In this document: positions 1-64,000 of the stretch, in pieces | Layout: every line of letters starts with the position of its first letter | How positions within the stretch are numbered: the stretch's first letter is position 1 | Assembly (NCBI GenBank): GCA_903856085.1 | Contig: CAIOAT010000024.1 | Coordinates: 3,180-67,179 of the forward strand | Length of the DNA: 64,000 bases | Origin: Candidatus Omnitrophota bacterium | Lineage (GTDB): Bacteria > Omnitrophota > Omnitrophia > Omnitrophales > Aquincolibacteriaceae | Direction of reading: 5' to 3' | The notes under the pieces: model-generated | Database searches by the model: none | Told to the model about the DNA's origin: nothing | What the model saw: only the letters and a program-made list of their open reading frames with translations | Position numbers and translations under genes: made by a program

Positions 1-986
1 TCCGCAAGCTTGTACTCCCAAAAATTAACCGTTTCCAGGGCTGAACCACCGCTTGGAGACCGGTCGATTACCGTAATCGTACCTTTCGTATCGTTATAGC
101 TGATATCGAGGATCGTATCATTTCCGTCACGCTGGACCTTTTCATAGCTCAAAAGCCGATTCAAGCTTTCAGAAATCTTCTGATAGGTCTTCTTTATATA
201 GAAGGCATTCCCTCCGCTGCGATCGTAAGTCGTCACGAGATCTCCTTTAGAGATCGTCATGGGAATTTCCACATTTTCGCCCGATTCATTATTTACAAGA
301 TAACCATCCCCGAGGAAACCCCCTAATTGTCCGTCTTGCTCCACCGAAAATTTTTGATAGGCGCTTAACGCACCGGAATCCTTAGGATCCGATGTGGTAA
401 TGCGAACGTAGGAACCTCCGAGATCCGTACCGTAATCAAACCGGCGAATCTCAAGATCATAACGAGCCGTACCCGTTTGAGGATCCAGAACAGACTTCGT
501 GAAATCGCAGATCTCAATAATCTTGCTGGTCGCGTTGTTATACTTAAAATAAGTGTGATCCGCATACTCCACAGACACGATGCCTTTTTCATCTGGCTTC
601 GGATTTTCGCTCACCAGAACTTTGGTATCGCCGGAACGCAGCGGATTAATGCTACTTAAAAACGAAGTGGAGATCTGAGGTGTCTGGCCCTGCGGAACAT
701 CGCCAGCAAAAGGATTTTTCTGATTCTGATCCGGTGCGACAGCATTCAAAGGATTCTGATTTGTCTGGCCTTGAAGATCATGCTGTTGCTTATCCAGGTC
801 CTGCATAAAATGAATCTTGTCGGATTTATTAAGATCAGGCGAAGGAGCTACAACGGGAGCACTCGGCGCCATGGCGGCAAAACCAAGTTTAACATCGCTC
901 TGCGTCACCAGAAAAGTGAAGATCACAAAGAGGCTGACCGCCTTAACCCCCCACGGTTTTCTCTCGTTGTGATACGCTTCAAACAT
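1..986 (-). CDS. Hypothetical membrane-anchored or secreted protein; partial, 3' end beyond window start
   Basis: Minus-strand frame is open from an ATG at 984-986 (good RBS AGGGGAG 8 nt upstream) down to position 1 with no stop. N-terminal hydrophobic segment (AVSLFVIFTFLVTQ) followed by Q/N/P-rich linker and a Tyr/Asp-rich soluble region. Not in the ORF track because no stop lies within the window. Confidence 0.5.
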   Translation of the reverse strand, partial: MFEAYHNERKPWGVKAVSLFVIFTFLVTQSDVKLGFAAMAPSAPVVAPSPDLNKSDKIHFMQDLDKQQHDLQGQTNQNPLNAVAPDQNQKNPFAGDVPQGQTPQISTSFLSSINPLRSGDTKVLVSENPKPDEKGIVSVEYADHTYFKYNNATSKIIEICDFTKSVLDPQTGTARYDLEIRRFDYGTDLGGSYVRITTSDPKDSGALSAYQKFSVEQDGQLGGFLGDGYLVNNESGENVEIPMTISKGDLVTTYDRSGGNAFYIKKTYQKISESLNRLLSYEKVQRDGNDTILDISYNDTKGTITVIDRSPSGGSALETVNFWEYKLA

Positions 987-1356
987 ACGCGCTACTCCCC
1001 TCATCACTTCACTTTAAAAATTATAAAAACAAAATAAAAAGCAAAAAACTCGATCATGGTTTTATCCATGCTCTAGTTTTCGCATCTCATGTCCACATAT
1101 AGTGTTCACGCGTTAAATGCGCCTCTAAAAAAATTATATCCGCACTTAGGATTTTTGTCAAACTTTACGATGTTGTTTTTTGCTAGTTCCTGCTAGTTTT
1201 CCCAATAGAAAGGCTTGAAAATTATTAAGCTCTCGTAAAAACTTTCTCAAACTTGAGTATTTTTTTGGATTTATTTTATTTCGAAGGGATAAAGGTCCAT
1301 TGATGATTTCGAGATCCAGGCGGCGCTACAGGATCTCATCCAACCATCAATCCGTT

Positions 1357-1857
1357 TTACTTAGAAAAAGATCGCGGAAAAAGATCCGTCTTGAGGCAGG
1401 TAACGTGATCGATGAAAAGAATTCCGTTGAGATGGTCGACCTCGTGTTCCACGCAAATCGCTTCAATCCCCGTGCTGATTTTTTCGTTCAACTCCCCGCG
1501 CTCGTTCTGCCAGCGCAAGCGTACCCACCGATGACGTTTCAGAAACGCTGTGTAATCCGGAAAGCTCATACACCCTTCTTTTCGCGTTTCCGGCTCTTTT
1601 TTTTCGAGGATCACGGGATTAACAAGAATGAGACGCTTTGCTTTTGGATCGCGCTTTGAGACATCCACGATCGCAAGAGACTTAGCGACTCCGATTTGTG
1701 GTGCAGCGATACCGATCCCATGCGGTTGGCTTTTCATGACACGGACCAGAGAAGCTACCAGCTTCAGGAGTGAGCGATCGAATATTGTGACCGATTGCGT
1801 TTTTTTTCTGAGAATCGGATCGGGAAAAGTCCGGATGGAAGAAGGCTTCATCTGCAA
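1357..1857 (-). CDS. def: Peptide deformylase
   Basis: 166 aa with the three PDF motifs GIGIAAPQIG, EGCMSFP and HEVDHLNG (HExxH). Confidence 0.9.
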   Translation of the reverse strand: MQMKPSSIRTFPDPILRKKTQSVTIFDRSLLKLVASLVRVMKSQPHGIGIAAPQIGVAKSLAIVDVSKRDPKAKRLILVNPVILEKKEPETRKEGCMSFPDYTAFLKRHRWVRLRWQNERGELNEKISTGIEAICVEHEVDHLNGILFIDHVTCLKTDLFPRSFSK

Positions 1858-2409
1858 TTACAGGGAAACGCGTTCCAAAGGCTTGATCTGGATCTCGATT
1901 TTCAACTTCTTGGAGACCCTTGCCAAAAGAGTTTTGAGTTTTGCCAAAACTGCTTTACCGGGAACATCCACCTCCAGAAGCATGGCGTAAGTGATCTTGG
2001 TACCCCTACCCAAGATCCGGCTATCGAGATCCGTAATATTGACACGCACCCCCGCCAAAGCACGGCTCACCTCATAAACAATTCCAGCTCGATCCTTGCC
2101 AAAGGCTGTGACCATATGAGGGAGCGAGCCCTGCGCGTGTTTTTTTCCATTCTGAATTGTCCCTTCCAACGCGGTTACATAACAATCCAAGGACCAAGGA
2201 TTGCCTTTGAGAAGTTCCAAACCTTGCAACACACGGACTAGGGACCCTGACGACGACAAGCAGGCTGTCATCATCATAGCGAATTGCCCTTCCAAAAGGG
2301 TCATACTGATGTCCTCAAGATTGCATCCCCGAGCAAACAAAAGGCCGCTCACCTTGGCGATGATCCCGGGCTTATCTTTACCGCTGACCGTAATCAGTAT
2401 TTTTTTCAT
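1858..2409 (-). CDS. Tandem ACT-domain protein (GcvR / UPF0237-like)
   Basis: 183 aa; two ~80-aa ACT-like repeats (KPGIIAKVSGLL... and KDRAGIVYEVSRAL...). Start abuts the def gene (1857/1858). Confidence 0.55.
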   Translation of the reverse strand: MKKILITVSGKDKPGIIAKVSGLLFARGCNLEDISMTLLEGQFAMMMTACLSSSGSLVRVLQGLELLKGNPWSLDCYVTALEGTIQNGKKHAQGSLPHMVTAFGKDRAGIVYEVSRALAGVRVNITDLDSRILGRGTKITYAMLLEVDVPGKAVLAKLKTLLARVSKKLKIEIQIKPLERVSL

Positions 2410-3932
2410 TTTTTCTTCTTTCGCTCCAGATATTTGGATAGTTGTTCAAACCCTCGATTGAGAAGCTGATCCGTCCCGCCCTGCAGCAGTCTCGAACCGA
2501 TGTAGCTAAGGTCCGGCTGGACCGCGGCGTCGGGGAAAACACCGCTATAACGGAACGGAATCATGACTTGGCCGTTCCGGTCTGCGATCAATTCCATTTC
2601 TCGGATCTTTTTCACCAAGTATGCGGAGATAGACTGGGATAACAATAACTGGAGAGAACCCTCGACACGCTTATCTAGAATCCCATAGGTCCCTTGGCCG
2701 GACAATTGATAGTTGGGATGCATTAACCGGAACTCAGTGACACTCCCAATCCCCTCCTGCACCCCAAACGTCACTTGCAATGACTGAAAAGGCGTATCAC
2801 GGCCCGCCATCATCTCACCCAACTGTGGCGGGAGCTCCCCACCTAAAGAGTTCGTTATCGCCAACACCGGAGAAAGACGGTCAAAAACCTCCTTGATAAG
2901 ATTCCGGTTCCTAAGGGCCCCCTCTAGGATCTCGATTGTTCCCTGCCCCTTCAGAGATCGCTCGATCATGACAGGATTTGCGCCATCGAACGAAAGCTGT
3001 GCCTTGGCACTCAGACGGCCCGCCACATAATCGCCCTTCTTATAAGTTTCCGGGATCACCGATTCCATATCCAGATCATGAACCTCAAGCGTCCCCTCAA
3101 AATGCGGCAGCGTGGTAATCACCTCGAGACGGCCTTTGAACACCACCTTTTCAGGACCGTAGCGAAGCACAAGATCCAGCGACCGCGACGCCAAGTCAAG
3201 ATCCCCCTCCACCTCCAGGTTCCTTGTCATGGCATTAAATAAAGTCGCACTTGCCGAAAAATGGAAGAGAGCATTGGTTTCTTTTTGGCGAACGTCAACG
3301 CTCAGATTTTTAATCTCAAGTGTATAGGCCGGCTGAACTGTCCCATCCTCGAAGTGGACTGTCGCATCCCGCACGAGAATCTTACCCACCCCAAATTCCC
3401 AACCTTGGGCGACACCACCCAGGTTCTTCAGCGAAATACTTTCGGCTCCTTCTGAAGCCTCGGCCGTCGGGATGAAACTGCCTTGAGAGAGCATGGGCGC
3501 AGCGACCGGCGGAGGGGTCAGCAATCCTTTGTCAGCCTGCCAGTTCCAGACCCCATCCCGATTACGCCTAAGAAAGATCTCGGGGCTCTGGATCAGGACT
3601 TGAGCCATGTTGAAATGCTTTTGCCAGATTGAAGACAGATCCGCGTCAATCCGGACTTGGTCGCTTTGCAGGATTTTTTCAAGACTTTTAGGATGGTAGA
3701 ACTTAAGCCCGGAAACCTGGAGCTGCGGCTGGGGCATCCATTGCAGTTTGATATAGCCGAGTTCCACACGAAAACCGGTCTGCTGGGTGAGCTGTTTTTC
3801 TAATTCCGCCCGGAACATATTGGGGTCGAAGTTCCGTATCGCAAAAAAACCAACGACTCCCACGCCGATCCCAAGGATTAAAAACGCAATGAACAGCCCG
3901 CCGAGCAATTTCAGGAAACCTCGTACGACCAT
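2406..3932 (-). CDS. AsmA-family / DUF748-like membrane-anchored periplasmic protein
   Basis: 508 aa; single N-terminal TM (LFIAFLILGIGVGVVGFFAI) followed by a large soluble domain with repetitive beta-rich character typical of AsmA-like proteins. 4-nt overlap with the downstream ACT-domain gene. Confidence 0.4.
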   Translation of the reverse strand: MVVRGFLKLLGGLFIAFLILGIGVGVVGFFAIRNFDPNMFRAELEKQLTQQTGFRVELGYIKLQWMPQPQLQVSGLKFYHPKSLEKILQSDQVRIDADLSSIWQKHFNMAQVLIQSPEIFLRRNRDGVWNWQADKGLLTPPPVAAPMLSQGSFIPTAEASEGAESISLKNLGGVAQGWEFGVGKILVRDATVHFEDGTVQPAYTLEIKNLSVDVRQKETNALFHFSASATLFNAMTRNLEVEGDLDLASRSLDLVLRYGPEKVVFKGRLEVITTLPHFEGTLEVHDLDMESVIPETYKKGDYVAGRLSAKAQLSFDGANPVMIERSLKGQGTIEILEGALRNRNLIKEVFDRLSPVLAITNSLGGELPPQLGEMMAGRDTPFQSLQVTFGVQEGIGSVTEFRLMHPNYQLSGQGTYGILDKRVEGSLQLLLSQSISAYLVKKIREMELIADRNGQVMIPFRYSGVFPDAAVQPDLSYIGSRLLQGGTDQLLNRGFEQLSKYLERKKKK

Positions 3933-4375
3933 ACGCCCTCACCTTTTTTCCTGGCTTCTTCCTGGACTTTCAGGAACTTGGCCTTGTGGCTGAAGTCCTG
4001 AGCCGAAGCCACTTTCGCGGCGCCGATCCTCACCAGGAATTCATTAATAAGAACTTCGTGTTCATCGGGGACCTCATTTAACTTTGCGGGGAATCTCAAG
4101 TATTTCGCCTGGAGATACACATAAGCAGATTCTTGAGCACTCAAAGCAGAATTGGCAAGTAATTGAACCTTCACGTCCTGCTTCTGAACAAGCACCCGGA
4201 GAACTGAAATTCCTTCCCGGTCCATTTCAACCCCGGCCAGAGTCACTTGTTTGCCGCTCTCAAGAATCAACGTCCCGTTGGGCCCGACCTCTTTAACGAT
4301 CTCGGCAAAAAGCGGCGAAGAAAAAATGCACGCGCCGATCAATAGAAAAATCGGCAAACAATTTCGTGAATTCAC
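3911..4375 (-). CDS. Hypothetical secreted protein
   Basis: 154 aa with N-terminal signal peptide (LPIFLLIGACIFSSPLFAEI). No recognisable catalytic motif. Confidence 0.4.
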   Translation of the reverse strand: MNSRNCLPIFLLIGACIFSSPLFAEIVKEVGPNGTLILESGKQVTLAGVEMDREGISVLRVLVQKQDVKVQLLANSALSAQESAYVYLQAKYLRFPAKLNEVPDEHEVLINEFLVRIGAAKVASAQDFSHKAKFLKVQEEARKKGEGVWSYEVS

Positions 4376-4827
4376 GAGGCCCTTACTCGCCCGTCGCTAT
4401 AATCAATCTCGCTTAATCCCAGCTCCACGGTCCGGTATTTTTTCCGAAGCTCCTGCAGTCGTTTTTGCCCCACAGGCTCATATTGGTAGAAACGAACCAG
4501 TTCTTTTTTATTCAAAACCCCTGCGTCACTGTAAGCACCCGGAATGCCCCAAAACCATGACAGCGGATAGGTGAAGAGATTAAAGAAAGCCATTCCCCAT
4601 AACTGTTTCTCTTCAGACCCTGACGCGAGGTAGAAATGCCCCACACCGGGCAGCAAGTTCAGCCATGCAGCAACCGCTGGGTCCTTGATCTTCACACCGC
4701 AAGGATGGACCCCGTAAGCTTTAAGCTCATACACCGCATTCTTCTCGGATTGCGTGAGAGACATGCATCCCGAAAACATCAGCACCAGCATCAACAACGC
4801 ATTTAATTTCATTAAATGATTCATCAC
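4372..4827 (-). CDS. Hypothetical lipoprotein
   Basis: 151 aa; lipoprotein-type signal with lipobox-like LMFSGC then MSLTQ. Aromatic-rich C-terminal region. Confidence 0.4.
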   Translation of the reverse strand: MMNHLMKLNALLMLVLMFSGCMSLTQSEKNAVYELKAYGVHPCGVKIKDPAVAAWLNLLPGVGHFYLASGSEEKQLWGMAFFNLFTYPLSWFWGIPGAYSDAGVLNKKELVRFYQYEPVGQKRLQELRKKYRTVELGLSEIDYSDGRVRAS

Positions 4828-4845
4828 TCAATCCTCCTCATTGTG

Positions 4846-6186
4846 TTATGACTTAGAAATTGCATTCTTGAGCCATTCTAGAGCATCTTCCCTGTTTTTG
4901 AAACGACCTTCTAGCTGTAAAACAAACGCCTCCTCTAAAACAGGTTTCATCATCCGACCGGGTTTCATACCAAGCGCCATGAGGTCGTGACCATTCACAA
5001 GCGGCTTGGGTTTTAATTCCTCGTGCTCGTATTCCTTAAGCTTGTCCCGGAGAAACGTGAGATTGTCCAGCATCCCATGGCTTGCGGTGCAATCCACACG
5101 ATGGAGCTCCATTTCCTCCTCAAAATGCGGACGGCTGATAAATTGCTTGAGCTTCCCCGACCGCATCTTCTGAACATCCATAAATTTCATATGATTGGCC
5201 ACACATTCCGAAACCCCCTCAATCTCCTCGTTGGAGAAACGCAACCGTCGCATGATCTCGCCAGCAATCTTCACCCCCGCTTCGGAATGTTCATAAAAGG
5301 TCAGCCGGCCTTTGCGAATCGCGGACGTTTTAGGTTTTCCGATGTCGTGAAAAAGCGCCGAAAAAGCAAGGACGGTTGAGACCGGAGGATGGAGGAATTG
5401 CAAAAGAAGTCGGGTATGCTCATAGACGTCGCCTTCGGGGTGAAATTTCTCAGGCTGTTCCACTCCTCGCATCGCTTCCACTTCCGGCAGGATCTCTTTC
5501 ATAAGCCCGGATTCTGAAAGCAGCACAAACCCGCGCGCCGCACCGGAGCGCGTAAAGATCTTCACCAGCTCTTCACGAATCCGTTCGGGACTTACTTCGT
5601 GGATCTTGGAAGCGTTCTTGCGAAGTGCCTCCCAAGTTTTTGACTCAATCTCAAAACCAAGCGTCGAAGCAAAACGGATCGCGCGAAGAAGCCTCAATTT
5701 ATCCTCCTCGAAACGTTCCTTAGGATCACCAATCGCGCGTATGATTTTTTTGGGAAGATCCTCGATGCCTCCGACAAAATCGATCACCTTCTCCGCGAAC
5801 GGATCATAGAACATGCCGTTCACCGTAAAGTCACGGCGCTTGGCGTCTTCTTCAGGCTGGGTAAATGAAACGTGGGTGGGATGCCGGCCGTCCTGGTACC
5901 CCCCTTCACAGCGGAAGGTCGCAACCTCAAAAGGGGTCTCTTCTTCGACCACGATCATCACGCCAAATTGCTTACCAACAGGGATCGTCCGGCGAAAGAT
6001 CTTTTCGACTTCGTTAGGGGTCGCGGTCGTGGCAATATCAAAATCCTGGGGCTTTTGACCTCTTAAGTGGTCCCGGACGCAGCCGCCCGCGAAATACGCG
6101 GTATATCCTTTGTCTTTCAGGATTTTAACAATTACGCGCGCCAGCCGGCCCTTCGGCTCGCTCAGATCCATCGGTCCCGAATTCAT
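4846..6186 (-). CDS. cca: CCA-adding tRNA nucleotidyltransferase with C-terminal HD domain
   Basis: 446 aa. Class II nucleotidyltransferase head motifs GGCVRD, DFDIAT, RRDFTVN, plus an HD phosphohydrolase domain (FHDIGKP ... H..D). Confidence 0.85.
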   Translation of the reverse strand: MNSGPMDLSEPKGRLARVIVKILKDKGYTAYFAGGCVRDHLRGQKPQDFDIATTATPNEVEKIFRRTIPVGKQFGVMIVVEEETPFEVATFRCEGGYQDGRHPTHVSFTQPEEDAKRRDFTVNGMFYDPFAEKVIDFVGGIEDLPKKIIRAIGDPKERFEEDKLRLLRAIRFASTLGFEIESKTWEALRKNASKIHEVSPERIREELVKIFTRSGAARGFVLLSESGLMKEILPEVEAMRGVEQPEKFHPEGDVYEHTRLLLQFLHPPVSTVLAFSALFHDIGKPKTSAIRKGRLTFYEHSEAGVKIAGEIMRRLRFSNEEIEGVSECVANHMKFMDVQKMRSGKLKQFISRPHFEEEMELHRVDCTASHGMLDNLTFLRDKLKEYEHEELKPKPLVNGHDLMALGMKPGRMMKPVLEEAFVLQLEGRFKNREDALEWLKNAISKS

Positions 6187-6200
6187 ATCACTCCACTCAT

Positions 6201-6527
6201 TCAGAGGCTAAAAAAATCGCGAGCGGCTTTATCGCCTGCGGCTTTTTGATAATCCAAATAATCGATCAACAAAAGGTCCGGCCGTTTTTCGGCAAGACGT
6301 CTGGCAAGCTGGAATCGCTCCGACGGATGCGTTTCAAGCCGTCGGCTCGCGATATACTTGAACACCGTCCCGCATTGGGGGCAGGCCTTGGCATCATAAG
6401 CGTTGATCCCAAGCTCGTTGCAGGCAGCGCAATTCCCGGTGAGGTCCCCAATAATCAGAAGATTTTTTTTAACCTCTTCGAGGACAAACGCTTTGTAAGT
6501 ACGCAAGTAATGTTGACCCATCGGCAC
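6201..6527 (-). CDS. Hypothetical zinc-ribbon protein
   Basis: 108 aa; CxxC...CxxC arrangement (CAACNELG ... CPQCG). Tightly packed between cca and the Lys-rich gene. Confidence 0.35.
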   Translation of the reverse strand: MPMGQHYLRTYKAFVLEEVKKNLLIIGDLTGNCAACNELGINAYDAKACPQCGTVFKYIASRRLETHPSERFQLARRLAEKRPDLLLIDYLDYQKAAGDKAARDFFSL

Positions 6528-6541
6528 AAACTCCTTATTCG

Positions 6542-7024
6542 TTACTTCTTAAAGACTAGATCGCCGGCGCGAACTCGGGACTTTACTTCAACGCCAAAAT
6601 CATCGCCTTTCTTGGCAATCATGACCGGTTGGTGGTCGATTTGCATAGAAATAACCTTTTGCTTAAAATCCGTGGTATGGCCTTTAAACAGAAGTTCATC
6701 CCCGATCCGGATCTCTCCAGTCTTGATCTTGAGCACCGCGGCATTCACATGCGGAAAATAATGCGTGACCTCCGCATTCGGCATAGCCGCCAACGCAGCT
6801 CGCACCATCCTCGGCTGTTTTTTTGCTAGAACTTTTTTCTTCTTCGTTTTGCTTTTAGTTTTAACCGGACTTTTTCTGGAAACTTTCTTCTTCGAAGGCT
6901 TGGGTGCTTTTTTCTTAGCGGGCGCTGCCGTTTTCTTCTTAGAACTTTTCCCTTTGGGTTTTGCGACCTTCTTGGATTTGGACGCACCAAAAAGCGCTCT
7001 ACCAATCTTCTTGAAAAGTTTCAT
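6542..7024 (-). CDS. Lys/Ala/Pro-rich histone H1-like protein with C-terminal EF-Tu-domain-2-like beta-barrel
   Basis: Start taken at the ATG at 7024 (MKLFKKIGRALFG...) with GGAGGAG RBS 7 nt upstream. The ORF-track start at 7129 would overlap rmuC. The ~80-aa KKxxKP low-complexity tail then a ~85-aa domain (IGDELLFKGHTTDFKQKVISMQIDHQPVMIAKKGDDFGVEV) resembles EF-Tu domain 2. Confidence 0.5.
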   Translation of the reverse strand: MKLFKKIGRALFGASKSKKVAKPKGKSSKKKTAAPAKKKAPKPSKKKVSRKSPVKTKSKTKKKKVLAKKQPRMVRAALAAMPNAEVTHYFPHVNAAVLKIKTGEIRIGDELLFKGHTTDFKQKVISMQIDHQPVMIAKKGDDFGVEVKSRVRAGDLVFKK

Positions 7025-7055
7025 GGTTTTCTCCTCCGAGGAATGACGATACGGT

Positions 7056-8138
7056 TTAAGAATCTTTTTCCAAAGCGATCTCTTGAGGCACCGACCCTGC
7101 CCCTTGCCCCTGATGTTGTTCCAAAACATTCAGCCGGTTCCGCAATTTCTGGAACCTCTGCTCGGTCTTTTCATATGCCGTGCGCGCATGAGCCAGGTGT
7201 CCTCCGATCTTCTCAAAATCCGTAAGGCACTGTTCCAGGTCGACTTCCAACTGGCCCAAATTTTCAAGAATGATCTGCGCTGAGCGCTCGATCCTCATGC
7301 CCTTGAGCCCACGCACGATCGACTGGAGATACACATAAAAACTGTTGGGCGAGACCGGGATGACCTTGCGTTTCATGGCATAAGCAGAAAGACTTTCGTT
7401 CTGCGCATCGTCCTTAATGATCGTTTCATAATAAATACTTTCGGATGGAATGTACATCAGCGCAAATTCGAAAGTGCCTTCCTCAGGCAGAATGTATTTT
7501 GAGCCAATGTCATCGATGTGTTTTTTGACGTCCTTCCAGAAACCCTTCCGTGCTTCGGCCTGTTTTTCATCACTGCCAGCCTCCAGGATACGCTTAAAAT
7601 TCTCGAGGGGGAATTTCGCATCCACGGGGATCAGTCCTTCGCCAAGCCGGATAATAGCATCCACCTGAGAACCATTCGCGAAACGGTACTGGAGCGCGAA
7701 ATGATCTTCCGGAAGGATTTGTCGTAAAAGTTCGGCGAGGAGTAACTCCGCCATCCCTCCGCGAAGTTTCGGAGCACGGAGAATGTCCTGGAGGGATGAG
7801 ATGTCCTTCCCGATATCCATCATGGACTGCGTGGCGTGCTGCAAGACACCAAGCCGGTGTTGCACATCTCCCATGACTTGCCGGTAACTCTGCTGGTTCT
7901 CCTGAAGGAACTGGGAATTCTGTTTCATCTGGTCGTTCATCTGACGGGAGAGCGTTTGGATCTGGTCCTGCAGAGCTGTATTGAGATTATGGAGTTCCTG
8001 CTGAAGCTGGAGAAATGGCTGAAAAGTTTTCTCGTCAGCAGCAGTTCGTTTAGACAAACGTTGCAAAACCCAGAAAACCGCGGTAAAACCGAAGAAAGAC
8101 ACCGCCACTGTGATGAGAACTAACAAAGAGGCATTCAT
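7056..8138 (-). CDS. rmuC: DNA recombination protein RmuC
   Basis: 360 aa; N-terminal TM, long Q-rich coiled coil, C-terminal RmuC nuclease-like region (IPVDAKFPLE..., YALMYIPSESIYYE). Confidence 0.8.
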   Translation of the reverse strand: MNASLLVLITVAVSFFGFTAVFWVLQRLSKRTAADEKTFQPFLQLQQELHNLNTALQDQIQTLSRQMNDQMKQNSQFLQENQQSYRQVMGDVQHRLGVLQHATQSMMDIGKDISSLQDILRAPKLRGGMAELLLAELLRQILPEDHFALQYRFANGSQVDAIIRLGEGLIPVDAKFPLENFKRILEAGSDEKQAEARKGFWKDVKKHIDDIGSKYILPEEGTFEFALMYIPSESIYYETIIKDDAQNESLSAYAMKRKVIPVSPNSFYVYLQSIVRGLKGMRIERSAQIILENLGQLEVDLEQCLTDFEKIGGHLAHARTAYEKTEQRFQKLRNRLNVLEQHQGQGAGSVPQEIALEKDS

Positions 8139-8168
8139 AGGGAGATTATAACTGAAAGCCAGATCAAA

Positions 8169-8219
8169 GACTACAGACTAAAGACTAAAATCAAACCCTT
8201 TCGTCTCTAGCCTGTAGTC
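8169..8219 (-). terminator. Stable 17-bp stem-loop in the rng-rmuC spacer (terminator or processing hairpin)
   Basis: Arms GACTACAGACTAAAGAC / GTCTCTAGCCTGTAGTC with a 17-nt loop. The two imperfect positions are G-U wobbles only on the minus-strand RNA and A-C mismatches on the plus strand, so the structure is specific to the rng transcript. It lies 15 nt after the rng stop. Confidence 0.35.
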
Positions 8220-8233
8220 TCGGATCTCTCGTC

Positions 8234-9970
8234 CTACTTAATGAATGTGATATTAATATCTTCGCGATGCGCGGTCGGCTCGGAATAGATCGAGATGCGG
8301 CTCCCCGTACTTTTCTCGAGATATCGGAGCGCCTTCTTTTCTTGCTGGAGAAGTCTTTCCGCGACATCCGGATGCACGTACGCATTGACGATGCGATCCC
8401 TGGAATCCTTCAGGGACTTGCGCAATTCCCGAATCACCTGGATCGACATCGTTGCCGTCGACTTGATATTGCCCTTCCCCTCGCAATAGGGGCAGGTGTC
8501 ATAGACCGCACTCTCAAGAGAGGGACGCATTCTCTGACGCGTCATCTGAATCAGCCCAAGCTCGGAAACCTGCACCAAATGGGTCTTGGCGCGATCCTTG
8601 CTCACCGCCTCTTTGAAGATATTAAAGAGGTTGCGACGGTGTTGACCTTGCTCCATATCGATAAAATCGATGACGATGATCCCGCCGACATCACGCAGTC
8701 GCAACTGGCGCGCGATCTCCTGGGCAGCCTCGACGTTATTCTTATACACCGTCTCCTCGAGCCCCCGGTTATTGCCTGTGAATTTCCCGGTATTCACGTC
8801 GATCGCCACAAGACTTTCAGTCTGTTCGATGACGATCGAACCACCTGACTTAAGATGAACATTCTTTTGAAACGTGCGTTCGATCTCTTTTTCGAGTCCG
8901 TGACGTTCAAAAAGACTTCCCTTTTCTTTCGCGAACTCGATATTCAGATCCTGCCCCGGCATATAGACTGAAGTGAACCGCTTGAGCTTCTTGAAAATCT
9001 CAGGATGGTCCACCACAACCTTGGTCGTTTCTTCGTTCACGTAATCGCGGACCACGCGTTCCACGAGCCCGAGCTCTTGATGAATCATGACCGGTGCTTT
9101 CTTAGCCGAGATCATCCCGTGGATCTTCTTCCAAAGCCTGATCAAATAACGGATATCCCGCGTGAAATCCGCATCACTTTTGCCTTCAGCGTTCGTTCGC
9201 ACGATGAACCCGACGCCTTTAGGGATCTCAAGACTTCTAAAAATACCCCGGATACGTTCACGCTCCGAGCGGCTCTCCACACGCCGCGAAATCCCAATTT
9301 TTGATTCGCCTGGCATCATCACGAGATAACGCGCTGGGATCGAAAATTGCGTCGTAAGACGCGGACCTTTGTTTCCGAGAGGCTCCTTCACAACCTGCAC
9401 AATGACCTTCTGCCCCACTTTGAGGACATCTTCGATCCTAGGTCGCGGCTGATGATGTTGCTGATGCGGGGGCTGATTTCGACCACCCTGCCGTCCGCCT
9501 TGCTGATGCCTTCCGCGTCCACGATCCCGCCCCCCATGCCGTCCCTGGCCTCGTCCTTGCCCCTGAGGCTGTCCCTGTCCTTGCACGGGAGCTGGGACTT
9601 GAACCTGCGGCTGTCCTTGGGCTTGCCCCTGTCCCTGGACATTCCCTTCAATCACGACACCTTCGGATGGCTTAACCTCAGTAGCTGTCCCCTCAGTTTT
9701 TTTCTCTTCGCCATCATCAAATTCGGCGTCGAGATCCAGAGGCGAACGAAGCGCGTCGCCGACATAAAGAAAACCATCTTTCCCGGTTCCGATATCCACA
9801 AAAGCGGCATCGATCCCCGGGATCACAGTCTTCACGATCCCTTCATAGATATTCCCGAAAAGCTTCTTCGAGTCCCCGCGCTCGATATAGAATTCCTCAA
9901 GCCGGCCATCTTCGAGAATGGCGACCTGTTTTTCATTAGCATCCTGCGAAATCAAAATTTGCCGTTCCAT
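8234..9970 (-). CDS. rng: Ribonuclease G/E family endoribonuclease with a low-complexity Q/G/R-rich insertion
   Basis: Canonical N-terminus (MERQILISQDANEKQVAILEDGRLEEFYIE), S1 and catalytic domains. ATG at 9970 (AGGAAA RBS) preferred over the GTG at 10006 used by the ORF track. Confidence 0.85.
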   Translation of the reverse strand: MERQILISQDANEKQVAILEDGRLEEFYIERGDSKKLFGNIYEGIVKTVIPGIDAAFVDIGTGKDGFLYVGDALRSPLDLDAEFDDGEEKKTEGTATEVKPSEGVVIEGNVQGQGQAQGQPQVQVPAPVQGQGQPQGQGRGQGRHGGRDRGRGRHQQGGRQGGRNQPPHQQHHQPRPRIEDVLKVGQKVIVQVVKEPLGNKGPRLTTQFSIPARYLVMMPGESKIGISRRVESRSERERIRGIFRSLEIPKGVGFIVRTNAEGKSDADFTRDIRYLIRLWKKIHGMISAKKAPVMIHQELGLVERVVRDYVNEETTKVVVDHPEIFKKLKRFTSVYMPGQDLNIEFAKEKGSLFERHGLEKEIERTFQKNVHLKSGGSIVIEQTESLVAIDVNTGKFTGNNRGLEETVYKNNVEAAQEIARQLRLRDVGGIIVIDFIDMEQGQHRRNLFNIFKEAVSKDRAKTHLVQVSELGLIQMTRQRMRPSLESAVYDTCPYCEGKGNIKSTATMSIQVIRELRKSLKDSRDRIVNAYVHPDVAERLLQQEKKALRYLEKSTGSRISIYSEPTAHREDINITFIK

Positions 9971-10177
9971 AAACTGAATTTCCTTTCTTAAAACCATTTC
10001 CACCACGTAGGTGTATTAGGTGTTCATTGTTGAAGGCGGAATCTTGGAGAATCCAGGCGGGTGTAAAGCTTGGGAGAAAGAAAAAACGTCAATTTATTCC
10101 GAGGCGGAACCTTAACGAACCCTAAGGCCTGCAAGAGCCTTCCCAAAAGGACCCAAAGACCGGACCTAACATTAACC

Positions 10178-11839
10178 CTAGGCGGGCTTGTCCTTGTTCG
10201 TGTTTTCCGATGACACTACCTTCTCAGAACCCTTCAACCCCGGAGCGGCATCCGTTGCAGCCGTTTTTTTCTGGGACTGATCGTCTTTTGACTGGTTATT
10301 CTTCCCGTCAACTTTGGCACCCGCAGGCTGTCCCTGCGAATCCACCGTAGTAACTGTTACAAAAAAGAGCGTTTCAACTTTTTGAGTACTTGGATTCGCC
10401 GATGAGGATGGATTTTTCGATCTAAACAATTTACCCACCAACGGAATATCCCCGAAAAATGGAACCTTATCTTCTTTAATACCCGTTTGATCCGTCAACA
10501 AACCGCCGATAGCGATCGTTTGTCCGCTTTGAATCAATACCTGTGTTTTTGCTTTAGTCGTATCAAATCGAGGCGCTTGTATCTGACCGGCACCAAAATC
10601 CTGGTTAAGCCCCACAGAACTCACTTCTGGGCTCAGATCGACTAAAATTTCTTCCGCGGAATTGATATGCGGCGTTACATTCAACACCACTCCCGTATTC
10701 CGATAATTAAAACCTGTGATCACCATGCTCCCCGTCTGCTCATTTCTCTCAAAGCTGGGGATGGGAATCTCCTGGCCGACCTGGATCGTCGCTGTCTGAT
10801 TATTCAAAACAACGACTCGGGGGTTGGAAACCACCTTCGTATTGACCCTTGTTTCCAAGAGACTCAATATCGCAGAAAAACTTGAGAAGTCCAATGTTCC
10901 AAAAGCGAATGACCCGCCGGTTGCCTCTGCTGGCGGCATCGGAAAAGTCCTGTTTTCTCCAGGGTACGGACTTGTCGTGCTAGTAGTTGTAGTCGTGCCT
11001 GAAGTTGTTGCAGATGTCGAAGTGCTCCCAGACAACGCAGGGAAAAAGCTCCGATAATCGCTCGTAGGACCCTGCATAAACGGAAATGTCGTTGGCCTCG
11101 TAGCCCCCTTAGTAAGCCCCCCTACAACATTCCAATCAATACCAAGTTTTTCCGTATTGGAAAGATCCGTCTTCACGATTTTCGAATCAATAAAAGCTTG
11201 GGAGGTAACTTTATCGAGTTTTTTGATCACTTCTCCGATGCGGTAAAGGTTGGTCGGAATATCGGTCACGACGACCATATTGGTGCGTTCCGAGGGCTTC
11301 ACCTTCCCGCGTTCACTCAACATGTCCATGATCGAGGCTTGGATCTCGGTGGCTTTCGAATAATTCAGGATGAAGGTCTTTGTCTCGACAGGTTCAAGCT
11401 TCATTTTGTCACGGGTCGTCACACGGATGATATTGCCGTCCCTCTCATAGACGTAATCGTAGGTCCTCAAGATCACCTCGAGCGCCTTTTCCCAGGGCAC
11501 ATTGTCGAGTCGCACAGTGACAAGACCGGTGACTTCCGGGCCGGTCACAATATTGACATTGCTTTTCAGACTCAGCACGCGCAACACACTCCCGATATCA
11601 GCGTCCTTAAAATCAAGACTGATCGTATCATTCCCGACTACTGGGGCAGAAGGTGCAATCACGACCGGGGCAAGGACGGCCTTAGCGGCAGGTGCGGATG
11701 GCGCGGGCGGCACAGAAGCCTTCTGTGTCACAGCGTTCGGAGTCGGGTCTGCGGCAGAGACAACGCTCGTCACGCCCAAAAGACACAGCACACCCATCAA
11801 AAGAATAAGATTATAGATTGGTCGTTTCATGAAGTTCAC
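10178..11839 (-). CDS. pilQ: Type IV pilus secretin PilQ
   Basis: 553 aa; signal peptide, N-domains, Thr/Ser-rich linker, C-terminal secretin domain (VLIQSGQTIAIGGLLTD ... VPFFGDIPLVGKLF). Confidence 0.8.
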   Translation of the reverse strand: MNFMKRPIYNLILLMGVLCLLGVTSVVSAADPTPNAVTQKASVPPAPSAPAAKAVLAPVVIAPSAPVVGNDTISLDFKDADIGSVLRVLSLKSNVNIVTGPEVTGLVTVRLDNVPWEKALEVILRTYDYVYERDGNIIRVTTRDKMKLEPVETKTFILNYSKATEIQASIMDMLSERGKVKPSERTNMVVVTDIPTNLYRIGEVIKKLDKVTSQAFIDSKIVKTDLSNTEKLGIDWNVVGGLTKGATRPTTFPFMQGPTSDYRSFFPALSGSTSTSATTSGTTTTTSTTSPYPGENRTFPMPPAEATGGSFAFGTLDFSSFSAILSLLETRVNTKVVSNPRVVVLNNQTATIQVGQEIPIPSFERNEQTGSMVITGFNYRNTGVVLNVTPHINSAEEILVDLSPEVSSVGLNQDFGAGQIQAPRFDTTKAKTQVLIQSGQTIAIGGLLTDQTGIKEDKVPFFGDIPLVGKLFRSKNPSSSANPSTQKVETLFFVTVTTVDSQGQPAGAKVDGKNNQSKDDQSQKKTAATDAAPGLKGSEKVVSSENTNKDKPA

Positions 11840-11863
11840 TCGGCCTCCATCATATCATAAAAC

Positions 11864-12229
11864 CTATGTTTTTTCCTCTTTCCTTATCCAAAGCGTCTTT
11901 TCTTCTCCATTCGCCGAGATCACGACATGGTCCCTTAGGATTTTGACGACTTTCGCGTCTCCGACGGCCTCACCCGTCTGATAGGTCTTTCCGTTCAGGA
12001 TGGCCATCGATTGCGCTCCCGGATCATAAATGATGCCCTCGAGGTTGACTCCCAAAGAGGATGCCGTCACCGAAACATCCTCTGCCGTAAGCGGCACGAA
12101 AGGGTCTCGACGTTTACCGGAATCATAAGCGATTTCTTCCGCCCGAAGCGAGCCACACAGCGTCAAAAACAAAAAAAACAAGGCTAGGAACTTTAGAGCT
12201 CCACAATATTTGCCGTCACTTTTTGGCAT
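11864..12229 (-). CDS. pilP: Pilus assembly protein PilP-like
   Basis: 121 aa; signal/lipoprotein N-terminus, DPFVPL motif, beta-rich C-terminus. Position between pilO and pilQ. Confidence 0.5.
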   Translation of the reverse strand: MPKSDGKYCGALKFLALFFLFLTLCGSLRAEEIAYDSGKRRDPFVPLTAEDVSVTASSLGVNLEGIIYDPGAQSMAILNGKTYQTGEAVGDAKVVKILRDHVVISANGEEKTLWIRKEEKT

Positions 12230-12875
12230 GTCCCGCTCCCGTCGCCGACGCGACCTGTGGCGGTGCTTTGAGGATCGCCCAAAGCTTCAGCTCCGCGACA
12301 TGCCGATCCGGCGTTTTTTCCGCCGGCATGATTTCAATGCTCCGAATCCTCAAAAGTTTCCCGTAGGACTCGATACGGCTCGCCAGACTTCCAAGATCAT
12401 GATAACCGCCTTGCACCGTAAATTCATAACCGCTCGGCTGATATTTCAAGTGATACGGTGCTGCAAAAACCGCTTTCTCAGTCAAAGGTTTGGAGGCCAG
12501 CACATCCACGCGCGACTCACTTGCCATTTTCGAAACCCGTCCTAAAAGAAGGCCCATATCCTGGGCTGTAAAAACACGCGCGCGGGTCTTTTCAATGAGC
12601 GAGCCGAATACATTCTGGTCCTCTTCCCAACCCAACCGCTTCTGGTTCAGGGCATTGATCTGGCGGATCTGAGCTTCCATACTTTGGATATCGCGCCGTA
12701 GCAAAGGACGTTCAATCCACGCCGGAATAATCAAAAAAACAACCATCAGAAAAAAAACCACCGCACACGAAAGGACGATCAACCATGTTCTTTTATCGAC
12801 ACTTTTCACGAAGGCTATAACATCGGCAGAGGTCCATTGGTTGAACGGTTTCATGGTTTTTGGGTCACTCCCCAT
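12216..12875 (-). CDS. pilO: Type IV pilus assembly protein PilO
   Basis: 219 aa; single TM, coiled coil, C-terminal ferredoxin-like region. Operon position after pilN. Confidence 0.6.
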   Translation of the reverse strand: MGSDPKTMKPFNQWTSADVIAFVKSVDKRTWLIVLSCAVVFFLMVVFLIIPAWIERPLLRRDIQSMEAQIRQINALNQKRLGWEEDQNVFGSLIEKTRARVFTAQDMGLLLGRVSKMASESRVDVLASKPLTEKAVFAAPYHLKYQPSGYEFTVQGGYHDLGSLASRIESYGKLLRIRSIEIMPAEKTPDRHVAELKLWAILKAPPQVASATGAGHAKK

Positions 12876-13429
12876 TCAAGATTTGCGGCAAAAGCGGTTC
12901 CTGCAATCTTTTCTGAGGATTCCTTGGAAGTCGTCAACGCAACCGAGGTCTGAGGCGGCAATTTTGTTCTCAGTTTCTGGAAATACTCCTCGATCTGTTC
13001 AATGCCCGTCTGTGTTCGGGATGCCAACACCACGCCCTTCAAGGTCAACCGGCATCCCTCACCTTCCCGTTCCGCTTTGAGTTCCGTGAGCCATCCCTTC
13101 GGCGGCAAGAACTCGCTCACCCAGAAAAGCATCTGCGTCATAGATTCCGTATTGAGCACGTTCTTCTCCAGAAAATCTTTTTCACCCTTCATTTCAATTT
13201 CGATCTTGGTCTCCATGGCCTTCAGCTGTGACATGGAGGGATTCAGCTTCACCCATTCCTTTTGCACATTTTTATAAGCTGAGCGAGCCCTGAGATAGTC
13301 CCCATAGAAAAAAAACGTCATAAGAAGAAAAAGCACTCCTGCCAAAAGGGCGAACGGAATATACGGAATACGCGTCGCGGTCGCTTTCCCTTTCCGGAGC
13401 TCCTGGGGCAAAAGGTTGATCTTGATCAT
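12851..13429 (-). CDS. pilN: Type IV pilus assembly protein PilN
   Basis: 192 aa; N-terminal INLLP motif (MIKINLLPQELRK) then TM segment. Confidence 0.7.
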   Translation of the reverse strand: MIKINLLPQELRKGKATATRIPYIPFALLAGVLFLLMTFFFYGDYLRARSAYKNVQKEWVKLNPSMSQLKAMETKIEIEMKGEKDFLEKNVLNTESMTQMLFWVSEFLPPKGWLTELKAEREGEGCRLTLKGVVLASRTQTGIEQIEEYFQKLRTKLPPQTSVALTTSKESSEKIAGTAFAANLEWGVTQKP

Positions 13430-14523
13430 TCGTCGCGAAGCCCCAGACCCAGAGGCACGGGCAAGAGCGACTCATGGGTTTTAAGAAGTTCAGGATCCAC
13501 GTCCGGAGCCCATTTTATCTTTGAAAGAATGTCCATACTCACCACCGGGATCTGCAGCCCTTCGCTCAGCGCCTTCAAAACCACGGGGTGAGACACCCCG
13601 CCGCTAAGAAAAAGCTTTGTGACAGGCCTCGCTTGCCCGGACTGATCATGGTAGTAGTCGAAGGAAACGCGCAGATCCCCGATCAACCCTTCAAGACTTT
13701 CCTTGATCGCTTGCGTCTGATCAAGCGTCAGAGTTTCATTTTTCTCGAAAAGCTTTTCGATCTTTTCGTCTAAAAGATCGGAACGGGTCTTGAGCCGTTT
13801 GTGAAGATCGAAAGTCCCGTAAGAAATATCACGGACAAAACGGGGTTTTCCATCACGGACGATCCCAAGGGTCGAGGTCTCAGTGCCAAGATCTAAAAGG
13901 CCGACATGTCCCGCGAAATCTTCAGGATGGAAATATTCCAATGCGGCCATCACCGAAAGAATGCTGACATCCACCAACGACAAGCGGCATTCCAGATTTC
14001 GAAAAATCTCAAGCGTCGGCTCAAGTTCCTGCCGCTTCACGACAACAAGCATTACTTCCATCTTCTCGCCATCATCGGTTTTGATGCCTTCCTCCACCAC
14101 TCCAAAATCGAGCACTACATCGTTAAGCTCAAAAGGAATATATTGTTCCGCTTCGTATTTCATGGCGCTCCGGAGATCTTCAACCTTCATCTTGGGAAAA
14201 CGGATGAATCGGATCACGACTCCATGCCCCTTGAGAGCCACACGAACTCCATCTTTTCGGAATTTTTTTCCGTCCAAAAACGGCTTGAGAACCAATGAAG
14301 GTTTCTGATCCTTGGGAGCATTCTTAATAATATCGATGCGATGGACAAAAAGGTGGTCAGGTCCTTTTTCAAGTTCCAAAAGGACCGTCTGCATCCGGCC
14401 AAGATCACACACGGTAACCTTGGTAGGGATCGTTTTTTTCTGCAGGAGCTTCGATGAAAATCCTCTAAAAAGGCCGGAAAGCTGTTGACTCAATGGAAGC
14501 CGCTTGCTGGGATCGTTACTCAT
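13426..14523 (-). CDS. pilM: Type IV pilus assembly protein PilM (actin-like ATPase fold)
   Basis: 365 aa; actin/FtsA-like motifs (VCDLG..., LLDLGTETSTLGIV..., LFLSGGVSHP). Precedes pilN. Confidence 0.8.
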   Translation of the reverse strand: MSNDPSKRLPLSQQLSGLFRGFSSKLLQKKTIPTKVTVCDLGRMQTVLLELEKGPDHLFVHRIDIIKNAPKDQKPSLVLKPFLDGKKFRKDGVRVALKGHGVVIRFIRFPKMKVEDLRSAMKYEAEQYIPFELNDVVLDFGVVEEGIKTDDGEKMEVMLVVVKRQELEPTLEIFRNLECRLSLVDVSILSVMAALEYFHPEDFAGHVGLLDLGTETSTLGIVRDGKPRFVRDISYGTFDLHKRLKTRSDLLDEKIEKLFEKNETLTLDQTQAIKESLEGLIGDLRVSFDYYHDQSGQARPVTKLFLSGGVSHPVVLKALSEGLQIPVVSMDILSKIKWAPDVDPELLKTHESLLPVPLGLGLRDE

Positions 14524-14626
14524 AGGTGAGAGATTAGCAGAAAATCTTCAAAAAAAAAGGCAAAAAAATCTACGTTGATCGTGGAAACAAATCGGGTTCG
14601 AAAACACCTTTTTCTATTTCTCATCG

Positions 14627-15100
14627 TCATCCTGTAATCGGAGTTCCAGCCGAACAGCCATCGGCAGCAGCCACAGGAATGGTCGCTGTCCCATCAACTG
14701 TAGAGCCCGTGACAACACCGGTCTGGTCGATACAATACGTATTGTTTGCCGCATTCGCGACAGGTGTGGCTAACAAAGAAAACGTACCGTCACCCACAAG
14801 ATAGCTCAAGACGAACCCATGCTTGGTTCCGCCCTCGACCCAAGAAGGGTCCAGATACGGAGGAGACACCCCTGTCAAAGCTAGGATATTGGCCGGAAAG
14901 GCCGGAGGATTCTGCACCGCACGATAACTTTCGCAAGCATGGCTGAATGTTTTCAGTTCTGACTTGACGGCACCTTCATTAGCATTGACCCTCGCCCGCA
15001 GGAGATTGGGAATGGCGATAGCGGCCAAAATCCCAATGACCGCAACTGCGATCATGATCTCAACAAGAGTAAACCCCCGTCGGGTACGCTCAAGAAACAT
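14627..15100 (-). CDS. Type IV pilin (minor pilin or second PilA paralog)
   Basis: Prepilin leader MFLERTRRG | FTLVEIMIAVAVIGILAAIAIPNL (G-1, F+1, E+5). Start placed at the Met of the leader; the ORF-track extension to 15142 is not needed. Confidence 0.8.
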   Translation of the reverse strand: MFLERTRRGFTLVEIMIAVAVIGILAAIAIPNLLRARVNANEGAVKSELKTFSHACESYRAVQNPPAFPANILALTGVSPPYLDPSWVEGGTKHGFVLSYLVGDGTFSLLATPVANAANNTYCIDQTGVVTGSTVDGTATIPVAAADGCSAGTPITG

Positions 15101-15217
15101 GGCATCTCCCATTTTAAAAGCCTGCGCACATTCAATTCTCAAGACAATTTACGGCAAGAATTGCGATTCCCCGCAGCATTTTCAGCAAGGTAGAATGAAG
15201 CAGTCGCTGCGATCCCC

Positions 15218-15260
15218 TAAAATAAAAAACCCACCCTGCCGCTCCCGGCAGGGTGGGTCA
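15218..15260 (-). terminator. Rho-independent terminator after the major pilin gene
   Basis: Perfect 13-bp stem ACCCACCCTGCCG / CGGCAGGGTGGGT with a 4-nt loop. On the minus strand it is followed by a TTTTTTATTTT tract. Confidence 0.7.
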
Positions 15261-15287
15261 GAAAAAACTTAAAAAACACTGAATCAA

Positions 15288-15743
15288 CTAGCCAGCAATC
15301 GCAGTACCACCACCAGCACAGCCTGTCGCCGGACCCGTCAGAGCGGTTGCCTTCATCACAATGACGCCGGTCTGGTCAACACAATAATAATTGACCGCAG
15401 CGTTTGCAATCGGGGTTGCGAGCGCCGCGAACGTCTGCGCTGCACCGGTAAGCACTATGTTGTAACCATGCTTCGCTGCCTTAAACGTGGCATCCACATA
15501 CGGAGGAGTCGCATCAGCCAAAGCATCGATGTCCGCAGGATAGGTTGGCGTAACCTGCGCCGCACGATAGCTTTCGGCAGCAGAGCTAAGCGTTCTCAGA
15601 TCCGACTTAATCGCACCTTCGTTGGCGTTCATACGAGCACGCATAAGATTGGGAATGGCAATAGCAGCCAAAAGCCCAATGATAGCAACGACGATCATGA
15701 TCTCAACAAGCGTGAAACCCCTTTTATTCAATTGGATAAACAT
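15288..15743 (-). CDS. pilA: Type IVa major pilin PilA
   Basis: 151 aa; leader MFIQLNKRG | FTLVEIMIVVAIIGLLAAIAIPNL. Perfect RBS AGGAGG 6 nt upstream. Own upstream intergenic region (190 nt) and downstream terminator. Confidence 0.85.
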   Translation of the reverse strand: MFIQLNKRGFTLVEIMIVVAIIGLLAAIAIPNLMRARMNANEGAIKSDLRTLSSAAESYRAAQVTPTYPADIDALADATPPYVDATFKAAKHGYNIVLTGAAQTFAALATPIANAAVNYYCVDQTGVIVMKATALTGPATGCAGGGTAIAG

Positions 15744-15933
15744 GTTATTCCTCCTGTTTCTATGTTTGCTTCTGCCTACTATTAGCTTAAACTACCTTAA
15801 ATGATACGACAATCCCAACAAGAACTAAACTAGTTTTTTTGATATCCAAGTTACACATCCTATAACTTTAACAAGCATTCATGTGAACCCTTAGACAGTT
15901 TTCCACAGGATTGTCCAGCCAAGGACTGCTTCC

Positions 15934-17172
15934 TTATTTGATCGCCTGGGTAAGCGTAAGGATGGGAAGAAACATGGCTATCACAATGCCGCCGATCACA
16001 ACCCCAAGAAAAGCAACGATGAGCGGCTCAATTAAGGAAGTCAGCCCGGAAACCGCGGTATCCACCTGGGTATCATAAAAGTCCGCGATCTTTGTGAGCA
16101 TCTCTTCCAATTCTCCGGTCTCCTCCCCAATCGCGATCATACGAACGACCATCGAGGGAAAGATTTCGTTTTTTTCAAGCGGGCCGGCGATGCTTTCCCC
16201 GCGTTTGACAGAGCCCATAAGATCCGTGATGACTTTTTCGATGCGAGCATTCCCTGAAGTTCGAGAAACGATCTCCAAAGCCGCAAGGATCGCCACACCG
16301 CTACGCAACAACGTGGAAAGCGTGCGCGCAAATTTACTGATCGCTACCTTCAAAATAATCGGACCAAAAATGGGCATGCGAAGAGTAAAAGAATCCCAGG
16401 GCAAACGGCCCAACGGAGAGCTGATGAATTTCCGGAACAGAAAAACACCTCCGCCCAGGACAGCGAGAATCCACCACCAGTTGACCGCAAGATAATTGCT
16501 GATAGTAATCAGGATCTGCGTCGGCATGGGCAGCTTCGCCCCCAGGCCTTCAAAGATCGTCGCGAACTTCGGGATCACAAAGGCCAGCATGAAGAACGTG
16601 ATCATGAAAGCCATGATCGAAACGGCCGTCGGATACATCACCGCAGATTTAACCTTTTTTTGAAGCGCGCTGGATTTTTCAAAATATTGGGCCACGCGGT
16701 CCAGGATCTCTTGCAACTTCCCGCTCATCTCACCCGCGCGCACCATGTGAATAAAAAGCGCCGAAAAAACCTTTTGGTGCGCCTGCATGGCCTCAGAAAA
16801 ACTTTTACCAGTCTGCACGTCACTATGCATCCTCCAAAGAATCTTTCGAAATTTCTCCTTATCCACCTGCCCGGCGAGGATGTCTAGGGCCTGGATCAAA
16901 GGGATCCCCGCCGCGACAAGCGTAGCCATCTGCCTTGAAAAAATCACGAGGTCGTCCAGTTTGATGCCTCCGGATTTTCCCTGCCGAATCTTGGGGACTG
17001 TCCCCTTCTGAACACTCAGCATAGAAGATCCTTTTTTGACCTGCTCCACCCGAACAACCAGATAGTCCTGCGCCTTCAGCTGACGAACAAGATCTTGAGC
17101 ATCCTGGGCGTCCTGAACGCCCTTCAGATCTTTTCCCGACTTATCCTTGACCCAATATTCGAACGATGGCAT
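15934..17172 (-). CDS. pilC: Type IV pilus platform protein PilC (GspF family)
   Basis: 412 aa; two GspF-family repeats with three TM segments. Confidence 0.85.
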   Translation of the reverse strand: MPSFEYWVKDKSGKDLKGVQDAQDAQDLVRQLKAQDYLVVRVEQVKKGSSMLSVQKGTVPKIRQGKSGGIKLDDLVIFSRQMATLVAAGIPLIQALDILAGQVDKEKFRKILWRMHSDVQTGKSFSEAMQAHQKVFSALFIHMVRAGEMSGKLQEILDRVAQYFEKSSALQKKVKSAVMYPTAVSIMAFMITFFMLAFVIPKFATIFEGLGAKLPMPTQILITISNYLAVNWWWILAVLGGGVFLFRKFISSPLGRLPWDSFTLRMPIFGPIILKVAISKFARTLSTLLRSGVAILAALEIVSRTSGNARIEKVITDLMGSVKRGESIAGPLEKNEIFPSMVVRMIAIGEETGELEEMLTKIADFYDTQVDTAVSGLTSLIEPLIVAFLGVVIGGIVIAMFLPILTLTQAIK

Positions 17173-17177
17173 ATATT

Positions 17178-18872
17178 TTACTCCTGACTTGAAACGCGAA
17201 GCACTTCCTCAAGCGTGGTCACCCCAGACTTGAAGAGTCCTAGGGCGTTCTCGAAGAGGGTTTCCATACCCTTTTCAACGGCAACCTGGTGAATAACATT
17301 ACTCGATTTTTTTTGGATCACAAGCTCTCGGATATCCGGATCCACGAGCAGCACCTCACTCGCACCGGTCCTTCCGAAATATCCAGTCATGTTGCACTTG
17401 ATACAACCCTTCCCACGGAAGGGCGCGATCTTATCCAATTCCGATTTAGAAAGCTTACAACGAAGGAGCACATCCGCCGGAATGGTGGCCGGCGACCGAC
17501 AGCTCGGGCAGATTTTTCTGAGTAGACGCTGCGCCCCGACGCATACCACTGAGGACGCGATCAAAAAAGGCTCCACGCCCATATCCATAAGACGCGTCAT
17601 CGCGCCGGCGGCGCTGTTCGTATGAAGCGTGCTAAACACCAGATGCCCGGTAAGCGCGGCCTTCACCGCGATATCCGCAGTCTCCGAGTCGCGGATCTCC
17701 CCCACCAACACGATGTCCGGACTTTGTCGAAGCAAGGCACGAAGACCACTCGCGAACGTCAGCCCGATCTCTGGCTGCACCTGAGTCTGAGTAATCCCTT
17801 CGACTTGATATTCGATAGGATCCTCCACGGTCATTAAATTCTTTTGCGGCGTGTTCAGTGAATTCAGGATCGAATAAAGCGTCGTGGATTTTCCGCTACC
17901 TGTTGGCCCGGTCACCAGGATCATCCCATAAGGCTTCTTGACCGCTTCGGCAAGAGCGCGGGTCGGCTTCTCCGTAAAGCCGAGCTTATCAAGTCCCGCC
18001 CGGATCCCGCTTCGGTCCAAGACGCGCAGCACCAGCTTCTCGCCGAAATAGGTCGGCAACACAGAGACACGAAAATCAATCTGCCGGTCCTTGAGCAGCA
18101 ACCGGAACCGCCCATCCTGGGGCAGACGTTTTTCAGTAATATCCAAGAGAGAAATGATCTTGGTACGCGCCACGAGAGCCGGATAAAGCTCCAATGTATG
18201 GGAGAACGATTCTTTTAAAGCTCCATCGACACGGTACCGGATACGAAATTCTTTTTCATAAGGCTCAAAGTGAATATCGGAAGCGCGGGCTTTCAGCGCT
18301 TTTTCAAGAATAAAATTGACCATCTTGATGACCGGCGCGTCATCCACGCCGACCTGTACGACGGAGGACGCCTCCTTCTCATCTTCATTCACAAGTTCCA
18401 GGCTATCGGCATCCTTCTCAGAGATAAATTCAGAAAAATTTTTACTTTCTGCGTAATAGTCGTCCACGGCGGCAGCAATCCGGGCGGGAGTGGCCAACAC
18501 AAGGTTCACGTCACATCCTGTCAGATGCTTGATATCATCGAAGGTCCGTAATTTAAACGGATCGCTTGTAGCCACCGTCACAAGCTTTCCGATGCGCCCC
18601 ACCGGAAAAGCCTGATGCTGTTCGATGAATTTCCGGGGAAGCATCCGCAGGACTTCATTGTCGAACTGCATCCCGTGAAGGTTCAGCGTGGGGATCTCAA
18701 GCTGAGCGCTCAAAAAATCCATAACCTCTTCTTCCGGAAGGATCTTTTCTTCGAGAATAATTTTTATAGTGCTTTCATTGCGTTTCTGAGCGACCTGGCC
18801 CAAGCGATCACACTCCTCTTCAGAAAGCCCCAGTTTTTTCACCCACGTCCGAACGATCTTTTTGTCGATCAT
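17178..18872 (-). CDS. pilB: Type IV pilus assembly ATPase PilB/GspE family (paralog 2)
   Basis: 564 aa; Walker A GPTGSGKSTTLYS, Asp box, Walker B and His box, tetracysteine motif CPSC...CIKC, N-terminal GSPII domain. Length indicates PilB-type, not PilT. Confidence 0.85.
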   Translation of the reverse strand: MIDKKIVRTWVKKLGLSEEECDRLGQVAQKRNESTIKIILEEKILPEEEVMDFLSAQLEIPTLNLHGMQFDNEVLRMLPRKFIEQHQAFPVGRIGKLVTVATSDPFKLRTFDDIKHLTGCDVNLVLATPARIAAAVDDYYAESKNFSEFISEKDADSLELVNEDEKEASSVVQVGVDDAPVIKMVNFILEKALKARASDIHFEPYEKEFRIRYRVDGALKESFSHTLELYPALVARTKIISLLDITEKRLPQDGRFRLLLKDRQIDFRVSVLPTYFGEKLVLRVLDRSGIRAGLDKLGFTEKPTRALAEAVKKPYGMILVTGPTGSGKSTTLYSILNSLNTPQKNLMTVEDPIEYQVEGITQTQVQPEIGLTFASGLRALLRQSPDIVLVGEIRDSETADIAVKAALTGHLVFSTLHTNSAAGAMTRLMDMGVEPFLIASSVVCVGAQRLLRKICPSCRSPATIPADVLLRCKLSKSELDKIAPFRGKGCIKCNMTGYFGRTGASEVLLVDPDIRELVIQKKSSNVIHQVAVEKGMETLFENALGLFKSGVTTLEEVLRVSSQE

Positions 18873-20638
18873 GGGGCACCGCCTCCGGGCTTCGCGCCGA
18901 CATCCGCGATCGTGACGCGAAAAACCTCATCGAGCGATGTTTCACCCGCCAGCGCCTTTTGGATCGCTGATTCTCGCAAGGTGTTCATCCCGTGCTCCCG
19001 GGCCCTCTCTTTAATGAGATCCGCGGACGCTCCTTGCATGATCATATCCAGAATATCCGGTTTCATTTCGAGGATCTCAGTGATCACGCTCCTGCCCTGA
19101 TAGCCCAGCTGGCGACACTGCGAACAGCCCTTGGCTTTCCAAAGCTGTATCTTTTTTTTCGGGTCTAAATTCAGGAATTTATACATATCAGGTTCGAGAT
19201 CGTATGCGACGCGACAACGCGGGCAGAGACGACGCACCAGCCGCTGGGCCGAGATCATTAGAACGGTCGACGCGATCAGGAACGGCTCAAGTCCAAGATT
19301 CGCCATGCGGGTCACGGAACTCACCGCGTCGTTGGTGTGGAGCGTGCTCAGAACAAGGTGGCCCGTCAGCGCGGCCTTCACGGCGATATCGAGCGTTTCC
19401 GCATCACGGATCTCTCCGATCAAAATAATGTCGGGATCCTGGCGCAAGATCGAACGTAGAGCCGCGGGAAATGTCAGCCCTATGGATTCGCGGACATTGA
19501 CCTGATTGATCCCGGACATCTGATACTCCACAGGATCCTCAACCGTTGTAATATTTACCTGCGGGGAATCCAAGTATTTGAGGACCGAATAAAGCGTAGT
19601 TGTTTTTCCGCTTCCGGTCGGTCCGGTCACAAGGATCATCCCATGCGGCTTCTTGGCCGAAGCCCGTATCACGCTCTGCTCCGTCTCTGTAAAACCGAGC
19701 TTTTGGATATCATGCGACTGAGCCCCAGTATCCAAAATGCGCAAGCAGACTTTCTCGCCGAAGCTGGACGGCAAGATAGAAACGCGCATGTCCACTTCCC
19801 GACCCTGCGTCCTGACTTTGAAACGGCCATCCTGGGGAACGCGGTGTTCCGCGATATTGAGCTGGCTCATGATCTTAACGCGGGAAACGATGGCGGCGCC
19901 AAAACTCTTTTGCGGTTTTACGATCTCCTCAAGGATTCCGTCAATGCGCATACGGATCCGGACAAAACCTTCCCAGGGTTCAATAAAAATATCACTCGCC
20001 CGGCGACGCACCCCCTCCACGAGCACCATATTGACAAGTTTCACGACCGGCGCCTGATTGGCCTGTTCCATGAGATCCGCGACCTTCTGCTGCTTATCCA
20101 GGGTCGCCTCACTTTCAACCATATTGGCAAGACTTACGAGATCTTCGGCACCCTCATCCAAAACAGGCTCTTCCGAGACACTGACCTCTCCCTGATAGGA
20201 TTTCTGTATGTATTCCTTGAGCTGAGAGTATTCCGCCACCGAAGTCCTGATGCGTTTTCCGGTAATCGCCTGAAGTTCATCCAAAACTTTTATGTTGGTG
20301 GGATTCGCCACCGCAACCGTCAAAGTCTTTTCAAGTAAGGATATCGGGAGGCACCCATAAGCCTCTGCGGTTTTCTTGGAAACGAGCTTTAGAACTTCTT
20401 TGTCAATGATCAGCATTTTGAGACTGACGAGACGATAACCGTATTCCTCACAAAGAACGCTCACGAGTTTTTTTTCGTCGCATTTCCCGGCCTGTTGAAG
20501 TATGTCTAGAAAATGCAGTTTGTTGGAGCTCTTGACCTGTTCCTGGAGTGCTTGTTGGAGATCGGCAGAGCTGACGACTCCCGCCCGCAGAAGAGCTTCT
20601 TTAAGATCCGGCAATGACGTTCGCATGGGTTCTGTCAT
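18869..20638 (-). CDS. pilB: Type IV pilus assembly ATPase PilB/GspE family (paralog 1)
   Basis: 589 aa; Walker A GPTGSGKTTTLYS, tetracysteine CPRC...CSQC, N-terminal GSPII-like domain. 4-nt overlap with paralog 2. Confidence 0.85.
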   Translation of the reverse strand: MTEPMRTSLPDLKEALLRAGVVSSADLQQALQEQVKSSNKLHFLDILQQAGKCDEKKLVSVLCEEYGYRLVSLKMLIIDKEVLKLVSKKTAEAYGCLPISLLEKTLTVAVANPTNIKVLDELQAITGKRIRTSVAEYSQLKEYIQKSYQGEVSVSEEPVLDEGAEDLVSLANMVESEATLDKQQKVADLMEQANQAPVVKLVNMVLVEGVRRRASDIFIEPWEGFVRIRMRIDGILEEIVKPQKSFGAAIVSRVKIMSQLNIAEHRVPQDGRFKVRTQGREVDMRVSILPSSFGEKVCLRILDTGAQSHDIQKLGFTETEQSVIRASAKKPHGMILVTGPTGSGKTTTLYSVLKYLDSPQVNITTVEDPVEYQMSGINQVNVRESIGLTFPAALRSILRQDPDIILIGEIRDAETLDIAVKAALTGHLVLSTLHTNDAVSSVTRMANLGLEPFLIASTVLMISAQRLVRRLCPRCRVAYDLEPDMYKFLNLDPKKKIQLWKAKGCSQCRQLGYQGRSVITEILEMKPDILDMIMQGASADLIKERAREHGMNTLRESAIQKALAGETSLDEVFRVTIADVGAKPGGGAP

Positions 20639-20688
20639 GATCGCCTGCTCGTCAGAGCTGCCTGACGGCTTATTTTAAAAATGAACTT

Positions 20689-20793
20689 TTCCATCAGGGC
20701 GCCTGATTTTTCTATTAAAAAAAATGCCGGGAAATCAGCGCAGTCCTGATGGCCCCTTGGAGAAATAAACAAATCCATCAGGGCGCCTCGTGA
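20689..20793. promoter_or_regulatory. Repeated palindromic motif upstream of the pilB start
   Basis: TCCATCAGGGCGCCT occurs twice (20689-20706 and 20773-20793). The first copy contains the palindrome ATCAGG-GCG-CCTGAT. A third related palindrome ATCAG-N7-CTGAT lies at 20733-20751. Confidence 0.3.
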
Positions 20794-21221
20794 TAGATAA
20801 AATAGATTGCATTCAGGATCTCAGAGATCCGGGAAAGAAACACCTGGGGAATGCGGCCCGTCAGCGTCCGGATCTTTTCAACAACTGCGTCCCCCAAGGG
20901 ATCCGCCACCGCGACATAAACCTTCTTCGCATCACAATCGAACGCCACCACCATATTCTCGTGGCAGAAATCCGCATTCAGCATACTAGCCATGTCGGGA
21001 TTGATCGCATAGTTCTTGAGCGGAAGATACGGGATTTTGAACTGTTTGCCGAGAGCACCAATCAAATGCTCCTCGTCCACGAACTTCTTCTCAATGAGGA
21101 TCCTTCCGATCAAGCCGCCTTTTTCCTTCTGATAGGCAAGGGCTTCCTCCAGATGAGCTTTGGATAAAAGCCCATCTTCGATCAAGATCTCTCCGATTTT
21201 TCTCTTTATTTTTGGAATCAT
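20778..21221 (-). CDS. Standalone MshEN-like (T2SS-E N-terminal) domain protein, predicted c-di-GMP receptor
   Basis: 147 aa; tandem 24-residue motifs RKIGEILIEDGLLSKAHLEEALAYQ and LIGRILIEKKFVDEEHLIGALGKQ separated by 5 residues. They fit the c-di-GMP-binding signature RLGxxLLxxG(I/F)(L/V)xxxxLxxxLxxQ. Confidence 0.55.
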   Translation of the reverse strand: MIPKIKRKIGEILIEDGLLSKAHLEEALAYQKEKGGLIGRILIEKKFVDEEHLIGALGKQFKIPYLPLKNYAINPDMASMLNADFCHENMVVAFDCDAKKVYVAVADPLGDAVVEKIRTLTGRIPQVFLSRISEILNAIYFIYHEAP

Positions 21222-21319
21222 TTCGTTCCTTGTTTAATTTCCTTATCTATAAGTAACGGCACATGTTGCAAAGAATTTTGCGTTTTTTGTCCTCCGTGGC
21301 CAAACCATAAATCAGAAGG

Positions 21320-22003
21320 TCAGAAAAATCTCTGGAGAGGACACCCTTCACACCGAGGAACCTTCCGACAATGTTCCTTCCCCGTCCGAACGATCTGAGC
21401 ATGAAAATCATTATAAAGGTCCAGGCTTTTCGGCAACGCCCATGTAAAGATCTCACGCCATCGATGGTAAGTTTCATGCCCCTTGACCAATCCGTGCCTT
21501 GAGAAGATTCTTTGGGTGTAAGCGTCGATCACAAACGATGTCTTGCCGAGAGCATAGACAAGGATGGAATCCGCGGTCTCCGGCCCTACTCCTTTCACGG
21601 CAAGAAGTTTGTCGCGAAGCACCGGCATCGTGCTCCGTTTCAGTTCCGAAAGATCGCCTCCACATTCGCGATCCAGGAAAGCCATAAAACATTTAAGCCG
21701 GTCCGCTTTGATATTGAAATATCCAGCCGGTCGTATCAGCTGCGCAAGTTTTTCTTTAGAAATGCGGCGCAGCGCAGCGAATGAAAGCTTCTTGGCTTTT
21801 TTGAGATTCAAAATAGCCTTTTCGACGTTCGTCCAGGCCGTGTTCTGCGTAAGGATCGCCCCGACCATAACCTCAAAAGGGGTATCCCCCGGCCACCACT
21901 TCTGATGACCGTATGCCTTCCTCAATGCCGCATAGACTCGAAGAAGCTGTGAAGCTTTAAGCCGATTCTTTTTTTGACAGAGGATAGGTTCTGAGGATCT
22001 CAT
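21320..22003 (-). CDS. Endonuclease III-like HhH-GPD base-excision DNA glycosylase family protein
   Basis: HhH-GPD core (LLAVKGVGPETADSILVYALG ... VIDAYTQRI). Start placed at the internal ATG at 22003 (MRSSEP...). The ORF-track start 22081 would overlap thpR by 125 nt. Confidence 0.65.
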   Translation of the reverse strand: MRSSEPILCQKKNRLKASQLLRVYAALRKAYGHQKWWPGDTPFEVMVGAILTQNTAWTNVEKAILNLKKAKKLSFAALRRISKEKLAQLIRPAGYFNIKADRLKCFMAFLDRECGGDLSELKRSTMPVLRDKLLAVKGVGPETADSILVYALGKTSFVIDAYTQRIFSRHGLVKGHETYHRWREIFTWALPKSLDLYNDFHAQIVRTGKEHCRKVPRCEGCPLQRFF

Positions 22004-22562
22004 AGCGAACGCCTTCCGGAAGGTTGTGACTTTGAAAAAGAACAAAATGGTCTGCGATTTTCTCCGGAGTCGGCCATGCAAACGGGACTTTCGCCAAGAG
22101 AGGCTTCAAATCCTGACTCTTTCGTTTAACACGCCCGATCGTCACATGCGGTTGGAACGGCCTTGCCTCGGTTTTAAATCCAAGCGTCCGAACCTCCCCT
22201 TGAAGAGCCTTCTGTAAAGACAGAAGCCGGCCGGTAGGTTCCTCAACACCCAACCAGACAAGATCCGGTCTTTCAAGACTTGGAAATCCGCCGATCCGGT
22301 CCAAGCGCAATTTGAGCGGCGAAAAAAGCGACGCTACTTTTCTTGAAGAAAGATGGATCAGCTCGATCTCAGCAGCAGAAACGGGACCGAAAAAATGAAG
22401 GGTCAGATGAACTTGCCGGGGCTCGACCCATCGAACACCGGGGATCTCGCGACGAAGTGGGCGGAGAATATTCTCCATCTCTTGACGGTAGATCCCGTGG
22501 AGTGGGATCGCAAGAAACACCCGCGCCGGAGCTTTTTTTAACGGATCTTCCGCCATAGACAT
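21957..22562 (-). CDS. thpR: RNA 2',3'-cyclic phosphodiesterase (2'-5' RNA ligase, LigT/ThpR family)
   Basis: 201 aa; two HxT/Sx motifs of the 2H phosphoesterase fold (HLTLHFFG and HVTIGRV). Confidence 0.75.
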   Translation of the reverse strand: MSMAEDPLKKAPARVFLAIPLHGIYRQEMENILRPLRREIPGVRWVEPRQVHLTLHFFGPVSAAEIELIHLSSRKVASLFSPLKLRLDRIGGFPSLERPDLVWLGVEEPTGRLLSLQKALQGEVRTLGFKTEARPFQPHVTIGRVKRKSQDLKPLLAKVPFAWPTPEKIADHFVLFQSHNLPEGVRYEILRTYPLSKKESA

Positions 22563-23758
22563 TCAAGCGCTTTCGTTGCAGCCTTGTCCTGGACCTGATG
22601 GCGCTCTCCCCAAAAAGTATGCTTCCAAGTCCGGACCGTTCCGTCGGGAGATGCAAGACCTATATAAACAAGACCGATCGGCTTTTTGGAACTGCCGCCG
22701 CCGGGCCCGGCGATTCCTGTAATGCCAAGGCCGAAACTTGAATCCATCCGAGTACGAACCGATCTCGCGAGCTGGAGAGCGACTTGAGCGGAAACCTCTC
22801 CGTGTTTCTTAATGAGCTTTTCCGGAACGCCAAGATTCGTTTTCACGGTTGCATGATACGCGACCACTCCCCCGCGAAAAAAGAAACTAGCGCCTGGACA
22901 GGCGGTAATCCGCGAAGCCAAAAGCCCGCCCGTGCAGCTTTCCGCGACAGCAAGCGTTTGCTTTTTTTTCGTCAGGATCTTTCCGATTACCACAGACAGA
23001 GGCGTTTCATCCCAGCCGTAGATCCGGTCCTTGAGCCGTGTCGCGATCTTCTTTTTGAGCCGACTGAGAACATCCGCTTGATCCACAAGAATTCGGATCG
23101 CGATTTCTCCGGCCGAGGGATAGATCCCAAAATCGAACCGATCCTCAAAAAAATCTTTCCCGAGTTTTTTCATCACATCCGGCTCCGAAATACCGGCCAT
23201 CCGCACGATCAGCCTCCGGCACTTAAAAAGATCCCCATATTTCTTCTTTAGAAACGGAAGCACCACATCAAAATACATATTCTGAAGCTCTGAGGGAACA
23301 CCGGGAAGCGCGATCGCGATCTTTGCCCCGATCTCGATCGAGAATCCAAGAGCGATCCCAAAACGATTAATGAGGGGCTTCGCATTCTCGGGATAAAACG
23401 CTTCGCGCTTCACAAGCGGAGGCACGCACTTGCCGTAACGCTTGTAGACCTTTTGGAGGCGTCTGTACTGTTGGGCTGAAAAAACAAGAGGGACTTTAAA
23501 ATGCGCGGCAATACCTTCACGGGTCACATCATCGGGCGTCGGCCCGAGCCCACCCATCATGATAACGAGATCCACGCGACGGAGAACTTCGCCAAGCCGG
23601 AAACGGATCGCTTCCTGCGAATCCGCGCAAACGCCGTGAGAGATGACCTCGAACCCAAGACTTGAGAGCTCACGTCCGAGAAACGCGGCATTGGTGTTAA
23701 CTACACTCCCGCGCAAAACTTCATTCCCGATCGAAAGGATCGCTGCGGTAGGCTTCAT
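22538..23758 (-). CDS. cinA: CinA family protein (competence/damage-inducible; NMN amidohydrolase-type)
   Basis: 406 aa; N-terminal MoCF-biosynthesis-like domain (AAILSIGNEVLRGSVVNTNAAFLGRELSSLGFEV) plus C-terminal CinA domain (AVAESCTGGLLASRIT). Confidence 0.85.
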   Translation of the reverse strand: MKPTAAILSIGNEVLRGSVVNTNAAFLGRELSSLGFEVISHGVCADSQEAIRFRLGEVLRRVDLVIMMGGLGPTPDDVTREGIAAHFKVPLVFSAQQYRRLQKVYKRYGKCVPPLVKREAFYPENAKPLINRFGIALGFSIEIGAKIAIALPGVPSELQNMYFDVVLPFLKKKYGDLFKCRRLIVRMAGISEPDVMKKLGKDFFEDRFDFGIYPSAGEIAIRILVDQADVLSRLKKKIATRLKDRIYGWDETPLSVVIGKILTKKKQTLAVAESCTGGLLASRITACPGASFFFRGGVVAYHATVKTNLGVPEKLIKKHGEVSAQVALQLARSVRTRMDSSFGLGITGIAGPGGGSSKKPIGLVYIGLASPDGTVRTWKHTFWGERHQVQDKAATKALECLWRKIR

Positions 23759-24768
23759 TTAAAGATCGCGAACAAAATGATCCAGGCGTAGAGCCCGGCG
23801 CCCAGATCGTCGGCCATAATACCCCAGTAACGCGGGATACGTTCAAGTGACCGCACGGGGAAAGGTTTAAACACATCAAAAGCGCGAAACAACACGAAAC
23901 CCAGAATCGCGGAATACCAAGTCAGCGGGATCAGCATGAACGTTATAAAAATACCGCAGACCTCGTCGACCACGATGTATTGCGGGTCCGGATCCGGATC
24001 CGTGATCCGCTCATACGCCAAAGCGCCCCACACGACCAAAAACACAAAAACCGCCCCGTAAAGTCCGCCACTCCACCTCGTCAGGAAAACCAGAAACACG
24101 CCAAGCAAACTTCCCCATGTCCCGGGAGCAATCGGGAACAACCCAACGCCCACCGCGAGAACGAACTTATTGAAGGCTTCGGATCCAAAATGAGCCCGTT
24201 GGTTCCAGAGGAACATGCCTCCGGAGATAAGCGTCAACGCGACGGTCGTGATCAAGAGGATTGGAAGAAGAAAATGGAGAATACCCGTCACCGCATCCAA
24301 CGAGGGATAAGGGTTCATTAGTAAATACACAAACGCGATCCAAACCGTGACCGTCTGAAAACCGAATTTCAGCTTCCCCATCATCTCCGCACCCAAGGAC
24401 TTCCCTTCGAGAAGCCATCCCGTCCGGCAAAACGTCACCAGGATCTCACGAATAAAGATCGGGACCACCCACCAAATGGAATAAAAATGAAGCGTGGCAA
24501 AGGTGGCCATCGGCGCCAAGATCAGGATCTTGTCATTAAAAGGGTCGATCCATCGCCCAAAGGCCGATTCAAGTTTGTACTGGCGGGCGATCCAGCCGTC
24601 GAAATAATCGGTGATCGCGCCAACCATGAACAAAATAAAGGCCCAGAGATGCGCCGACGGACTCGGCCGCAGGATCAAAAACGGCAGGGAAAGTCCGATG
24701 AAGCCCCGAGCAATGCTAAGCACGTTCGGGTTCAGAACGGAGTATTTATATTTGTCCCACAAGGTCAT
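23755..24768 (-). CDS. Fusion: CDP-alcohol phosphatidyltransferase (PgsA-like) + phosphatidylglycerophosphatase A (PgpA)
   Basis: N-terminal CDP-OH transferase motif DYFDGWIARQ...GRWIDPFNDK with multiple TMs. C-terminal PgpA signature PGTWGSLLGV ... DEVCG ... RAFDVFKPFP. Confidence 0.65.
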   Translation of the reverse strand: MTLWDKYKYSVLNPNVLSIARGFIGLSLPFLILRPSPSAHLWAFILFMVGAITDYFDGWIARQYKLESAFGRWIDPFNDKILILAPMATFATLHFYSIWWVVPIFIREILVTFCRTGWLLEGKSLGAEMMGKLKFGFQTVTVWIAFVYLLMNPYPSLDAVTGILHFLLPILLITTVALTLISGGMFLWNQRAHFGSEAFNKFVLAVGVGLFPIAPGTWGSLLGVFLVFLTRWSGGLYGAVFVFLVVWGALAYERITDPDPDPQYIVVDEVCGIFITFMLIPLTWYSAILGFVLFRAFDVFKPFPVRSLERIPRYWGIMADDLGAGLYAWIILFAIFK

Positions 24769-26083
24769 AGTCTTGAGTATCCGTGATCTTGACCGTATAA
24801 AATTTCCCGGCCGTTATTTCTCTTTGCGTTCGAATAAGAACACTCCCATCCACTTCCGGCGCGTCCATGGAGGAACGCCCAATCCATAAATTCGGATCTT
24901 TCTCATCCTGCGTTTCGACCAACACCCGCAGCTCCCTGCCCAGATACCGGCGATTGACTTCCCGCGCAATCTCCTGCTGCAACTGCATGGCCCGGTGATA
25001 ACGCTCCTCTTTGACCTTTTCAGGAACTTGGTCCGGGAATTCCGCCGCTGCAGAACCCTCTTCCTGGGAATACTGAAAAATCCCGAGACGCTCGAACTTC
25101 ATTTCGCGCATGAATGTCAGAAGCTCTTCGAAATCCTCGCCAGTCTCACCCGGAAAACCCACAATAAAGCTCGTCCGGATCACCACCTCAGGAATCATAA
25201 GCCGCAATTTTTGGACGAGCTCCACGGCCTGTTCCTTCGTATGGCCCCGCCTCATCGATTTGAGTATTTTATCACTAATATGCTGAAGCGGTAAGTCAAT
25301 GTAACGGCAGATCTTTCGGGACGCGCCAAAGGCCCTGATCATTTCATCCGTCAAGGTCGAAGGATAAGTATAAAGAAGCCTGATCCATTTGATCTCCCGA
25401 ACGGTCCCCAGCGCCTCCAGGAGTTGCGGCAAAAGAGATTTGCCGGCATAGTCCCATCCAAATCTTGTAATATCCTGACCGATCACGACGAGTTCCTTGG
25501 CACCCTCCTCGGCCAACCGCTTCGCCTCACGGACAAGATCCGCAATGTGACGGGAACGGTAGCGTCCGCGAAGTTTTGGAATCACACAAAACGAACAGGC
25601 ATGATCGCAACCTTCCGAGATCTTAAGATAACGAAAATGTTTGGGCGTCAGGGCGATTCGCGTTTCATCAGCCTCAGCAAGATAACCGGCCTTGTGGACC
25701 GTGACGAATTTCTGTCCGTCGGTCACCTTCTTCAGGACTTCTGCAATCCGCATATAATCCCCGGAACCGATGAAGGCATCAACTTCTGGAAATTCTTTCT
25801 GGAGTTCTTCCGCATAGCGCTGCACCAAACATCCCACCACGACCACCCCGAGCAGTTTCTTTTCCTTCTTCAACTCGAGTAGTTTCAGAAGCGCGTCGAT
25901 CGACTCCTCTTTGGCGGTTTGGATGAACCCGCAGGTATTAAGCAACACCACATCGCTTTGTTCGATATCCTGAGTAACCACGTACCGGGCGCCCTGGACT
26001 TTCCCGAGAATAACCTCGCTATCCACAAGTGTCTTGGGACATCCAAGCGACACGATGCTCACTCTGATCTTTTTTTCATTCAT
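24746..26083 (-). CDS. rimO: Ribosomal protein S12 methylthiotransferase RimO (MiaB-family radical SAM with TRAM domain)
   Basis: 445 aa; N-terminal MTTase domain with GCPKT motif, radical SAM CDHACSFC, C-terminal TRAM. Confidence 0.7.
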   Translation of the reverse strand: MNEKKIRVSIVSLGCPKTLVDSEVILGKVQGARYVVTQDIEQSDVVLLNTCGFIQTAKEESIDALLKLLELKKEKKLLGVVVVGCLVQRYAEELQKEFPEVDAFIGSGDYMRIAEVLKKVTDGQKFVTVHKAGYLAEADETRIALTPKHFRYLKISEGCDHACSFCVIPKLRGRYRSRHIADLVREAKRLAEEGAKELVVIGQDITRFGWDYAGKSLLPQLLEALGTVREIKWIRLLYTYPSTLTDEMIRAFGASRKICRYIDLPLQHISDKILKSMRRGHTKEQAVELVQKLRLMIPEVVIRTSFIVGFPGETGEDFEELLTFMREMKFERLGIFQYSQEEGSAAAEFPDQVPEKVKEERYHRAMQLQQEIAREVNRRYLGRELRVLVETQDEKDPNLWIGRSSMDAPEVDGSVLIRTQREITAGKFYTVKITDTQDYDLVGQI

Positions 26084-26093
26084 CCTGACGAAC

Positions 26094-26129
26094 CCTCAAA
26101 AAAAAGGGCGGGGAAAAAATCCCCGCCCT
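26094..26129 (-). terminator. Rho-independent terminator after the periplasmic protein gene
   Basis: Stem AAGGGCGGGG / CCCCGCCCTT with an AAAAAA loop. On the minus strand it is followed by a run of >=10 T. It separates the 26154-26735 gene from rimO. Confidence 0.65.
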
Positions 26130-26153
26130 TCAAATCTGTTTCTAAAAAAGGTC

Positions 26154-26735
26154 CTACGATGCCGCGGTCTTTGCTGCAGGAGGAACCTCGGAGCGGATCT
26201 TCTCGCCTTCGGTCTTGTTCGCGGTTGTCTGCTGTTGCTTGAAAGCCTGACTGGAGGGCTTCTGGGATTGGAAATGCGCCCGGATCGCCTCACGTTTCTG
26301 TTCCTCAGTCATGCTGGGATCATTGGCGAGCTTCTGAAAAAAAGCGTTATTCTCACTACGCCGTTTATCCACAAAAGCCGCGATCTGCTCATACTGCTTC
26401 TCTCGGGCAGCAATAATCTCGTTCTTCTGAGCATCTGTCATCTTCGTGTTCAGCGCCAATTTGGCCTTCAACTCGGCCATTTGCTTATCACGAATGCCTT
26501 GTTGAAAGGCTTTGCTCTTCGCAATTTGGTTCTCGCGATACTGCTTGATCGCTGCCTGTTTTTCTTCAGGGGTTTTTTCTTTTACCGCTTGAAGAGGTGC
26601 CGTTTTTACTTGCTTGGGCTCCGCTTGCTGCACTTTTTTCTCTTCTTTCGGCTTATTGCCCCATCCCCATCCCGCTTGAAGTACCGCCGGCGCCATACAC
26701 AATAGCACCATCACCCACAAAATTACTTTTTTCAT
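26154..26735 (-). CDS. Periplasmic K/E/Q-rich helical protein, possibly Spy/CpxP (LTxxQ)-like
   Basis: 193 aa; signal peptide (VMVLLCMAPAVLQA), highly charged helical repeats with LTxxQ-like elements (MTDAQKNEI, MTEEQKREAI). Confidence 0.35.
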   Translation of the reverse strand: MKKVILWVMVLLCMAPAVLQAGWGWGNKPKEEKKVQQAEPKQVKTAPLQAVKEKTPEEKQAAIKQYRENQIAKSKAFQQGIRDKQMAELKAKLALNTKMTDAQKNEIIAAREKQYEQIAAFVDKRRSENNAFFQKLANDPSMTEEQKREAIRAHFQSQKPSSQAFKQQQTTANKTEGEKIRSEVPPAAKTAAS

Positions 26736-26919
26736 CCTCGTTCTCCTTTTTTTAAAAAACTGAACCGTTACACCTGCTACATATTACACCGCCGGGAAAA
26801 CTTTTCAAAAAAAATTCTCCCCGACATGATTCCCCGCCGCAAAACACCGACAGGTCCATCCAAGCCTTGGCAGCAATCCTTCGCGCTGCCAGAAGGCCCC
26901 CACTCTCAAAAGTCGGTCA

Positions 26920-27642
26920 TCATTTCATTTCAAGTTCACGAATGGCGGTCACAACCACTGAAGGATTTTGTGGCTTCCCAAGATAAACGGAAGCCCCCGC
27001 GGCAAGACTCTTTTCCCGAAAATCCATCCCGGAATAGGTATAAACGATCAGCGGAACCGTCGTGCAACTCCGTATATCCTTGATCAGTACCTCCGCCTCG
27101 ACAGCATGCTGCTGATATTCCATGGCAATATAATCAGCAGGCTGTTTCGCCCAATATTCCTTAAAACCGCTCATGCCCTTGATAAAAAAAACCTGAAAGC
27201 GCTCATCACGCAATTCTTTGGCGACCGCCTGCGCCAGCGGGCTTCCCTCGGAATCCGCGAGATAGACAGTCTTTCTCTTTTTCAAAAGCGCCTTCCTGAC
27301 TTCGCCAAGAACAAGAGACATTTCGAACGGTTTATTAACAAACCCGTCCACAGCAATCCCTTCCATCAGACTCTCAAGCTCGCCGCGACCCGTCATGACG
27401 ATCACCGGCATCCGGGGTTTTCCATGTTTTGTAGAAACGGCGCGCAGAAAATCGAAGCCGTCTTTTCCCGGCATCCGAATATCCAGCATCACCAGATTGA
27501 CAGACCCCTGCTCTAACGCCTTGAGAGCTTTATCCACACTCGGCGCCGTCAGGACCACGTAACCTTCTTCCTCCAAATGGAGCTTCAGAAGATCTGCGAT
27601 CGCTCGTTCATCATCGACAATCAGTATTTTTTCTCCGCTCAT
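26920..27642 (-). CDS. Response regulator with N-terminal receiver and a second degenerate receiver-like domain, no DNA-binding output
   Basis: 240 aa; REC motifs (ILIVDDE ..., LVMLDIRMPGKDG, K near residue 104). The second half is receiver-like but lacks the canonical acidic pocket. Confidence 0.7.
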   Translation of the reverse strand: MSGEKILIVDDERAIADLLKLHLEEEGYVVLTAPSVDKALKALEQGSVNLVMLDIRMPGKDGFDFLRAVSTKHGKPRMPVIVMTGRGELESLMEGIAVDGFVNKPFEMSLVLGEVRKALLKKRKTVYLADSEGSPLAQAVAKELRDERFQVFFIKGMSGFKEYWAKQPADYIAMEYQQHAVEAEVLIKDIRSCTTVPLIVYTYSGMDFREKSLAAGASVYLGKPQNPSVVVTAIRELEMK

Positions 27643-27657
27643 AATACCTCCCTGGGA

Positions 27658-30408
27658 TTAACGACCCAACACGGACCAAACTTTCACGGAAAGTTGCCCG
27701 TGACTGAAGGGTTTTTGAAGGAAATCCGCGCCTTCCACGTCCGCAATCATTTGTTCTGAATACCCGGACATAAAGATCACTTTCAATTCAGGGAACATTT
27801 CCCGGACTCGGAGCACAAGATCTTTGCCATTCATTTTCGGCATGGTCAAATCGGTGAGCAAAAGATCAAACTTCCTCCCCGGATCTTCCGCAAGCATTCC
27901 AAGCGCCTCATCCCCTCCGCGCGCCGCGCGGACATCGTAGCCTCTTTCGCGAAGAACCTGCAGAGCGAACTCTCGAACCTGGTTTTCATCTTCGACGAGA
28001 AGGATCTTACCCCGCCCCTGCGGCAGTACTTCCAAAACCGATCTTTCCTCAAGGCCGGGCTCCGCCTTAGCTTTGGGAAGATAAATCCTAAAAGTAGTCC
28101 CTTTCTCAAGCTGACTTTCAAAGGAAATCGCACCACCTGCCTGCTCCACGATTCCATAAACGATTGAAAGCCCCAACCCTGTGTTCATCCCTTTTTTCTT
28201 AGTGGTAAAGAAAGGTTCAAAAATACGCTTCCTTAAAGCGGGATCGATCCCAACGCCAGAATCTTTGACCGTTATCCTGATAAACTCACCTTCTCTTTTT
28301 CGAGAAGGTCTGAGTTCTTCCTGGATATCTTCCATACGCACAAGATCCGTCGTAACCGTCAACACCCCGCCTTTCGGCATCGACTCCCGCGCATTCACAA
28401 AAAGATTCAAAAACACCTGCTCCATCTGCCCAGGGTCCATTTTCACGTAGCCAACATCCGCCGCGTGGTCCACCTTCAACTCGACATCGTCCCCCAGCAA
28501 TCGGGCGATCATACTCTTCATTTTCACGGTCGCTTCTGAGACCTTGATCAGCTGCGGCTTTGGAGCCTCTTTCCGGCTAAGATTGAGCAATTGCCTGACG
28601 ATCGTCGCCGCACAATCGCCCGCATCCCGTATCTGGTGTACTTTGTCAAAATAAGGATCATCCGGCTTCATCTTTGTCATGAGATAACCGCTATAGCCAT
28701 TGATCACAGTCAACATATTGTTAAAATCATGTGCAATCCCGCCCGCCAACCGACCCACCGCCTCCATTCTGAGTGAATGCCGGAGTTGCTCTTCGAGCTG
28801 GAGCCGGTAGGTGATGTCCTCTTTGACCGCGACGAAGTACGCGATCTTACCCTCATCATCACGGATCGGGGCAATGTGAGCCAATTCCGTGTATATCTCA
28901 CCGTTCTTCTTTTTATTGGAAAACTGTCCTTGCCAATCTTTCCCCTGGAGAAGCGTGTCCCAAAGATCTCTATAAAACTCCACCGGCTGTTCCCCGCTCT
29001 TTAAGATCCTTGGATTCTGGCCCAAAGCCTCCGCGGAAGAATAACCCGTGACCTCAGAAAATTTCTGGTTCACGTATTCGATCTTGCCGTCCTTATCGGT
29101 GATCACGATACAGCTCGGACTTTGCTCCACAGCCTCAGACAGTTGCCGGATCTTACTTTCTATTTTCTTAAGCTCGGTCAAATCTCTCCAGAGACAATGG
29201 AGAATATTCTTGCCATGAACAACCACGGGTGTGAGGGAAACTTCCACCGGAAAATCCTCCCCATCGGCTTTTCTGTGAACCCACTCAAATCGGTGAAACC
29301 CCTGCTCAAAAGCAAGCTTCATCATCTCATTGGCCTTAACAAAAGAACTCTGCCCGTCGGGTTGGACAGGAGGCGACAGCTCCGCGGGATGCTTCATCAA
29401 AAATTCTGCCCGGGTGGAATATCCGAGCATGTGAGCTGTGGCCTCGTTGCAATCCACAAAATTCTCACCGTCAATAAGAAGGATGGCATCTCGGGAAACA
29501 TAAAGAACGTCCATGAATCGCTTTTCACTCTCCTGCAATGCTGCCTCCGCGCGCTTACGCTCGGTGATATCTTGGGAGATCCCTGTGAGCCGCACAGCCT
29601 TGTTGTTTACGTCTCGCTGGATATGCCCCCGGGATAAAATAACGCGCGATTCTCCATCCTGCCGGGTGATTCGCAACTCCAACTCATAATCTTCTCCCGT
29701 CTGCTCGGATTTCTTGATCGCAGCCGTCATTGTTTTCCAGTCCTCCGGATGCGTCCTCTTTTCGCATTCCTGAAAAGTTGGCACTGCCCCCTCAGGATCC
29801 ATGCCATAGATACGAAACATTTCATCGGAAAAGGAGACCTGTTCGGTTTGAAGATCAAGCACCCAACTCCCCACATGAGAAACGCGCTGCGCGTCCTTAA
29901 GCTGAATCTCGCTTGCCGTGATTGCTTCCTCGGCACGCTTTCGAAGGGTCATGTCCATAATAACCCCAACAATCCCTTGCACTTCCCCGGACGCCCCGGT
30001 AAAAGTTGCCTTATGAAACATGATGCTTCTGGACTCACCCGCCGCATTCGTGATCGCTGCCTCATAGACTTGAATGCCCGGAAGAGCAAAAAGATTCGCA
30101 TCTTTCTCAATATAAATTTTGGCGATCTCGGGCGAAAAAAGCTCCTCAACTTTTTTCCCAATAAGCTCTTTTTGCGATATTCCAAAAAACGCTTCGAAGG
30201 CCCTGTTGCAGCCGATATAAACCCCCGAGACGTCCTTATAGAAAACCGGAACGGGGATAGAATCCATGAGTTTCTGTAAGAACAGGGATTTCTCCAAGCT
30301 CACCGCCTCGATCAATTTGCGCTCTTGAATTTCCCTGTCCAGATTTTCGATGGAAGTAGTTTTATTCTTAATATTTTGAGCCATCGCTTCAAAATCTCTG
30401 GCAAGCAA
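27658..30408 (-). CDS. Hybrid sensor histidine kinase: HAMP remnant, multiple PAS, HisKA, HATPase_c, C-terminal receiver
   Basis: 916 aa; at least four PAS-like modules, H-box AHDFNNMLTVINGY, G-boxes GVGIDPALRKRIFEPFFTTKKKGMNTGLGLSIV, C-terminal REC (ILLVEDE ... LLTDLTMPKMNGKDL). The ORF-track start 30408 is a TTG; the first in-frame ATG is at 30384. Confidence 0.85.
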   Translation of the reverse strand: MLARDFEAMAQNIKNKTTSIENLDREIQERKLIEAVSLEKSLFLQKLMDSIPVPVFYKDVSGVYIGCNRAFEAFFGISQKELIGKKVEELFSPEIAKIYIEKDANLFALPGIQVYEAAITNAAGESRSIMFHKATFTGASGEVQGIVGVIMDMTLRKRAEEAITASEIQLKDAQRVSHVGSWVLDLQTEQVSFSDEMFRIYGMDPEGAVPTFQECEKRTHPEDWKTMTAAIKKSEQTGEDYELELRITRQDGESRVILSRGHIQRDVNNKAVRLTGISQDITERKRAEAALQESEKRFMDVLYVSRDAILLIDGENFVDCNEATAHMLGYSTRAEFLMKHPAELSPPVQPDGQSSFVKANEMMKLAFEQGFHRFEWVHRKADGEDFPVEVSLTPVVVHGKNILHCLWRDLTELKKIESKIRQLSEAVEQSPSCIVITDKDGKIEYVNQKFSEVTGYSSAEALGQNPRILKSGEQPVEFYRDLWDTLLQGKDWQGQFSNKKKNGEIYTELAHIAPIRDDEGKIAYFVAVKEDITYRLQLEEQLRHSLRMEAVGRLAGGIAHDFNNMLTVINGYSGYLMTKMKPDDPYFDKVHQIRDAGDCAATIVRQLLNLSRKEAPKPQLIKVSEATVKMKSMIARLLGDDVELKVDHAADVGYVKMDPGQMEQVFLNLFVNARESMPKGGVLTVTTDLVRMEDIQEELRPSRKREGEFIRITVKDSGVGIDPALRKRIFEPFFTTKKKGMNTGLGLSIVYGIVEQAGGAISFESQLEKGTTFRIYLPKAKAEPGLEERSVLEVLPQGRGKILLVEDENQVREFALQVLRERGYDVRAARGGDEALGMLAEDPGRKFDLLLTDLTMPKMNGKDLVLRVREMFPELKVIFMSGYSEQMIADVEGADFLQKPFSHGQLSVKVWSVLGR

Positions 30409-30607
30409 CCCGAACTCATCCTGGGAAACGATCTCGACTTTCGAATCGAAGTCACCTTCTGAAAAACGATCTGCAACGCGACGAAGCTTCTCCAGAGGAC
30501 GGGAGAACGATCTTGTTCAAAATCAAGCTCCTTCATTTTATCTATGCAAATGGCGCCACGCCCGATATGATAGCAACGTTTTTTGGAACCCGACACAATA
30601 AAACTGC

Positions 30608-33600
30608 TTGGGATTTATGAAACAAACTCCTGCAAGTCAGAAAATGCAGCACGCCGCATCCTCCCCAAGGGAATTTCCCAGGAGCTCCTGGCTTACGCCG
30701 AAGCAAATTCCCGCGAAGTCGATGCAGAGACTTATCCTCACCTGCTTTTTTATCTCCGGAGCGTGCGGGCTCGTCTACGAGGTCGCCTGGCTCCGTGTCA
30801 TGGGACTCATTTTCGGCAATACCACGTTCGCCACGAGCACGGTACTGGCCGGCTACATGGCCGGTCTCGGCCTCGGAGCACTTTGGTGGGGTAAACGGAT
30901 TGACAAGGGCGGCAACCCGGTCAGAATCTATGCAAATCTAGAGGTTGGCATCGGTGTCTTCGCGTTGCTCACGCCGCTTATTTGGATACTTATTGACCTT
31001 TTAACGATCGGTTTTTACCGGTTCGTTTCTCCCGCATTTTTTTCCGCTCTTTTATTCAAATTCCTGCTCGCGTTCACAGCCCTCCTCATCCCGACGTTTC
31101 TCATGGGTGCGACACTCCCGGTCCTCTCAAAATACTTCGTCACCAAAGACGATGAGATTGCAAAACAAGTGGGACTTCTCTACGGGCTTAATACCTTGGG
31201 AGCCGTCCTGGGCGTACTCTTCAGCGGATTCATTGCACTTCAAACCTTCGGCGTCTGGCAAACGGTTTACCTGACCGGTTTTTTCAATCTGGTTATTTTT
31301 TGTCTCTGCCGGCGTTTCTTCGCTTCTCCCGAGGCGAACCCCCCGGTTATAAACAAGAAAATAGCACCTTTAAAAAATCCGGTGAGTCCCTCCCCTTCCG
31401 CCGCAGAGCAATCCTCTTTCTCACCGGCTGTCACATGGATCTTGCTTGCCGCGTTCGCGATCTCAGGCGCCGTCTCCATGATGTACGAGATCGCCTGGAC
31501 GCGCGTACTCGCCATGTCGCTGGGTAGTTCCGTCTATGCCTTCTCGCTCATGCTCGCGACTTTTCTTCTAGGCATTTCCATCGGCAGTTATTTATTCAGT
31601 CGCTTTTCGCATTTCTTCCGGACGAACCTGCAAACCTTCGCGATCCTACAACTGCTAACCGCGCTCTTTGGTCTTGGGGGCATCAACGTCTTTAATGATA
31701 TGCCTTATTATTTCGTCAGGATCTTCGCCGCCTCCCACAACTCCGACTTTTTACTGCAAGTCGGAAGGTTCTTCCTCTGCTCGATTGTCATGCTCCCGCC
31801 AACCCTCATGATCGGCGCCATGTTCTCGTGCTTCATCCACATCCTCCGCCGCTCACGACCTCTCGGAAGCGAGATCGGAGAAGCCTATTTTGCCAACACG
31901 ATCGGCACCATCCTCGGTTCCGTGCTAACAGGATTTTGTATCATTCCGCTCGTGGGAATCCAGCATACGCTTCTAATCGCCGCAGGGCTCAATGCCACAA
32001 TCGGTGCCTTGGCCTTCTTTCTTCAAAAAGAGCGGCTTAATTGGAAGCGTTACAGTATTCTCGCACTGACCGTCCTACTTCTTGCTTTCGGAATTCTCAC
32101 GATTCGCCCATGGAACCAAGGTTTCATCTCAAGCGAGCTGGCCGTCAAACCCGCCCCTGCCATCGGCATGACAAAGAACCAACTGCTCAATTCCATGAAA
32201 GAACAAGAGTTGGTCTTTTACAAGGAAGGACTGAGTGCAACGGTCGCAGTGAAACGGCTCCGCGATGATCTTTCGATGTCGGTCAACGGCAAGATCGACG
32301 CCTCGAATAAAGACACCTTCACACAATTTCTGCTGGGGCATCTTCCGATGGCACTTCACCCGAATCCGAAAAATGTATGCGTGATTGGTCTCGGGAGTGG
32401 TTCGACGGCCGCGGCCGTAGCTTCGTATCCAGTCGAGCACATCGACGTCGTCGAGCTTGAAAAAGAGGTCGTGAAGGCCGCAAGTTATTTCAAGGAATTG
32501 AACCGCAATGTCCTCGCCGACCCGCGCCTGAAAATCCATATCAATGACGGCCGGAATTTCCTCCTCCTCGATCCCACCCGATACGACGTCATTATTTCCG
32601 AGCCTTCGAACCCGTGGATGGCCGGTGTCGCAAACCTCTTTTCAATCGAACATTACAGGACCATGAAAAAGCGACTTGCCCCCGGCGGCATCGTCTGTCA
32701 ATGGCTACACGCTTACAGCATGTCTCCCGAGGATCTTCGCATGATCATCCGGACGTTCTCGGAAGTGTACCCGAACATCAGTCTTTGGACCTCGTATTAT
32801 CCGGATCTGATGCTCATCGGATCGAATGAGCCTCTCACACTTGACATGAAAAATTTCGAGAGGGCCTTCAAGATCCCAACGGTACGCGAAGACCTCGAAC
32901 CCAACGGCATCCGAAGCCCGATGGGATTTCTTTCAAACGCCTGGCTTTTTGATCCGGCCCTGCGGCTTCTAGCCCAAGACGCCAAGATCAACTCGGACAA
33001 TCATCCTTATCTTGAATTCTCTGCACCGCGAAACCTTTATAAAAACACCCTTCTCGAAAACTTTACGCTCCTGAACACACTCCGCAAATTTGAAGAGTTC
33101 CCCAAGGTTAAGGATCTCGAACCTCCGCAGGAAAAAAATGTCCTTTTTTATAATGCCCTGACTCGCGGATATCTTGCCAAACGTTTTAACGCCAATGCCG
33201 AATGGTCCCTGAGCAAAGCTGACAAGATCGATCCGGCAAACCTTGAAACCGCACTTTTAAGCGGCATTTTTTATTATCAGATCGGCGCCAAAGACAAAGC
33301 CAAGGAGATCCTCACGCAGGCGGTCGCAATCAACCCCTCTTCGGCTGAAACACAAGAGTATTTTGGATCAGCACTCCAGGATCTTGGGCAAATCCCCGGG
33401 GCGATCGAGGCTTTTCAAAAGGCTTCGGATCTTGCCCCCGAGAATATCCCCTACCTGGTCACACTCGCAAACGCACTCCTCAAGGCCGATCAAAATTTGC
33501 GGGCGCTTCAATGTTTCAATAAAGCTCTGGCGGCCCGGCCCGATGATTTTGACAGCTGGGTCAAGAAAGCCATGCTCGTCATGAATATGGGAACTTTGGA

Positions 33601-33892
33601 AGAAAAAACAAGGGTGACAAACAACATTCTCTTGCGATATCCCCGCTTCATGGGCGGCTACGAATGGTTGGGTGATCTTTTAGAAAAAAGCGGCCGGTCG
33701 GAAGAGGCCCTCGCGGTCTACCAGAAAATGGCCGGCATTTTCCCCAACGAATCCACGCCCTTCATCAATCTCGCACGCGCCAGCGACAATCTGGGACGTC
33801 CTCAGGACATGAAAAAATACCTGGCAAAAGCCGCCCGTCTCAATCCCGCCCTGGCCGATAATCCGGCCATCCAAAAGATTCTGCGCTCTTAA
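30608..33892 (+). CDS. Fused polytopic membrane domain / spermidine-synthase-like aminopropyltransferase fold / C-terminal TPR repeats
   Basis: 1094 aa; ~14 TM helices in the N-terminal half, SpeE-like Rossmann signature VCVIGLGSGSTAAAV...DVVELE...ISEPSNPW, C-terminal TPR repeats. ORF-track start 30608 is TTG; a likelier ATG is at 30722 (MQRLILTCFFISGACGLVYEVAWLRV). Confidence 0.7.
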   Translation: MGFMKQTPASQKMQHAASSPREFPRSSWLTPKQIPAKSMQRLILTCFFISGACGLVYEVAWLRVMGLIFGNTTFATSTVLAGYMAGLGLGALWWGKRIDKGGNPVRIYANLEVGIGVFALLTPLIWILIDLLTIGFYRFVSPAFFSALLFKFLLAFTALLIPTFLMGATLPVLSKYFVTKDDEIAKQVGLLYGLNTLGAVLGVLFSGFIALQTFGVWQTVYLTGFFNLVIFCLCRRFFASPEANPPVINKKIAPLKNPVSPSPSAAEQSSFSPAVTWILLAAFAISGAVSMMYEIAWTRVLAMSLGSSVYAFSLMLATFLLGISIGSYLFSRFSHFFRTNLQTFAILQLLTALFGLGGINVFNDMPYYFVRIFAASHNSDFLLQVGRFFLCSIVMLPPTLMIGAMFSCFIHILRRSRPLGSEIGEAYFANTIGTILGSVLTGFCIIPLVGIQHTLLIAAGLNATIGALAFFLQKERLNWKRYSILALTVLLLAFGILTIRPWNQGFISSELAVKPAPAIGMTKNQLLNSMKEQELVFYKEGLSATVAVKRLRDDLSMSVNGKIDASNKDTFTQFLLGHLPMALHPNPKNVCVIGLGSGSTAAAVASYPVEHIDVVELEKEVVKAASYFKELNRNVLADPRLKIHINDGRNFLLLDPTRYDVIISEPSNPWMAGVANLFSIEHYRTMKKRLAPGGIVCQWLHAYSMSPEDLRMIIRTFSEVYPNISLWTSYYPDLMLIGSNEPLTLDMKNFERAFKIPTVREDLEPNGIRSPMGFLSNAWLFDPALRLLAQDAKINSDNHPYLEFSAPRNLYKNTLLENFTLLNTLRKFEEFPKVKDLEPPQEKNVLFYNALTRGYLAKRFNANAEWSLSKADKIDPANLETALLSGIFYYQIGAKDKAKEILTQAVAINPSSAETQEYFGSALQDLGQIPGAIEAFQKASDLAPENIPYLVTLANALLKADQNLRALQCFNKALAARPDDFDSWVKKAMLVMNMGTLEEKTRVTNNILLRYPRFMGGYEWLGDLLEKSGRSEEALAVYQKMAGIFPNESTPFINLARASDNLGRPQDMKKYLAKAARLNPALADNPAIQKILRS

Positions 33893-34170
33893 ACATCCTC
33901 TAAGTTCTCGAGATATTTAAAAGGGGTTCTGAAAGAGACTTGTACGTAACACCCATTAAATTCTTTATACGAAACGATGATTCTGATATAAAATCGCCAA
34001 TCGTGACCTGGAAGTTTTCACTCATTAAGATAAGCCATCCGTAGTCTGGGACAGAGTTTCAGAGGTCATTGTAAAAGCGGCTTCGTCTTAAAGAACGACA
34101 AGACAATAAGAATTTCGGAATTCCATAGCTAAGGTCGAAGTATTTGGGCTGGCGTCATATCCACATACAA

Positions 34171-34244
<74 letters not shown>

Positions 34245-34304
34245 CTTTTTTATTTTCGGGATTATCGAAATCGCCGCAAAAGTCATCTGCTCCATTAAAC
34301 CGCT

Positions 34305-34348
34305 ATAAATAAAAAAGACCCGGCGACGATCACCTCGTCACCGGGTCT
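34305..34348 (-). terminator. Rho-independent terminator of the GH94 giant gene
   Basis: Stem GACCCGGCGACG / CGTCACCGGGTC with a 7-nt loop; the single imperfect pair is a G-U wobble only in the minus-strand RNA. Followed on the minus strand by TTTTTTATTTAT. Lies 45 nt after the stop at 34393. Confidence 0.65.
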
Positions 34349-34392
34349 TATGAGCTCTACCTTATTCGCCTTAGGTTCCCACTGCCTGGAAA

Positions 34393-37300
34393 TTAAAGAG
34401 GCTTGGGCCTGATCGGACTCTTGGACACGTCCCGAGTCACGCTGATCACTTTAAGCGCGCCGCGAGGTTTATCCAGATCATTCGGAAGCACGAGTTTGTT
34501 TTTTACGACGAGTGCTCCGACCACACCTTCCATCGCCTGCCGTAACATCCAGCCGGCAGCTCCGGTGTATCCGTGCCAGATCATACGACCCGGTTCAAAC
34601 GTGGTCAAAATATCGGCCGACTGCTTATTGGGTTGACCGCCATAGATCTCAATTTCATGCATATGCGCGATCGGCGAGACCTTAAGCCACAACCGGTACG
34701 CGGTCTCGCGATATTTCTCTGCGTTCGCCTGATCCCCACGCTTTTCGTATTCTTCCGCCAAGAGACGCGCCGCTCTTACGAGCCACTGCACGCCGTGACA
34801 ATACATACCGTTCTCCCGAACGCCTTCCGGATATTTGCTGCTGCGTCCCAGATACGGTTTTGTGTCTTCGCGCAAGGCCGGCCACCCGAGCAGGATTGCG
34901 TTGTCCTTCTCAAGAACCTGCAAGGCCGTGTTGAAGATCGTCACGCCACGCTCGAAATTGATACCCGACATGACCGACCAGGCCGCGGTCAGGGCATCGA
35001 TCTCCCACACCCCGCTGCCCTTCACACCGATCTCGGTCCCGTCATCGTGAAAAGCACGCAGATACCGGTCGCCGCGCCACGTTTTTTCAAGGGCCACTTT
35101 CAGGGCTTCCATTTTTTTTACGTAATACGCTTTTTTCGCATCGCCTTCTTTTTGGCCGATGATATCAACCATCTCTTTCAAGATGTAGTAGAGGAAGAAG
35201 CCGAGCCAAACGCTCTCGCCATGGCCTTCGCTCCCGATCTCATCCAATCCATCATTCCAGTCGCCGACCCCCATGAGCGGCAGGCCATTCTTGCCTGAAC
35301 GCTGTTTGATCACAAGATCGATCGACTTCATGCAATGCTTATAGAGTGTATCCGCACGCGTCGTCCGGTGATACAAATGTCCCCAGCCTTGTTTGTTCTT
35401 CGGCAAAGGCGCAAATGGAAACTCCGAGATCAGATAGGCCGCCATTTCATCCAGGATCGTCTGGTCCCCCGTCGCCCGGACATATTCGGCGGCGCCCCAC
35501 GCCAGCCAAAGCGGGTTGTCGGAAGCATGAGACCGGCATGAGAACGACGTGCGTCCATCGGTCAGCGTGAAGAACCAGTGGTTCACATCGCCTTCCACGA
35601 ATTGCTGGGACGCATGCAAAAGGATCTGTTTGCGCGCCAGAGCCGGATCCACCCAGATCAGGTTCACAGTATCCTGGAGCTGGTCGCGGAAACCGAAAGC
35701 ACCGCTCGTCTGATAGAACCCGCGCCGTGCCCAAATACGCTCGGCCAACGCCTGATACTTTAGCCAGTTCTGATACCGGTCGAACTCCGGCTGATTGGTT
35801 TCGACCTTGACCGTTCCCATCAACCCGAGCCACCACTGGCGGGTTCCCTCAAGCTCCTTGCGAACGGTCTCGAGGTTTTTATACTTCTGAACCAAGGTGA
35901 CCGCTTTTTTGTGATCTTCGGCCTGGCCCAGCACGATGGCGACTGTACATTCGCCATGAGCCGGGATCTCAACGGTCCCCACAAAACCCGCGATCTGTCC
36001 GTCATCGGTCAACTGTGTCGCATCCGGTCCGGCATTTTCCACCATGAAAGGACGTTTGACGCCACGACCCGATCCGAAGAAACGGCCGCGCTTTGTCTCC
36101 ACACAGTCTGCGGGAATCGACATGGAAGCGAACGCCCATCCGGAACGGAAGATATTGCGACAATTCGCGAAATACAAGGCATCCGAAGCCTTATCGTGAC
36201 GCATTTCAAGCGGTCCCGATCGCTCCGGCTGGAAGGAAAGCACCATCTGAAAATATGGCGCGATCCTCATGCGGCGAGGCTTATCCTCGTCATTTTTCAG
36301 CGTCAGCAAATACACACCGAGCGGATCCTCGGGCGGCACATAAACGGTCAACTGCGAAGAAAGATTCCCATCCTTCATGCGGAAGATCGCCGTCCCGTCC
36401 ACACTGAACTCCGACTCGTGCTTGGCATTATTGTCATTCAAAGGCTGGTAGGTCGGCGAATACCATTCGTCACGATCCGGATCATAAAGATAGATCGCTT
36501 CCGTCGGTGTTTCCTTCGTCACCGTATCCGGCCAATCCGGCGTCAAACGGTTCTGTTGGGAATTCCCGTTGCACGAGGTGTGAAGCCCACGGTTCGTCAC
36601 CATCGTCGAATGGACCGCATTCGACATCGCATGGTCAAAAGGACGCGGCGTATAAGGCGTCAACACCTTCAATTTGTTGCCGTTATCCAGATATTCGTAA
36701 TAAGGTTGCGGCGTTCCCGGCGGAATCTCTCCGTGACCGATCAAAAGCGATCGGTGCTTCTTTTCCGAAAGCACTGCGCCCTGCGCCGGGTTCGGTTTGA
36801 GATATTTCGCGATCATCTCAAGCGCCACCTTCTTGTTCTTGGAATAACCGATCATCAGGCGCACCGTCGCGGTCGCCTTGGGCGCGACAAGAGCGTTCAC
36901 CATCAAACTGCCGATCGGATCGAACGTCGGATAGGCCGCCGTATCTTTGGCCGGCAAAAAATCCAGCGTTTCAAGACTGCGCGGCGCCCAAAGACTCTGA
37001 CCGCGGCCGATGAAATCCACACGTCCGGAGTGAAAACCTTCCGGTGCTACATCCGAGGCCAAAAGCCCCATAGATTTCGTGCTCTTCTGCCACGACAAGA
37101 TCGCATTCGATCCGGCCACGTATTCCATTTCCGGGTACAAACGCGCATACTGCGTGTGGAAACGATCATGCAGGCCGCCGTTTAAAACCCACTCGAGGTA
37201 CGGAACGACCTTGAGTTGCCGCGACCTTTCGGTCAGGTTCTCGATCGTGATCTTCCAAAGTTCTGCCGTGCTGTCCATATCCGGAAGACTGATCTCGATC

Positions 37301-40300
37301 GTGGTCTTCACGCCATGGTTCGTGTTTGTAACTTTCAGGACATCGTCACAACGCTCCACCCGGGACGCCTCAAACTGCTCGGTTGGAAAATTTCCTGCGA
37401 CCGGCCAAGCCTGGGATTTTCCGTCCGGACCCGCCGCCGTGTCCAAGAGAAAGAGGACTCGACCGCAAGGATCAATCTGATCATATGAACGGCGGCTGAT
37501 ATCACATTCCTTGCCGAGGAGTTCGCTGTAAATTTCACCGTTTTCCTTGGCCACTACTTTGTATTCGCGGTTCGCCAATTCACTACTTTGGATGCGGCGT
37601 GCGCGAGACCTGCGCCGCAGCAAGCGGATCACGAATGAAAATCCCGTACAAACCAGGATACACAAACCAATGAGAACCAGCATTTGCGGCAACGATAGAG
37701 AATGTAAGTATGGGATCAACCCTTTTCCTCTTGCGGCATTTTGGAGCTTCTCGGCCGAACTCCACACTTCATCCCACTGCTCGCCGCGCGGGATGTAAAA
37801 AGGGATCAAGAGCGGGGCCCATGTCGCGAACCGCTTCACGCCTTCAGGGATGTACCGTTGTGCTGCCGCCTTGCCAATGAATTTCGAGACTTTCTCATCC
37901 AGCTTATCCATGCCGAGAAAACTCAAATTCACCAGCGTTGCGACGCGCAGTCCCATGTGATCCATCCAGATCAGGATCCGGAACGCATCGAACGCCAGGA
38001 TCCAGATGAACATCTTGAGACTCCAGGCCACGAACGCAGGCGCTGACATCGTGATATTGTTGTAAATGGCAAAAAGCGTCCGGATCGCACCGTCCTGGTT
38101 GTACCAAGTCGGGTTCGGCATCATGCGAAGGAACGTATAAATGATCGGAGACATCCAGAGACCCCACCGCAGCACATGGATCATCAGCTCGCTTAACTGG
38201 GCCAGGCCCGCTTTCGAAAAGAAAAATTTGATCGGCGTTTTATCTTTATCAAAGAACGCCTGCATGAACACCTTGTTCACGGCAAAGAGCCACGTAGCCA
38301 CCGACCATTTGATGACGCCATCCAACGACTCGGTAAAAAGCAATTTGACGCCGCCCGGACAATACCCCAAGTCCATTTGACCCCATTTACTGATCAAGAC
38401 CGGCTGGACGTAATGTCCCAGGGAATTCAAATAGGGATAGGTTGTTGTGGACATTTCTCCCAGCGAATTGAAAGCGGGATACGACGCATATTGCGCCGCG
38501 GAAAAATGAGCGGTGACATAAAGCTTGAATTTATAGAGAATGACCGCGACCTGCGGAACATCCATATAAAAAGCAACGGCACTCCCGAGAAAAACGCCGA
38601 GAAGTGAATCGACAAAATAAAGCCGCCAGGACTGAACCTTCCCGCAGCCCCGTGAGGCATAGTACACATCCCTCAGAAAACTTATGCCGCCCGAGGCCAT
38701 CAGACCGATCAAAAGGCCAACGAGAACCCGCTCCGGCATCGCTTTTCCGATGTAACCTTGTGCGAGCAGATAGGCAAAACCGAATCCGGCGACGGCTCCT
38801 CGAGCATAAAGCGTTTTGCTGCGATAGCTGTAGCGCGTCCGTTCAAAGAACGGGAGACTGCCATCAAAGGTCTCGATAATGGTCTTCACGAACGGAAACA
38901 CCAGAGCCCCAGCGAGGGTCCCGATCACATAAGGAAAGGAAGCCATGAATTTGAGCCCCGCAGGAGCTGCAAAGATCATGGAAAGCGCGTAGAGGATTGC
39001 CATCAGGATGCCGCTGTAGGCCATGCCTTTTTTCATGCCGGTCGTAACATTCTTAAAAATGTTGTCCTCGGAAGGCGCGATACGCTTGCCGCCATCCAGA
39101 AGGATCCCGGTAATAAGATAAATTTCTCCCCACAATCCGCCGAAAGAAAGCGCCGTCGCCAGAACAGAAATAAGAGCCCTCAATACCTCCGGCAATCCGG
39201 CCACCCCGGAGAGCGATCCCAAATTAGCAATGGAGGGAGCTAACACTACCCCTAAAGAAATCAGCAGCAGGAACAAATGAGCCTTGACCGTCTGAAGTAA
39301 CTTCCCTTTTGTCACGTACCCGATCCCGGCGGCAAGAAGTTCGTTGAAGACGAACACGACCAAAAGCCTGCCAATGCCCTCGAGAAGCGCGGGCCACGCG
39401 GCCAAAAGTCCAAACGTAGCGCTGTAGGTCATGCTCTGCAAGAGAGTCACGTTTTCCAAAAGAAGCAGCCAACCTACGAGGTACGGCGTCCCCACGATTA
39501 AAGCTCCGGGGACCGTCTTCAAATTTTTTCCGGACGAAGCGAACTCATGGGCATTGAAGATCTGATAGATCAAGAACGCGACCGTGGCCGTGAGCTTATT
39601 GATCATGAGCAGGTGGCTCCACATCGTGGGAGCCTGCAAGAGTTCCAAGCGGCTTGAGGATGCCGCGAGAATTCCAGTCACTAGGACATTCTGGAAAACC
39701 TCAACCGGCGTCAGATGTTTTCCAGTGAATTGATGCTTCAAACATTCCGCGATCAAGGCCCCCACCACTCCCGCGATAAGAATGCCCGTCATAGAACCCA
39801 GGCTTAAAATCTCTGCGGCCCCTAGCGCATAAATCCCTACCGCCGTCCCCAGGATCAATACGGTGATAGCGCCGTAGAGAAAATCCTTTTTAAGCCTCGC
39901 TAGGATCGAGGTTTCTTTCGGGGAAACAATATCAGGACCTTTGTCGCTTGCCGACCGAGACTGAACCCCCACCCGATTTTGGCCAGAGAGTTTGCTCGCG
40001 AACGCGGCCAAAAGCGCCAAAAGGAATGCGAGAATAAGGATCGATCCGAATTTTATAGCGATAAGGTATTTCTTGAAAAACGTGGTCTTACAGAAATCAA
40101 ACCCAAGATACAAGGTTCCCTTGATGGAATTCGCGTGACCTTTGGGGCTGATAATGAAGTTCACTTCTTTGAGTTCACCGATCTCCTTCCAGTGAATTGA
40201 TTTCTGGATCGCATTCCAGCCCGGCTTCAGACAGAGCGGAATCATCTGGGTATTCGCCGACCCGATCACCTCTGCATTGATCGAGAGCTGGTTAAGCTGA

Positions 40301-41355
40301 GATGCCTCAAGCGCCCGGAGACCGAATTCCAGAGTATTCACTTGTGCGCCGGTTAGATCTGCGGGAAATTTTTTTGTCCAGACGGTGATCGAAGACCCTG
40401 ACGACAATGTATATCCCAGATCATAAACATCTTTTTTCGATTCTTCATCAAAGGAAAAAGTAATAACGCCCTTGGCCTCTCCGTCATTGGACACTCCCTT
40501 TTCTCCCGCATCTAAGAGACCGAACGAGGACCGGGCGGGCGATACTGAAACTTGAGCGGGGCTGGCCGGCAATGCCTTCACGGCCGCAGGAACCTGGACC
40601 GAACGCGCGGTGGGTGCTAGCTTGGCAATCACGGGAGCTTGGACTTCAGGAACTGCCGCAGGCACTGCGGTTGTCCGGGGAGCAAACGTCGCACCGGTCT
40701 TTGCGACACCGGTCGCCATTTTTTTTGTCACAGTATTCGAAGCGGTTTTCGCCGCTGCGGGCAGGACGGCGGAAGGCGTCACGGGCTTGACCACCGCCAC
40801 TTGCTGAATGAACTCCAAAGAAAATGCCAAAGTTCCCTTAACGGTCGCGGTGGCACCCTGGGGGCTGACCACAAAAGCGACTTCTTTCAAAACGCCGACT
40901 TTGGTCCAATCGAGCTTCTCCTGCAGAGGATTCCATCCATTCTTGAGGCGAAGAGGGATTATTTGAACCCCCTGAGCTCCGCGCACCTCCATTGTCACGG
41001 AAACTTCGGTCATTTGCGTTGCAAGAAAAGCCTTGATGCCGATCTTGACCAGATTAGCCGAAGAAGCTGTGAGTTCTGCTGGAAAGCTCTTGACCCACGC
41101 CGTGGCGACGGCACCCTGAGGAATTGAATAATCAAATTCCAGGATATCCTTTTTGATCGCTTCGTCGAAAGTCGGAGTCAACGTGCCTTTGGCTTCTGCC
41201 GTGACCGTCGTTCCGCGCTCGCGTGCGTCAAGCAGCTTGAACGTGGAAGCCGCCCAAGCGCCGGTTGTGACCGTGAGGCTCAGGAGAAGGACCGCCAAGA
41301 CTCCGCAAGCAGGGATTGAAGCAAAAGATCGTAGGTTTTTGAAAATAGAGGGCAT
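34393..41355 (-). CDS. Giant (2320 aa) membrane protein: signal peptide, two tandem extracytoplasmic repeat domains, ~20-TM region, cytoplasmic GH94-like glycoside phosphorylase domain
   Basis: Signal peptide ending AWA. Internal duplication (residues ~38-190 vs ~285-430) separated by a P/A-rich linker. Hydrophobic helices across ~37630-40068. C-terminal ~1070 aa with GH94-like elements including GVGDWNDGLD at 35253-35270 and the (alpha/alpha)6-type motif GFRDQLQDTV. Confidence 0.75.
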   Translation of the reverse strand: MPSIFKNLRSFASIPACGVLAVLLLSLTVTTGAWAASTFKLLDARERGTTVTAEAKGTLTPTFDEAIKKDILEFDYSIPQGAVATAWVKSFPAELTASSANLVKIGIKAFLATQMTEVSVTMEVRGAQGVQIIPLRLKNGWNPLQEKLDWTKVGVLKEVAFVVSPQGATATVKGTLAFSLEFIQQVAVVKPVTPSAVLPAAAKTASNTVTKKMATGVAKTGATFAPRTTAVPAAVPEVQAPVIAKLAPTARSVQVPAAVKALPASPAQVSVSPARSSFGLLDAGEKGVSNDGEAKGVITFSFDEESKKDVYDLGYTLSSGSSITVWTKKFPADLTGAQVNTLEFGLRALEASQLNQLSINAEVIGSANTQMIPLCLKPGWNAIQKSIHWKEIGELKEVNFIISPKGHANSIKGTLYLGFDFCKTTFFKKYLIAIKFGSILILAFLLALLAAFASKLSGQNRVGVQSRSASDKGPDIVSPKETSILARLKKDFLYGAITVLILGTAVGIYALGAAEILSLGSMTGILIAGVVGALIAECLKHQFTGKHLTPVEVFQNVLVTGILAASSSRLELLQAPTMWSHLLMINKLTATVAFLIYQIFNAHEFASSGKNLKTVPGALIVGTPYLVGWLLLLENVTLLQSMTYSATFGLLAAWPALLEGIGRLLVVFVFNELLAAGIGYVTKGKLLQTVKAHLFLLLISLGVVLAPSIANLGSLSGVAGLPEVLRALISVLATALSFGGLWGEIYLITGILLDGGKRIAPSEDNIFKNVTTGMKKGMAYSGILMAILYALSMIFAAPAGLKFMASFPYVIGTLAGALVFPFVKTIIETFDGSLPFFERTRYSYRSKTLYARGAVAGFGFAYLLAQGYIGKAMPERVLVGLLIGLMASGGISFLRDVYYASRGCGKVQSWRLYFVDSLLGVFLGSAVAFYMDVPQVAVILYKFKLYVTAHFSAAQYASYPAFNSLGEMSTTTYPYLNSLGHYVQPVLISKWGQMDLGYCPGGVKLLFTESLDGVIKWSVATWLFAVNKVFMQAFFDKDKTPIKFFFSKAGLAQLSELMIHVLRWGLWMSPIIYTFLRMMPNPTWYNQDGAIRTLFAIYNNITMSAPAFVAWSLKMFIWILAFDAFRILIWMDHMGLRVATLVNLSFLGMDKLDEKVSKFIGKAAAQRYIPEGVKRFATWAPLLIPFYIPRGEQWDEVWSSAEKLQNAARGKGLIPYLHSLSLPQMLVLIGLCILVCTGFSFVIRLLRRRSRARRIQSSELANREYKVVAKENGEIYSELLGKECDISRRSYDQIDPCGRVLFLLDTAAGPDGKSQAWPVAGNFPTEQFEASRVERCDDVLKVTNTNHGVKTTIEISLPDMDSTAELWKITIENLTERSRQLKVVPYLEWVLNGGLHDRFHTQYARLYPEMEYVAGSNAILSWQKSTKSMGLLASDVAPEGFHSGRVDFIGRGQSLWAPRSLETLDFLPAKDTAAYPTFDPIGSLMVNALVAPKATATVRLMIGYSKNKKVALEMIAKYLKPNPAQGAVLSEKKHRSLLIGHGEIPPGTPQPYYEYLDNGNKLKVLTPYTPRPFDHAMSNAVHSTMVTNRGLHTSCNGNSQQNRLTPDWPDTVTKETPTEAIYLYDPDRDEWYSPTYQPLNDNNAKHESEFSVDGTAIFRMKDGNLSSQLTVYVPPEDPLGVYLLTLKNDEDKPRRMRIAPYFQMVLSFQPERSGPLEMRHDKASDALYFANCRNIFRSGWAFASMSIPADCVETKRGRFFGSGRGVKRPFMVENAGPDATQLTDDGQIAGFVGTVEIPAHGECTVAIVLGQAEDHKKAVTLVQKYKNLETVRKELEGTRQWWLGLMGTVKVETNQPEFDRYQNWLKYQALAERIWARRGFYQTSGAFGFRDQLQDTVNLIWVDPALARKQILLHASQQFVEGDVNHWFFTLTDGRTSFSCRSHASDNPLWLAWGAAEYVRATGDQTILDEMAAYLISEFPFAPLPKNKQGWGHLYHRTTRADTLYKHCMKSIDLVIKQRSGKNGLPLMGVGDWNDGLDEIGSEGHGESVWLGFFLYYILKEMVDIIGQKEGDAKKAYYVKKMEALKVALEKTWRGDRYLRAFHDDGTEIGVKGSGVWEIDALTAAWSVMSGINFERGVTIFNTALQVLEKDNAILLGWPALREDTKPYLGRSSKYPEGVRENGMYCHGVQWLVRAARLLAEEYEKRGDQANAEKYRETAYRLWLKVSPIAHMHEIEIYGGQPNKQSADILTTFEPGRMIWHGYTGAAGWMLRQAMEGVVGALVVKNKLVLPNDLDKPRGALKVISVTRDVSKSPIRPKPL

Positions 41356-41612
41356 TTCGTCCGTCCTATTTTTAAAGGGTTTAAAAACTTTTCAAAATTT
41401 TTTTGCGTTCTTGAAAACGGGTGATTAAAAAAAGACAAAACCGCTTTAATTTCTGGTCCAAAACCACTTTTAAAGAAGAGGCGTATTATACCAAATTACC
41501 GTTTTTTCCCAAGTTTTTGTTTGAAGGAACGGGAAAGACCCGGGAAGGGGTCACGGAGAACCCATCCTCTCGAAATCAGGAGCGGAAATGATGAAATTCC
41601 ACTTTCGGATTT

Positions 41613-42092
41613 TTGTGTTCGCCGTTCCCCACGCCCTGTCCCCTGCGGCCTGTTCAATCCTTGCATTCTCAGGCCTCATTGATTAATATTCTCGGCATGG
41701 AACACGATAAGATCCGCCTTCTTCAATTTATGGTCTGCAAAGACTTTGAAATCGGCGAGCAGGACTGCTACACGGCCAATCGCGTGAGAAGCAATCTCCA
41801 CGTTCCATCCTTTCCTTATCATTTCGAAAAACTTTACGCCGTAACCTGCTGGCGCAAGGACAAAATGTTCCACAAAGAAGTGATCGAGTACTCCACCGAG
41901 GACGGACGCATCGTAAAGACGCCCCCCATGGACATCGAACCCATCACCTCAAGCGTTCTTTTCCGCTGGCATAAACACGCATTCCCCACGGACCTCGAGA
42001 TCAAAGAAAACAGCCTCCTTAACATCCGCGTCATCCTCGACTGGAAAGTCAATTTTGAATCCTATCTCATGATTGAAAAACGACCGGACTGA
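41613..42092 (+). CDS. Hypothetical protein (start uncertain)
   Basis: 159-aa ORF; no recognisable domain. The true start may be the internal Met at 41697 (MEHDKIRLL...). It overlaps in another frame a 32-codon ORF (41588-41686) that has a strong AGGAG RBS. Confidence 0.3.
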   Translation: MCSPFPTPCPLRPVQSLHSQASLINILGMEHDKIRLLQFMVCKDFEIGEQDCYTANRVRSNLHVPSFPYHFEKLYAVTCWRKDKMFHKEVIEYSTEDGRIVKTPPMDIEPITSSVLFRWHKHAFPTDLEIKENSLLNIRVILDWKVNFESYLMIEKRPD

Positions 42093-43347
42093 AGCGCTCA
42101 TGCCCCCTTTTGAGCCTCCGCACTGGACCCCGGAATTGTGGATGGCATTTCCCTTCATCGGATTGCTGTTCTCGATCGCCGTTCTACCCCTTGTCGCTCA
42201 CCGTTTTTGGAACCGCCTCAAAAATCAGACCGGAGTCTCGCTAGTCTTTGCGGTACCGATCGTCATGATCTACGCCCAACACTCCCCGCACCTTCTCGGA
42301 GAACAACTTCGTGATTATCTTTCGTTCGTCCTTCTCTTATCGTCACTTTACATCGCATCCGGCGGCATCCACATCGCCGGCGGACTGAATAGTTCGCCCC
42401 TCGCGAACGCCGCCCTGTTGGGCCTCGGCGCTGTGATCAGCAATTTCATCGGGACCACCGGCGCGAGCATGGTCCTGATCCGTCCGCTGCTGCGCGCCAA
42501 CGCCCACCGCAAACACCACGCCCACCTGCCAATTTTTTTCATTTTCCTTGTAAGTAATATCGGCGGCGCGCTGACGCCGCTGGGCGATCCCCCGCTTTTC
42601 CTCGGATTTTTGAGCGGCGTCCCTTTCTTTTGGACGCTCAGGCTTTTCCCCCTTTGGCTCGTGTCTGTATCGGTCCTGCTGCTCGTCTTTTATTTCACCG
42701 ACCGAACCATTCTCGCACTGGACAAAACATCTCCCAAAGCCCTCGTGTCCGGTGATCCCGTAAAAGTACGTGGAAAAAGGAATCTCTTCTGTTTTGCGTT
42801 GATCATCGTCGCAACCTTTTTGCCAATCCCCTACCGCGAAGCACTCATGATCGTCGCAGCCATCGTCTCCGTCTGGATCACTCCTAAAAGTTACCACACT
42901 GCGAATGGATTCAGCCATGTCCCTATTTTGGAAGTCGCAGTCATCTTTCTGGGCATCTTTATCACCATGCTTCCGGCGCTGGAACTGCTGAGAAACTATG
43001 GAGGAGAGCTGGGCGTGACACAACCATGGCAATTTTTTTGGTCGGCCGGAGGCTTTTCTTCCTTTCTGGATAATGCGCCGACTTATATGACATTCGCGGC
43101 ACTGGCGCAAGGCTTGCACCTGGGTGGACCGTACATGGGAATGCCTGAAACTCTTCTTTTGGCTATCAGCGCGGGTGCGGTATTCTTCGGGGCCATTACT
43201 TATATCGGGAACGCACCGAACTTCATGGTCCGCTCCATTGCCGAACACTCCGGATGGAAAATGCCGAGTTTCTTTGGTTATATGCTTTGGTCGATAGGTA
43301 TCCTGATACCGCTGTTTCTCCTTATTACCCTGATATTCCTCCGCTGA
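42073..43347 (+). CDS. ArsB/NhaD-superfamily ion/anion permease
   Basis: 424 aa; ~11-12 TM helices, duplicated-hairpin motifs (GALTPLGDPP ... YIGNAPNFMV) typical of the ArsB/NhaD/CitMHS permease fold. Track start is TTG; an in-frame ATG is at 42100. Confidence 0.5.
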   Translation: MKNDRTEALMPPFEPPHWTPELWMAFPFIGLLFSIAVLPLVAHRFWNRLKNQTGVSLVFAVPIVMIYAQHSPHLLGEQLRDYLSFVLLLSSLYIASGGIHIAGGLNSSPLANAALLGLGAVISNFIGTTGASMVLIRPLLRANAHRKHHAHLPIFFIFLVSNIGGALTPLGDPPLFLGFLSGVPFFWTLRLFPLWLVSVSVLLLVFYFTDRTILALDKTSPKALVSGDPVKVRGKRNLFCFALIIVATFLPIPYREALMIVAAIVSVWITPKSYHTANGFSHVPILEVAVIFLGIFITMLPALELLRNYGGELGVTQPWQFFWSAGGFSSFLDNAPTYMTFAALAQGLHLGGPYMGMPETLLLAISAGAVFFGAITYIGNAPNFMVRSIAEHSGWKMPSFFGYMLWSIGILIPLFLLITLIFLR

Positions 43348-43413
43348 CGTTCTACGGCGCAAGGTGGCTGCGGACGGCGCACTCTATAAGTCTTTCGCCG
43401 TACTTCGATCGGA

Positions 43414-46400
43414 TTACGCCGATTTCTCGATATCTTGCTGAGCTGCAAATTCAAGAGCGAGGGCTTCCATATTCATTACGAAAACGCCATTTTTTGATGA
43501 AAGGCCTAACAGATCAATGCCCTTTTCCTTTAATTTTGTGATCAGCATCCCGGGATTCACTTTCATAAGCCCTTGATCCATCGGTGACGCCGAGGCAAAG
43601 ATCTTATTGATCAGAACAACCGCAGCACAAACAAGATTCTTAAGTTCGGGGTTGTCTTCGCTATTAAAATCCGCCAAGATCGAAAGTATTCCGTTCTGCT
43701 TGACCCCAAGCTCGGTCGTTAAAAACGCCATAAGCGCTTCGTCCTTACTCGCATTGATCACGCCGGCCACAATCGCATCCGCTGATTTCCTTTCGCTGTA
43801 TCTGTATTTCATGACAACATCAGCCACTTCATTCCAGCCTCTCCCCACCGGGTGTTTTTCATCATAAAGCACAACCAGGCTCGGGATTTTTATCTTCCCC
43901 CGCAAGGCCTTAATCACGAGTTCCGAGTCGGGTCCATTATCAACGATCATCGGAACTCCAGAGCCGGGCATTTCATTAATCCTGTCAATGATAGCACTCG
44001 TAAATCTCTGAATTTTCCCAACGTCCTCGCCTCCGACACGCGCTCCCCTTACAGCCACAAAACTACCCAGCATGACCCCCGCAACGATGTTCCCCGCCAA
44101 AATATCCGGATCCCCATAACCTGCGAATCCTGCAAGGCGCAGCCGTAATTCTGGCCTCGAAGAAGTTAATCCTGTAAGTGCTTCGACATCCAATCCCAGC
44201 AAGCTTGCCATGAACTGATCGGCAATCTGCCCGTATAATGATTTTTCTTTTTCAAATCCCGCCAAGCCCCCTTCCATCATCCTCGCCCGAACCTTATCAG
44301 GATTCGCCCCATCACGCATAAGCACCAAGATCGCCGCAGCATCTATCTTCGGCAACTCCATCAGCGGCATATTAGCTAATCGCACTTCCGATCGGATTTT
44401 GGGACCAGCCTTGGACTTGCCCTCCGGGATTTCGGGGGTTTTAGGCTGCGCGGTAACTGGCTTTGCCGGTGAAACAACAGATTCGGCCTTTCCACTTTTC
44501 CTCGTCAGATCTTTTCTGGAGGACTTGCCCGATCGAGGGGTAACACCTGCTGCCAATTCTTGTTCGATCGATGGAAGGACGTACGCCATGTATTCTGAAA
44601 TAATCTGAAAAGCCAGACTGGGCTTCGAAACGTCTTCGAGACTTTTCAAACCTTCAAAAAACGCCTTCAGCTTACTGCCCGCACTTTTCTCGCCCGTCTT
44701 GAATCTGACACCGACATTGGCCGCAGCTTCTGCGAGCGCTCTCAGTTCTTTTTGATCCCTCTCCACTTGAACCTTGATTATATGAAGCTTGTCTTGATCT
44801 GCTTCTGAAAGCACCCCGTGATCCGAAAGGAGCAAGGCCTCTATTTTCAAATCTTTGGAAAGACGGGCTATTACCTTCTGAAGCGCTTCGATTAAAATAT
44901 CCTCTGTTCCATTGCGCCCAAACCCGCTCAGAACATGAATAGCTTCCAACCGCACGCTGAGCTCACCATCTGACAATCTCGGCTTGAGTACTCGATGCAA
45001 ATATGTGCTCGCCAGTCCGCCCCCTATTTTCAGACTATTTTCATATTTTCTGATCATTTCTATCCTCTCCCATGGATCGGGGACGAAACCCAAAAGAGCG
45101 ATCAAATCTTCGAAATCATCCGGCGTCTCGAGTTTAAGACCGATTCGTGATTCTGCCCGATTAGGCGAAAGCGCCGAGGCAGAAACGAGGCGGTCCCAGC
45201 GAAGGATTGTCTCACGGAGCAGAACGCGGTAACGACCCAGGCGCTCATAGTATTCTTTTTCCGCGGCCTGCTCGGCCATCCCCGGCTGTTTCTTTTTGAT
45301 CGATAAAGCCAAACCGTATTTGATCACGGGCAATTCTTTTGCACCGCTAAAATAATGACTAGAATTTCCCGGAATCGCGAGGAAAGAAGTAAATCCCCTC
45401 AGAAATTCCTGGCCGTTCTTCGACGCGAGCAGTCTCTCCCCGTTATTCAATGGAACAATCGCAAGGGGATCGGCAAAGAACTTCATCCATTCCTTCCCGA
45501 ATTGTTCGTCTGTCATCGCCGTCACTTTTGCCGCATATTGCTGACCGCCCCAACCTTTCAAAATATTCCACTTCCGGAGATCCGGGACATTCCAACTCGC
45601 CTCCGCACGAAGTTCCTCGAAGGATTTCATCCCCGAGTTCTGAGCCGGAAGCTTCCCAATCTGCTGAGCACCCGTGGTTGCAAGAAATTTGTCTGCATTA
45701 TCCTTCAGCTCTTGGGATGCATAAAACGTCTGCGTCTTTTTGTCGAAAATTACCGGTGGCAGAGCACCGTATTTTTCAGTTTCATAGAACATCGGCTGCA
45801 GCCTGAGACGCGCTACATTGATCAACTTCTTCTCTTTCAGTTCTTTGGCTTCCCGCTCAACTTCCTTTAGGGTCATCGTACCCCAAAGTAGCGGCTGCCG
45901 CTTGAGGCTACTCACCGTCTTAAGACTAAGATCCTGAAGATCCGCAACCGTCATCTTGTTCTTGATAGGCCATTCGATCACGAAACTCTTATGACCCGTC
46001 TCAGTCGTTACGATTCTCCATTGGTTTGCCAGAACGATCTGCTGATTTTCAAGCGATAACGTGTCATAGTCGCCGGAGAGATACGCGGGACGACCCCACG
46101 CCACATCATCCATATTTGCGGAGGACTGGAATGTTCGGATATTCCTTTCGAACAAGAATTTTGCCGCCTCCAAAAGCGGCCCCTCGACCAGATGATCGAG
46201 ATCGGACATGCGCGTTACGATCGTCGCAGCTTCCAGAATGGGATTCTCTTTGCTGATCTTCTTCGCTCCCGCACGCGATTCCACGGACCGAACCTCGGAG
46301 CGGGCTGGCAATACCAGCAACACGCCTTTTCCCTCTTTTGAATTCCAGATCTGGATCGCCGGACGGCCGTCAAGCATTCCATAGGTTGCCTCGAGCTCTT

Positions 46401-49400
46401 CACCGTGATAAAGCGTCGCTTTAGTATCAAATCCCGGTTGGCGAGTGGTTTCCGTGAAAGGAATCCGCTCGACGCCGGCTTTCGTATAAAAAAGCCGCTT
46501 TGCATCATCATTCGAATTGGCAGTCTGGATCAAACTATCAGGATCAAACTGATCCCACTGATACATGAAAGACTTTTCCCGGATTCTTCCCAGGATCATC
46601 CCCGGGAAAAGATCGTCCGGAAAATTCTCAGAGTCAATGCCCGTCAAAGCCAGTGCCGCAAGAGCATAAGGATCGCGAATAACTTCCGCCGCCATATTGA
46701 GCAGAATTCGTTTTGCCAGAACCCGGCGGCCATTTTGCCCGATCGATCGCAGGGCAAAGCGGTAGGCCCTCTCAAGAACCGGACTGTACGCATTCAGTGT
46801 GCTGAAGAAAACCTTCAGATCCCGGGCCACGACATCAACGTCCCGGAACGGCACGGCGCCCGAATACACAACTTCGCCGGCATCATCCCGATAATAAACG
46901 TCCGCTCGATCTGCATCGTGCGTATCATAAAGAAGCATGCCTTGGTCCCTAACGAGCCGCTGGGAATTCTGCAGGATGTTCGCAAGCGCTGACGGATCCC
47001 GGAAATACTGCACCGCCAAGCGAGCATTGATCACGACATCGTATTGATGGCTCGCGTCAAAGACTTGCGGAGACGCGGTGATGTTTGCCTTTGGATCCTG
47101 GATATTGATCCGCTGATACCAGACTCCCGTTTCCGGATCCTGCCACATCCCATTCGCATCAAACTGGAACATTTCCTTACGCTGGAATTGATCCTTCGCT
47201 CCATCATATGCGAAATAAACAGGCTGGAATTGGATATCGTTCGCCACCAGCTCGATCTCGGTCCCTGAAGGCAATGCCTGGCGCAGCATATCGCGAAAAA
47301 GAACCGCCTTGCTGTTACGACCAGGCTTCTCAGCAGCGCCGATCAGAAGCACCTTGATCTTTTTCCGTGGCTGATAAGGAAGATTCAGCAAAGCATCACT
47401 CTCGGGATGGGCCTCCGGTCCGAACCAAGGATGATCATTCAGCACCCTGTTACCGTTGCGAAGATCCATCTGCTCAATAACTTGAGTGTCATTGAGCCAC
47501 TTCCCTGCCAGGAAATTCGTCGCGGCAACAAAGAGCGGCGAGTTACGGTTCCTATCGGTGATCTGGACCGTGTAATGAGATAGAAAATCCAGAAACTCCT
47601 TCTGCACTTCAGGATGACGCTTGAGCGCCTCGAAATAGTTCGCCGCGGTCTGGACCCTTGAGGCAAACTCGGCTCTCGTAATTTCGCTCGCGATCCCGTA
47701 ACCGACAAAATCAAGGATTGCGTCCACCAAAAAGAATTTTTGATAATTCGCGTACCAATGTCCTTGCGAGCGTAAAGTTTCGATCCGCTGGTCCCGTGAC
47801 TGCCGGATACGGCTTCCAAATTCGCTCGCATCCTTATCAATCAAGGAGTCAAGCCCTTCACCCAAATCGTCCTGGATCGTCAGCCCATCGTAGGGTTTGT
47901 CGCTCCATTTGGCATTCAAGCCGTCCAGATAATTCACAAGACTATCAAGCAGGTTATTGCTTGCAGCAGCCTCCGCGGTAAATGACTTACGATCCATGAT
48001 CCACTGCCCGCTCGGATCCACAAAGATGCGGGTATAGCCTGAGTATTTTCCGTTCACAAAAATGTCATAGATACCGTTCATCTCGTCAACCAACTTCAGG
48101 GATATGCCAAAATCAGCCAACGGAGCCGCTTTATGGTAGTACGGTGCACCATCCGTTCGTCCCAACGATCCAAGCAGGGGCAAATCCCCGACCGCAAGCT
48201 CTGAAGCAAGGATCAAGAGCATTCCGTTCGCCGCCGCAAGTTCTTTGAGCTTGGGGCCTATCGTCTTTTCAAGGGCTTCATAATCGATACCAGAATTCTC
48301 AATTCTTTGAAGCTCGATCACTTGTACATCCAGACGCGGAACGAGATGAAAAACAAGGTTGGGGGTACCAGCAAAATCCAGATAAATAAAAGGTGAAGGC
48401 GTTGGATCGTCGGGATCCTGCATAACGACTCTTCCTTCGACATTTCCGCGTCCTCCCCGACCGGCGTCTGCGGCCGAGACCGCGACGTGATTTTCGTCAA
48501 AATAAACCCTCATCGCCTGCAAAGCTTTCGCATACGGAGTGACGAGATCAGCATTCTGAAAATGCTGCCGACTCAGAAAGCTCGCCGCTTCTGCGGCAAG
48601 ACGGACATCGGCCGTGGGGTATTTGGCTTTTTCGCCCGGCGTCATAGAGGGATAATTCTTCTTTGTGTCGGGCTGAACAAGGATGCTGTGCAGTGCGGAT
48701 TCCTCCGCCGGAACCTTGGCGAGTTCAGAGGGAACTTTATAGTGACCTTCACCGGTCAACACATTGGCTCTGCCATCCGGATCGAGGATGACCATAGCTC
48801 CGCGGGTCTTGATATCCCGGCTCACACCGTGACGCTTGTCGAGTTCATCCTTGATCTTTTGTGCGGTCGCTGCCAGAGGGTCACGGTTATAAAGTTCCCG
48901 GTACGCGGCATCCCTTTCAGCATAACGATTCGTATAAATGCCGGGAGCCCCCGCTAAAGCCGCAACCTCAACACCCGAATCTTCAGCCATCACATAGAAC
49001 GGTCCCGCGATCTTTCCCGCGGCCTGTTTCCTGTAAAATTCCGCTTTGCGCCGCGCAGTGTCCTCATAGGAGGGTGAAACTTCTTCAGGAGCTTTTGCAT
49101 CGATACCGGCTTCAGCGGGCGTAATCACCCGGATATAGGGAAAAGAACTGAAATATTTTTTCCAAGTTTCAACCTTCCTCGGATTTTGCGTCGCAACAAG
49201 GACCTGGAGGATCTCTGCTGAGGCCGCAACTTGTTTCCGCACCTCCGCCCGATTTGTTTCAACTCCGGGTTGATTGGGGATGGTGCCATAAGCGGTTCCG
49301 AGCTCTGCAATTCTTCTTGCAATATCAAAGTCTCGCGGCTTACCAAATTTAACCCCCGCTATCAATTTTTCAAAACGTTCATCGGGTGCACGCCCTCTTC

Positions 49401-52400
49401 CGAGCGAGATCATCTTAGGTTGATATTCACTCAGCCCCATGAGCGAACTAAAAACATCCCCTCCCTCGCTTTCGAAAGCAACCACATCATAACTCCCATA
49501 GGGTTTGAGGATCTCCCTCAAAAATGCTCGCTGCGCAAGAAATCCATAGTTTGCCATCCCGGACATCCCTTGGGGAAAATGAGTGAAGAAATACGTGATC
49601 ACCACCACGCCAGAGCGATCCTCACCTTCTTCTTTCGGAAAAACCAAGAGACGGAAATTGTAAGTCGCCATATTGGAAAACAGTTGCTTCCCTTTTTCGT
49701 CATACACATTTCCTGTTATCTCAAGGGGCGCATCAGAGCCGTCCTTCTTTTCATTCAGTTTGTAGCTGTAGCCAGTTTTTTTGAATTCATCCCATTGCAA
49801 TTCCTGGCGGCTCACAGTTGCCGGGATTTCCGAGAGTGCAATAAATTTGAACTCGGCTTCCCGCCACGGATTCCGGACTCCAAAACGCGTATCTTTGACC
49901 CATTTATCCCGATACGGATTCACCACTCGCGTCACGGACCGGTTAATAAGACGGGTCACCACAAAATAGATCGCTCCTGCAACACCGGCTAATCCCGCGA
50001 ACGTGGATGCGAGCCGGCTCCACAAAACATCTAAGATCCCGACCACCAGGGAAGATACAAAAGTCGCGATCACCAAGTAACTTAAAAATCGGGCAGCGCG
50101 ATAAGAGAACTCTCGCCCCTTCGGGATTTTGATCAGCTTGCTCGCAACCATACCATTTTCAAACGCCGCGATCACTTGTTGAGCCGCAGACCCTGCCCGT
50201 CCCACCGTCTGATCTCCGGCAGTTCCATCCGTTAGATCCTTCACAAACGTTCTGAACGCTTCGGTGTTAAAAACCCCGGCCTCGAACAAAGTACCTTCTA
50301 ATCTTTGATCCGGACGTATTAAAATATTTTTCAGGGCACTTTCCTGCCCGGGCTGGTGCAGGTGGCCCCCCATCCAACCCAGCAATGCATCAAAATAGAA
50401 CGAAACAGTTTCTTTGTGATTCAGAAAGGTCGATAAATCTTCAGCCGGAGATGTCAAATAGCGTTTGAGCGTCTCCCTCGGAGTTTCGCTGGCCGCACTC
50501 CCCTGAATTCCAGGCTTGGATAAACTCAATTTGATCACGCGATTCGCAAGATCCACCGTCGCAAAATACGTTGTATTACCAAACGTCACCTTATCGTTGT
50601 TGATGGGATGATTCTGCCACCTTACATCCCAAGAGCTTCGTGTAGCGATAGAGGGCTTTCCGTCAGCAAATTCCGCCATCAAAAAGTGGCGGCCCCCCTG
50701 CCATTGAAACGCATAATTGCCCCTGCCATCCGCGCCCATGACAAGATCGACCGGCTCCCCGAGATTAAAGAAAATATCCTGCCCCCGAATCTCGGAGCGA
50801 GGCGAAGCGCCCATCTCTTTTCGAATCATGCGTACGACAGATCCCGCAGCCTTGGCCCAGGATTGGGATGGATCTTTTCTTTTTTCTTTCACCACTTGGT
50901 AAGCCAAAGCGACCGACGCTACGATCCCTAAACCCCCAAAGGCATAGCCTACGATTTCTTGTTCGATCGGCACTCGTTGAATCGGTTCGAAGAATTTGAT
51001 GCCATTTTTAGAATCCGCGATAATGCGATCAATATAGTAGTCACCGTACTCATCAAAAACCTGCATATCCCAGACATTCTGCCCCGTCTGAGTATTGCGC
51101 TTAAGCTCTCCCTGGATGCTGAAACCTCTCTGAAATGTTGACGTGCTGACATCCATATAATTTTTTGTTTTGAGATCGGTGAATTCTCGATTGAGAAGCT
51201 CTCGAAGATCCGCCGCAAAAGATTCATCCGGCATCCCCGTACGGAACAGATACGCCTTTCCGGCAGGCTTTACGCCCTGCAGTTTCAAAGCCGTTACAAA
51301 ATTGGCCACATCGCTGCGAAGATCGCCGAGAGTCTTTCGATCTCCCTGATCATCGTACGGTCTGAAATGTGCTGCCACAAGCCGGTTATCAGTTGTCGGG
51401 AGCATAAAAATATTGCATTGATTCCCCTGCGCTGGCTCGACGGTGAATTTCCCGCGACTGATTACTCCCGCCTCATCTTCAGCAAAACTAAAACCACCTT
51501 CGCCTTGCTTGAATGCCTTTCCATCGCTGATATGGAACATAAGGCCTTGAGCTTTTGCGGGTGCCAGGGGTTGCAATCCCGGGGCATTTGTTTGCACTAA
51601 GGTGGCGGCTATCGTTTGCCCAGCGGTTTGAAACGGCGCTGCGACCAAGCCTGCACCTGCGCCTAAAAATATCCCCAGGAAACCGCGACGCCCCATCTGC
51701 CCCCGCAATTCAGGACGAGGTGGGAGAGCCATGAGACTGTTATGTTTTTCGGTTGCCGCATCAATAACATCAATCGCAGGCTCACCAAATTTCTCAGCAA
51801 GAACTCTTAAAGATTCGAACGCCGTCGGAGCATTTGTTCGATCCCCGGCAGCCACCATCGCCGCAAATTTCAGCATGGCAAAAGCCAGTTCGCCACGCGA
51901 CGTTTTCCGTCCTTCGATGCGATTTGTTTCTTCAACAGATTTTTCCAATAAGCCACGGATAGAAATATCCGCCCCCGGCTTAAGCGCATCACTTTCCATT
52001 AGCCGCAAACTGATATCACAAATAAAATCAGGGTCTTGTCCCTTCGACATGGCCGTGAAACGGTTCATTTTGTTCAAGACATCTTGAGAGCGAGCTTCAT
52101 CCAAGGCATTTTGGCCATGGGCCTCAAACTCGTTTTCCGCCTCTCTCGCAAGCTTGAAATCAACTACAGGTGCCGTAATCGCTGATAAAAAGTTTAAAAT
52201 TGAATGGGCAGCATATCCACGGCTTGTATTCCCCCTCTGAAGCAGGTTTTCGGCCGCTCGGACACGCGCCAGAGTATCAACAATCACATTATGATCAGGC
52301 ATTTTTCCGTTATACAGACCCTCCATCAGGCCAACACTCTCAATAGCCGACTGGGTCAAAGCTTCCTCGGCTTCTGCCGCAGTCCTGATCTGCATTTCCC

Positions 52401-55400
52401 AACGCGCATCGGCAAATGCTTTTTCAAAAGAAGACCTTGCATTAAATTCACGGTCGAACGGCTCCAAAAATCGGGACAAGCTTTTCACCGTCAAATCACT
52501 CAACGCTGAAGGCCTCTTGCCATTCAAGTCATCCAATAACTTTTTAGCTTCTATAAAATCACCGGTAGCCATTGCTTGTTGCATTTCATTCAATAATCTT
52601 AAATTTTCACTCCCCGCATCCCTCACCTCGGCGCGCTTTATGGATGAATCACTGATAGCAATCTCAGGATAGATGTATTCAAATAACAGAGCGCTCAGAT
52701 GCTTCTTGTCTTCATTCTGCCGTCCGAATCCTCTCTGGCTTGCCTTATAAATTTCACCTACTTGAGTAGCCGTCAAAGTCGAGTAGTTGTACGCTGAAAG
52801 AAATAGACCTAGCGCAAAAATAATGGCCGTCGGATCGTCTTTTTTGAATGTAACATTTCCGTCGGCAGTACGATCCGAAAGGATGAACGGCCAAATAAAA
52901 TCCTCACCGTAACCTGACGGCAAATTATGTTCCGACGCGACATCCGGCATTCCAGTTTGGCCTATCAAAAGCCCCAACATGACATCCACGCGGGTGGAAG
53001 GGAAAGACGCATGAAGCGCGGCACCTATGGCAAGCGCCGTTTTCCCTGACCCGAAATTGTCAAACACCAAGATCGGCTTATTGACGTCCAACTGTCCTTC
53101 GGCCTGTTTCCGGATCATTTCAATAAATTGCGCCACAGCCGTTCCTTTGTCCCTATCGCTCTGCAGTTTGAGGAACTCGCTAAAAAAATACTTCTGAATC
53201 TCATTCCCGCGTCTTTGCAAATCTCTTATATTCTTAAATTTTTTGTAGGCCTCTTGCAGTATCCGTTCGGATTCCGCGTAAATAACTTTGTGGGTCTCTT
53301 CGAATTCGGCGGGGCCTCGTTCCACCGTGATGGGCAATTGCCCTCGCCAAAAAGCCACCGCCGTCTTGTCCGTATATTGACTCACTGGGAGGATCGCTCC
53401 ATCCCTCCACACCGGCATGAGTTGATGATCAGGAAAACGCGATTTTATTTCCTTATGGATCGCGGGCAAATAGAGGAGGAACCATTTTTCTCCGCTATCC
53501 AGGCCGTAAGGAAGTCTCAATCTGCCGTTCCCCTCCAGGAAATCTTTTGTTTTTTCCTGGAAATTTTCCTGGATTTCACTTAACCCTAATTTGCCAATAA
53601 CTCCCTGAAGGACTGCAGCGATCTCTTGCCGGGTCAGGGGATACTGTCGGCCGTCTTGGTCATGGGGCAACAGTGACTTGGGCGGGAGAAATTCCATCTT
53701 CCCCAGTTCTCCGATCGTCCATGTTTCCTTGCGGGAATAATAGTCGACGAGATGATCCACGAGAGGCTGGGGATCATAGACACCAACGCCCGCCGGACGA
53801 ATGTTCATGGGCCCGGCTGCCTTTTTAGTCTGAAATGTTACAAGCTCGAAAGCCCTTTGAAGCCATTGCTGGATTCCGGGAGCTTCAGCTTGCGCTCCCG
53901 CAATCCCCCCTCGCACCTCGGAGCGAATACTGGAAAGCATCGCCTTAAAATTAACAGGCTGCTGGAAGCGTGCGAGATGGACCAACGTTCCTTTTTTAAT
54001 ATTTTGCGAGAGGGAGACTGGCTCCGGGACTCCCGGAAGCATGAGGTACCTTTCGAAAGGACTACTGATCTCCAAAAATCCTCTATTCTCCGAGCCCGAT
54101 GCATTATCCACGCCATAAAGTCCCAGACCGCGCCCCGGTTTTCCTGACGTAGAAACACCTTTTTCAAGCATAAGCGGTATATTCCGCATGCCAGGTCCGT
54201 TGTCATACACAAAAAGCTCCACCCCCTTATTACCTTGAATCTGAACTTCCCGGCCCACCAGGATTCCCTGGATCTCTCCGGCTCTCGGCGGAAGCGGCTG
54301 ATGCTCTTGCAAGGAAACCAAAAGATTCGCCAAATGTTCTTCGTCAAACGCCTGCGCCCCTTTCAGATGGTCAATATTGTCCATAAGTTCTTTAATCATA
54401 AATTCGATCAAAGTGCGTTGATCGTAAGTTTTATAATCAGCATGCGCCACGTAGAGGAAAGGAGCCGGATCATTAAGCCAGCCGATTTGGTTCAAAAGGC
54501 GCTTCACTTCTTCGAACCCTAAAGAAAAGCCCTGGCCACGAAGCAAATCTTTTGCCCGAGAATCTCCGGCGAGAGAATCCTGCAGCGCCTGCAGTACGTC
54601 ACCCTCCACATCCCAAGGCGTTCCACCGGCCCGCGCCTCGGCACGAATTCCAGGCTCTCGTTCCAGCATAACCCCAAGATAAACAGGCCGGAGCGCCCAC
54701 TCCTTCCGGAGAACCTTCTCATCTGTAGCCAGCTCTTTAGCCCACGCTTCAATATCGGGAACATATTTTGGATCGAAACCTTCGAGCACGTTTACCGCCC
54801 CCCTCTGTCGAGCCGAGCCTAAAACTTGGGTCGTTGTGTAAAATTCCCTTGGCAAACCCTCTTTATTGAGCCAGTAACCGTTTGGACGCTCTTCCTTGGA
54901 AGCCTGAAAATTAAAATCACGCAAAAGGACATCGACCAGAGCAGGATTCGAGGTGGTAAATGCATATTTCACGTCTTTAAACTTTCCAACGAAAATCCCG
55001 ACGAGTTGCTTGAGAAGACCCTGACCTCCCAGGCCTAATTCGAGATCTTGATTGATATAAGTACCGTAGATGGCCATGACACCATCCACCTCTTTGGCAT
55101 ACAGGAACATATCGCTTGCTGCAAAGGCGGGTTTCTCTTTCTCATTCGGATTTTTAAAGAAAAGATCGATTCGTTTTGTTGTAGCGTTGTCTTCTACCTG
55201 CATTTCAAATGTCAACTTCGCACCATTCCGCCCCTGCAACACAATCTCGCGGGGCTTCAAAACATCTTGCGCCAATTTCTTCCAGTCAAGCGAGCCCAAT
55301 ATTTTGAGATTCGCAAGCATCTCGTTCATTGTAGGGACCGTGCTTTCAGAACTTCGCTTTTTTTCTGTCAGGAGGAGAAGAATAACCTGCAGATAACCCA

Positions 55401-58400
55401 GACGAAAAACGTCGGGAAGGATTTCCATTTCCTTGGCAGTGATGGGCTCTCCTGTCGCCCCTTGGTATGCCACAAAGAACTGACGGACTTTGTCCAAAGC
55501 TATGGAAGTCCCGTCTTTTTGATAGCGAAGGAGTATGGCACTGGCAAAATCCGCAACTCGCGCATCGGGGTGGGCATATTCGAAGTCAAAAACGCCGTTT
55601 ATTTGATTCTGCCCATATCGAAGGTTCCCCTGATGGAAATCACCGTGGACAATCGTGCGCGGAAGTTGATCGAGAACTCGAGGGGTTAAATGAGTCCTGA
55701 TCTCTTTGACCTGCTGCTGGATCAGATCAAAATTTTCGACAAAAATCTTCTCGGTCGGCGTCAGAGGCGGCCCGCGTTGCTGAATCTCTTGGCGCATCGA
55801 TTCGAGTCTCTTTAAGCTCCCTTCAAAATCTGTCACGGGAATCAATGGCGGCCATTCATGCCCCTGATAGGATCTTCCGGGAAGATCCAAGTTCCGCGTC
55901 GCCATATGGATCTTGGCGAGCAATTGGGCAGCCAATTCCAAGTCCCCACCCTCCACTTGCCCCCAGTCATATTCTTTTCCGTCTATATAATCAGAGAGAA
56001 CGAAGGGTTTCCCATCGATCATGATAAAATTTTCATTTTGAAGTGTTGGGCGGATGACGCTTACGGGGATTCCGGCCGACTTGAGATTCTCCAATAAACC
56101 CGCCTCCCATTGGATCAAATCTTCGGTGTTTCGATAAAGGGGCGCTTTTAGGACATACCGCCCGGTTGCATCCTGGACCGTATAGACATTCGCCCTGGGT
56201 GTCGGCTGGATCGTCACATCACCCTTCAAACCATAATTCTTCGCGACTATTTCTTGCAGGCGCTGGATATCGACACGGACGGGTTCGGTTTGTACATCGG
56301 CGCGGGTTTCGGCGCGTGCGGCATTCGGTGTTGCCGATGCCGCCAAGGCCCGGCTGATCGTTAAGACACCTTTTTCCGGCTGCGTTTTAGAAATAGCAAG
56401 GGTCCAATGATATGTTCCACCTTGTTGTGACGCTCCCGTCTGACGTGAAAAAACAGCTGCTGTCCCGTAATTTTCGGCCAAATGCAAAAATTGATCCAAC
56501 CCTTCTCCAGCTACAGTATTACTCCCCCTTACTTTTCCTGATAGCGCCTCCTGAACATTCATGCCTTCCCCGCCATCAATCGTAATTCCAATAATTTCAT
56601 GCCCATGTTTTACAAAAATAGCAACCCCAAGACTATCGCTTTGCGGAAGTCCGTGTTGGAACACATTCTCAACCGCAAAGAACATCGAGTTATATAAGCT
56701 TGGCGCAGCTTGAGGATGCAGTTTGTCACTTCCAATCCGCTTCATAAGATTTTGAACAACTTCAGAGCTTCGCTTCCATCGATCCTGTCTCCCGTACGGA
56801 ACATCCGGAGTGCGAAGAATTTCCAAGGCAACCGCTCCATAATCGTTCAGCGCCTTAATGTGCGGCTCAAGAGTCTCCCTCTTAACCAAAGCAGACCACA
56901 AATTATAAATTTCATTTACAAAGGAAGGCTCCAGCCCTTGGAATACCCCATCATCACTTGCCCAAACAGCACGTGCTTCAAGGCGGGATTGATTCACGCG
57001 GCTCTCGGAGCGCACAGGAACAAAAACTGTGCCATACGAGCCTACACTGTTCAGAAGGATATTCCCGGCCTTGTCCATTTTCATCGTCATGTGCGTCCGG
57101 GATACTGACTTGAATTCCTCTCCCGCCGGCACGACAAGGTCAGCCTTAGGAGACCGCCCAATCACCAACTCCGCTTCTTTCAAGGAGAGTGGCTTCTCTG
57201 ATGCCCACGACCCATCCACAGCACGAGCCGTAACAAATACTCCATCGGTCGTACTCGTCACATCAACATAAACCTGGCCGGCAAGCTGCATACGCAGCGG
57301 CAATTCCGTAGGGACATCTCCGGTAATTCCTTGCGAGGTGATGGTTCTCTTAGGGGTCGCTGCCAAAGCGGTTAACTTTTCAATCATCGGGTCGAGGTTT
57401 CCCGTGAGCCCCGCGTCATCTTCGTTTCTCTCCTTCAACTTCACCAGGCGATCAATAACCCGACGGATCAATACGGGTTTCCGGCCTTTGAATTCGCTCA
57501 CAAATTGATCGCTCAAACCACCCTTGATCGCTTTTAAAGCGGCATCTTCGATCCTGCCTTCGGCAAGTCCGAACGCGATCGAAGCCACTTCGTCCTCTTT
57601 ATTTTCACCCAACCGTTCAGCGAAAAGTGTCGGCCCCACCCCTTCAAGGGAAGGATAGAGAGCATGGGCTTTCATCTTGTCATAGAACGCACGCGCATCC
57701 GCTTCGGAAAGAAAGTTGATAACGATCGGCGATATCTCATCGGGATCATAGGAGAACGTTTTGTCGCGAATGCTTTGTTTTAAATATTTAAAATTGATCC
57801 CCACGCCGCTGGATGCAACCGCCGTTTCCTTCACGATCCTGACCGCATCGTCAAAATGCGTCGGCACGACATTAAGATAAATTCTCCAGTTATTTCCAGG
57901 ATCTTTATCGTAAAACTGTAAATTCTCGTACGAATGCCACCAGAATTTCCATCCAACTCCCGTACCGAACTCCTCAGGATAAAAGCCTTTTAATACCTCC
58001 GTCTTCTTTCCCGAAACTGGCTCCTGGATAAGGTTCGCATTCTCGCTGCTCAGATTCTCGACCCTGAACTGGCTTGCACCGATCCGCGTAATCTTTATGG
58101 ATTTCCTGGGGTCTCCATCCTTAAGCCCGAATCCTTCCGGATTCGAAACACTTTCACCCCTTGCAATACCTCTTATTTTGTCCAAGACTTCATCGGCATC
58201 ACGATTGTCCAATATGTAGGGACTCATCGCTATTCTTTCAAAGATGCTCGGGTCAAGGAGGTAGAAGTCCGAAGGATTTTTTACATACTGACGCGCACGA
58301 CTAATGGCAGGATCAAGCCTTACAGCGAGGTTGATATTGCCTCTATAAATATCGGGATCGTAAGCCCGCAGCTCAAGAGCCTGATCTACGCCGAATTTGA

Positions 58401-61400
58401 TCTGAATCGGTACGCTGTAATTCATTTCAACGGAAGCGCCCGGCGCAAGAGTAATGCTCTGGGGCGTTTTGGATTGGACCGCTTTAATGACAGGAGAAGA
58501 GGCTTCCAAAGCATCAAGGACCGCGCTGCTACGCCTGGCGAAATCCGTATCATCAAACTGCATGGACTGAAGCGCGGCGATCTGCCTGTCGATTTTTGCA
58601 AGCAACTCTCCGGCTATCTTTCCGGCAGCGCTGATTTTGCGGACATCACCCGTTGCTTGGATTGTCTTAAGCGCCCGCTCCACTGTCCGACGGTCATAAT
58701 TCAAGCGCGCGCGAACCATGATATCCCGCTTCAGGAAATACGCCTGAACCTGAAGCGGTGTCAATTCGAGGACATTCAAAAAGCGCGCTTCTTTGGTGCC
58801 GGATTTTTCTCCCTCTAACAATCGTATGCCCTGCTCATCGTTGAAAGATCCTAAAGACGCAAAATCACCTTGGACCCAATCCTGCCAATTTTCACGGCAT
58901 GCGCGTACAGATAATTCCAAAATATCCTTCAGCTGACTCTTCTGCTCTTCAAAAAAGATCGAGATCCTTAGTGCCGACTCGGAATCAAGACCGGTCAGAT
59001 CAGGCTCGAGGGAGTTTACCCGCTCCATAACGCGCGAAATCTTTTCCCCATCGATCCCCTGCGGCCCTGTGAGAGCATCAAAAATGATGGAGGAAGAAAC
59101 TAGTCTTCCATAAACCTTGTTCAATCCTGCGGAAGCCAGGTCATAAAGAACGTAGCGTTTGACGCCATCGATGACGGGCGTTTCCATGTTATGGTCAATC
59201 CCAAAATCATGAGCCTTGGTCAACGCGAGGAAAACCATAAGATTTTCTATCCCGGATCCGGTAGTTTCGGCAGGTAATTCTGCGGCCGTCAGGGTTTTTG
59301 CATCGCGAACCAGTAGTGCCCTTACTTTGTCCGTTTTTGGATCGTTGACGCCGGCGCCTTTTAAAAATTCATCCCATTCCTGGCTGAACTTTCCGGGGAC
59401 ATTATCTTTTTGCAACGAAGAAATCTCAACCCAAGGAGGAACATTGACCCCTAAAGCATCCGCGAGCTTATAGGCCCGCAATTCGTCATTCGTATCGGCA
59501 GGAACATATTTCAAATACCAAACGAGACCTGTTGCCGGATCTCTTAATCTCCAAACCCCTGTTTTCATTTTCACTTCGATCACCAAGTCCTGTAGAGCCG
59601 GCGGCGTTCTTTGTCGTGCGCTCTGACTACCGGCAACCGCCACGACTTCCCGCTCAACAAACTCCGTACCGTAGGACCCCGTAGATGTAAGCTGAATATT
59701 GCCTTTTTTATCTACCATGACGATCATGTGATCACGAGAGATCCGGGTATCTAAAAGCACTTCGGCCTGATGGATGCGTCCAATCTTGATGGTTGTTTCA
59801 ACCCCCTCAGGAACCGAGTAGGTCCGAGCCTTTCCATTCGATGCAACAGTAACTTGCAAACTCCCCGATGGACTGCGATTAACATCCACATAAGCCTCGA
59901 CTCCGGCGAGCTTCATCCGGAACGGAAGCGCCTTGGGTGTCTCACCTTTAATATGGGTCGCTTGGACATTAACAAGCGACGCCTGACCCGCCACAAGCTC
60001 CGCAGATTCACCAAGCCCTGGTTTCCGGATTTCGGATCTCACTTCAGCGCGAGTGGCGGCCGTTTTGAGTTCTAGCACCATAAAATGCCGTCCTGTGTTA
60101 TCGTTCATTTTTTTGTCCGTCGGGATCTTGAACCCGAACCGGTCCGCGTTCTCTTTGATCATGGCGTAACTGCCATCCTGCCCCTCTCGCATCTCCCCAT
60201 AGACAGGAAGACCGGGAAACTTATCGCGGATCTCGCCCATGAGTTGCAACAAGAGCTTCCCTCCGATCCCCGATTTACGCTGTTCCGGGTCGACGGCAAG
60301 ATCCATGACATAAATAATGTCACGCTTGGTGTCCGGGTCATACCCCACATAAGCGATGACATACCCCATCAATTGACCGTCCCGGTAATAACCTCGGCTC
60401 AGATTCTTACGGCGATCACCTTGCGCCATTTCATTCAGCGCAGCGCGAGCCAAGGAGTTTTGAATGCCGGACAATCCCTGGAGAAGACTGGGAGCGAGAT
60501 TCCCGTAGACCTTCCCTTCCAACCTGCTCACATCCAAAATATCCTCGTTATCGAGAGAATAAATTCCCGTCGCAGGAGCTGGGGCTAGCGGCATTTTTAC
60601 ATCCAGCGGAATTTCCGTGACCTCGTCACTTTTTTTATCCGTGTAACTTAATTTCAATTCCGACATAGTTTCATTCTCGACAGTGTTTCCCGCCAGACGA
60701 TAATCGCTGTTATCCACCCCAATCCTCAACTTGGGTAAAAGCGGCAAGCCCTGGCTCTTTTGATCCCGCGCATAGCTCTTACTGGTCGGAAACTTCGCCA
60801 TATAACGCTCGAAAAACTGTCTGTAAGTTTCCGTCACGAAATCATTCCACGTTTTTCCTTTACCGATGTCTTTTCCTTCATTCATCTTCCGAATAAAGTT
60901 CGGATCCGCTTCAATATTATCAGCCGCCATGACCACACCCGTACGCCCCACGGCCTCAAACTGGGAGTCCTTGAGTGCCTCAAAAAGATTGAAGTGATCG
61001 GGTTGACGCTGGAACGCAGCATCCAACTTGGGGTATTTCTCTCCCAAGGGCCTGTCCAGGGTGAGCACCGACGTGATGATGCTCTTATCATAAAGATTTC
61101 CAAGCTGATCTTTGACTTGAACTGTCAGCGCAAAGATCGCCGTCGCAGGATGGGAATAAACCCCTTCCTTTCCATCTCCGAACCCCATACAACTAGGCGT
61201 CTCATCTCCTGCAGTTCTGGACCGGTAATCCGACTTGGGATAGATCTGAGCTGTGAAACGATCACCGAGCCCCTTGCCATCAAGAGCTTTCTTCATCGAA
61301 AGGAGGAATTTGTTGTCCTCCTCACCCCGCGCAGACTCCGGTCGTGCCATGATCGATTCATACCGTGCAACGAGGATATCCCGAAATTGGATCTCGACCG

Positions 61401-64000
61401 GCCTGTAGGGAGGGAATTTGTTCTCGGCAAGAAATTCGCGCATTCCGGAGTACTCTTTCTTAAGCGGGATCGCCAGATTCGTGACAAGGTATTTAAGATT
61501 GAATTTTCGAAACATCTTTTGGTTCCACAACATCTCACCCGCCAACGCCCCGGCATTTTCGGCATTCGCCACCACCTTTTGATGGGTCAACGGATCGACT
61601 AAATTCAGACTGTTGATATAGACCGCTAATTTCTCCCCATCCATAATCCCTGATTGAAGCAGCAGGCTCTGCCAAAGTCCCTGAAACTCATTACTGTTCT
61701 TCAGGTTCTCCATACCCCAAGTGTCAAGATTGCTGTAGAGGACAACCTTCATCGGCTGAAAGGACATGCGCGAATCCATTTTCCCGAGAATCATCGCATC
61801 CCGGTACTGAGAAGCCGTCAGATCGACATATCCATGCTCCTTGATAACTTGCGCCTGAACGGCCACAGCTTCCGGGGTTGGGCTGGGTCCCACGTCAGGA
61901 ACCACCCAATTATGAGCGCCCAGGGCCTGCTGAACTGAGTCTTTGGTATAGGAAGCCTTTGCCTGCATGAACTTATAAGGATCAAGAATAAAATCCATGA
62001 TGGCCCGAGTATTACTCACAGTCCCCTTAAAGATGATATCCGTCACATACTGATATTTTTTCAACGAATCCGGATCGCCCGACTTTTTCCACGGCTCGAT
62101 GGCCGCCAGCAATTCTTTGTTGCTCAAAATGGTCACGACTGACTCAATGCTTTCAAAATTCGTAAAAGAACGGAATTCATAAAAAGGATCTCTGTCAACG
62201 CTCACAAGGAGTTTTTCAAAATTCTCATTCCCTCTGAATAATTCCGCACTTTCGTTCAACTGAACGCGCCAGCCGGAATTGTATCGAGAAGCGATCCAAA
62301 CAAAACGCTGAAAGCCGTTTCTCCCGTGAATGACGGATTTATCGTTTCTCACCTGAGGCATCACGTTCTTAAAAAAATTCTCTTTCTGCTCTACAGACAG
62401 CCCCTTATTGTTATAAAGTTCGACAGCGGAATCCAATCCGATCAAGCTTTCATGCCGGGCATTGGGATTAACGTAAAAAAACATCGCGCGATACCCGAAG
62501 GTCTTTGCATATTGACGAACGGGCACCACCACATCGCTCCAGTTCCACAAACCGCCGTCCTGAAGCGACTGCACAAGACCGCTATAGAACGACTCTTCCT
62601 CCTCCGGTGTCATTTTCTGTTTCAGATCCTGCCCGGACAACTGTTCCCAGAGCGCAAAGATCTCGAGGGAATTCAAGTTCCGGCCGACTCGGGATCCCGT
62701 AACGACATGCGCAGGGTCCAGCTGATCAAGAACAGCAGCCATGGTCCGATAAGCCCTTTCGCCCGGCGTCTCATTCGTGGGAGCGTTCTCCTTCGTCTGA
62801 GCAATCGCCCTGGAAATAGCTTCCATCGTCATACGGGACAGGATCCCATCGGAGATCTTTCGAGCGACCGTTTTATCGAGAGCCAGTCCCTGGATCATAT
62901 CCGACTCGAGCGCACTTAAGCCCGAAAGCGCCTGAGCCGCGTCGGGGCCGAACCGGTCGGTGATTTTCTTGCGGACGCGTTCCAACGAAGCTTCGCGAGC
63001 TAATTTTTCGGCGCTGGGACTATAATTTTCAAGCGGCTCCAAACTGATTTCTGTCAGTGCCGCCCGGTAGGCGTTCATGAGGAGCCGGTCAAATTCAGCA
63101 CGAACTCCGGACGCTGCCGCCGGGCTTGCATGGTCCACGGCAAAATCAACCAGCGTTTCGATCTTGGAAAGACCAAAGTGCGATCCGGAATAATCCTTTT
63201 CATCAAGGATCCCGTTGACGGTGTCCGCCACCTGCGGGATCGCGGCAGAAAATATCCGGGCCACTTCCTGATTCCCGGGCTGGAGCCTTTCAAGCTCCTC
63301 ACGAACAACGCCCGCGGCAACCTTTAGGGAGCTCAGAGAATTGTCCAAGGTAGGCTGATCCGCAATACGGCGACAAAATAGCAAGGTGTTGTTCAGGCTC
63401 TCGCGGAGAGAAGAAACATACGCGTCCCACGCAAAGAACATCGCGTCTTCGCGCGTCATAAAACTATTTAAACGAAGTCTGATCTTCTCGACAGCCGCCG
63501 AGGCATTTGGGTAACTCGCCGTATCGAACTGGAGACGGATGAGGTGGCTGAGAGCCTTTGCGTAAACACTCTTTTTTTCCGTAGAACCGAGCTTGCTCTC
63601 CATCACATCCAGCAGGTCCCCGGCCGCCTGCACCAATTGAGCACGCAATTTCTCGTCCTTATCCCGGAGATCCTTATCTTCCAATCGCGATCTCTCGCTA
63701 ACCAACAGGATTGAAAAGACGTGATTCATCACCTCGGCGAGGATTTCCGGATTAGGCGACGGATCCTCTGCGATTACATGCAGGAGATCCTGCATTTTCT
63801 TTAAAACATTGGTCCTGATTGATCGAAATCCCCGCGCGGATGAATCGGTCCCCGTGCGTTCCTCATAAATAACGGTCCCTGCCATCTGCCGCCATAGAGG
63901 GGCCGCCAAGGTGTCACTGTAAAGCCGCCGTATCACAGCCTCAGGAGCATCAAGGTCGGACGCTCGTATCCCGTTTTTTGCGTCTTGCAGACGCCGTTTT
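43414..64000 (-). CDS. Giant multidomain protein (>6860 aa, 5' end beyond window): GNAT, 2x FHA, 2x GHKL-ATPase motifs, APH-type kinase, P-loop, hydrophobic segments, Ham1/ITPase-like domain
   Basis: Uninterrupted minus-strand frame from 64000 to the stop at 43414; the frame is still open upstream of the track's GTG at 63936. Approximate domain positions in nt: GNAT-like 60114-60384 (QRKSGIGGKLL); FHA 59649-59814 and 57009-57189; GHKL-like 56379-56619 (ITIDGGEGM) and 54039-54369 (VYDNGPGM ... GRGLGLYG); APH-type 55359-56259 (HGDFHQGN, DFE); P-loop ~53040 (FDNFGSGKT); hydrophobic segments 51636-51690 and 49947-50088; Ham1 48714-49215 (VATQNPRKVE, AEDSGVEVAALAGAPGIYTNRY). Confidence 0.85.
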   Translation of the reverse strand, partial: KRRLQDAKNGIRASDLDAPEAVIRRLYSDTLAAPLWRQMAGTVIYEERTGTDSSARGFRSIRTNVLKKMQDLLHVIAEDPSPNPEILAEVMNHVFSILLVSERSRLEDKDLRDKDEKLRAQLVQAAGDLLDVMESKLGSTEKKSVYAKALSHLIRLQFDTASYPNASAAVEKIRLRLNSFMTREDAMFFAWDAYVSSLRESLNNTLLFCRRIADQPTLDNSLSSLKVAAGVVREELERLQPGNQEVARIFSAAIPQVADTVNGILDEKDYSGSHFGLSKIETLVDFAVDHASPAAASGVRAEFDRLLMNAYRAALTEISLEPLENYSPSAEKLAREASLERVRKKITDRFGPDAAQALSGLSALESDMIQGLALDKTVARKISDGILSRMTMEAISRAIAQTKENAPTNETPGERAYRTMAAVLDQLDPAHVVTGSRVGRNLNSLEIFALWEQLSGQDLKQKMTPEEEESFYSGLVQSLQDGGLWNWSDVVVPVRQYAKTFGYRAMFFYVNPNARHESLIGLDSAVELYNNKGLSVEQKENFFKNVMPQVRNDKSVIHGRNGFQRFVWIASRYNSGWRVQLNESAELFRGNENFEKLLVSVDRDPFYEFRSFTNFESIESVVTILSNKELLAAIEPWKKSGDPDSLKKYQYVTDIIFKGTVSNTRAIMDFILDPYKFMQAKASYTKDSVQQALGAHNWVVPDVGPSPTPEAVAVQAQVIKEHGYVDLTASQYRDAMILGKMDSRMSFQPMKVVLYSNLDTWGMENLKNSNEFQGLWQSLLLQSGIMDGEKLAVYINSLNLVDPLTHQKVVANAENAGALAGEMLWNQKMFRKFNLKYLVTNLAIPLKKEYSGMREFLAENKFPPYRPVEIQFRDILVARYESIMARPESARGEEDNKFLLSMKKALDGKGLGDRFTAQIYPKSDYRSRTAGDETPSCMGFGDGKEGVYSHPATAIFALTVQVKDQLGNLYDKSIITSVLTLDRPLGEKYPKLDAAFQRQPDHFNLFEALKDSQFEAVGRTGVVMAADNIEADPNFIRKMNEGKDIGKGKTWNDFVTETYRQFFERYMAKFPTSKSYARDQKSQGLPLLPKLRIGVDNSDYRLAGNTVENETMSELKLSYTDKKSDEVTEIPLDVKMPLAPAPATGIYSLDNEDILDVSRLEGKVYGNLAPSLLQGLSGIQNSLARAALNEMAQGDRRKNLSRGYYRDGQLMGYVIAYVGYDPDTKRDIIYVMDLAVDPEQRKSGIGGKLLLQLMGEIRDKFPGLPVYGEMREGQDGSYAMIKENADRFGFKIPTDKKMNDNTGRHFMVLELKTAATRAEVRSEIRKPGLGESAELVAGQASLVNVQATHIKGETPKALPFRMKLAGVEAYVDVNRSPSGSLQVTVASNGKARTYSVPEGVETTIKIGRIHQAEVLLDTRISRDHMIVMVDKKGNIQLTSTGSYGTEFVEREVVAVAGSQSARQRTPPALQDLVIEVKMKTGVWRLRDPATGLVWYLKYVPADTNDELRAYKLADALGVNVPPWVEISSLQKDNVPGKFSQEWDEFLKGAGVNDPKTDKVRALLVRDAKTLTAAELPAETTGSGIENLMVFLALTKAHDFGIDHNMETPVIDGVKRYVLYDLASAGLNKVYGRLVSSSIIFDALTGPQGIDGEKISRVMERVNSLEPDLTGLDSESALRISIFFEEQKSQLKDILELSVRACRENWQDWVQGDFASLGSFNDEQGIRLLEGEKSGTKEARFLNVLELTPLQVQAYFLKRDIMVRARLNYDRRTVERALKTIQATGDVRKISAAGKIAGELLAKIDRQIAALQSMQFDDTDFARRSSAVLDALEASSPVIKAVQSKTPQSITLAPGASVEMNYSVPIQIKFGVDQALELRAYDPDIYRGNINLAVRLDPAISRARQYVKNPSDFYLLDPSIFERIAMSPYILDNRDADEVLDKIRGIARGESVSNPEGFGLKDGDPRKSIKITRIGASQFRVENLSSENANLIQEPVSGKKTEVLKGFYPEEFGTGVGWKFWWHSYENLQFYDKDPGNNWRIYLNVVPTHFDDAVRIVKETAVASSGVGINFKYLKQSIRDKTFSYDPDEISPIVINFLSEADARAFYDKMKAHALYPSLEGVGPTLFAERLGENKEDEVASIAFGLAEGRIEDAALKAIKGGLSDQFVSEFKGRKPVLIRRVIDRLVKLKERNEDDAGLTGNLDPMIEKLTALAATPKRTITSQGITGDVPTELPLRMQLAGQVYVDVTSTTDGVFVTARAVDGSWASEKPLSLKEAELVIGRSPKADLVVPAGEEFKSVSRTHMTMKMDKAGNILLNSVGSYGTVFVPVRSESRVNQSRLEARAVWASDDGVFQGLEPSFVNEIYNLWSALVKRETLEPHIKALNDYGAVALEILRTPDVPYGRQDRWKRSSEVVQNLMKRIGSDKLHPQAAPSLYNSMFFAVENVFQHGLPQSDSLGVAIFVKHGHEIIGITIDGGEGMNVQEALSGKVRGSNTVAGEGLDQFLHLAENYGTAAVFSRQTGASQQGGTYHWTLAISKTQPEKGVLTISRALAASATPNAARAETRADVQTEPVRVDIQRLQEIVAKNYGLKGDVTIQPTPRANVYTVQDATGRYVLKAPLYRNTEDLIQWEAGLLENLKSAGIPVSVIRPTLQNENFIMIDGKPFVLSDYIDGKEYDWGQVEGGDLELAAQLLAKIHMATRNLDLPGRSYQGHEWPPLIPVTDFEGSLKRLESMRQEIQQRGPPLTPTEKIFVENFDLIQQQVKEIRTHLTPRVLDQLPRTIVHGDFHQGNLRYGQNQINGVFDFEYAHPDARVADFASAILLRYQKDGTSIALDKVRQFFVAYQGATGEPITAKEMEILPDVFRLGYLQVILLLLTEKKRSSESTVPTMNEMLANLKILGSLDWKKLAQDVLKPREIVLQGRNGAKLTFEMQVEDNATTKRIDLFFKNPNEKEKPAFAASDMFLYAKEVDGVMAIYGTYINQDLELGLGGQGLLKQLVGIFVGKFKDVKYAFTTSNPALVDVLLRDFNFQASKEERPNGYWLNKEGLPREFYTTTQVLGSARQRGAVNVLEGFDPKYVPDIEAWAKELATDEKVLRKEWALRPVYLGVMLEREPGIRAEARAGGTPWDVEGDVLQALQDSLAGDSRAKDLLRGQGFSLGFEEVKRLLNQIGWLNDPAPFLYVAHADYKTYDQRTLIEFMIKELMDNIDHLKGAQAFDEEHLANLLVSLQEHQPLPPRAGEIQGILVGREVQIQGNKGVELFVYDNGPGMRNIPLMLEKGVSTSGKPGRGLGLYGVDNASGSENRGFLEISSPFERYLMLPGVPEPVSLSQNIKKGTLVHLARFQQPVNFKAMLSSIRSEVRGGIAGAQAEAPGIQQWLQRAFELVTFQTKKAAGPMNIRPAGVGVYDPQPLVDHLVDYYSRKETWTIGELGKMEFLPPKSLLPHDQDGRQYPLTRQEIAAVLQGVIGKLGLSEIQENFQEKTKDFLEGNGRLRLPYGLDSGEKWFLLYLPAIHKEIKSRFPDHQLMPVWRDGAILPVSQYTDKTAVAFWRGQLPITVERGPAEFEETHKVIYAESERILQEAYKKFKNIRDLQRRGNEIQKYFFSEFLKLQSDRDKGTAVAQFIEMIRKQAEGQLDVNKPILVFDNFGSGKTALAIGAALHASFPSTRVDVMLGLLIGQTGMPDVASEHNLPSGYGEDFIWPFILSDRTADGNVTFKKDDPTAIIFALGLFLSAYNYSTLTATQVGEIYKASQRGFGRQNEDKKHLSALLFEYIYPEIAISDSSIKRAEVRDAGSENLRLLNEMQQAMATGDFIEAKKLLDDLNGKRPSALSDLTVKSLSRFLEPFDREFNARSSFEKAFADARWEMQIRTAAEAEEALTQSAIESVGLMEGLYNGKMPDHNVIVDTLARVRAAENLLQRGNTSRGYAAHSILNFLSAITAPVVDFKLAREAENEFEAHGQNALDEARSQDVLNKMNRFTAMSKGQDPDFICDISLRLMESDALKPGADISIRGLLEKSVEETNRIEGRKTSRGELAFAMLKFAAMVAAGDRTNAPTAFESLRVLAEKFGEPAIDVIDAATEKHNSLMALPPRPELRGQMGRRGFLGIFLGAGAGLVAAPFQTAGQTIAATLVQTNAPGLQPLAPAKAQGLMFHISDGKAFKQGEGGFSFAEDEAGVISRGKFTVEPAQGNQCNIFMLPTTDNRLVAAHFRPYDDQGDRKTLGDLRSDVANFVTALKLQGVKPAGKAYLFRTGMPDESFAADLRELLNREFTDLKTKNYMDVSTSTFQRGFSIQGELKRNTQTGQNVWDMQVFDEYGDYYIDRIIADSKNGIKFFEPIQRVPIEQEIVGYAFGGLGIVASVALAYQVVKEKRKDPSQSWAKAAGSVVRMIRKEMGASPRSEIRGQDIFFNLGEPVDLVMGADGRGNYAFQWQGGRHFLMAEFADGKPSIATRSSWDVRWQNHPINNDKVTFGNTTYFATVDLANRVIKLSLSKPGIQGSAASETPRETLKRYLTSPAEDLSTFLNHKETVSFYFDALLGWMGGHLHQPGQESALKNILIRPDQRLEGTLFEAGVFNTEAFRTFVKDLTDGTAGDQTVGRAGSAAQQVIAAFENGMVASKLIKIPKGREFSYRAARFLSYLVIATFVSSLVVGILDVLWSRLASTFAGLAGVAGAIYFVVTRLINRSVTRVVNPYRDKWVKDTRFGVRNPWREAEFKFIALSEIPATVSRQELQWDEFKKTGYSYKLNEKKDGSDAPLEITGNVYDEKGKQLFSNMATYNFRLLVFPKEEGEDRSGVVVITYFFTHFPQGMSGMANYGFLAQRAFLREILKPYGSYDVVAFESEGGDVFSSLMGLSEYQPKMISLGRGRAPDERFEKLIAGVKFGKPRDFDIARRIAELGTAYGTIPNQPGVETNRAEVRKQVAASAEILQVLVATQNPRKVETWKKYFSSFPYIRVITPAEAGIDAKAPEEVSPSYEDTARRKAEFYRKQAAGKIAGPFYVMAEDSGVEVAALAGAPGIYTNRYAERDAAYRELYNRDPLAATAQKIKDELDKRHGVSRDIKTRGAMVILDPDGRANVLTGEGHYKVPSELAKVPAEESALHSILVQPDTKKNYPSMTPGEKAKYPTADVRLAAEAASFLSRQHFQNADLVTPYAKALQAMRVYFDENHVAVSAADAGRGGRGNVEGRVVMQDPDDPTPSPFIYLDFAGTPNLVFHLVPRLDVQVIELQRIENSGIDYEALEKTIGPKLKELAAANGMLLILASELAVGDLPLLGSLGRTDGAPYYHKAAPLADFGISLKLVDEMNGIYDIFVNGKYSGYTRIFVDPSGQWIMDRKSFTAEAAASNNLLDSLVNYLDGLNAKWSDKPYDGLTIQDDLGEGLDSLIDKDASEFGSRIRQSRDQRIETLRSQGHWYANYQKFFLVDAILDFVGYGIASEITRAEFASRVQTAANYFEALKRHPEVQKEFLDFLSHYTVQITDRNRNSPLFVAATNFLAGKWLNDTQVIEQMDLRNGNRVLNDHPWFGPEAHPESDALLNLPYQPRKKIKVLLIGAAEKPGRNSKAVLFRDMLRQALPSGTEIELVANDIQFQPVYFAYDGAKDQFQRKEMFQFDANGMWQDPETGVWYQRINIQDPKANITASPQVFDASHQYDVVINARLAVQYFRDPSALANILQNSQRLVRDQGMLLYDTHDADRADVYYRDDAGEVVYSGAVPFRDVDVVARDLKVFFSTLNAYSPVLERAYRFALRSIGQNGRRVLAKRILLNMAAEVIRDPYALAALALTGIDSENFPDDLFPGMILGRIREKSFMYQWDQFDPDSLIQTANSNDDAKRLFYTKAGVERIPFTETTRQPGFDTKATLYHGEELEATYGMLDGRPAIQIWNSKEGKGVLLVLPARSEVRSVESRAGAKKISKENPILEAATIVTRMSDLDHLVEGPLLEAAKFLFERNIRTFQSSANMDDVAWGRPAYLSGDYDTLSLENQQIVLANQWRIVTTETGHKSFVIEWPIKNKMTVADLQDLSLKTVSSLKRQPLLWGTMTLKEVEREAKELKEKKLINVARLRLQPMFYETEKYGALPPVIFDKKTQTFYASQELKDNADKFLATTGAQQIGKLPAQNSGMKSFEELRAEASWNVPDLRKWNILKGWGGQQYAAKVTAMTDEQFGKEWMKFFADPLAIVPLNNGERLLASKNGQEFLRGFTSFLAIPGNSSHYFSGAKELPVIKYGLALSIKKKQPGMAEQAAEKEYYERLGRYRVLLRETILRWDRLVSASALSPNRAESRIGLKLETPDDFEDLIALLGFVPDPWERIEMIRKYENSLKIGGGLASTYLHRVLKPRLSDGELSVRLEAIHVLSGFGRNGTEDILIEALQKVIARLSKDLKIEALLLSDHGVLSEADQDKLHIIKVQVERDQKELRALAEAAANVGVRFKTGEKSAGSKLKAFFEGLKSLEDVSKPSLAFQIISEYMAYVLPSIEQELAAGVTPRSGKSSRKDLTRKSGKAESVVSPAKPVTAQPKTPEIPEGKSKAGPKIRSEVRLANMPLMELPKIDAAAILVLMRDGANPDKVRARMMEGGLAGFEKEKSLYGQIADQFMASLLGLDVEALTGLTSSRPELRLRLAGFAGYGDPDILAGNIVAGVMLGSFVAVRGARVGGEDVGKIQRFTSAIIDRINEMPGSGVPMIVDNGPDSELVIKALRGKIKIPSLVVLYDEKHPVGRGWNEVADVVMKYRYSERKSADAIVAGVINASKDEALMAFLTTELGVKQNGILSILADFNSEDNPELKNLVCAAVVLINKIFASASPMDQGLMKVNPGMLITKLKEKGIDLLGLSSKNGVFVMNMEALALEFAAQQDIEKSA

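Follow-up and report, generated by a model that had tools for sequence, protein, structure and literature searches.

Two ancient PilB-type ATPases and a stand-alone MshEN protein in a type IVa pilus locus of Omnitrophota

We describe a type IVa-like pilus locus, on a contig from an uncultured bacterium of the phylum Omnitrophota, in which two PilB-type ATPases are encoded side by side, preceded by a gene for a stand-alone MshEN protein and followed by the gene for a single PilC platform protein. The two ATPases are ancient paralogues, inherited together and equally constrained. On balance, and with modest confidence, we favour the reading that the locus encodes a single pilus machine with two extension motors, in which c-di-GMP gating would act via the separate MshEN protein.

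Gene content of the locus

The window (the whole 64-kb stretch of DNA that was analysed) carries the locus on its minus strand. The gene order proposed in the preliminary description was recovered in full, with 11 of 11 ORFs at the same coordinates, in the same order and on the same strand. Read 5' to 3', the features are the following:

20778..21221, minus strand: stand-alone MshEN protein, 147 aa, predicted c-di-GMP receptor (PF05157, 1.6e-12; NF053729, 60.9 bits)
18869..20638, minus strand: PilB1, PilB-type ATPase of 589 aa whose MshEN N-domain is degenerate (T2SSE, 3.3e-139; MshEN, 4.7e-18)
17178..18872, minus strand: PilB2, second PilB-type ATPase, 564 aa (T2SSE, 5.4e-135; MshEN, 6.7e-19)
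15934..17172, minus strand: PilC platform protein, 412 aa (T2SSF, 4.3e-65, two repeats)
15288..15743, minus strand: major pilin PilA1, 151 aa (N_methyl, 4.9e-9; leader MFIQLNKRG, then FTLVEIM)
15228..15259, minus strand: intrinsic terminator of pilA1 (14-bp stem with 10 GC pairs, loop GGAG, U-tract)
14627..15142, minus strand: second pilin paralogue, maximal ORF 171 aa (N_methyl, 7.4e-9)
13426..14523, minus strand: PilM, 365 aa (PilM_2, 4.3e-28; TIGR01175, 123.9 bits against a cutoff of 133)
12851..13429, minus strand: PilN-like protein, 192 aa (N-terminal MIKINLLPQE, one transmembrane segment, no Pfam match)
12216..12875, minus strand: PilO-like protein, some 212-219 aa (PF04350, 18.4 bits, short of its cutoff of 22)
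11864..12229, minus strand: PilP-like lipoprotein, 121 aa (T2SSC HR domain, 29.3 bits against a cutoff of 27)
10178..11839, minus strand: PilQ-type secretin, 553 aa, without an AMIN domain (Secretin, 5.7e-42; Secretin_N; STN)

These genes supply much of what is expected of a type IVa pilus. The assembly ATPase is present twice (T2SSE with MshEN) and is accompanied by the PilC platform (T2SSF, 4e-65), whose top NCBIfam matches are PilC models (413 and 405 bits). The alignment complex is also there; PilM and PilN have a gene each, and PilN, PilO and PilP are assigned partly by position: the PilN-like protein weakly resembles the PilN-like portion of Amuc_1101 and keeps its position in relatives, the PilO orthologues of two related loci (L002 and L004) match PF04350, and the PilP-like protein has a signal peptide and an LTLC lipobox. 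A PilQ secretin is present too, its score on TIGR02515 (271.6 bits) being slightly under the subfamily cutoff of 284.35. Calling the operon complete, as had been done, nevertheless overstates its content, given that PilD, PilT and minor pilins are all missing from the 64-kb window. The F-type 'symbiotic' ATPase that has been reported beside the type IVa pilus of many Omnitrophota is likewise absent from these 64 kb.

Our scan of a genome collection, which was also the source of a broad PVC comparison set, gave at least 7 close orthologues among the matches listed. The locus and its housekeeping flanks are kept whole in relatives down to 59-61% PilB1 identity, and the MshEN-PilB-PilB-PilC module was found in three Omnitrophota locus types. 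In the literature searched we found no description of an Omnitrophota layout with two PilBs and a separate MshEN. A giant ORF lies 22 kb from the pilus locus; the T2SS-like system beside giant genes was considered as a counterpart of the locus and rejected, being of a different, Tad/RcpC type (10.1101/2023.11.21.568195).

Both ATPases are of the PilB type

The genes for PilB1 and PilB2 overlap by 4 bp, and the earlier assignment of both products to the PilB type was confirmed. The top-scoring model for each is the PilB equivalog TIGR02538 (618.2 bits for PilB1 and 639.3 for PilB2, below the cutoff of 675.65), and among solved structures the PilBs of Geobacter and Myxococcus come first (476-520 bits, with E-values against solved PilB sequences of 1e-140 to 1e-155), followed by GspE at about 400 bits and PilT at 110-128. 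The PilT/PilU family model TIGR01420, which covers proteins of about 345 aa without N1D and Cys4, gives 181.5 and 196.1 bits, far below its cutoff of 319.1, and the TfpB model NF053534 gives 485.8 and 455.6 bits against a cutoff of 850. Both proteins have the N-domain and the four zinc cysteines (CxxC...CxxC), and their Walker, Asp and His boxes are intact. Among the relatives, the Walker A Lys, the Asp box, the Walker B GEIRD, the His box and the four Cys are kept in all first paralogues (24/24) and all second ones (22/22).

The GspE equivalog model (TIGR02533) scores the two ATPases at 590 and 594.9 bits, and its cutoff of 630.25 is not reached. The nearness of these scores to the PilB scores (590-595 versus 618-639 bits) would fit a system in which one ATPase serves extension and the other a type II secretion-like export via a short pseudopilus. 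In the same direction point the match of the PilP-like protein to the GspC HR domain, that of the pilins to the GspG model, and the giant ORF 22 kb away, Omnitrophota giant-protein loci having been tied to T2SS-like genes (10.1101/2023.11.21.568195). We consider such a division quite improbable, however: the locus offers no GspL/GspM, no minor pseudopilins GspH-K and two prepilin genes only, PilM and PilN are encoded separately, which is the type IVa pilus pattern, and E. coli GspE falls outside both paralogue clades in the neighbour-joining tree.

The paralogues are ancient and equally constrained

In neighbour-joining trees (333 columns) the first paralogue forms a clade of its own (bootstrap 93/100), and so does the second (90/100), each across the three Omnitrophota locus types, while the backbone is poorly supported, with the two as exclusive sisters in just 15/100 replicates. 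The preliminary description had allowed for recent tandem duplicates with identical N-domains, which PilB1 and PilB2 are not, being 43% identical and belonging to separate Omnitrophota-wide clades. Their pairwise distances are closely correlated (r = 0.93, 22 loci), and the within-family identity per domain, first and second paralogue respectively, is 0.35 and 0.35 for N1D, 0.58 and 0.59 for N2D, and 0.70 and 0.72 for CTD. The two families have 115 conserved columns in common and 4 fixed differences, and neither paralogue has undergone acceleration or asymmetric constraint.

The pair is less uniform in its c-di-GMP motif. The motif model NF053729 (cutoff 38 bits) matches 28/28 stand-alone MshEN proteins, 18/22 N-domains of the first paralogue and 9/22 of the second; in the window, PilB1 scores 27-28.9 bits, under the cutoff, and PilB2 gives no match. 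The stand-alone protein aligns over its full length to the N-domains of PilF, PilB and MshE in the PDB, and its tandem motif predicts that it is a c-di-GMP receptor. The His box also varies. It reads TGH in both paralogues of the window's lineage, and TGQ in the second ATPase of the other two locus types (B- and C-type), which hints that the paralogues may not always be catalytically equivalent. In two loci (L024 and L062) the first ATPase is without its N-domain. The uneven retention of the motif, the His-to-Gln change and these truncated first ATPases could be expected if one paralogue served chiefly in regulation or as a scaffold, perhaps as a partner that responds to c-di-GMP, and not as an independent motor. 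We give this only a small chance, since in the window's lineage both proteins keep all catalytic motifs and the two evolve at an equal rate.

Two pilins and a terminator behind the first

PilA1 has a class III leader, which is short and shows G-1, F+1 and E+5, and its gene has an AGGAGG ribosome-binding site on the 5' side. A strong, canonical intrinsic terminator follows 29 nt past the pilA1 stop, with UUUUUUAUUUU as the U-tract after the stem, and an equivalent hairpin stands behind the major pilin gene in 12 related loci. Because of this terminator, the earlier view of the locus as one transcription unit goes too far. The second pilin, for which 15100 or 15112 is the likely start (157-161 aa), is 54-59% identical to PilA1, and both prepilins carry N_methyl and the motif RG/FTLVEIM. 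These are the only two prepilin motifs in all six frames of the window, and the same scan found no minor pilins at the locus.

The presence of two such similar pilin genes, with a terminator behind the first only, could suggest that two motors and two pilins make two filaments by sharing one PilC/PilMNOPQ machine, as had been proposed. This proposal fails because most relatives (L002, L004, L008, L009, L011 and L090) have two motors yet a single pilin; the motor pair occurs throughout the phylum but the second pilin only here and there, and we regard two filaments as very improbable.

PilT and PilD

The window does lack PilT and PilD, as first reported: tblastn with the ATPases over the 64 kb matched the two ATPase genes and the MshEN gene only, and Pfam searches of the other large ORFs gave neither PilT nor Peptidase_A24. 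In relatives, neither protein was found within 10 kb either side of the window-type locus, and searches with Omnitrophota PilT queries gave no match on the long contigs that carry it. A PilT-less lineage is thus possible, since PilT was found neither near window-type loci nor on their long contigs. K02669 and K02654 appear in the KO tables of two species clusters (Seymour et al., supplement), which are not mappable to the window's lineage, and a 2026 complete-genome preprint makes no mention of pilT. All 9 of the 9 Omnitrophota PilT proteins whose neighbourhoods were examined belong to a GGDEF-PilT-MshEN-PilB-PilB-PilC locus type. In these sister loci a true PilT (TIGR01420, 431-469 bits) lies directly upstream of MshEN-PilB-PilB-PilC, and a HAMP-GAF-GGDEF cyclase adjoins the module (9/9). 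The tetranucleotide composition of the PilT-bearing contigs correlates with that of the window at r <= 0.83, against 0.95 within the window. Among the matches listed from Verrucomicrobiota, Kiritimatiellota and Lentisphaerota, the order is PilB-PilT-PilB-PilC.

One PilB paralogue of the window's PilT-less locus type might have turned into a retraction or bidirectional motor, for which the Caulobacter Tad ATPase CpaF, a single bifunctional motor, provides a model. The lack of PilT in the window and in the 10 kb around its counterparts would be explained, as would the confinement of the examined PilT proteins to GGDEF-PilT loci of compositionally different genomes, and the second ATPase keeps TGH in the window's lineage and has TGQ in the PilT-containing loci. 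Nevertheless, we think this rather improbable. The N-domain and zinc finger specific to PilB are present in both paralogues, both score far too low on the PilT model, neither is accelerated or asymmetrically constrained, and the same PilB pair coexists with PilT in the sister loci. The second PilB is no general substitute for PilT, because PilT coexists with both PilBs there and in other PVC phyla. The suggestion that one paralogue took over retraction therefore does not hold as a general explanation, with PilT beside the same pair in one case and between the PilBs in the other, and with the paralogues under the same constraint at 4 fixed differences; for the window's own lineage it is weakened.

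A proposed single machine with two extension motors

Under the reading that we favour, the locus would build one type IVa-like machine, in which, going by the family matches, PilC would be the platform, PilM, PilN, PilO and PilP the alignment complex and PilQ the secretin. A single major pilin with its own terminator would be strongly expressed, and the second pilin would be a duplication within the window's lineage. Both PilB-type hexameric ATPases would act as assembly (extension) motors on one PilC/PilM base, whether each forms its own hexamer or the two combine in a mixed complex. They may divide the labour, for example between initiation and processive elongation, or respond to different regulatory inputs. 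We infer that the main reader of c-di-GMP would be the separate MshEN protein of 147 aa, whose gene lies immediately upstream, the motors' own N-domain motif in the window's lineage appearing degenerate in PilB1 and lost in PilB2. The peptidase needed to process the prepilins would have its gene at another site of the genome, and so would the PilT on which retraction, if any, would depend.

A broader hypothesis, which we put forward as doubtful, is that the two-PilB motor is obligate and ancestral in Omnitrophota pili, convergent or shared with that of Verrucomicrobiota, Kiritimatiellota and Lentisphaerota, and that it works as a hetero-oligomer or relay under a trans-acting MshEN c-di-GMP receptor; the pair might then also explain pilus dynamics in the window's lineage, which is perhaps PilT-less.

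Comparison with known systems

The Omnitrophota are ultra-small bacteria that probably depend on hosts, and across their phylum two full PilB-type motors are encoded next to each other, co-evolve and are under equal constraint. This fixation of the pair across the Omnitrophota, together with a related arrangement in several other PVC phyla, suggests that dual-motor extension is widespread and not an oddity. The locus type offers a natural system for the roles of a second motor and of a detached c-di-GMP-binding N-domain. Omnitrophota type IV pili are thought to serve host attachment (PMC10066038), and their control therefore bears on the lifestyle of these bacteria.

The Verrucomicrobiota, Kiritimatiellota and Lentisphaerota loci, of whose PilB-PilT-PilB-PilC order we found no description in the literature searched, resemble the present one in having two full-length PilB-type ATPases and one PilC in one operon, but in them PilT lies between the PilBs and the stand-alone MshEN is missing. 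Their paralogues form clades of their own, so that the duplication there may be independent of the Omnitrophota one. In Myxococcus and Geobacter the canonical gene order is pilB-pilT-pilC. As in these bacteria, whose PilBs are the nearest solved homologues, PilC follows the ATPases and PilMNOPQ is present; unlike in them, a second full-length PilB stands in the place of PilT and the stand-alone MshEN gene is extra.

Several MshEN/GSPII c-di-GMP-binding domains for one motor are also a feature of Thermus thermophilus PilF, the top PDB match of the stand-alone MshEN (113 bits over 3 repeats). PilF has its three domains fused to one ATPase; in the Omnitrophota locus the three domains belong to separate polypeptides, namely the two ATPases and the stand-alone protein. 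The tandem 24-residue motif of Vibrio cholerae MshE, whose MshEN domain is a c-di-GMP receptor (PMC5013675, as cited in PMC11656802), is conserved in the stand-alone protein. In MshE this domain is fused to the ATPase, while the best-conserved copy here is a separate 147-aa protein.

Pilus extension is usually credited to a single PilB hexamer, and the only characterised exception found in the literature searched, and the nearest precedent for the present locus, is that of Acinetobacter baylyi, where the type IVa pilus has two extension motors, PilB and TfpB (PMC8213720; reviewed in PMC11656802). In both cases one type IVa pilus has two phylogenetically distinct PilB-type ATPases, whose mutual divergence is about that of PilB from GspE or MshE. 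The A. baylyi tfpB gene lacks synteny with pilC; in the Omnitrophota locus both ATPase genes precede pilC and overlap each other, with neither product reaching the cutoff of the TfpB model; and where A. baylyi has PilT/PilU and the inhibitor CpiA, the Omnitrophota locus has an MshEN partner.

Gene content of the pilus cluster

Profile searches against Pfam and NCBIfam, together with ORF calls, gave the following content, which agrees with the gene order in the preliminary description.

21221-10178, minus strand: pilus cluster, eleven ORFs
Stand-alone MshEN, minus strand: 147 aa, an MshEN domain and nothing else
PilB1, minus strand: first T2SSE-family ATPase, 589 aa, N-terminal MshEN domain
PilB2, minus strand: second T2SSE-family ATPase, 564 aa, N-terminal MshEN domain
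PilC, minus strand: Pfam/NCBIfam match
Two prepilins (major pilin, gene pilA1, and its paralogue), minus strand: leader of 9 residues, RG/FTLVEIM site
PilM, minus strand: Pfam/NCBIfam match
PilN-like protein, minus strand: without Pfam match, N-terminus MIKINLLPQE
PilO, minus strand: weak match
Small lipoprotein in the PilP position, minus strand: matches the GspC HR domain
Secretin, minus strand: best score to PilQ

The PilB1 and PilB2 genes overlap by 4 bp, 5 bp separate PilB2 from PilC, and the genes from PilM through PilP overlap one another, with a gap of 24 bp before PilQ. An intrinsic terminator of textbook form (15228-15259, minus strand) lies 29 nt past pilA1; a GGAG loop closes its 14-bp stem, in which 10 pairs are GC, and UUUUUUAUUUU follows. 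Twelve related loci carry a similar GC-rich hairpin and U-tract directly 3' of the major pilin gene (comparison loci L002, L004, L008, L009, L011, L012, L090, L015, L017, L021, L093 and L095). Using both ATPases as tblastn queries we found no third ATPase in the 64-kb window, and its remaining large ORFs include no PilT, prepilin peptidase or F-type ATPase, the first two as already reported. Minor pilins are also absent from the window, since a six-frame scan gives just two prepilin motifs. With these parts missing and a terminator after pilA1, the cluster cannot be called "complete", nor is it simply one transcription unit, contrary to the earlier claim.

The cluster is flanked by housekeeping genes, RNase E/G and RmuC downstream and HhH-GPD glycosylase, LigT, CinA and PgsA/PgpA upstream. 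Further upstream, 5.7 kb from the pilus genes, are a multi-PAS histidine kinase (916 aa) and a response regulator (26920-30408, minus strand), adjoined by a spermine-synthase/TPR/MFS-like protein of 1094 aa (30608-33892, plus strand). A 2320-aa protein (34393-41355, minus strand), whose C-terminal part is a GH94 supersandwich and catalytic domain, resembles cyclic beta-1,2-glucan synthase or phosphorylase. A giant ORF of 6840 aa (43414-63936, minus strand) has only scattered Pfam domains (GNAT, FHA, APH-type kinase, Ham1-like); giant ORFs of a similar sort have previously been reported for Omnitrophota.

Two PilB-type ATPases

PilB1 and PilB2 share 43% identity across 524 residues. Their nearest solved relatives are PilB from Geobacter and PilB from Myxococcus (476-520 bits), followed by GspE (about 400), with solved PilT far behind (110-128 bits). 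The PilB equivalog is the top-scoring model for both (618 and 639 bits), yet under its cutoff of 675.65, and both fall far under the PilT family cutoff, so the earlier assignment of both to the PilB type stands. The Walker A lysine, Asp box, Walker B GEIRD, second His-box His and all four zinc cysteines vary little or not at all among 24 first paralogues (orthologues of PilB1) and 22 second ones (orthologues of PilB2). Within-family identity in first and second paralogues, respectively, is 0.35 and 0.35 for N1D, 0.58 and 0.59 for N2D, and 0.70 and 0.72 for CTD; 115 conserved columns are identical in both families and just four are conserved yet different. In the His box (PilB1 residues 425-436, PilB2 408-419) the second ATPase has TGQ throughout types B and C (defined below) and TGH in type A and in the related loci L024 and L062.

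Conservation and ancestry of the pair

The nearest PilB1 homologues carry the annotation Candidatus Omnitrophota or Omnitrophica, and the exact protein is encoded on metagenomic contigs, the longest of 74 kb. The window's own locus type, type A, is kept along with the adjoining housekeeping genes in relatives whose PilB1 identity is as low as 59-61%; examples are on contigs of 1.78 Mb (GCA_040767405.1) and 539 kb. Two other locus types in Omnitrophota, B and C, share this core. Type B has the order MshEN-PilB-PilB-MshEN-PilC; in L020, L021, L022 and L023 the second stand-alone MshEN gene lies between the second ATPase and PilC. Type C (L089, L093-L099, L102-L107) comprises mreBCD-pbp2-rodA, HAMP-GAF-GGDEF, PilT, MshEN, PilB, PilB, PilC, pilins, DUF4900/PilX-like minor pilins and PilM, with HAMP-GAF-GGDEF and PilT directly upstream of MshEN-PilB-PilB-PilC and always 3' of mreBCD-pbp2-rodA. 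Its short ATPases are true members of the PilT/PilU family (431-469 bits, cutoff 319). The strong post-pilin hairpin is kept in all three types. Most type A relatives have a single pilin. The motor pair is found universally and the second pilin only sporadically, which defeats the suggestion that two motors and two pilins make two filaments.

A phylogeny of the kind that the preliminary description had proposed was built by neighbour joining from the ATPase core (144 sequences, 333 columns). It places first paralogues of all three types in one clade (93/100) and second paralogues in another (90/100), and the recent tandem duplication that the description had considered is not seen. PilT is set cleanly apart (100/100); the deeper backbone is without resolution. 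Distances among first and among second paralogues correlate (r = 0.93), and the distance between the two (p = 0.48) is as great as that of either to proteobacterial or acidobacterial PilB. Separate clades, correlation and distance together show that the pair is ancient and was handed down as a unit.

In other PVC phyla, PilB-PilT-PilB-PilC occurs in at least about twenty loci of Verrucomicrobiota, Kiritimatiellota and Lentisphaerota (L027, L028, L032-L036, L043, L045, L046, L053, L054, L060, L066, L071, L077-L081, L083), whose PilB paralogues group in clades of their own; in a Chthoniobacter flavus MAG (L074) the two PilB genes are adjacent, with no PilT between them. Replacement of PilT by a PilB paralogue, also put forward earlier, does not work as a general explanation, because type C loci and these phyla have PilT alongside both PilBs, and constraint is neither relaxed nor shifted in either paralogue. 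Restricted to type A, a takeover of retraction by one paralogue would fit the nine Omnitrophota PilT genes traced to their context, all in type C loci and none in type A, and the tetranucleotide composition of PilT-bearing type C genomes, which is unlike that of type A; we nevertheless consider it improbable on the same two grounds.

A proposed detached c-di-GMP sensor

On the c-di-GMP motif model of NCBIfam the stand-alone MshEN reaches 60.9 bits (cutoff 38), and over its full length it aligns with the N-domains through which T. thermophilus PilF, M. xanthus PilB and V. cholerae MshE bind c-di-GMP. All 28 Omnitrophota stand-alone orthologues match the motif, with both glycine/leucine cores invariant; among the ATPase N-domains it is found in 18/22 first and 9/22 second paralogues. 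The window's PilB1 is sub-threshold (28.9 bits) and the N-domain of its PilB2 gives no match to the model. Furthermore, a diguanylate cyclase gene directly adjoins the module in every examined type C locus, and in L024 (8122-11560) and L062 (6282-9583) the first ATPase (408-410 aa) has lost its MshEN domain, with the stand-alone MshEN still just upstream. From this motif distribution, the adjacent cyclase and the N-domain loss, we infer that the small protein may supply c-di-GMP sensing in trans. About 40 of the best 150 cluster representatives from a 1.8-billion-protein library are of stand-alone size, so an MshEN domain by itself is not rare. Judged from sequence, the evidence most favours one T4a-like machine, which would be served by two motors for extension and by a c-di-GMP sensor detached from them.

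Comparison with known systems

T4aP clusters have been described in nearly all Omnitrophota classes and tied to host attachment by Seymour et al., who make no mention of paired PilBs (PMC10066038). In the literature searched, tandem PilB genes are not described for Omnitrophota or for other PVC phyla. The only characterised parallel we found to the window's two predicted extension motors is PilB/TfpB of A. baylyi, where normal extension requires both motors, which may divide initiation from processivity (PMC8213720; PMC11656802).

Follow-up and report, generated by a model that had tools for sequence, protein, structure and literature searches.

A protein of 147 aa, here called SA, is encoded beside the motor genes of a type IVa pilus cluster in Candidatus Omnitrophota. 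On the evidence of its sequence and a structural model, we consider it fairly probable that SA acts in trans as a c-di-GMP receptor subunit for the pilus assembly motor, that it belongs to an arginine-free Lys/Leu (K/L) type of MshEN/GSPII domain and that it is co-expressed with the operon, of which its gene is the first. Since SA lies upstream of motors whose own sites have decayed, the c-di-GMP signal probably reaches the motor via a separate subunit. Omnitrophota have no cultured model organisms, and their pili are thought to be important for contact with hosts or prey. [quoted passage not shown]

The stand-alone MshEN gene and its product

The window (the whole stretch of 64 kb that was analysed) encodes SA and its predicted parts as follows.

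20778..21221, minus strand: SA, stand-alone MshEN/GSPII-domain protein of 147 aa (ORF, PF05157, NF053729, AF2 model, dN/dS)
21129..21200, minus strand: predicted c-di-GMP motif I, SA residues K8-Q31, KIGEILIEDGLLSKAHLEEALAYQ (aligns to VcMshE R9-Q32)
21042..21113, minus strand: predicted c-di-GMP motif II, SA residues L37-Q60, LIGRILIEKKFVDEEHLIGALGKQ (aligns to VcMshE R38-Q61)
20802..21041, minus strand: MshEN_C subdomain (alpha/beta, T2SSE_N1-like), SA residues 61-140 (PF05157; three strands and flanking helices in the model; D107 aligns to VcMshE D108)

The sequence-only reading had described a 147-aa protein made up essentially of one MshEN domain. This description stands, with the addition of the strand, which had been left unstated: an ATG-to-stop reading frame fills the interval exactly on the minus strand, Pfam MshEN PF05157 matches residues 61-140 with 47.7 bits (cutoff 23.1) and NCBIfam NF053729 'c-di-GMP_motif' matches residues 8-60 with 60.9 bits (E 7.5e-17, curated cutoff 38). 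Because both scores are above their cutoffs, a match by chance is excluded. Pfam, NCBIfam and Foldseek agree on one complete MshEN domain and no ATPase; the T2SSE domain, Walker A and B motifs and Asp and His boxes of PilB/MshE/GspE assembly ATPases are all absent from the 147 aa. From its sequence, SA should not be named PilB, though many family members are 'type IV pilus assembly protein PilB' in the JGI annotation. This corrects a label ('PilB' or 'hypothetical') that is commonly given in error to members of this family, which numbers at least 1,648 proteins. Searches with Pfam and NCBIfam found neither a PilZ nor a degenerate EAL/GGDEF domain in SA or the scanned cluster genes.

SA has at least 1,648 relatives close to 150 aa long; all the named ones are from Candidatus Omnitrophota, and their length is steady at ~147-160 aa. 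The close family occurs in 19 GTDB species of Omnitrophota. The stop codon is kept in the 32 stand-alone copies tabulated, and dN/dS of SA against its orthologues is 0.07-0.16. By these sequence measures, SA is a real gene under constraint. The MshEN_C half is unusually conserved in the close family. C86, H87, C96 and H144 do not vary in that family; a Zn or metal site at these invariant residues was considered and rejected, as distant members have N87/G96 (P0121) or R87/G96/K144 (P0124).

The AF2 model of SA (pLDDT 81.4) has helices at residues 9-15, 21-34, 38-44 and 50-61, followed by three strands with helices, and together with Foldseek it indicates an N-terminal four-helix bundle and a C-terminal alpha/beta subdomain. 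The top PDB matches by Foldseek were MshEN (5HTL, E 3.5e-10) and PilF GSPII-B (8PDK, 7.9e-10), each with c-di-GMP, and further matches included XpsEN, EpsE-N:EpsL and Xanthomonas citri PilB-N:PilZ. The best superposition was with the non-binding GSPII-A of PilF (9G1W), with TM 0.83 versus 0.68 for 5HTL.

The predicted c-di-GMP site

Both tandem 24-residue c-di-GMP motifs had been claimed for SA. The strings are present, RKIGEILIEDGLLSKAHLEEALAYQ as residues 7-31 and LIGRILIEKKFVDEEHLIGALGKQ as residues 37-60, but motif I proper (24 residues) begins at K8, not R7, and motif II is non-canonical by the 2016 rule. A five-residue spacer, KEKGG (residues 32-36), separates the motifs, and the total of 53 residues is ungapped against R9-Q61 of Vibrio cholerae MshE (VcMshE, 5HTL). 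The expectation that conserved positions would survive this alignment held for the contact positions G10/G39, Q31/Q60 and D107 and for both hydrophobic triads (I9/L53/L57 and L24/L28/I38, corresponding to L10/L54/L58 and L25/L29/L39 of VcMshE), but not for the Arg positions, which are K8 and L37. Both motifs have Gly at position 3 (G10, G39), whose backbone amides read guanine O6/N7 in the prototype, and Gln at position 24 (Q31, Q60), which contacts ribose and phosphate (PMC5013675). Ile for Leu at position 2 of both motifs is conservative and permitted by Wang's relaxed pattern. Set against the 2016 consensus, motif II has L37 where Arg is expected at position 1 and K46 where Gly is expected at position 10, and there it is also outside the relaxed pattern. 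K8 and L37 at position 1 are against the 2016 Arg rule but within the 2024 extended (R/K/L)LG... consensus. Position 10 is Gly in motif I (G17) and Lys in motif II (K46; G47 in VcMshE); it is a structural turn residue rather than a ligand contact, and the AF2 model still makes the alpha3-alpha4 turn. At the level of sequence, the predicted site looks intact, with K46 at the turn glycine as its sole departure.

The 32 stand-alone homologues, with identities as low as 33%, all have G10, G17, L24, L28 and Q31 in motif I and G39 and Q60 in motif II (32/32). Arg never occurs at position 37, which is L, M or P, and position 46 is K in 15, G in 8, N in 4, R in 3, S in 1 and H in 1, so that 24 of the 32 have a non-Gly residue there. 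In the broad family alignment, 10 of the 14 invariant or near-invariant columns fall inside the 53-residue motif. This pattern of residues indicates that selection is acting on the predicted c-di-GMP site.

MshE (5HTL; Wang et al., 2016, PMC5013675), which controls a type IV pilus, is the family prototype and is ungapped with SA over residues 2-109. SA has kept the hydrophobic triads of MshE, the Gly-X amide position and the Gln of each motif, D108 and a basic N-terminal patch (K5/R7/K8 in VcMshE), while R9, R38 and G47 of MshE are K8, L37 and K46 of SA. The MshEN domain is fused to the MshE ATPase and senses in cis, whereas SA is a separate protein.

GSPII-B of Thermus thermophilus PilF has the same fold as SA and the same arginine-free position 1, with Lys in motif I and Leu in motif II; its K167/L196 pair is K8/L37 of SA (LLGRILV in PilF, LIGRILI in SA). 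PilF is also the best PDB sequence match of SA (E 8.6e-32, summed over the GSPII repeats). GSPII-B binds c-di-GMP with a KD of 6 nM (Neissner et al., 2024, PMC11731258; PDB 8PDK/8PKZ), and binding is weakened 25-fold by K167 to Arg and 4-fold by L196 to Arg (PMC11731258). Motif II is different between them: SA has the canonical 24 residues with Lys for the turn Gly, whereas GSPII-B has the Gly and is one residue shorter. In 2024 it was proposed that very high affinity can be predicted from a hydrophobic residue at position 1, and the K/L motif of SA would allow this to be tested independently. Moreover, PilF GSPII-A tells that a perfect motif is insufficient for binding if helix alpha-1 or inter-subdomain contacts block the site; in this non-binding domain a stabilised N-terminal helix alpha-1 extension with an Ncap box obstructs it. 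SA has P3 at the Ncap position and K6 at N3, with an N-terminus that is basic as in VcMshE, and the Ncap box is absent, reading from the sequence only.

Pilus motors, operon and natural fusions

The genes and elements around SA are listed below.

21241..21279, minus strand: conserved non-coding block of ~39 nt, AAAATTCTTTGCAAC.TGTGCCGTTACTTATAGATAAG, ~20 nt upstream of the SA start codon
18869..20638, minus strand: PilB1, assembly ATPase of the type IVa pilus, 589 aa, whose MshEN N-domain is degenerate (T2SSE 464 bits; TIGR02538 618 bits)
17178..18872, minus strand: PilB2, 564-aa paralogous assembly ATPase with the N-terminal motif essentially lost (Pfam, NCBIfam, motif check)
15934..17172, minus strand: PilC platform protein (T2SSF 217.8 bits; NF052607 413 bits)
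15288..15743, minus strand: type IV pilin, probably the major pilin (N_methyl motif)
15228..15259: strong terminator-like hairpin after the first pilin gene (14 pairs, 10 of them G-C, and a T run)
14627..15142, minus strand: second type IV pilin (N_methyl motif)
13426..14523, minus strand: PilM (PilM_2 98.7 bits)
12851..13429, minus strand: PilN-like (position and synteny with loci L001, L003, L005)
12216..12875, minus strand: PilO-like (position and synteny with the same three loci, whose PilO proteins have weak Pfam matches)
11864..12229, minus strand: small gene in the PilP position (position and synteny with the same three loci)
10178..11839, minus strand: PilQ secretin (Secretin, Secretin_N, STN)

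The type IVa pilus cluster brings together PilB, PilC, prepilins, PilM, PilN, PilO, PilP and PilQ; for PilN, PilO and PilP the assignment comes only from position and synteny. PilT was not found in the pil cluster. The two tandem PilB paralogs are 43% identical and both catalytically intact as far as motifs can tell; in PilB1, Walker A, Walker B/Glu, the His box and two CxxC are all intact. The sequence-only reading had held the MshEN regions of these paralogs to be degenerate, and our results bear this out: the degenerate string DLKEALLRAGVVSSADLQQALQEQ lies at residues 11-34 of the 589-aa PilB1, which scores 27 bits on NF053729, under the cutoff of 38, and PilB2 is not listed at E <= 0.01. 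Position 3 Gly is missing at both motif sites in all PilB1 (30/30) and PilB2 (27/27) orthologues, and VcMshEN with G11L or G40I binds c-di-GMP poorly, if at all (PMC5013675). Judged by these residues, the c-di-GMP site is gone in cis from both paralogs.

It had also been proposed that the domain was split off from the motor. SA is indeed a separate gene, but since the PilBs keep a degenerate N-terminal MshEN fold, SA should be regarded as an added GSPII module as in Thermus PilF, not as a detached one. PilF likewise has a binding GSPII beside the non-binding GSPII-A on a T4P assembly ATPase, though its module is a covalent part of the ATPase, while SA is a separate polypeptide of 147 aa. The contribution of c-di-GMP binding at MshEN/N1D to the behaviour of pilus ATPases was called 'poorly understood' in a 2024 review, and the ligand leaves the ATPase rate of Clostridium PilB2 unaltered. 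A separate small soluble sensing domain, dead sites in the motors and rare fused relatives as controls make a clean tool for this question, in which the domain and the ligand can be titrated separately.

That the pilus operon begins with SA is a plausible suggestion, though not a firm one. A gap of 98 nt upstream of SA contains the ~39-nt block, which is near-invariant across 10 loci while the surrounding intergenic DNA diverges; we consider it probable that the block is the promoter or operator of the pil operon. On the other hand, the block matched no Rfam family and a generic sigma-70 scan found no site in it, and read-through into SA from the upstream genes is possible, as they lie on the same strand. 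A sigma-54 promoter in the block was rejected in our own reading, the GG-to-GC spacing being wrong and the orientation reversed. A terminator or attenuator in the 139-nt spacer between SA and PilB1 was also rejected: the fold is no better than shuffles (z -1.9, 8/200), and the spacer is 2-17 nt in many relatives. Rfam likewise gave no reason to place a c-di-GMP riboswitch or another known RNA among the pil genes: its one match, a sub-threshold sRNA, lies on the pilin terminator.

The gene order SA, PilB1, PilB2 (then PilC if the contig continues) was found in the window and in 34 related loci wherever the contig was long enough, a synteny that among close relatives partly reflects shared ancestry. 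The related loci reach down to 33% identity, and their upstream neighbours vary while the SA-PilB linkage stays. The distance from the SA stop to the PilB1 start, longer in the window than in relatives, is 2 nt at L005, L007 and L031, 5 nt at L009, 9 nt at L034 and -8 nt at L032. Moreover, three Omnitrophota protein clusters of 754-767 aa (P0156, P0403 and P0404, the last named Ca. Omnitrophota) fuse an SA-like MshEN to PilB1, in the layout of SA-like MshEN, low-complexity linker, degenerate MshEN and ATPase. P0156, whose contig was the one read among the three, has the same operon position before PilB2 and PilC. The fusions nest among unfused PilB1 proteins of ~574 aa, the nearest of which has an SA gene 9 nt upstream. 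Control of the motor by c-di-GMP in trans, which had been put forward as a suggestion, gains from this gene-level evidence of tight linkage to 33% identity and three SA-PilB1 fusions. The fusions and the (MshEN)2-T2SSE ATPases (such as Cthe_1107; Wang 2016 Supplementary Table 4) have a binding-type MshEN, a second MshEN and an ATPase, in the order found in the window; they are one chain, whereas in the window the first module is its own gene product.

Proposed function and alternative readings

In the mechanism that we favour, SA would bind one c-di-GMP in its N-terminal four-helix bundle, as sequence and model suggest, through two Gly-X backbone amides, two Gln side chains and two hydrophobic triads, with K8 and L37 predicted to stack on the guanines. 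SA may then join the assembly motor non-covalently, most probably at PilB1 or the PilB1 N1D ring, to which operon linkage and the fusions point. The motor would thereby be given what both PilBs have lost in cis, either an input for c-di-GMP or a docking surface that depends on it. The trio of SA, PilB1 and PilB2 would resemble the multi-GSPII N-terminus of PilF-type ATPases, in which binding stands beside non-binding GSPII, with the binding module on its own chain. A signal in trans is known in FimX-PilZ-PilB of X. citri and Pseudomonas (PMC8389850; 7LKM/7LKO), where the PilB N-domain, which in X. citri is a structural match to SA, is non-binding and docking proteins bring in c-di-GMP. The receptor there is the degenerate EAL of FimX acting via the PilZ adaptor, whereas the putative receptor SA is itself an MshEN domain, in a cluster that has neither PilZ nor EAL genes.

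The observations counting against SA as a receptor include K46 at the turn glycine, the closeness of its model to GSPII-A and the lack of signalling genes nearby: across the 64-kb window, a regex over all 35 large ORFs and Pfam over 23 of them, including both giant ORFs, turned up no GGDEF, EAL, HD-GYP or PilZ gene. For Omnitrophota at large, giant proteins with GGDEF domains, and PilZ genes next to them, have been reported, so c-di-GMP signalling exists in Omnitrophota (bioRxiv 10.1101/2023.11.21.568195).

K46 and the subdomain orientation of the AF2 model, closest to GSPII-A at the TM given above, would also suit a ligand-independent structural accessory, in which SA docks the PilB hexamer to PilM/PilC or recruits factors and the motifs serve the four-helix core only. 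GSPII-A itself, proposed to be such a 'landing pad', fails to bind c-di-GMP although its motif is close to the consensus, and the unusual conservation of the MshEN_C half fits this role. However, what the stand-alone family keeps without variation are the residues that contact the ligand (position 3 Gly and position 24 Gln of both motifs), and these are dispensable for the fold, as the PilB1 and PilB2 N-domains keep their PF05157 matches after losing position 3 Gly in 57/57. In addition, SA appears from its sequence to have no Ncap box and an N-terminus as basic as that of VcMshE, and its NF053729 score is 23 bits over the cutoff, so we rate this accessory role as rather unlikely. SA might instead compete with the PilB N1D for docking to PilM/PilC in a c-di-GMP-gated manner, inhibiting assembly or choosing between the PilB paralogs. 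Two catalytically intact tandem paralogs without PilT in the cluster, and the binding of platform or adaptor proteins by N1D-type domains of T2SS/T4P ATPases (XpsEN, EpsE-N:EpsL, X. citri PilB-N:PilZ), are consistent with this, but the natural fusion to PilB1 via a flexible linker suits a partner better than a competitor, and we give it the lowest standing of the functional alternatives, as quite improbable.

Another possibility is that SA binds c-di-GMP for an output other than the pilus motor, as a buffer or as an adaptor for transcription, secretion or giant surface proteins. MshEN proteins that stand alone or are fused in other ways have known roles outside the pilus (PA3740, NfrB, EpsG, FrgA), and very high predicted affinity would leave the receptor mostly saturated, as discussed for GSPII-B. 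Among them, Pseudomonas aeruginosa PA3740 has a C-terminal half given as a highly diverged T2SSE_N1 in Wang's table, and is likened to SA by description, not by sequence. Like SA it is a small non-ATPase MshEN-type protein; it is a listed c-di-GMP binder, linked to swarming motility. PA3740 is not known to be encoded beside pilB. Against a non-motor output, the SA stop lies 2-9 nt from the PilB1 start or overlaps it in divergent lineages, the linkage outlasts changes of upstream neighbours and three independent protein clusters join SA covalently to PilB1, so such an output seems unlikely, a little more so than the accessory role. Finally, SA could be an artefact or decaying remnant, namely a truncated third pilB N-terminus, a mis-called start or a PilB1 frameshift, as the PilB label at JGI and the truncated MshEN-only pilB fragment of Paenibacillus thiaminolyticus might imply. 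The constant length across the family, the low dN/dS, the stop codons kept and the complete N-domain that PilB1 has of its own downstream of the SA stop leave this almost no probability, and we regard it as effectively refuted.

Returning to SA as a receptor subunit of the motor, a bolder form of the idea is that Omnitrophota have released MshEN as a diffusible c-di-GMP subunit of nanomolar affinity that licenses the pilus motor or chooses between the tandem PilBs. We hold this form to be speculative and rather improbable. If it were true, MshEN/GSPII domains would signal through a ligand-dependent protein-protein interface and not by intramolecular allostery, and these ultra-small bacteria, which are probably predators or epibionts, would deploy their pili in response to c-di-GMP from other sources, such as the GGDEF domains reported in their giant surface proteins.

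The stand-alone MshEN protein and its family

The sequence-only reading had described a 147-aa protein at 20778-21221 consisting essentially of one MshEN domain. An ATG-to-stop ORF lies exactly there on the minus strand, both quoted motif strings are present in its translation, and the protein (SA, a name also used for homologues elsewhere) matched only NCBIfam NF053729 and Pfam MshEN PF05157, with no further domain. The former, a dedicated model for the 53-residue c-di-GMP motif ('c-di-GMP_motif'), covers residues 8-60 (60.9 bits, E 7.5e-17, cutoff 38), and the latter residues 61-140 (47.7 bits, cutoff 23.1). The AlphaFold2 model (pLDDT 81.4) consists of a four-helix bundle and an alpha/beta subdomain, and its best Foldseek matches were 5HTL, the MshEN-type domain GSPII-B of Thermus PilF with c-di-GMP, PilF GSPII-A (TM 0.83), the X. 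citri PilB N-domain and XpsEN.

Existing annotation names the family only 'hypothetical' or 'PilB', the latter wrongly. The first database search with SA returned 165 clusters; the 120 listed share 67-100% identity, nearly all are 147 aa, and all named ones are Candidatus Omnitrophota. The family is present in 19 GTDB species representatives (12 records titled Omnitrophota or Omnitrophica, seven 'uncultured bacterium'). A profile search over 1.84 billion representatives gave 22,803 MshEN matches, and 31 of the best 150 did not exceed 200 aa, most of them being stand-alone proteins 145-190 aa long. A remote SA subfamily (P0237, 33% identical) has by itself 1,648 members at E <= 1e-5; among its 120 matches listed, all but one are 136-168 aa and the named ones are all Omnitrophota. 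A pseudogene or gene-calling artefact was excluded by the dN/dS of 0.07-0.16 against nine orthologous loci and the near-constant length across the family. In the close family (66-88% identity), C86, H87, C96 and H144 are invariant and may form a lineage-specific metal site; they vary in remoter stand-alone members, so that a metal site conserved across the family is unlikely.

The predicted c-di-GMP site

The alignment to Vibrio MshE (VcMshE) suggested earlier as a check was ungapped (SA 2-109 with VcMshE 3-110; phmmer, 5HTL) and kept Gly and Gln. Contact positions were assigned from the VcMshE contacts in Wang et al., 2016 (PMC5013675).

Contact residues of VcMshE and their SA counterparts
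G11 / G40 (backbone amides to guanine): G10 / G39
Q32 / Q61: Q31 / Q60
L25 / L29 / L39: L24 / L28 / I38
L10 / L54 / L58: I9 / L53 / L57
D108: D107

The claim that SA carries both c-di-GMP motifs (motif I, K8-Q31; motif II, L37-Q60; 24 residues each) stood for the Gly, Gln and hydrophobic contacts and had to be qualified at three positions that depart from VcMshE, namely R9 to K8, R38 to L37 and G47 to K46. Under the 2016 consensus, K8 and L37, at position 1 of each motif, look defective, and L37 and K46 fail even Wang's relaxed search pattern. K46 is a helix-turn position without ligand contact. K8 and L37 are the same residues as K167 and L196 of PilF GSPII-B, which binds c-di-GMP at 6 nM and is weakened by Arg substitutions (25-fold by K167R, fourfold by L196R; PMC11731258). 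On the basis of GSPII-B, the consensus was widened to (R/K/L)LG..., and a hydrophobic residue at position 1 was proposed to predict very high affinity (Neissner et al., 2024; PMC11731258).

The pilus cluster and its two motors

SA and the genes 3' of it
20778..21221, minus strand: SA
18869..20638, minus strand: PilB1, assembly ATPase, 589 aa
17178..18872, minus strand: PilB2, assembly ATPase, 564 aa
further 3', same strand: PilC, two prepilins, PilM, genes in the PilN, PilO and PilP positions, PilQ secretin

These pil genes make up a full type IVa pilus cluster; no PilT-type retraction ATPase was found in it. PilB1 and PilB2 are 43% identical, and Walker A, Walker B/Glu, the His box and the tetracysteine (Zn) motif are intact in both. 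The tandem pair (17178..20638, minus strand) is kept in every related locus with a long enough contig; on one related contig (L006, 6765..8537) PilB1 was called in two pieces (313 and 262 aa), probably because of a frameshift or a misassembly, or because the gene is a pseudogene in that population. All MshEN domains of these loci were aligned to one profile and the motif positions read out. All 32 stand-alone proteins share G10, G39, Q31, Q60, L24 and L28. At position 8 they carry K or R, with a single P, and at position 37 L or M, again with one P and without any Arg. The adjacent PilB paralogues had been called degenerate, and none of 30 PilB1 or 27 PilB2 has Gly at either motif position 3; the degenerate string quoted for the 589-aa PilB1 is present there. 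Moreover, the Q60 equivalent is mostly Glu in PilB1, and motif I is largely gone from PilB2. Since these N-domains give PF05157 matches despite lacking the site, the fold does not require the residues that SA has retained, and the conservation of these residues suggests selection for another purpose, most simply ligand binding.

On contigs read for SA homologues from 86% down to 33% identity, the order SA, PilB1, PilB2 was found wherever the contig continued, with PilC, pilin and PilM coming next on the longer contigs. The spacing from the called SA stop to the PilB1 start is 139 nt in the window, 88 nt in L001, 55 in L004, 17 in L003, 9 in L034, 5 in L009, 2 each in L005, L007 and L031, and -8 (overlap) in L032. 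The 139-nt spacer showed no significant fold (z -1.9) and is far shorter in relatives. A 14-nt direct repeat, GGCGCCCTGATGGA (20774..20787 and 20690..20703, minus strand), overlaps the SA stop codon with its first copy and recurs 84 nt downstream inside this spacer.

On the 5' side, same strand, lie housekeeping genes (HhH-GPD glycosylase, LigT, CinA, PgsA/PgpA, MiaB-like radical-SAM enzyme), and this side varies: L005 has an inserted STT3 gene, L007 and L031 lack LigT and the glycosylase, and glycosyltransferases occupy it in L030. In contrast to the SA-PilB1 spacings, the gap 5' of SA is always 72-281 nt. In the window this gap (98 nt) holds a non-coding block of about 39 nt (AAAATTCTTTGCAAC.TGTGCCGTTACTTATAGATAAG; 21241..21279, minus strand), almost invariant in 10 loci amid diverged intergenic DNA. 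The block matched neither Rfam nor sigma-70 or sigma-54 patterns; its conservation exceeds what a promoter alone would call for, and it may thus be a promoter plus operator. The earlier placement of SA as first gene of the pilus operon agrees with the long gap and the block, although no consensus promoter was called 5' of SA in the window; the arrangement fits SA as a first cistron.

A natural fusion was found in L030 (9001..11298), where a 765-aa protein (P0156) occupies the place of SA and PilB1, followed by PilB2 (570 aa) and PilC. Among the profile matches it is the best to PilB1 (44% over residues 16-580). Its extra N-terminal MshEN domain has both Gly and both Gln and is followed by a Gly/Asn/Lys-rich linker of about 50 residues and a second, degenerate MshEN domain lacking the position-3 Gly and, in motif II, the terminal Gln. 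Fusions of this kind form only three clusters (P0156, P0403 and P0404, 754-767 aa; P0404 named Ca. Omnitrophota), nested among hundreds of unfused Omnitrophota PilB1 proteins of about 574 aa (58-66% identity), and the gene of the nearest unfused one (P0405) is preceded, at a distance of 9 nt, by an SA gene of 160 aa. In all three the linker is of low complexity; the second residue of motif I in their first domain is Thr (RTG), and helix alpha-4 of motif II contains an insertion. As a Rosetta-stone fusion, this architecture points to PilB1 as the likely functional partner of SA.

Proposed role and neighbouring genes

We consider it fairly probable that SA is a c-di-GMP receptor acting in trans on the pilus assembly motor. 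SA would bind c-di-GMP, probably tightly, and associate with PilB1 or with the ring of PilB N-terminal domains (N1D) and the platform, thereby equipping the motor either with an input for c-di-GMP or with a docking surface that depends on this ligand. Control in trans had been suggested from the sequence, and site loss in the motors, operon linkage and the fusions all argue for it. A perfect motif is insufficient for binding: in PilF GSPII-A, contacts between the subdomains and a helix alpha-1 stabilised by an Ncap box obstruct the site (PMC12002112; Neissner group). SA might likewise be a ligand-free 'landing pad', which is unlikely given the selective retention of its contact residues. Its N-terminus (IPKIKRK) is basic, resembling K5/R7/K8 of VcMshE, and no Ncap box was found there by sequence, which is encouraging but not decisive for binding competence. 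A c-di-GMP receptor with a non-pilus output is a little less likely still, as the fusions and the SA-PilB1 spacings at translational-coupling distance speak against it, and we give slightly less weight again to SA as a competitor or selector between PilB1 and PilB2.

[quoted passage not shown] PilF has a binding GSPII beside a non-binding one, much as SA, a predicted binder, stands beside the PilB N-domains, but on one chain rather than two polypeptides, and FimX-PilZ-PilB delivers c-di-GMP in trans to a PilB whose own N-domain is dead. A stand-alone full MshEN encoded with site-decayed PilB motors is not described in Wang's architecture table or the 2024 PilB-cofactor review, and we found no description of one apparently serving such motors among the listed results of full-text searches on MshEN, PA3740 or Omnitrophota. 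The trio would overturn nothing; as a system already taken apart by nature it could help with an unsolved question of mechanism, and it gives a first starting point for studying how Omnitrophota regulate their pili.

With regard to the signal, GGDEF domains in giant proteins and adjoining PilZ genes have been reported for Omnitrophota (bioRxiv 10.1101/2023.11.21.568195); no GGDEF-domain or PilZ genes were found within the 64-kb window. An ORF encoding 6,840 aa or more (43414..63936, minus strand), probably running past the window end, resembles the giant genes of that study; its only Pfam matches were APH phosphotransferase, FHA, GNAT and Ham1, with no GGDEF. Roughly 6 kb 5' of the pilus operon (26920..30408, minus strand), a 916-aa hybrid sensor kinase (multiple PAS, HisKA/HATPase, REC) and a 240-aa double-REC protein could be a regulatory input to it; no output domain was identified in the pair.

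Directly 3' of the first pilin gene lies a terminator-like hairpin (15228..15259, minus strand; 14 pairs, 10 of them G-C, then a T run). A strong hairpin of this kind behind a pilin gene is typical of a highly expressed major pilin. The sole Rfam match over the pil cluster, BTnc201 on this hairpin (E 0.042, far below gathering), is probably due to chance. A 2,320-aa ORF (34393..41355, minus strand) has no Pfam match in its N-terminal ~1,500 aa and carries C-terminal GH94 supersandwich and catalytic domains of glycan phosphorylase or glucan synthase type. Finally, 30608..33892 (plus strand) encodes a 1,094-aa protein in which an MFS-like membrane domain and a spermidine-synthase-like domain are joined to TPR repeats at the C-terminus.

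Follow-up and report, generated by a model that had tools for sequence, protein, structure and literature searches.

Does a giant membrane protein that ends in a GH94 phosphorylase have to be a synthase of cyclic beta-1,2-glucan (Cgs, NdvB), or can the same enzyme be part of another kind of machine? Beta-1,2-glucans serve in the periplasm as osmoprotectants and also play a part in interactions with hosts, and work on their enzymes is recent (GH144, GH162, GH186, GH189, GH192-194 and the Cgs structure). The question is raised by an ORF encoding a protein of 2320 aa in a 64-kb stretch of DNA (hereafter the window) from a Candidatus Omnitrophota bacterium. An initial annotation, made from the sequence, had noted the Cgs-like layout of this protein and had suggested a different glucan-processing or transport machine.

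The ORF is exactly as initially described and represents a real gene, which appears to be monocistronic (Table 1). Its product is 100% identical to a protein encoded on a 144-kb metagenome contig (P0001), and its N-terminus is conserved among homologues. From the N- to the C-terminus, the protein consists of a signal peptide, two extracytoplasmic repeats of 150 aa, a polytopic membrane module (aa ~430-1253) and a cytoplasmic GH94 module (GP1-GP3). No operon partner was found within the window, where the neighbours are an MFS-spermine synthase-TPR fusion, a CitMHS transporter, a PAS kinase, T4P/T2SS genes and a 6840-aa ORF. The window contains no SGL-clan gene, and there is no sugar-nucleotide gene near the ORF. 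The search for ndvA-like exporters proposed in the initial annotation likewise returned none near the gene.

Table 1. Features of the TM+GH94 gene and its flanks (window coordinates)
Feature	Position	Strand	Remarks
Promoter-like site TTGGGA-16-(TG)TATAAT	41485..41512	-	~130 bp upstream of ATG; consensus match only
Whole ORF, 2320 aa	34393..41355	-	stop codon 34393-34395
Signal peptide, aa 1-35	41251..41355	-	hydrophobic core 7-38; cleavage between AWA and AS
Extracytoplasmic repeat 1, aa 36-190	40786..41250	-	43% identical to repeat 2, E=2e-50
Pro/Ala-rich linker, aa 191-275	40531..40785	-	poorly conserved
Extracytoplasmic repeat 2, aa 276-425	40081..40530	-	43% identical to repeat 1; head homology
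TM1, aa 431-456	39988..40065	-	connector helix bringing the chain back to the cytoplasm; missing in repeat-less members
Core membrane module, aa 484-1253	37597..39906	-	N-in/C-in, with about 14-18 helices; matches no known family or fold
Ultra-conserved block, aa 990-1210	37726..38388	-	VLRWGLWMSPII (1061-), TWYNQDG (1083-), DHMGLRVATLVNLSF (1132-), TWAPLLIPFY.PRG
GP1, first supersandwich-type subdomain, aa 1256-1565	36661..37590	-	aligns to Cgs 1563-1793
GP2, GH94 supersandwich	35851..36660	-	PF06165, aa 1570-1810
GP3, GH94 catalytic (alpha/alpha)6 domain	34396..35850	-	PF17167, aa 1841-2280
GP3 motif FRDQ	35671-35694	-	
GP3 motif GDWND	35251-35265	-	catalytic acid
GP3 motif RENGMYCH	34795-34818	-	
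Intrinsic-terminator-like hairpin	34315..34349	-	15-bp stem, 9 GC, T tail; ~45 bp past stop codon

The GH94 signatures recognized by eye are borne out by HMM scans, with scores far above the curated Pfam cut-offs: PF06165 matches two stretches (the best at aa 1570-1810, E=3e-62, 210.8 bits for a cut-off of 23) and PF17167 matches aa 1841-2280 (E=7e-65, 219.8 bits for a cut-off of 27). All motifs initially listed are present, namely GFRDQLQD (aa 1888-1895), NHWFF (aa 1925-1929) and GDWND (aa 2031-2035), the last having been placed a few bases off, at nt 35253-35270. The FRD and RENGxYxH motifs, the latter presumably binding phosphate in GH94, align between our protein and Cgs. The GP module matches Cgs (8rf9/8rf0) with E=1e-109 as a single sequence and E=8e-222 (742 bits) with the family profile, which reaches E=1e-84 against cellobiose phosphorylases and E=5.8e-7 (30 bits) against LpSOGP 5h3z. 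Cgs is thereby its nearest sequence relative, and the phosphorylase belongs to the Cgs/NdvB clade. The equivalents of Cgs D2393 (FRDQ) and of the catalytic acid D2528 (GDWND), the two residues mutated in the Cgs cryo-EM study (PMC10901819), both align, and the catalytic acid is retained in all complete family members. Judging from these conserved residues, the phosphorylase should be catalytically intact. Membership of the Cgs-GP clade, together with the SGL-clan neighbours of its relatives, suggests beta-1,2 specificity and phosphorolysis.

The resemblance to Cgs is thus real for the phosphorylase module and limited to it. In Cgs, the GT84 domain (GT2-like, GT-A) is equipped with Asp residues for UDP coordination and catalysis and with an RW motif (D527/D624/D739/R773 in A. 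tumefaciens), and a central cyclase domain of family GH189 adopts a GH144-like (alpha/alpha)6 fold (residues 979-1535, PF10091). Neither Pfam nor NCBIfam gives a hit in aa 1-1300 of our protein. In agreement with the initial view of the membrane part, no DxD or QxxRW occurs in a glycosyltransferase context: the single DxD of the TM region, a DKD, is not conserved, [QR]xxRW is absent, and a VLRW falls in a predicted membrane helix. The structure predicted for this region consists almost wholly of helices and shows neither a GT-A nor a GT-B alpha/beta fold. Of the two outcomes that the initial annotation had named as refuting it, a GT84/GT2 domain between TM helices and a lack of the GH94 catalytic residues, neither was observed. 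The cyclase domain is lacking as well (PF10091 absent, nothing aligned to Cgs 979-1535), as is the RFL subdomain (Cgs 1847-2012), with a linker of 78 aa here versus 276 aa in Cgs. The full-length family profile matches Cgs nowhere outside GP, and the TM part has no match among all PDB sequences, full-length Cgs 8rf0/8rf9 included, in single-sequence or profile searches. Both are large inner-membrane proteins ending in a cytoplasmic GP1-GP2-GP3 phosphorylase; however, the TM domain of Cgs is a compact 6-TM bundle and the rest of Cgs is wholly cytoplasmic (PMC10901819), whereas our protein has an unrelated module of many more predicted helices and an exported N-terminus with two repeats that Cgs lacks. 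A conventional Cgs, to which the strong GP similarity would point, is contradicted by the missing domains, the fold and the TM count, and we consider it practically excluded.

What replaces the synthase is a membrane module that is more conserved than the enzyme domain and forms the best conserved block of the whole protein. It shows 46 invariant columns in an alignment of 57 sequences with identity down to ~31%, and the motifs of its ultra-conserved block (Table 1) are found in 56 of 56 long family members. An AF2 model built from the 57-sequence alignment is almost entirely helical (pLDDT 89.1, pTM 0.86), an alignment of 7 sequences having given a pLDDT of 62, too poor for reading. Most of the invariant residues, which are W, R, D, H, N and Y, fall within predicted membrane helices, and conserved polar and aromatic residues are placed in long helices. 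The initial estimate of about 20 TM helices was approximately right: 15-19 are predicted in total, 14 of them clear, with one final helix and 2-4 weakly hydrophobic long helices within the conserved block, whose topology is ambiguous (aa 932-1214). Their number has to be odd because the protein is N-out/C-in, as indicated by the signal peptide, alternating KR-rich loops and an RRRSRARR stretch just past the last TM. Family members devoid of repeats begin at TM2. Comparison of the thirds of the module by hhalign detected no internal duplication or pseudo-symmetry, seven divergent sequences of the TM part alone, scanned permissively against Pfam, gave just scattered single-member noise, and no fold similarity was found to GT-C enzymes of the ArnT/PglB type or to the BcsA/OpgH combination of TM channel and GT-A. 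Sequence conservation and structural model together mark this ~770-aa polytopic module as a real, constrained domain, probably of a new family and fold. The initial annotation had overlooked both the high conservation of the membrane module and the missing Cgs cyclase domain.

The N-terminal tandem repeats are also real and follow the signal peptide, beyond which the exported part extends over ~390 residues; their copy number varies from 0 to 4 across the family. A profile of the repeats, run against Pfam and PDB for a direct CBM assignment, matches nothing there. The repeats do align with the CBM11/CBM30-like heads of secreted SGL-clan proteins encoded next to relatives of the gene (hhalign 92%, E=5.6e-7), heads that are themselves weak matches to CBM_11 (E=0.007) and CBM30 (E=8e-5). 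As the repeats are common to secreted glucanases, a direct contact with external glucan is implied.

The TM+GH94 core occurs in at least 581 species genomes; plasmids of cultured Isosphaeraceae carry it too. At 50% clustering, the membrane module has 554 representatives, and family members always have it fused to GP1-3. The family spreads over Omnitrophota, Elusimicrobiota, Planctomycetota, Chlamydiota and Proteobacteria, and cultured carriers include Paludisphaera borealis PX4, Aquisphaera giovannonii and strain SH-PL62. The only annotations that members currently carry are 'cyclic glucan synthetase', 'GT36' and 'hypothetical protein'; the plasmid gene appears in the Isosphaeraceae paper solely as 'a GH94 phosphorylase', and no account of a TM-GH94 family without GT84 came up in our literature searches. 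P. borealis has a canonical GT84 Cgs alongside the TM+GH94 gene, so that the two are not redundant. In strain PX4 the TM+GH94 gene is BSF38_RS29260, located on pPALBO1; the Paludisphaera protein has accession WP_076351704.1.

Gene neighbourhoods were compared over 80 related loci, in which no neighbour is universal. The most frequent, in 20 of the 80, are adjacent same-strand secreted SGL-clan proteins of two types, GH144-like (XcSGL, E=8.6e-67) and Cgs-cyclase/GH189-like (E=1.4e-41); domains resembling the Cgs cyclase are found in some related loci, solely as separate secreted proteins. A conserved cluster associates the SGL-clan genes with an SBP, two ABC permeases, a soluble GH94, a ROK protein and a two-component system. 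In Paludisphaera, the gene is co-transcribed with that of a secreted protein weakly similar to GH192 EeSGL1. No glucan-related neighbour was found in the window, in the closest relatives or in alphaproteobacterial MAGs.

How might such a protein work? Our preferred, still unproven, explanation is a self-contained inner-membrane machine for beta-1,2-glucan in which a membrane conduit is coupled to phosphorolysis; we hold it tentatively, at a little under even chances. The repeats would capture glucan on the outer side of the membrane, and the membrane module, whose channel role we infer, would form a conduit through which a periplasmic beta-1,2-glucan chain reaches the phosphorylase non-reducing end first. 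The phosphorylase would then take off glucose units as glucose-1-phosphate, coupling uptake with energy-saving breakdown: a synthase-translocase like BcsA in mirror image. The suggestion of a different glucan-processing or transport machine is in this sense supported, and fits both the novel membrane module and the beta-1,2-glucanase-clan neighbours of related loci. The conduit is further favoured by the GH94 identity and intact catalytic residues, the obligate GP fusion of the best conserved part, the catabolic-looking clusters (SBP, ABC permeases, soluble GH94, ROK) and the homology of the repeats to the heads of SGL-clan enzymes. Phosphorylases run reversibly, and direction therefore cannot be read from sequence. 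A bolder and somewhat more doubtful proposal is a reversible 'phosphorolytic group translocation', in which the phosphorylase would drive transport through a new-fold conduit, bringing glucan in as glucose-1-phosphate, or out when glucose-1-phosphate is abundant, with no ATP or nucleotide sugars.

Several observations argue against a conduit for uptake. Since the catabolic loci have an ABC importer of their own, they have less need of a second uptake route, and the gene often stands without any glucan-related neighbour, as it does here. Moreover, periplasmic beta-1,2-glucanases can be biosynthetic partners, as in E. coli (OpgG/OpgD) and Xanthomonas (PMC11842490). The protein could instead be biosynthetic, either with GH94 extending the non-reducing end by glucose from glucose-1-phosphate and the membrane module extruding the chain, or with the module as a new polymerase and GH94 controlling length as in Cgs; by analogy with OpgH and OpgG/OpgD, periplasmic trimming or cyclisation of the product would fall to the secreted SGL-clan enzymes. 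The GP module is by far nearest to that of a synthase, the exported proteins of some loci most resemble the GH189 cyclase domain of Cgs, which by itself cyclises linear beta-1,2-glucan (PMC10834661), and the frequent orphan status of the gene fits a self-sufficient synthase. We nevertheless think a biosynthetic role unlikely: the best conserved neighbourhood looks catabolic (SBP, ABC permeases, ROK, soluble GH94, GH144 endoglucanase), there is neither a GT fold nor a nearby sugar-nucleotide gene or NdvA-like exporter, and P. borealis already has its canonical Cgs. In addition, cytoplasmic Pi normally favours phosphorolysis.

Alternatively, the module may not be a conduit but may sense, regulate or serve as a docking platform, for instance responding to the osmotic or envelope state or working with the ABC importer; it would gate or position a phosphorylase whose only substrates are cytoplasmic oligosaccharides brought in by other transporters. 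ABC importer genes in the same cluster speak for this, as does Cgs itself, whose TM domain forms no export channel and whose GP works in the cytoplasm (PMC10901819). Yet a module of ~770 aa that is better conserved than the enzyme and keeps 46 residues invariant, many of them W, Y, D, R, H and N, exceeds what anchoring or sensing usually needs, and both the repeats common to secreted glucanases and the obligatory GP fusion of all members sit poorly with a mere platform, which we judge rather improbable.

Whichever explanation holds, a Cgs-type phosphorylase also occurs on a completely different membrane chassis, in hundreds of species. A glucan conduit, if real, would be a new principle of polysaccharide movement across a membrane and could account for the way in which Omnitrophota with small genomes and a possible dependence on hosts harvest or deploy glucan; phosphorolytic group translocation would be a transport-coupled carbohydrate mechanism new to any organism. 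As cultured carriers exist, the question is directly testable.

Beyond Cgs, three known systems offer partial parallels. SOGPs (Lin1839, LpSOGP) are GH94 enzymes with an extra N-terminal domain, and their known clusters combine an ABC sugar importer with beta-1,2-glucanases (PMC3960220), as do related TM+GH94 loci. The similarity is only remote, however, and SOGPs are free cytosolic enzymes with neither membrane module nor exported repeats; our protein, which is membrane-integrated and whose family profile scores only 30 bits against 5h3z, does not belong among them. GT-C enzymes such as ArnT are likewise large all-helical polytopic proteins with conserved acidic and aromatic residues, but they give no sequence match, and no lipid-linked sugar genes lie near the TM+GH94 gene. 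The likeness to BcsA, or to OpgH with OpgG/OpgD, is conceptual: a cytoplasmic glucose-transferring site is joined to a multi-helix membrane domain, with periplasmic glucan-processing partners and carbohydrate-binding modules. Our protein differs in that it lacks a GT2/GT-A domain as well as the context of a QxxRW or TED motif; where those systems use a nucleotide-sugar transferase, it carries a phosphorylase, with Pi/glucose-1-phosphate chemistry.

The giant gene with repeats and a GH94 domain described in the initial annotation is confirmed by ORF, Pfam, motif and repeat comparison: the ORF is uninterrupted and encodes 2320 aa (hereafter TM-GH94). Pfam detects the GH94 supersandwich (PF06165, two stretches) and catalytic domain (PF17167, aa 1841-2280), both far over cut-off, and the GDWND, GFRDQLQD and NHWFF motifs are all present. 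GP1 aligns to residues 1563-1793 of Cgs, the synthase of cyclic beta-1,2-glucan, and GP2+GP3 to residues 2069-2781, these being subdomains of its phosphorylase part (GP). Cellobiose phosphorylases reach only ~1e-37 with the single sequence, which gives 1e-109 for Cgs (8rf9/8rf0), and the preference for Cgs over them grows with a 57-sequence family profile (8e-222, 742 bits for Cgs; 1.6e-84 for cellobiose phosphorylase; only 5.8e-7 for LpSOGP, 5h3z, a free beta-1,2-oligoglucan phosphorylase). Two GP residues were mutated in the cryo-EM work on Cgs (PMC10901819): D2393, whose counterpart here is the D in SGAFGFRDQLQD, and D2528, the catalytic acid, which aligns with the second D of GDWND; the catalytic acid is present in all complete family members (GDWDD in two). 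With this alignment and the catalytic residues retained, the enzyme part is predicted to be an intact member of the Cgs-GP clade among GH94 phosphorylases; its beta-1,2 specificity is inferred. Cgs has ~276 aa between GP1 and GP2, whereas the linker here measures ~78 aa; the Rossmann-like RFL subdomain is therefore missing.

The remainder of the protein is of another kind. Cgs comprises an NTD, a 6-helix TM bundle, a GT84 domain, a GH144-like cyclase (residues 979-1535) and GP (PMC10901819). Neither the TM-region sequence, the TM-region profile nor the full-length profile of TM-GH94 matched Cgs outside GP, and TM-region sequence and profile matched nothing else in PDB. Pfam gave no match in the first ~1300 aa and did not find PF10091 (cyclase/GH144 fold), NCBIfam gave no match anywhere, and a motif search found no [QR]xxRW and a single, non-conserved DxD. 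In a confident structure model the membrane region is all helical but for small hairpins, which, on the model, excludes a GT-A or GT-B fold. The initial interpretation, a glucan-processing or transport machine distinct from Cgs, had been made dependent on the absence of a GT84/GT2 domain and the presence of GH94 catalytic residues, and it survived both checks: Pfam, NCBIfam, Cgs/PDB comparison and the model reveal no such domain, and the D2393 and D2528 equivalents are in place. With Cgs similarity confined to GP, no PF10091 and no GT fold, a conventional Cgs is effectively excluded.

Downstream of a signal peptide, the two N-terminal repeats are genuine and share 43% identity over 148 aa (E=2e-50); predicted topology places signal peptide and repeats outside. 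The repeat profile has no CBM match in Pfam or PDB. After TM1, 13 further clear helices alternate, with KR-rich loops inside, up to aa 931; a conserved segment (aa 932-1214) then contains long, weakly hydrophobic helices (1002-1036, 1048-1075, 1105-1121, 1123-1160). The region is thus polytopic as proposed, and the ~20 helices first noted are about right: parity demands an odd number, giving a predicted total of 15-19. Family members without repeats start at TM2, so the predicted core is N-in/C-in and TM1 serves only to join on the exported repeats. Predicted membrane helices hold many invariant polar and aromatic residues (W742, R1063/W1064, D1132/H1133/R1137, N1143), as would be expected if the module contained an active site within the membrane or a polar pathway, and not if it were an anchor.

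Positions of the features discussed (nucleotides of the window unless another sequence is named)
Feature	Position	Strand	Remark
TM-GH94 ORF	34393..41355	minus	
Promoter-like site	41512-41485	minus	~130 bp upstream of TM-GH94 ORF; consensus match only
Strong terminator hairpin	34349-34315		~45 bp downstream of TM-GH94 ORF
GDWND motif	35251-35265		
TM1	aa 431-456 of TM-GH94		KR-rich loop next
Last TM	aa 1222-1253 of TM-GH94		then RRRSRARR and GH94
Three-part fusion	30608-33892	plus	convergent with TM-GH94 gene
6840-aa ORF	43414-63936	minus	
GNAT acetyltransferase	~aa 1183-1239 of 6840-aa ORF		Pfam
FHA	~aa 2258-2306 of 6840-aa ORF		Pfam
APH-type phosphotransferase	aa 2583-2821 of 6840-aa ORF		Pfam
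Ham1-like NTP pyrophosphatase	~aa 4913-5103 of 6840-aa ORF		Pfam
Type IV pilus/T2SS-like cluster	10178-20638	minus	
337-aa fusion ORF	23755-24768	minus	
CitMHS_2 transporter gene	42073-43347	plus	E=6e-144
339-aa ORF	42343-43362	minus	
Conserved cluster	L042:235-22490		
Secreted GH189-like gene	L071:15475-17496	plus	
P. borealis locus with TM-GH94 gene (L081)	NZ_CP019083.1 56209-64301		plasmid PALBO1, shared with SH-PL62 and Aquisphaera

In the window the gene looks monocistronic because the flanking genes are convergent or divergent and unrelated in function. One encodes an unusual 1094-aa fusion of an MFS transporter-like N-terminus, a spermine/spermidine synthase domain and C-terminal TPR repeats. 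The well-supported CitMHS_2 gene contains an opposite-strand ORF with no Pfam match, which is probably spurious. In the adjoining 6840-aa ORF Pfam recognises only four small domains, leaving >90% without assignment; what it encodes appears to be cytoplasmic and enzymatic, in contrast to the Omnitrophota giants of the literature, which are rich in lectin or dockerin domains. A cluster encoding a secretin, PilM, a T2SS-F platform protein and two tandem T2SS-E/MshEN ATPases agrees with reports of secretion/pilus loci close to such giant genes. Elsewhere, a 337-aa ORF fuses CDP-alcohol phosphatidyltransferase and PgpA phosphatidylglycerophosphatase domains.

All full-length family members carry the TM module followed by GP1-GP2-GP3, preceded by 0-4 repeats. 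The closest 80 loci are mainly from Omnitrophota, with others from Elusimicrobiota, Planctomycetota, Auribacterota, Sumerlaeota, Chlamydiota and FCPU426, so an Omnitrophota origin of the window is most likely; repeat-less forms (~1800 aa) occur in Burkholderiales, Beijerinckiaceae, Hyphomicrobiales and deltaproteobacterial MAGs. Cultured carriers, all on plasmids, are Paludisphaera borealis PX4, strain SH-PL62 and Aquisphaera giovannonii. The PX4 homologue (WP_076351704.1, 1993 aa, ~50% identity over full length) is annotated 'hypothetical protein', and a 2017 Isosphaeraceae paper names the plasmid gene only as a GH94 phosphorylase, reporting in addition a GT84 gene, a canonical Cgs, in P. borealis. 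This plasmid locus offers a tractable system for experiments.

No neighbour is universal across the 80 loci. The commonest, directly adjacent on the same strand in 20 of them, encode ~670-770-aa secreted proteins with a CBM11/CBM30-like head, homologous to the TM-GH94 repeats (hhalign 92%, E=5.6e-7), and PF10091. One kind resembles GH144 endo-beta-1,2-glucanases (XcSGL 8xul, E=8.6e-67; CpSGL, 4e-42); the other is closest to the Cgs cyclase/GH189 domain (8rf9, E=1.4e-41; TiCGS domain 8wy1, E=4.7e-41). The latter, with equivalents in 20 loci, is a free-standing protein with a signal peptide whose catalytic domain is nearest the cytoplasmic Cgs cyclase (E~1e-41); if such a GH189-like enzyme is exported, beta-1,2-glucan would be transglycosylated or cyclised outside the cytoplasm. 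In loci L028, L030, L037, L042, L064 and L071, of an Omnitrophota subclade, these SGL-clan genes lie in a conserved ~22-kb, one-strand cluster, ordered as SBP, soluble 790-aa GH94, response regulator, histidine kinase, secreted SGL-clan protein(s) (CBM+GH144-like), TPR/FecR protein, TM-GH94, secreted CBM+GH189-like protein, two ABC permeases, a gene of unknown type (252 aa), ROK and M48. Its soluble GH94 is equally close to Cgs GP and cellobiose phosphorylase. Every characterised SGL-clan enzyme is specific for beta-1,2-glucan (PMC12102758). The cluster itself, from an uncultured phylum, is a candidate locus for beta-1,2-glucan. In Paludisphaera, a downstream gene overlapping TM-GH94 by 4 nt encodes a secreted 704-aa protein with no Pfam match and weak similarity to EeSGL1 (GH192). 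The window's TM-GH94 gene is an orphan, as are those of its closest relatives and of alphaproteobacterial MAGs, so the fusion appears self-sufficient in function.

One chain always combines an exported module of glucan-enzyme type, a membrane module that is new and under heavy constraint and, in the cytoplasm, an intact phosphorylase of Cgs type. We tentatively prefer to read it as a conduit-coupled phosphorylase: the repeats would capture a beta-1,2-glucan chain in the periplasm, the membrane module would thread it inward, non-reducing end leading, and the phosphorylase would shorten it processively to Glc-1-P. We lean this way because the conserved locus looks catabolic, because phosphorylases usually run in the Pi-driven direction and because a true Cgs coexists in P. 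borealis. A serious though less likely rival is the microscopic reverse, in which Glc-1-P would drive synthesis and extrusion and the product would be trimmed or cyclised in the periplasm, as for OpgH/OpgG/OpgD; it would fit the affinity of the GP module to a synthase and the exported cyclase-like proteins encoded nearby. Somewhat less likely again is that the membrane module is a sensor or scaffold, a role consistent with the ABC importer in the same loci and with the Cgs TM domain itself being no channel (PMC10901819).

The overall architecture and the membrane module have no description in Pfam, PDB or the searchable literature, and there is a substantial chance that the protein represents a new transport-coupled mechanism. 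By its GH94 part it adds a new member to a known clade, and we rate the whole as a Cgs-type phosphorylase on a new chassis.
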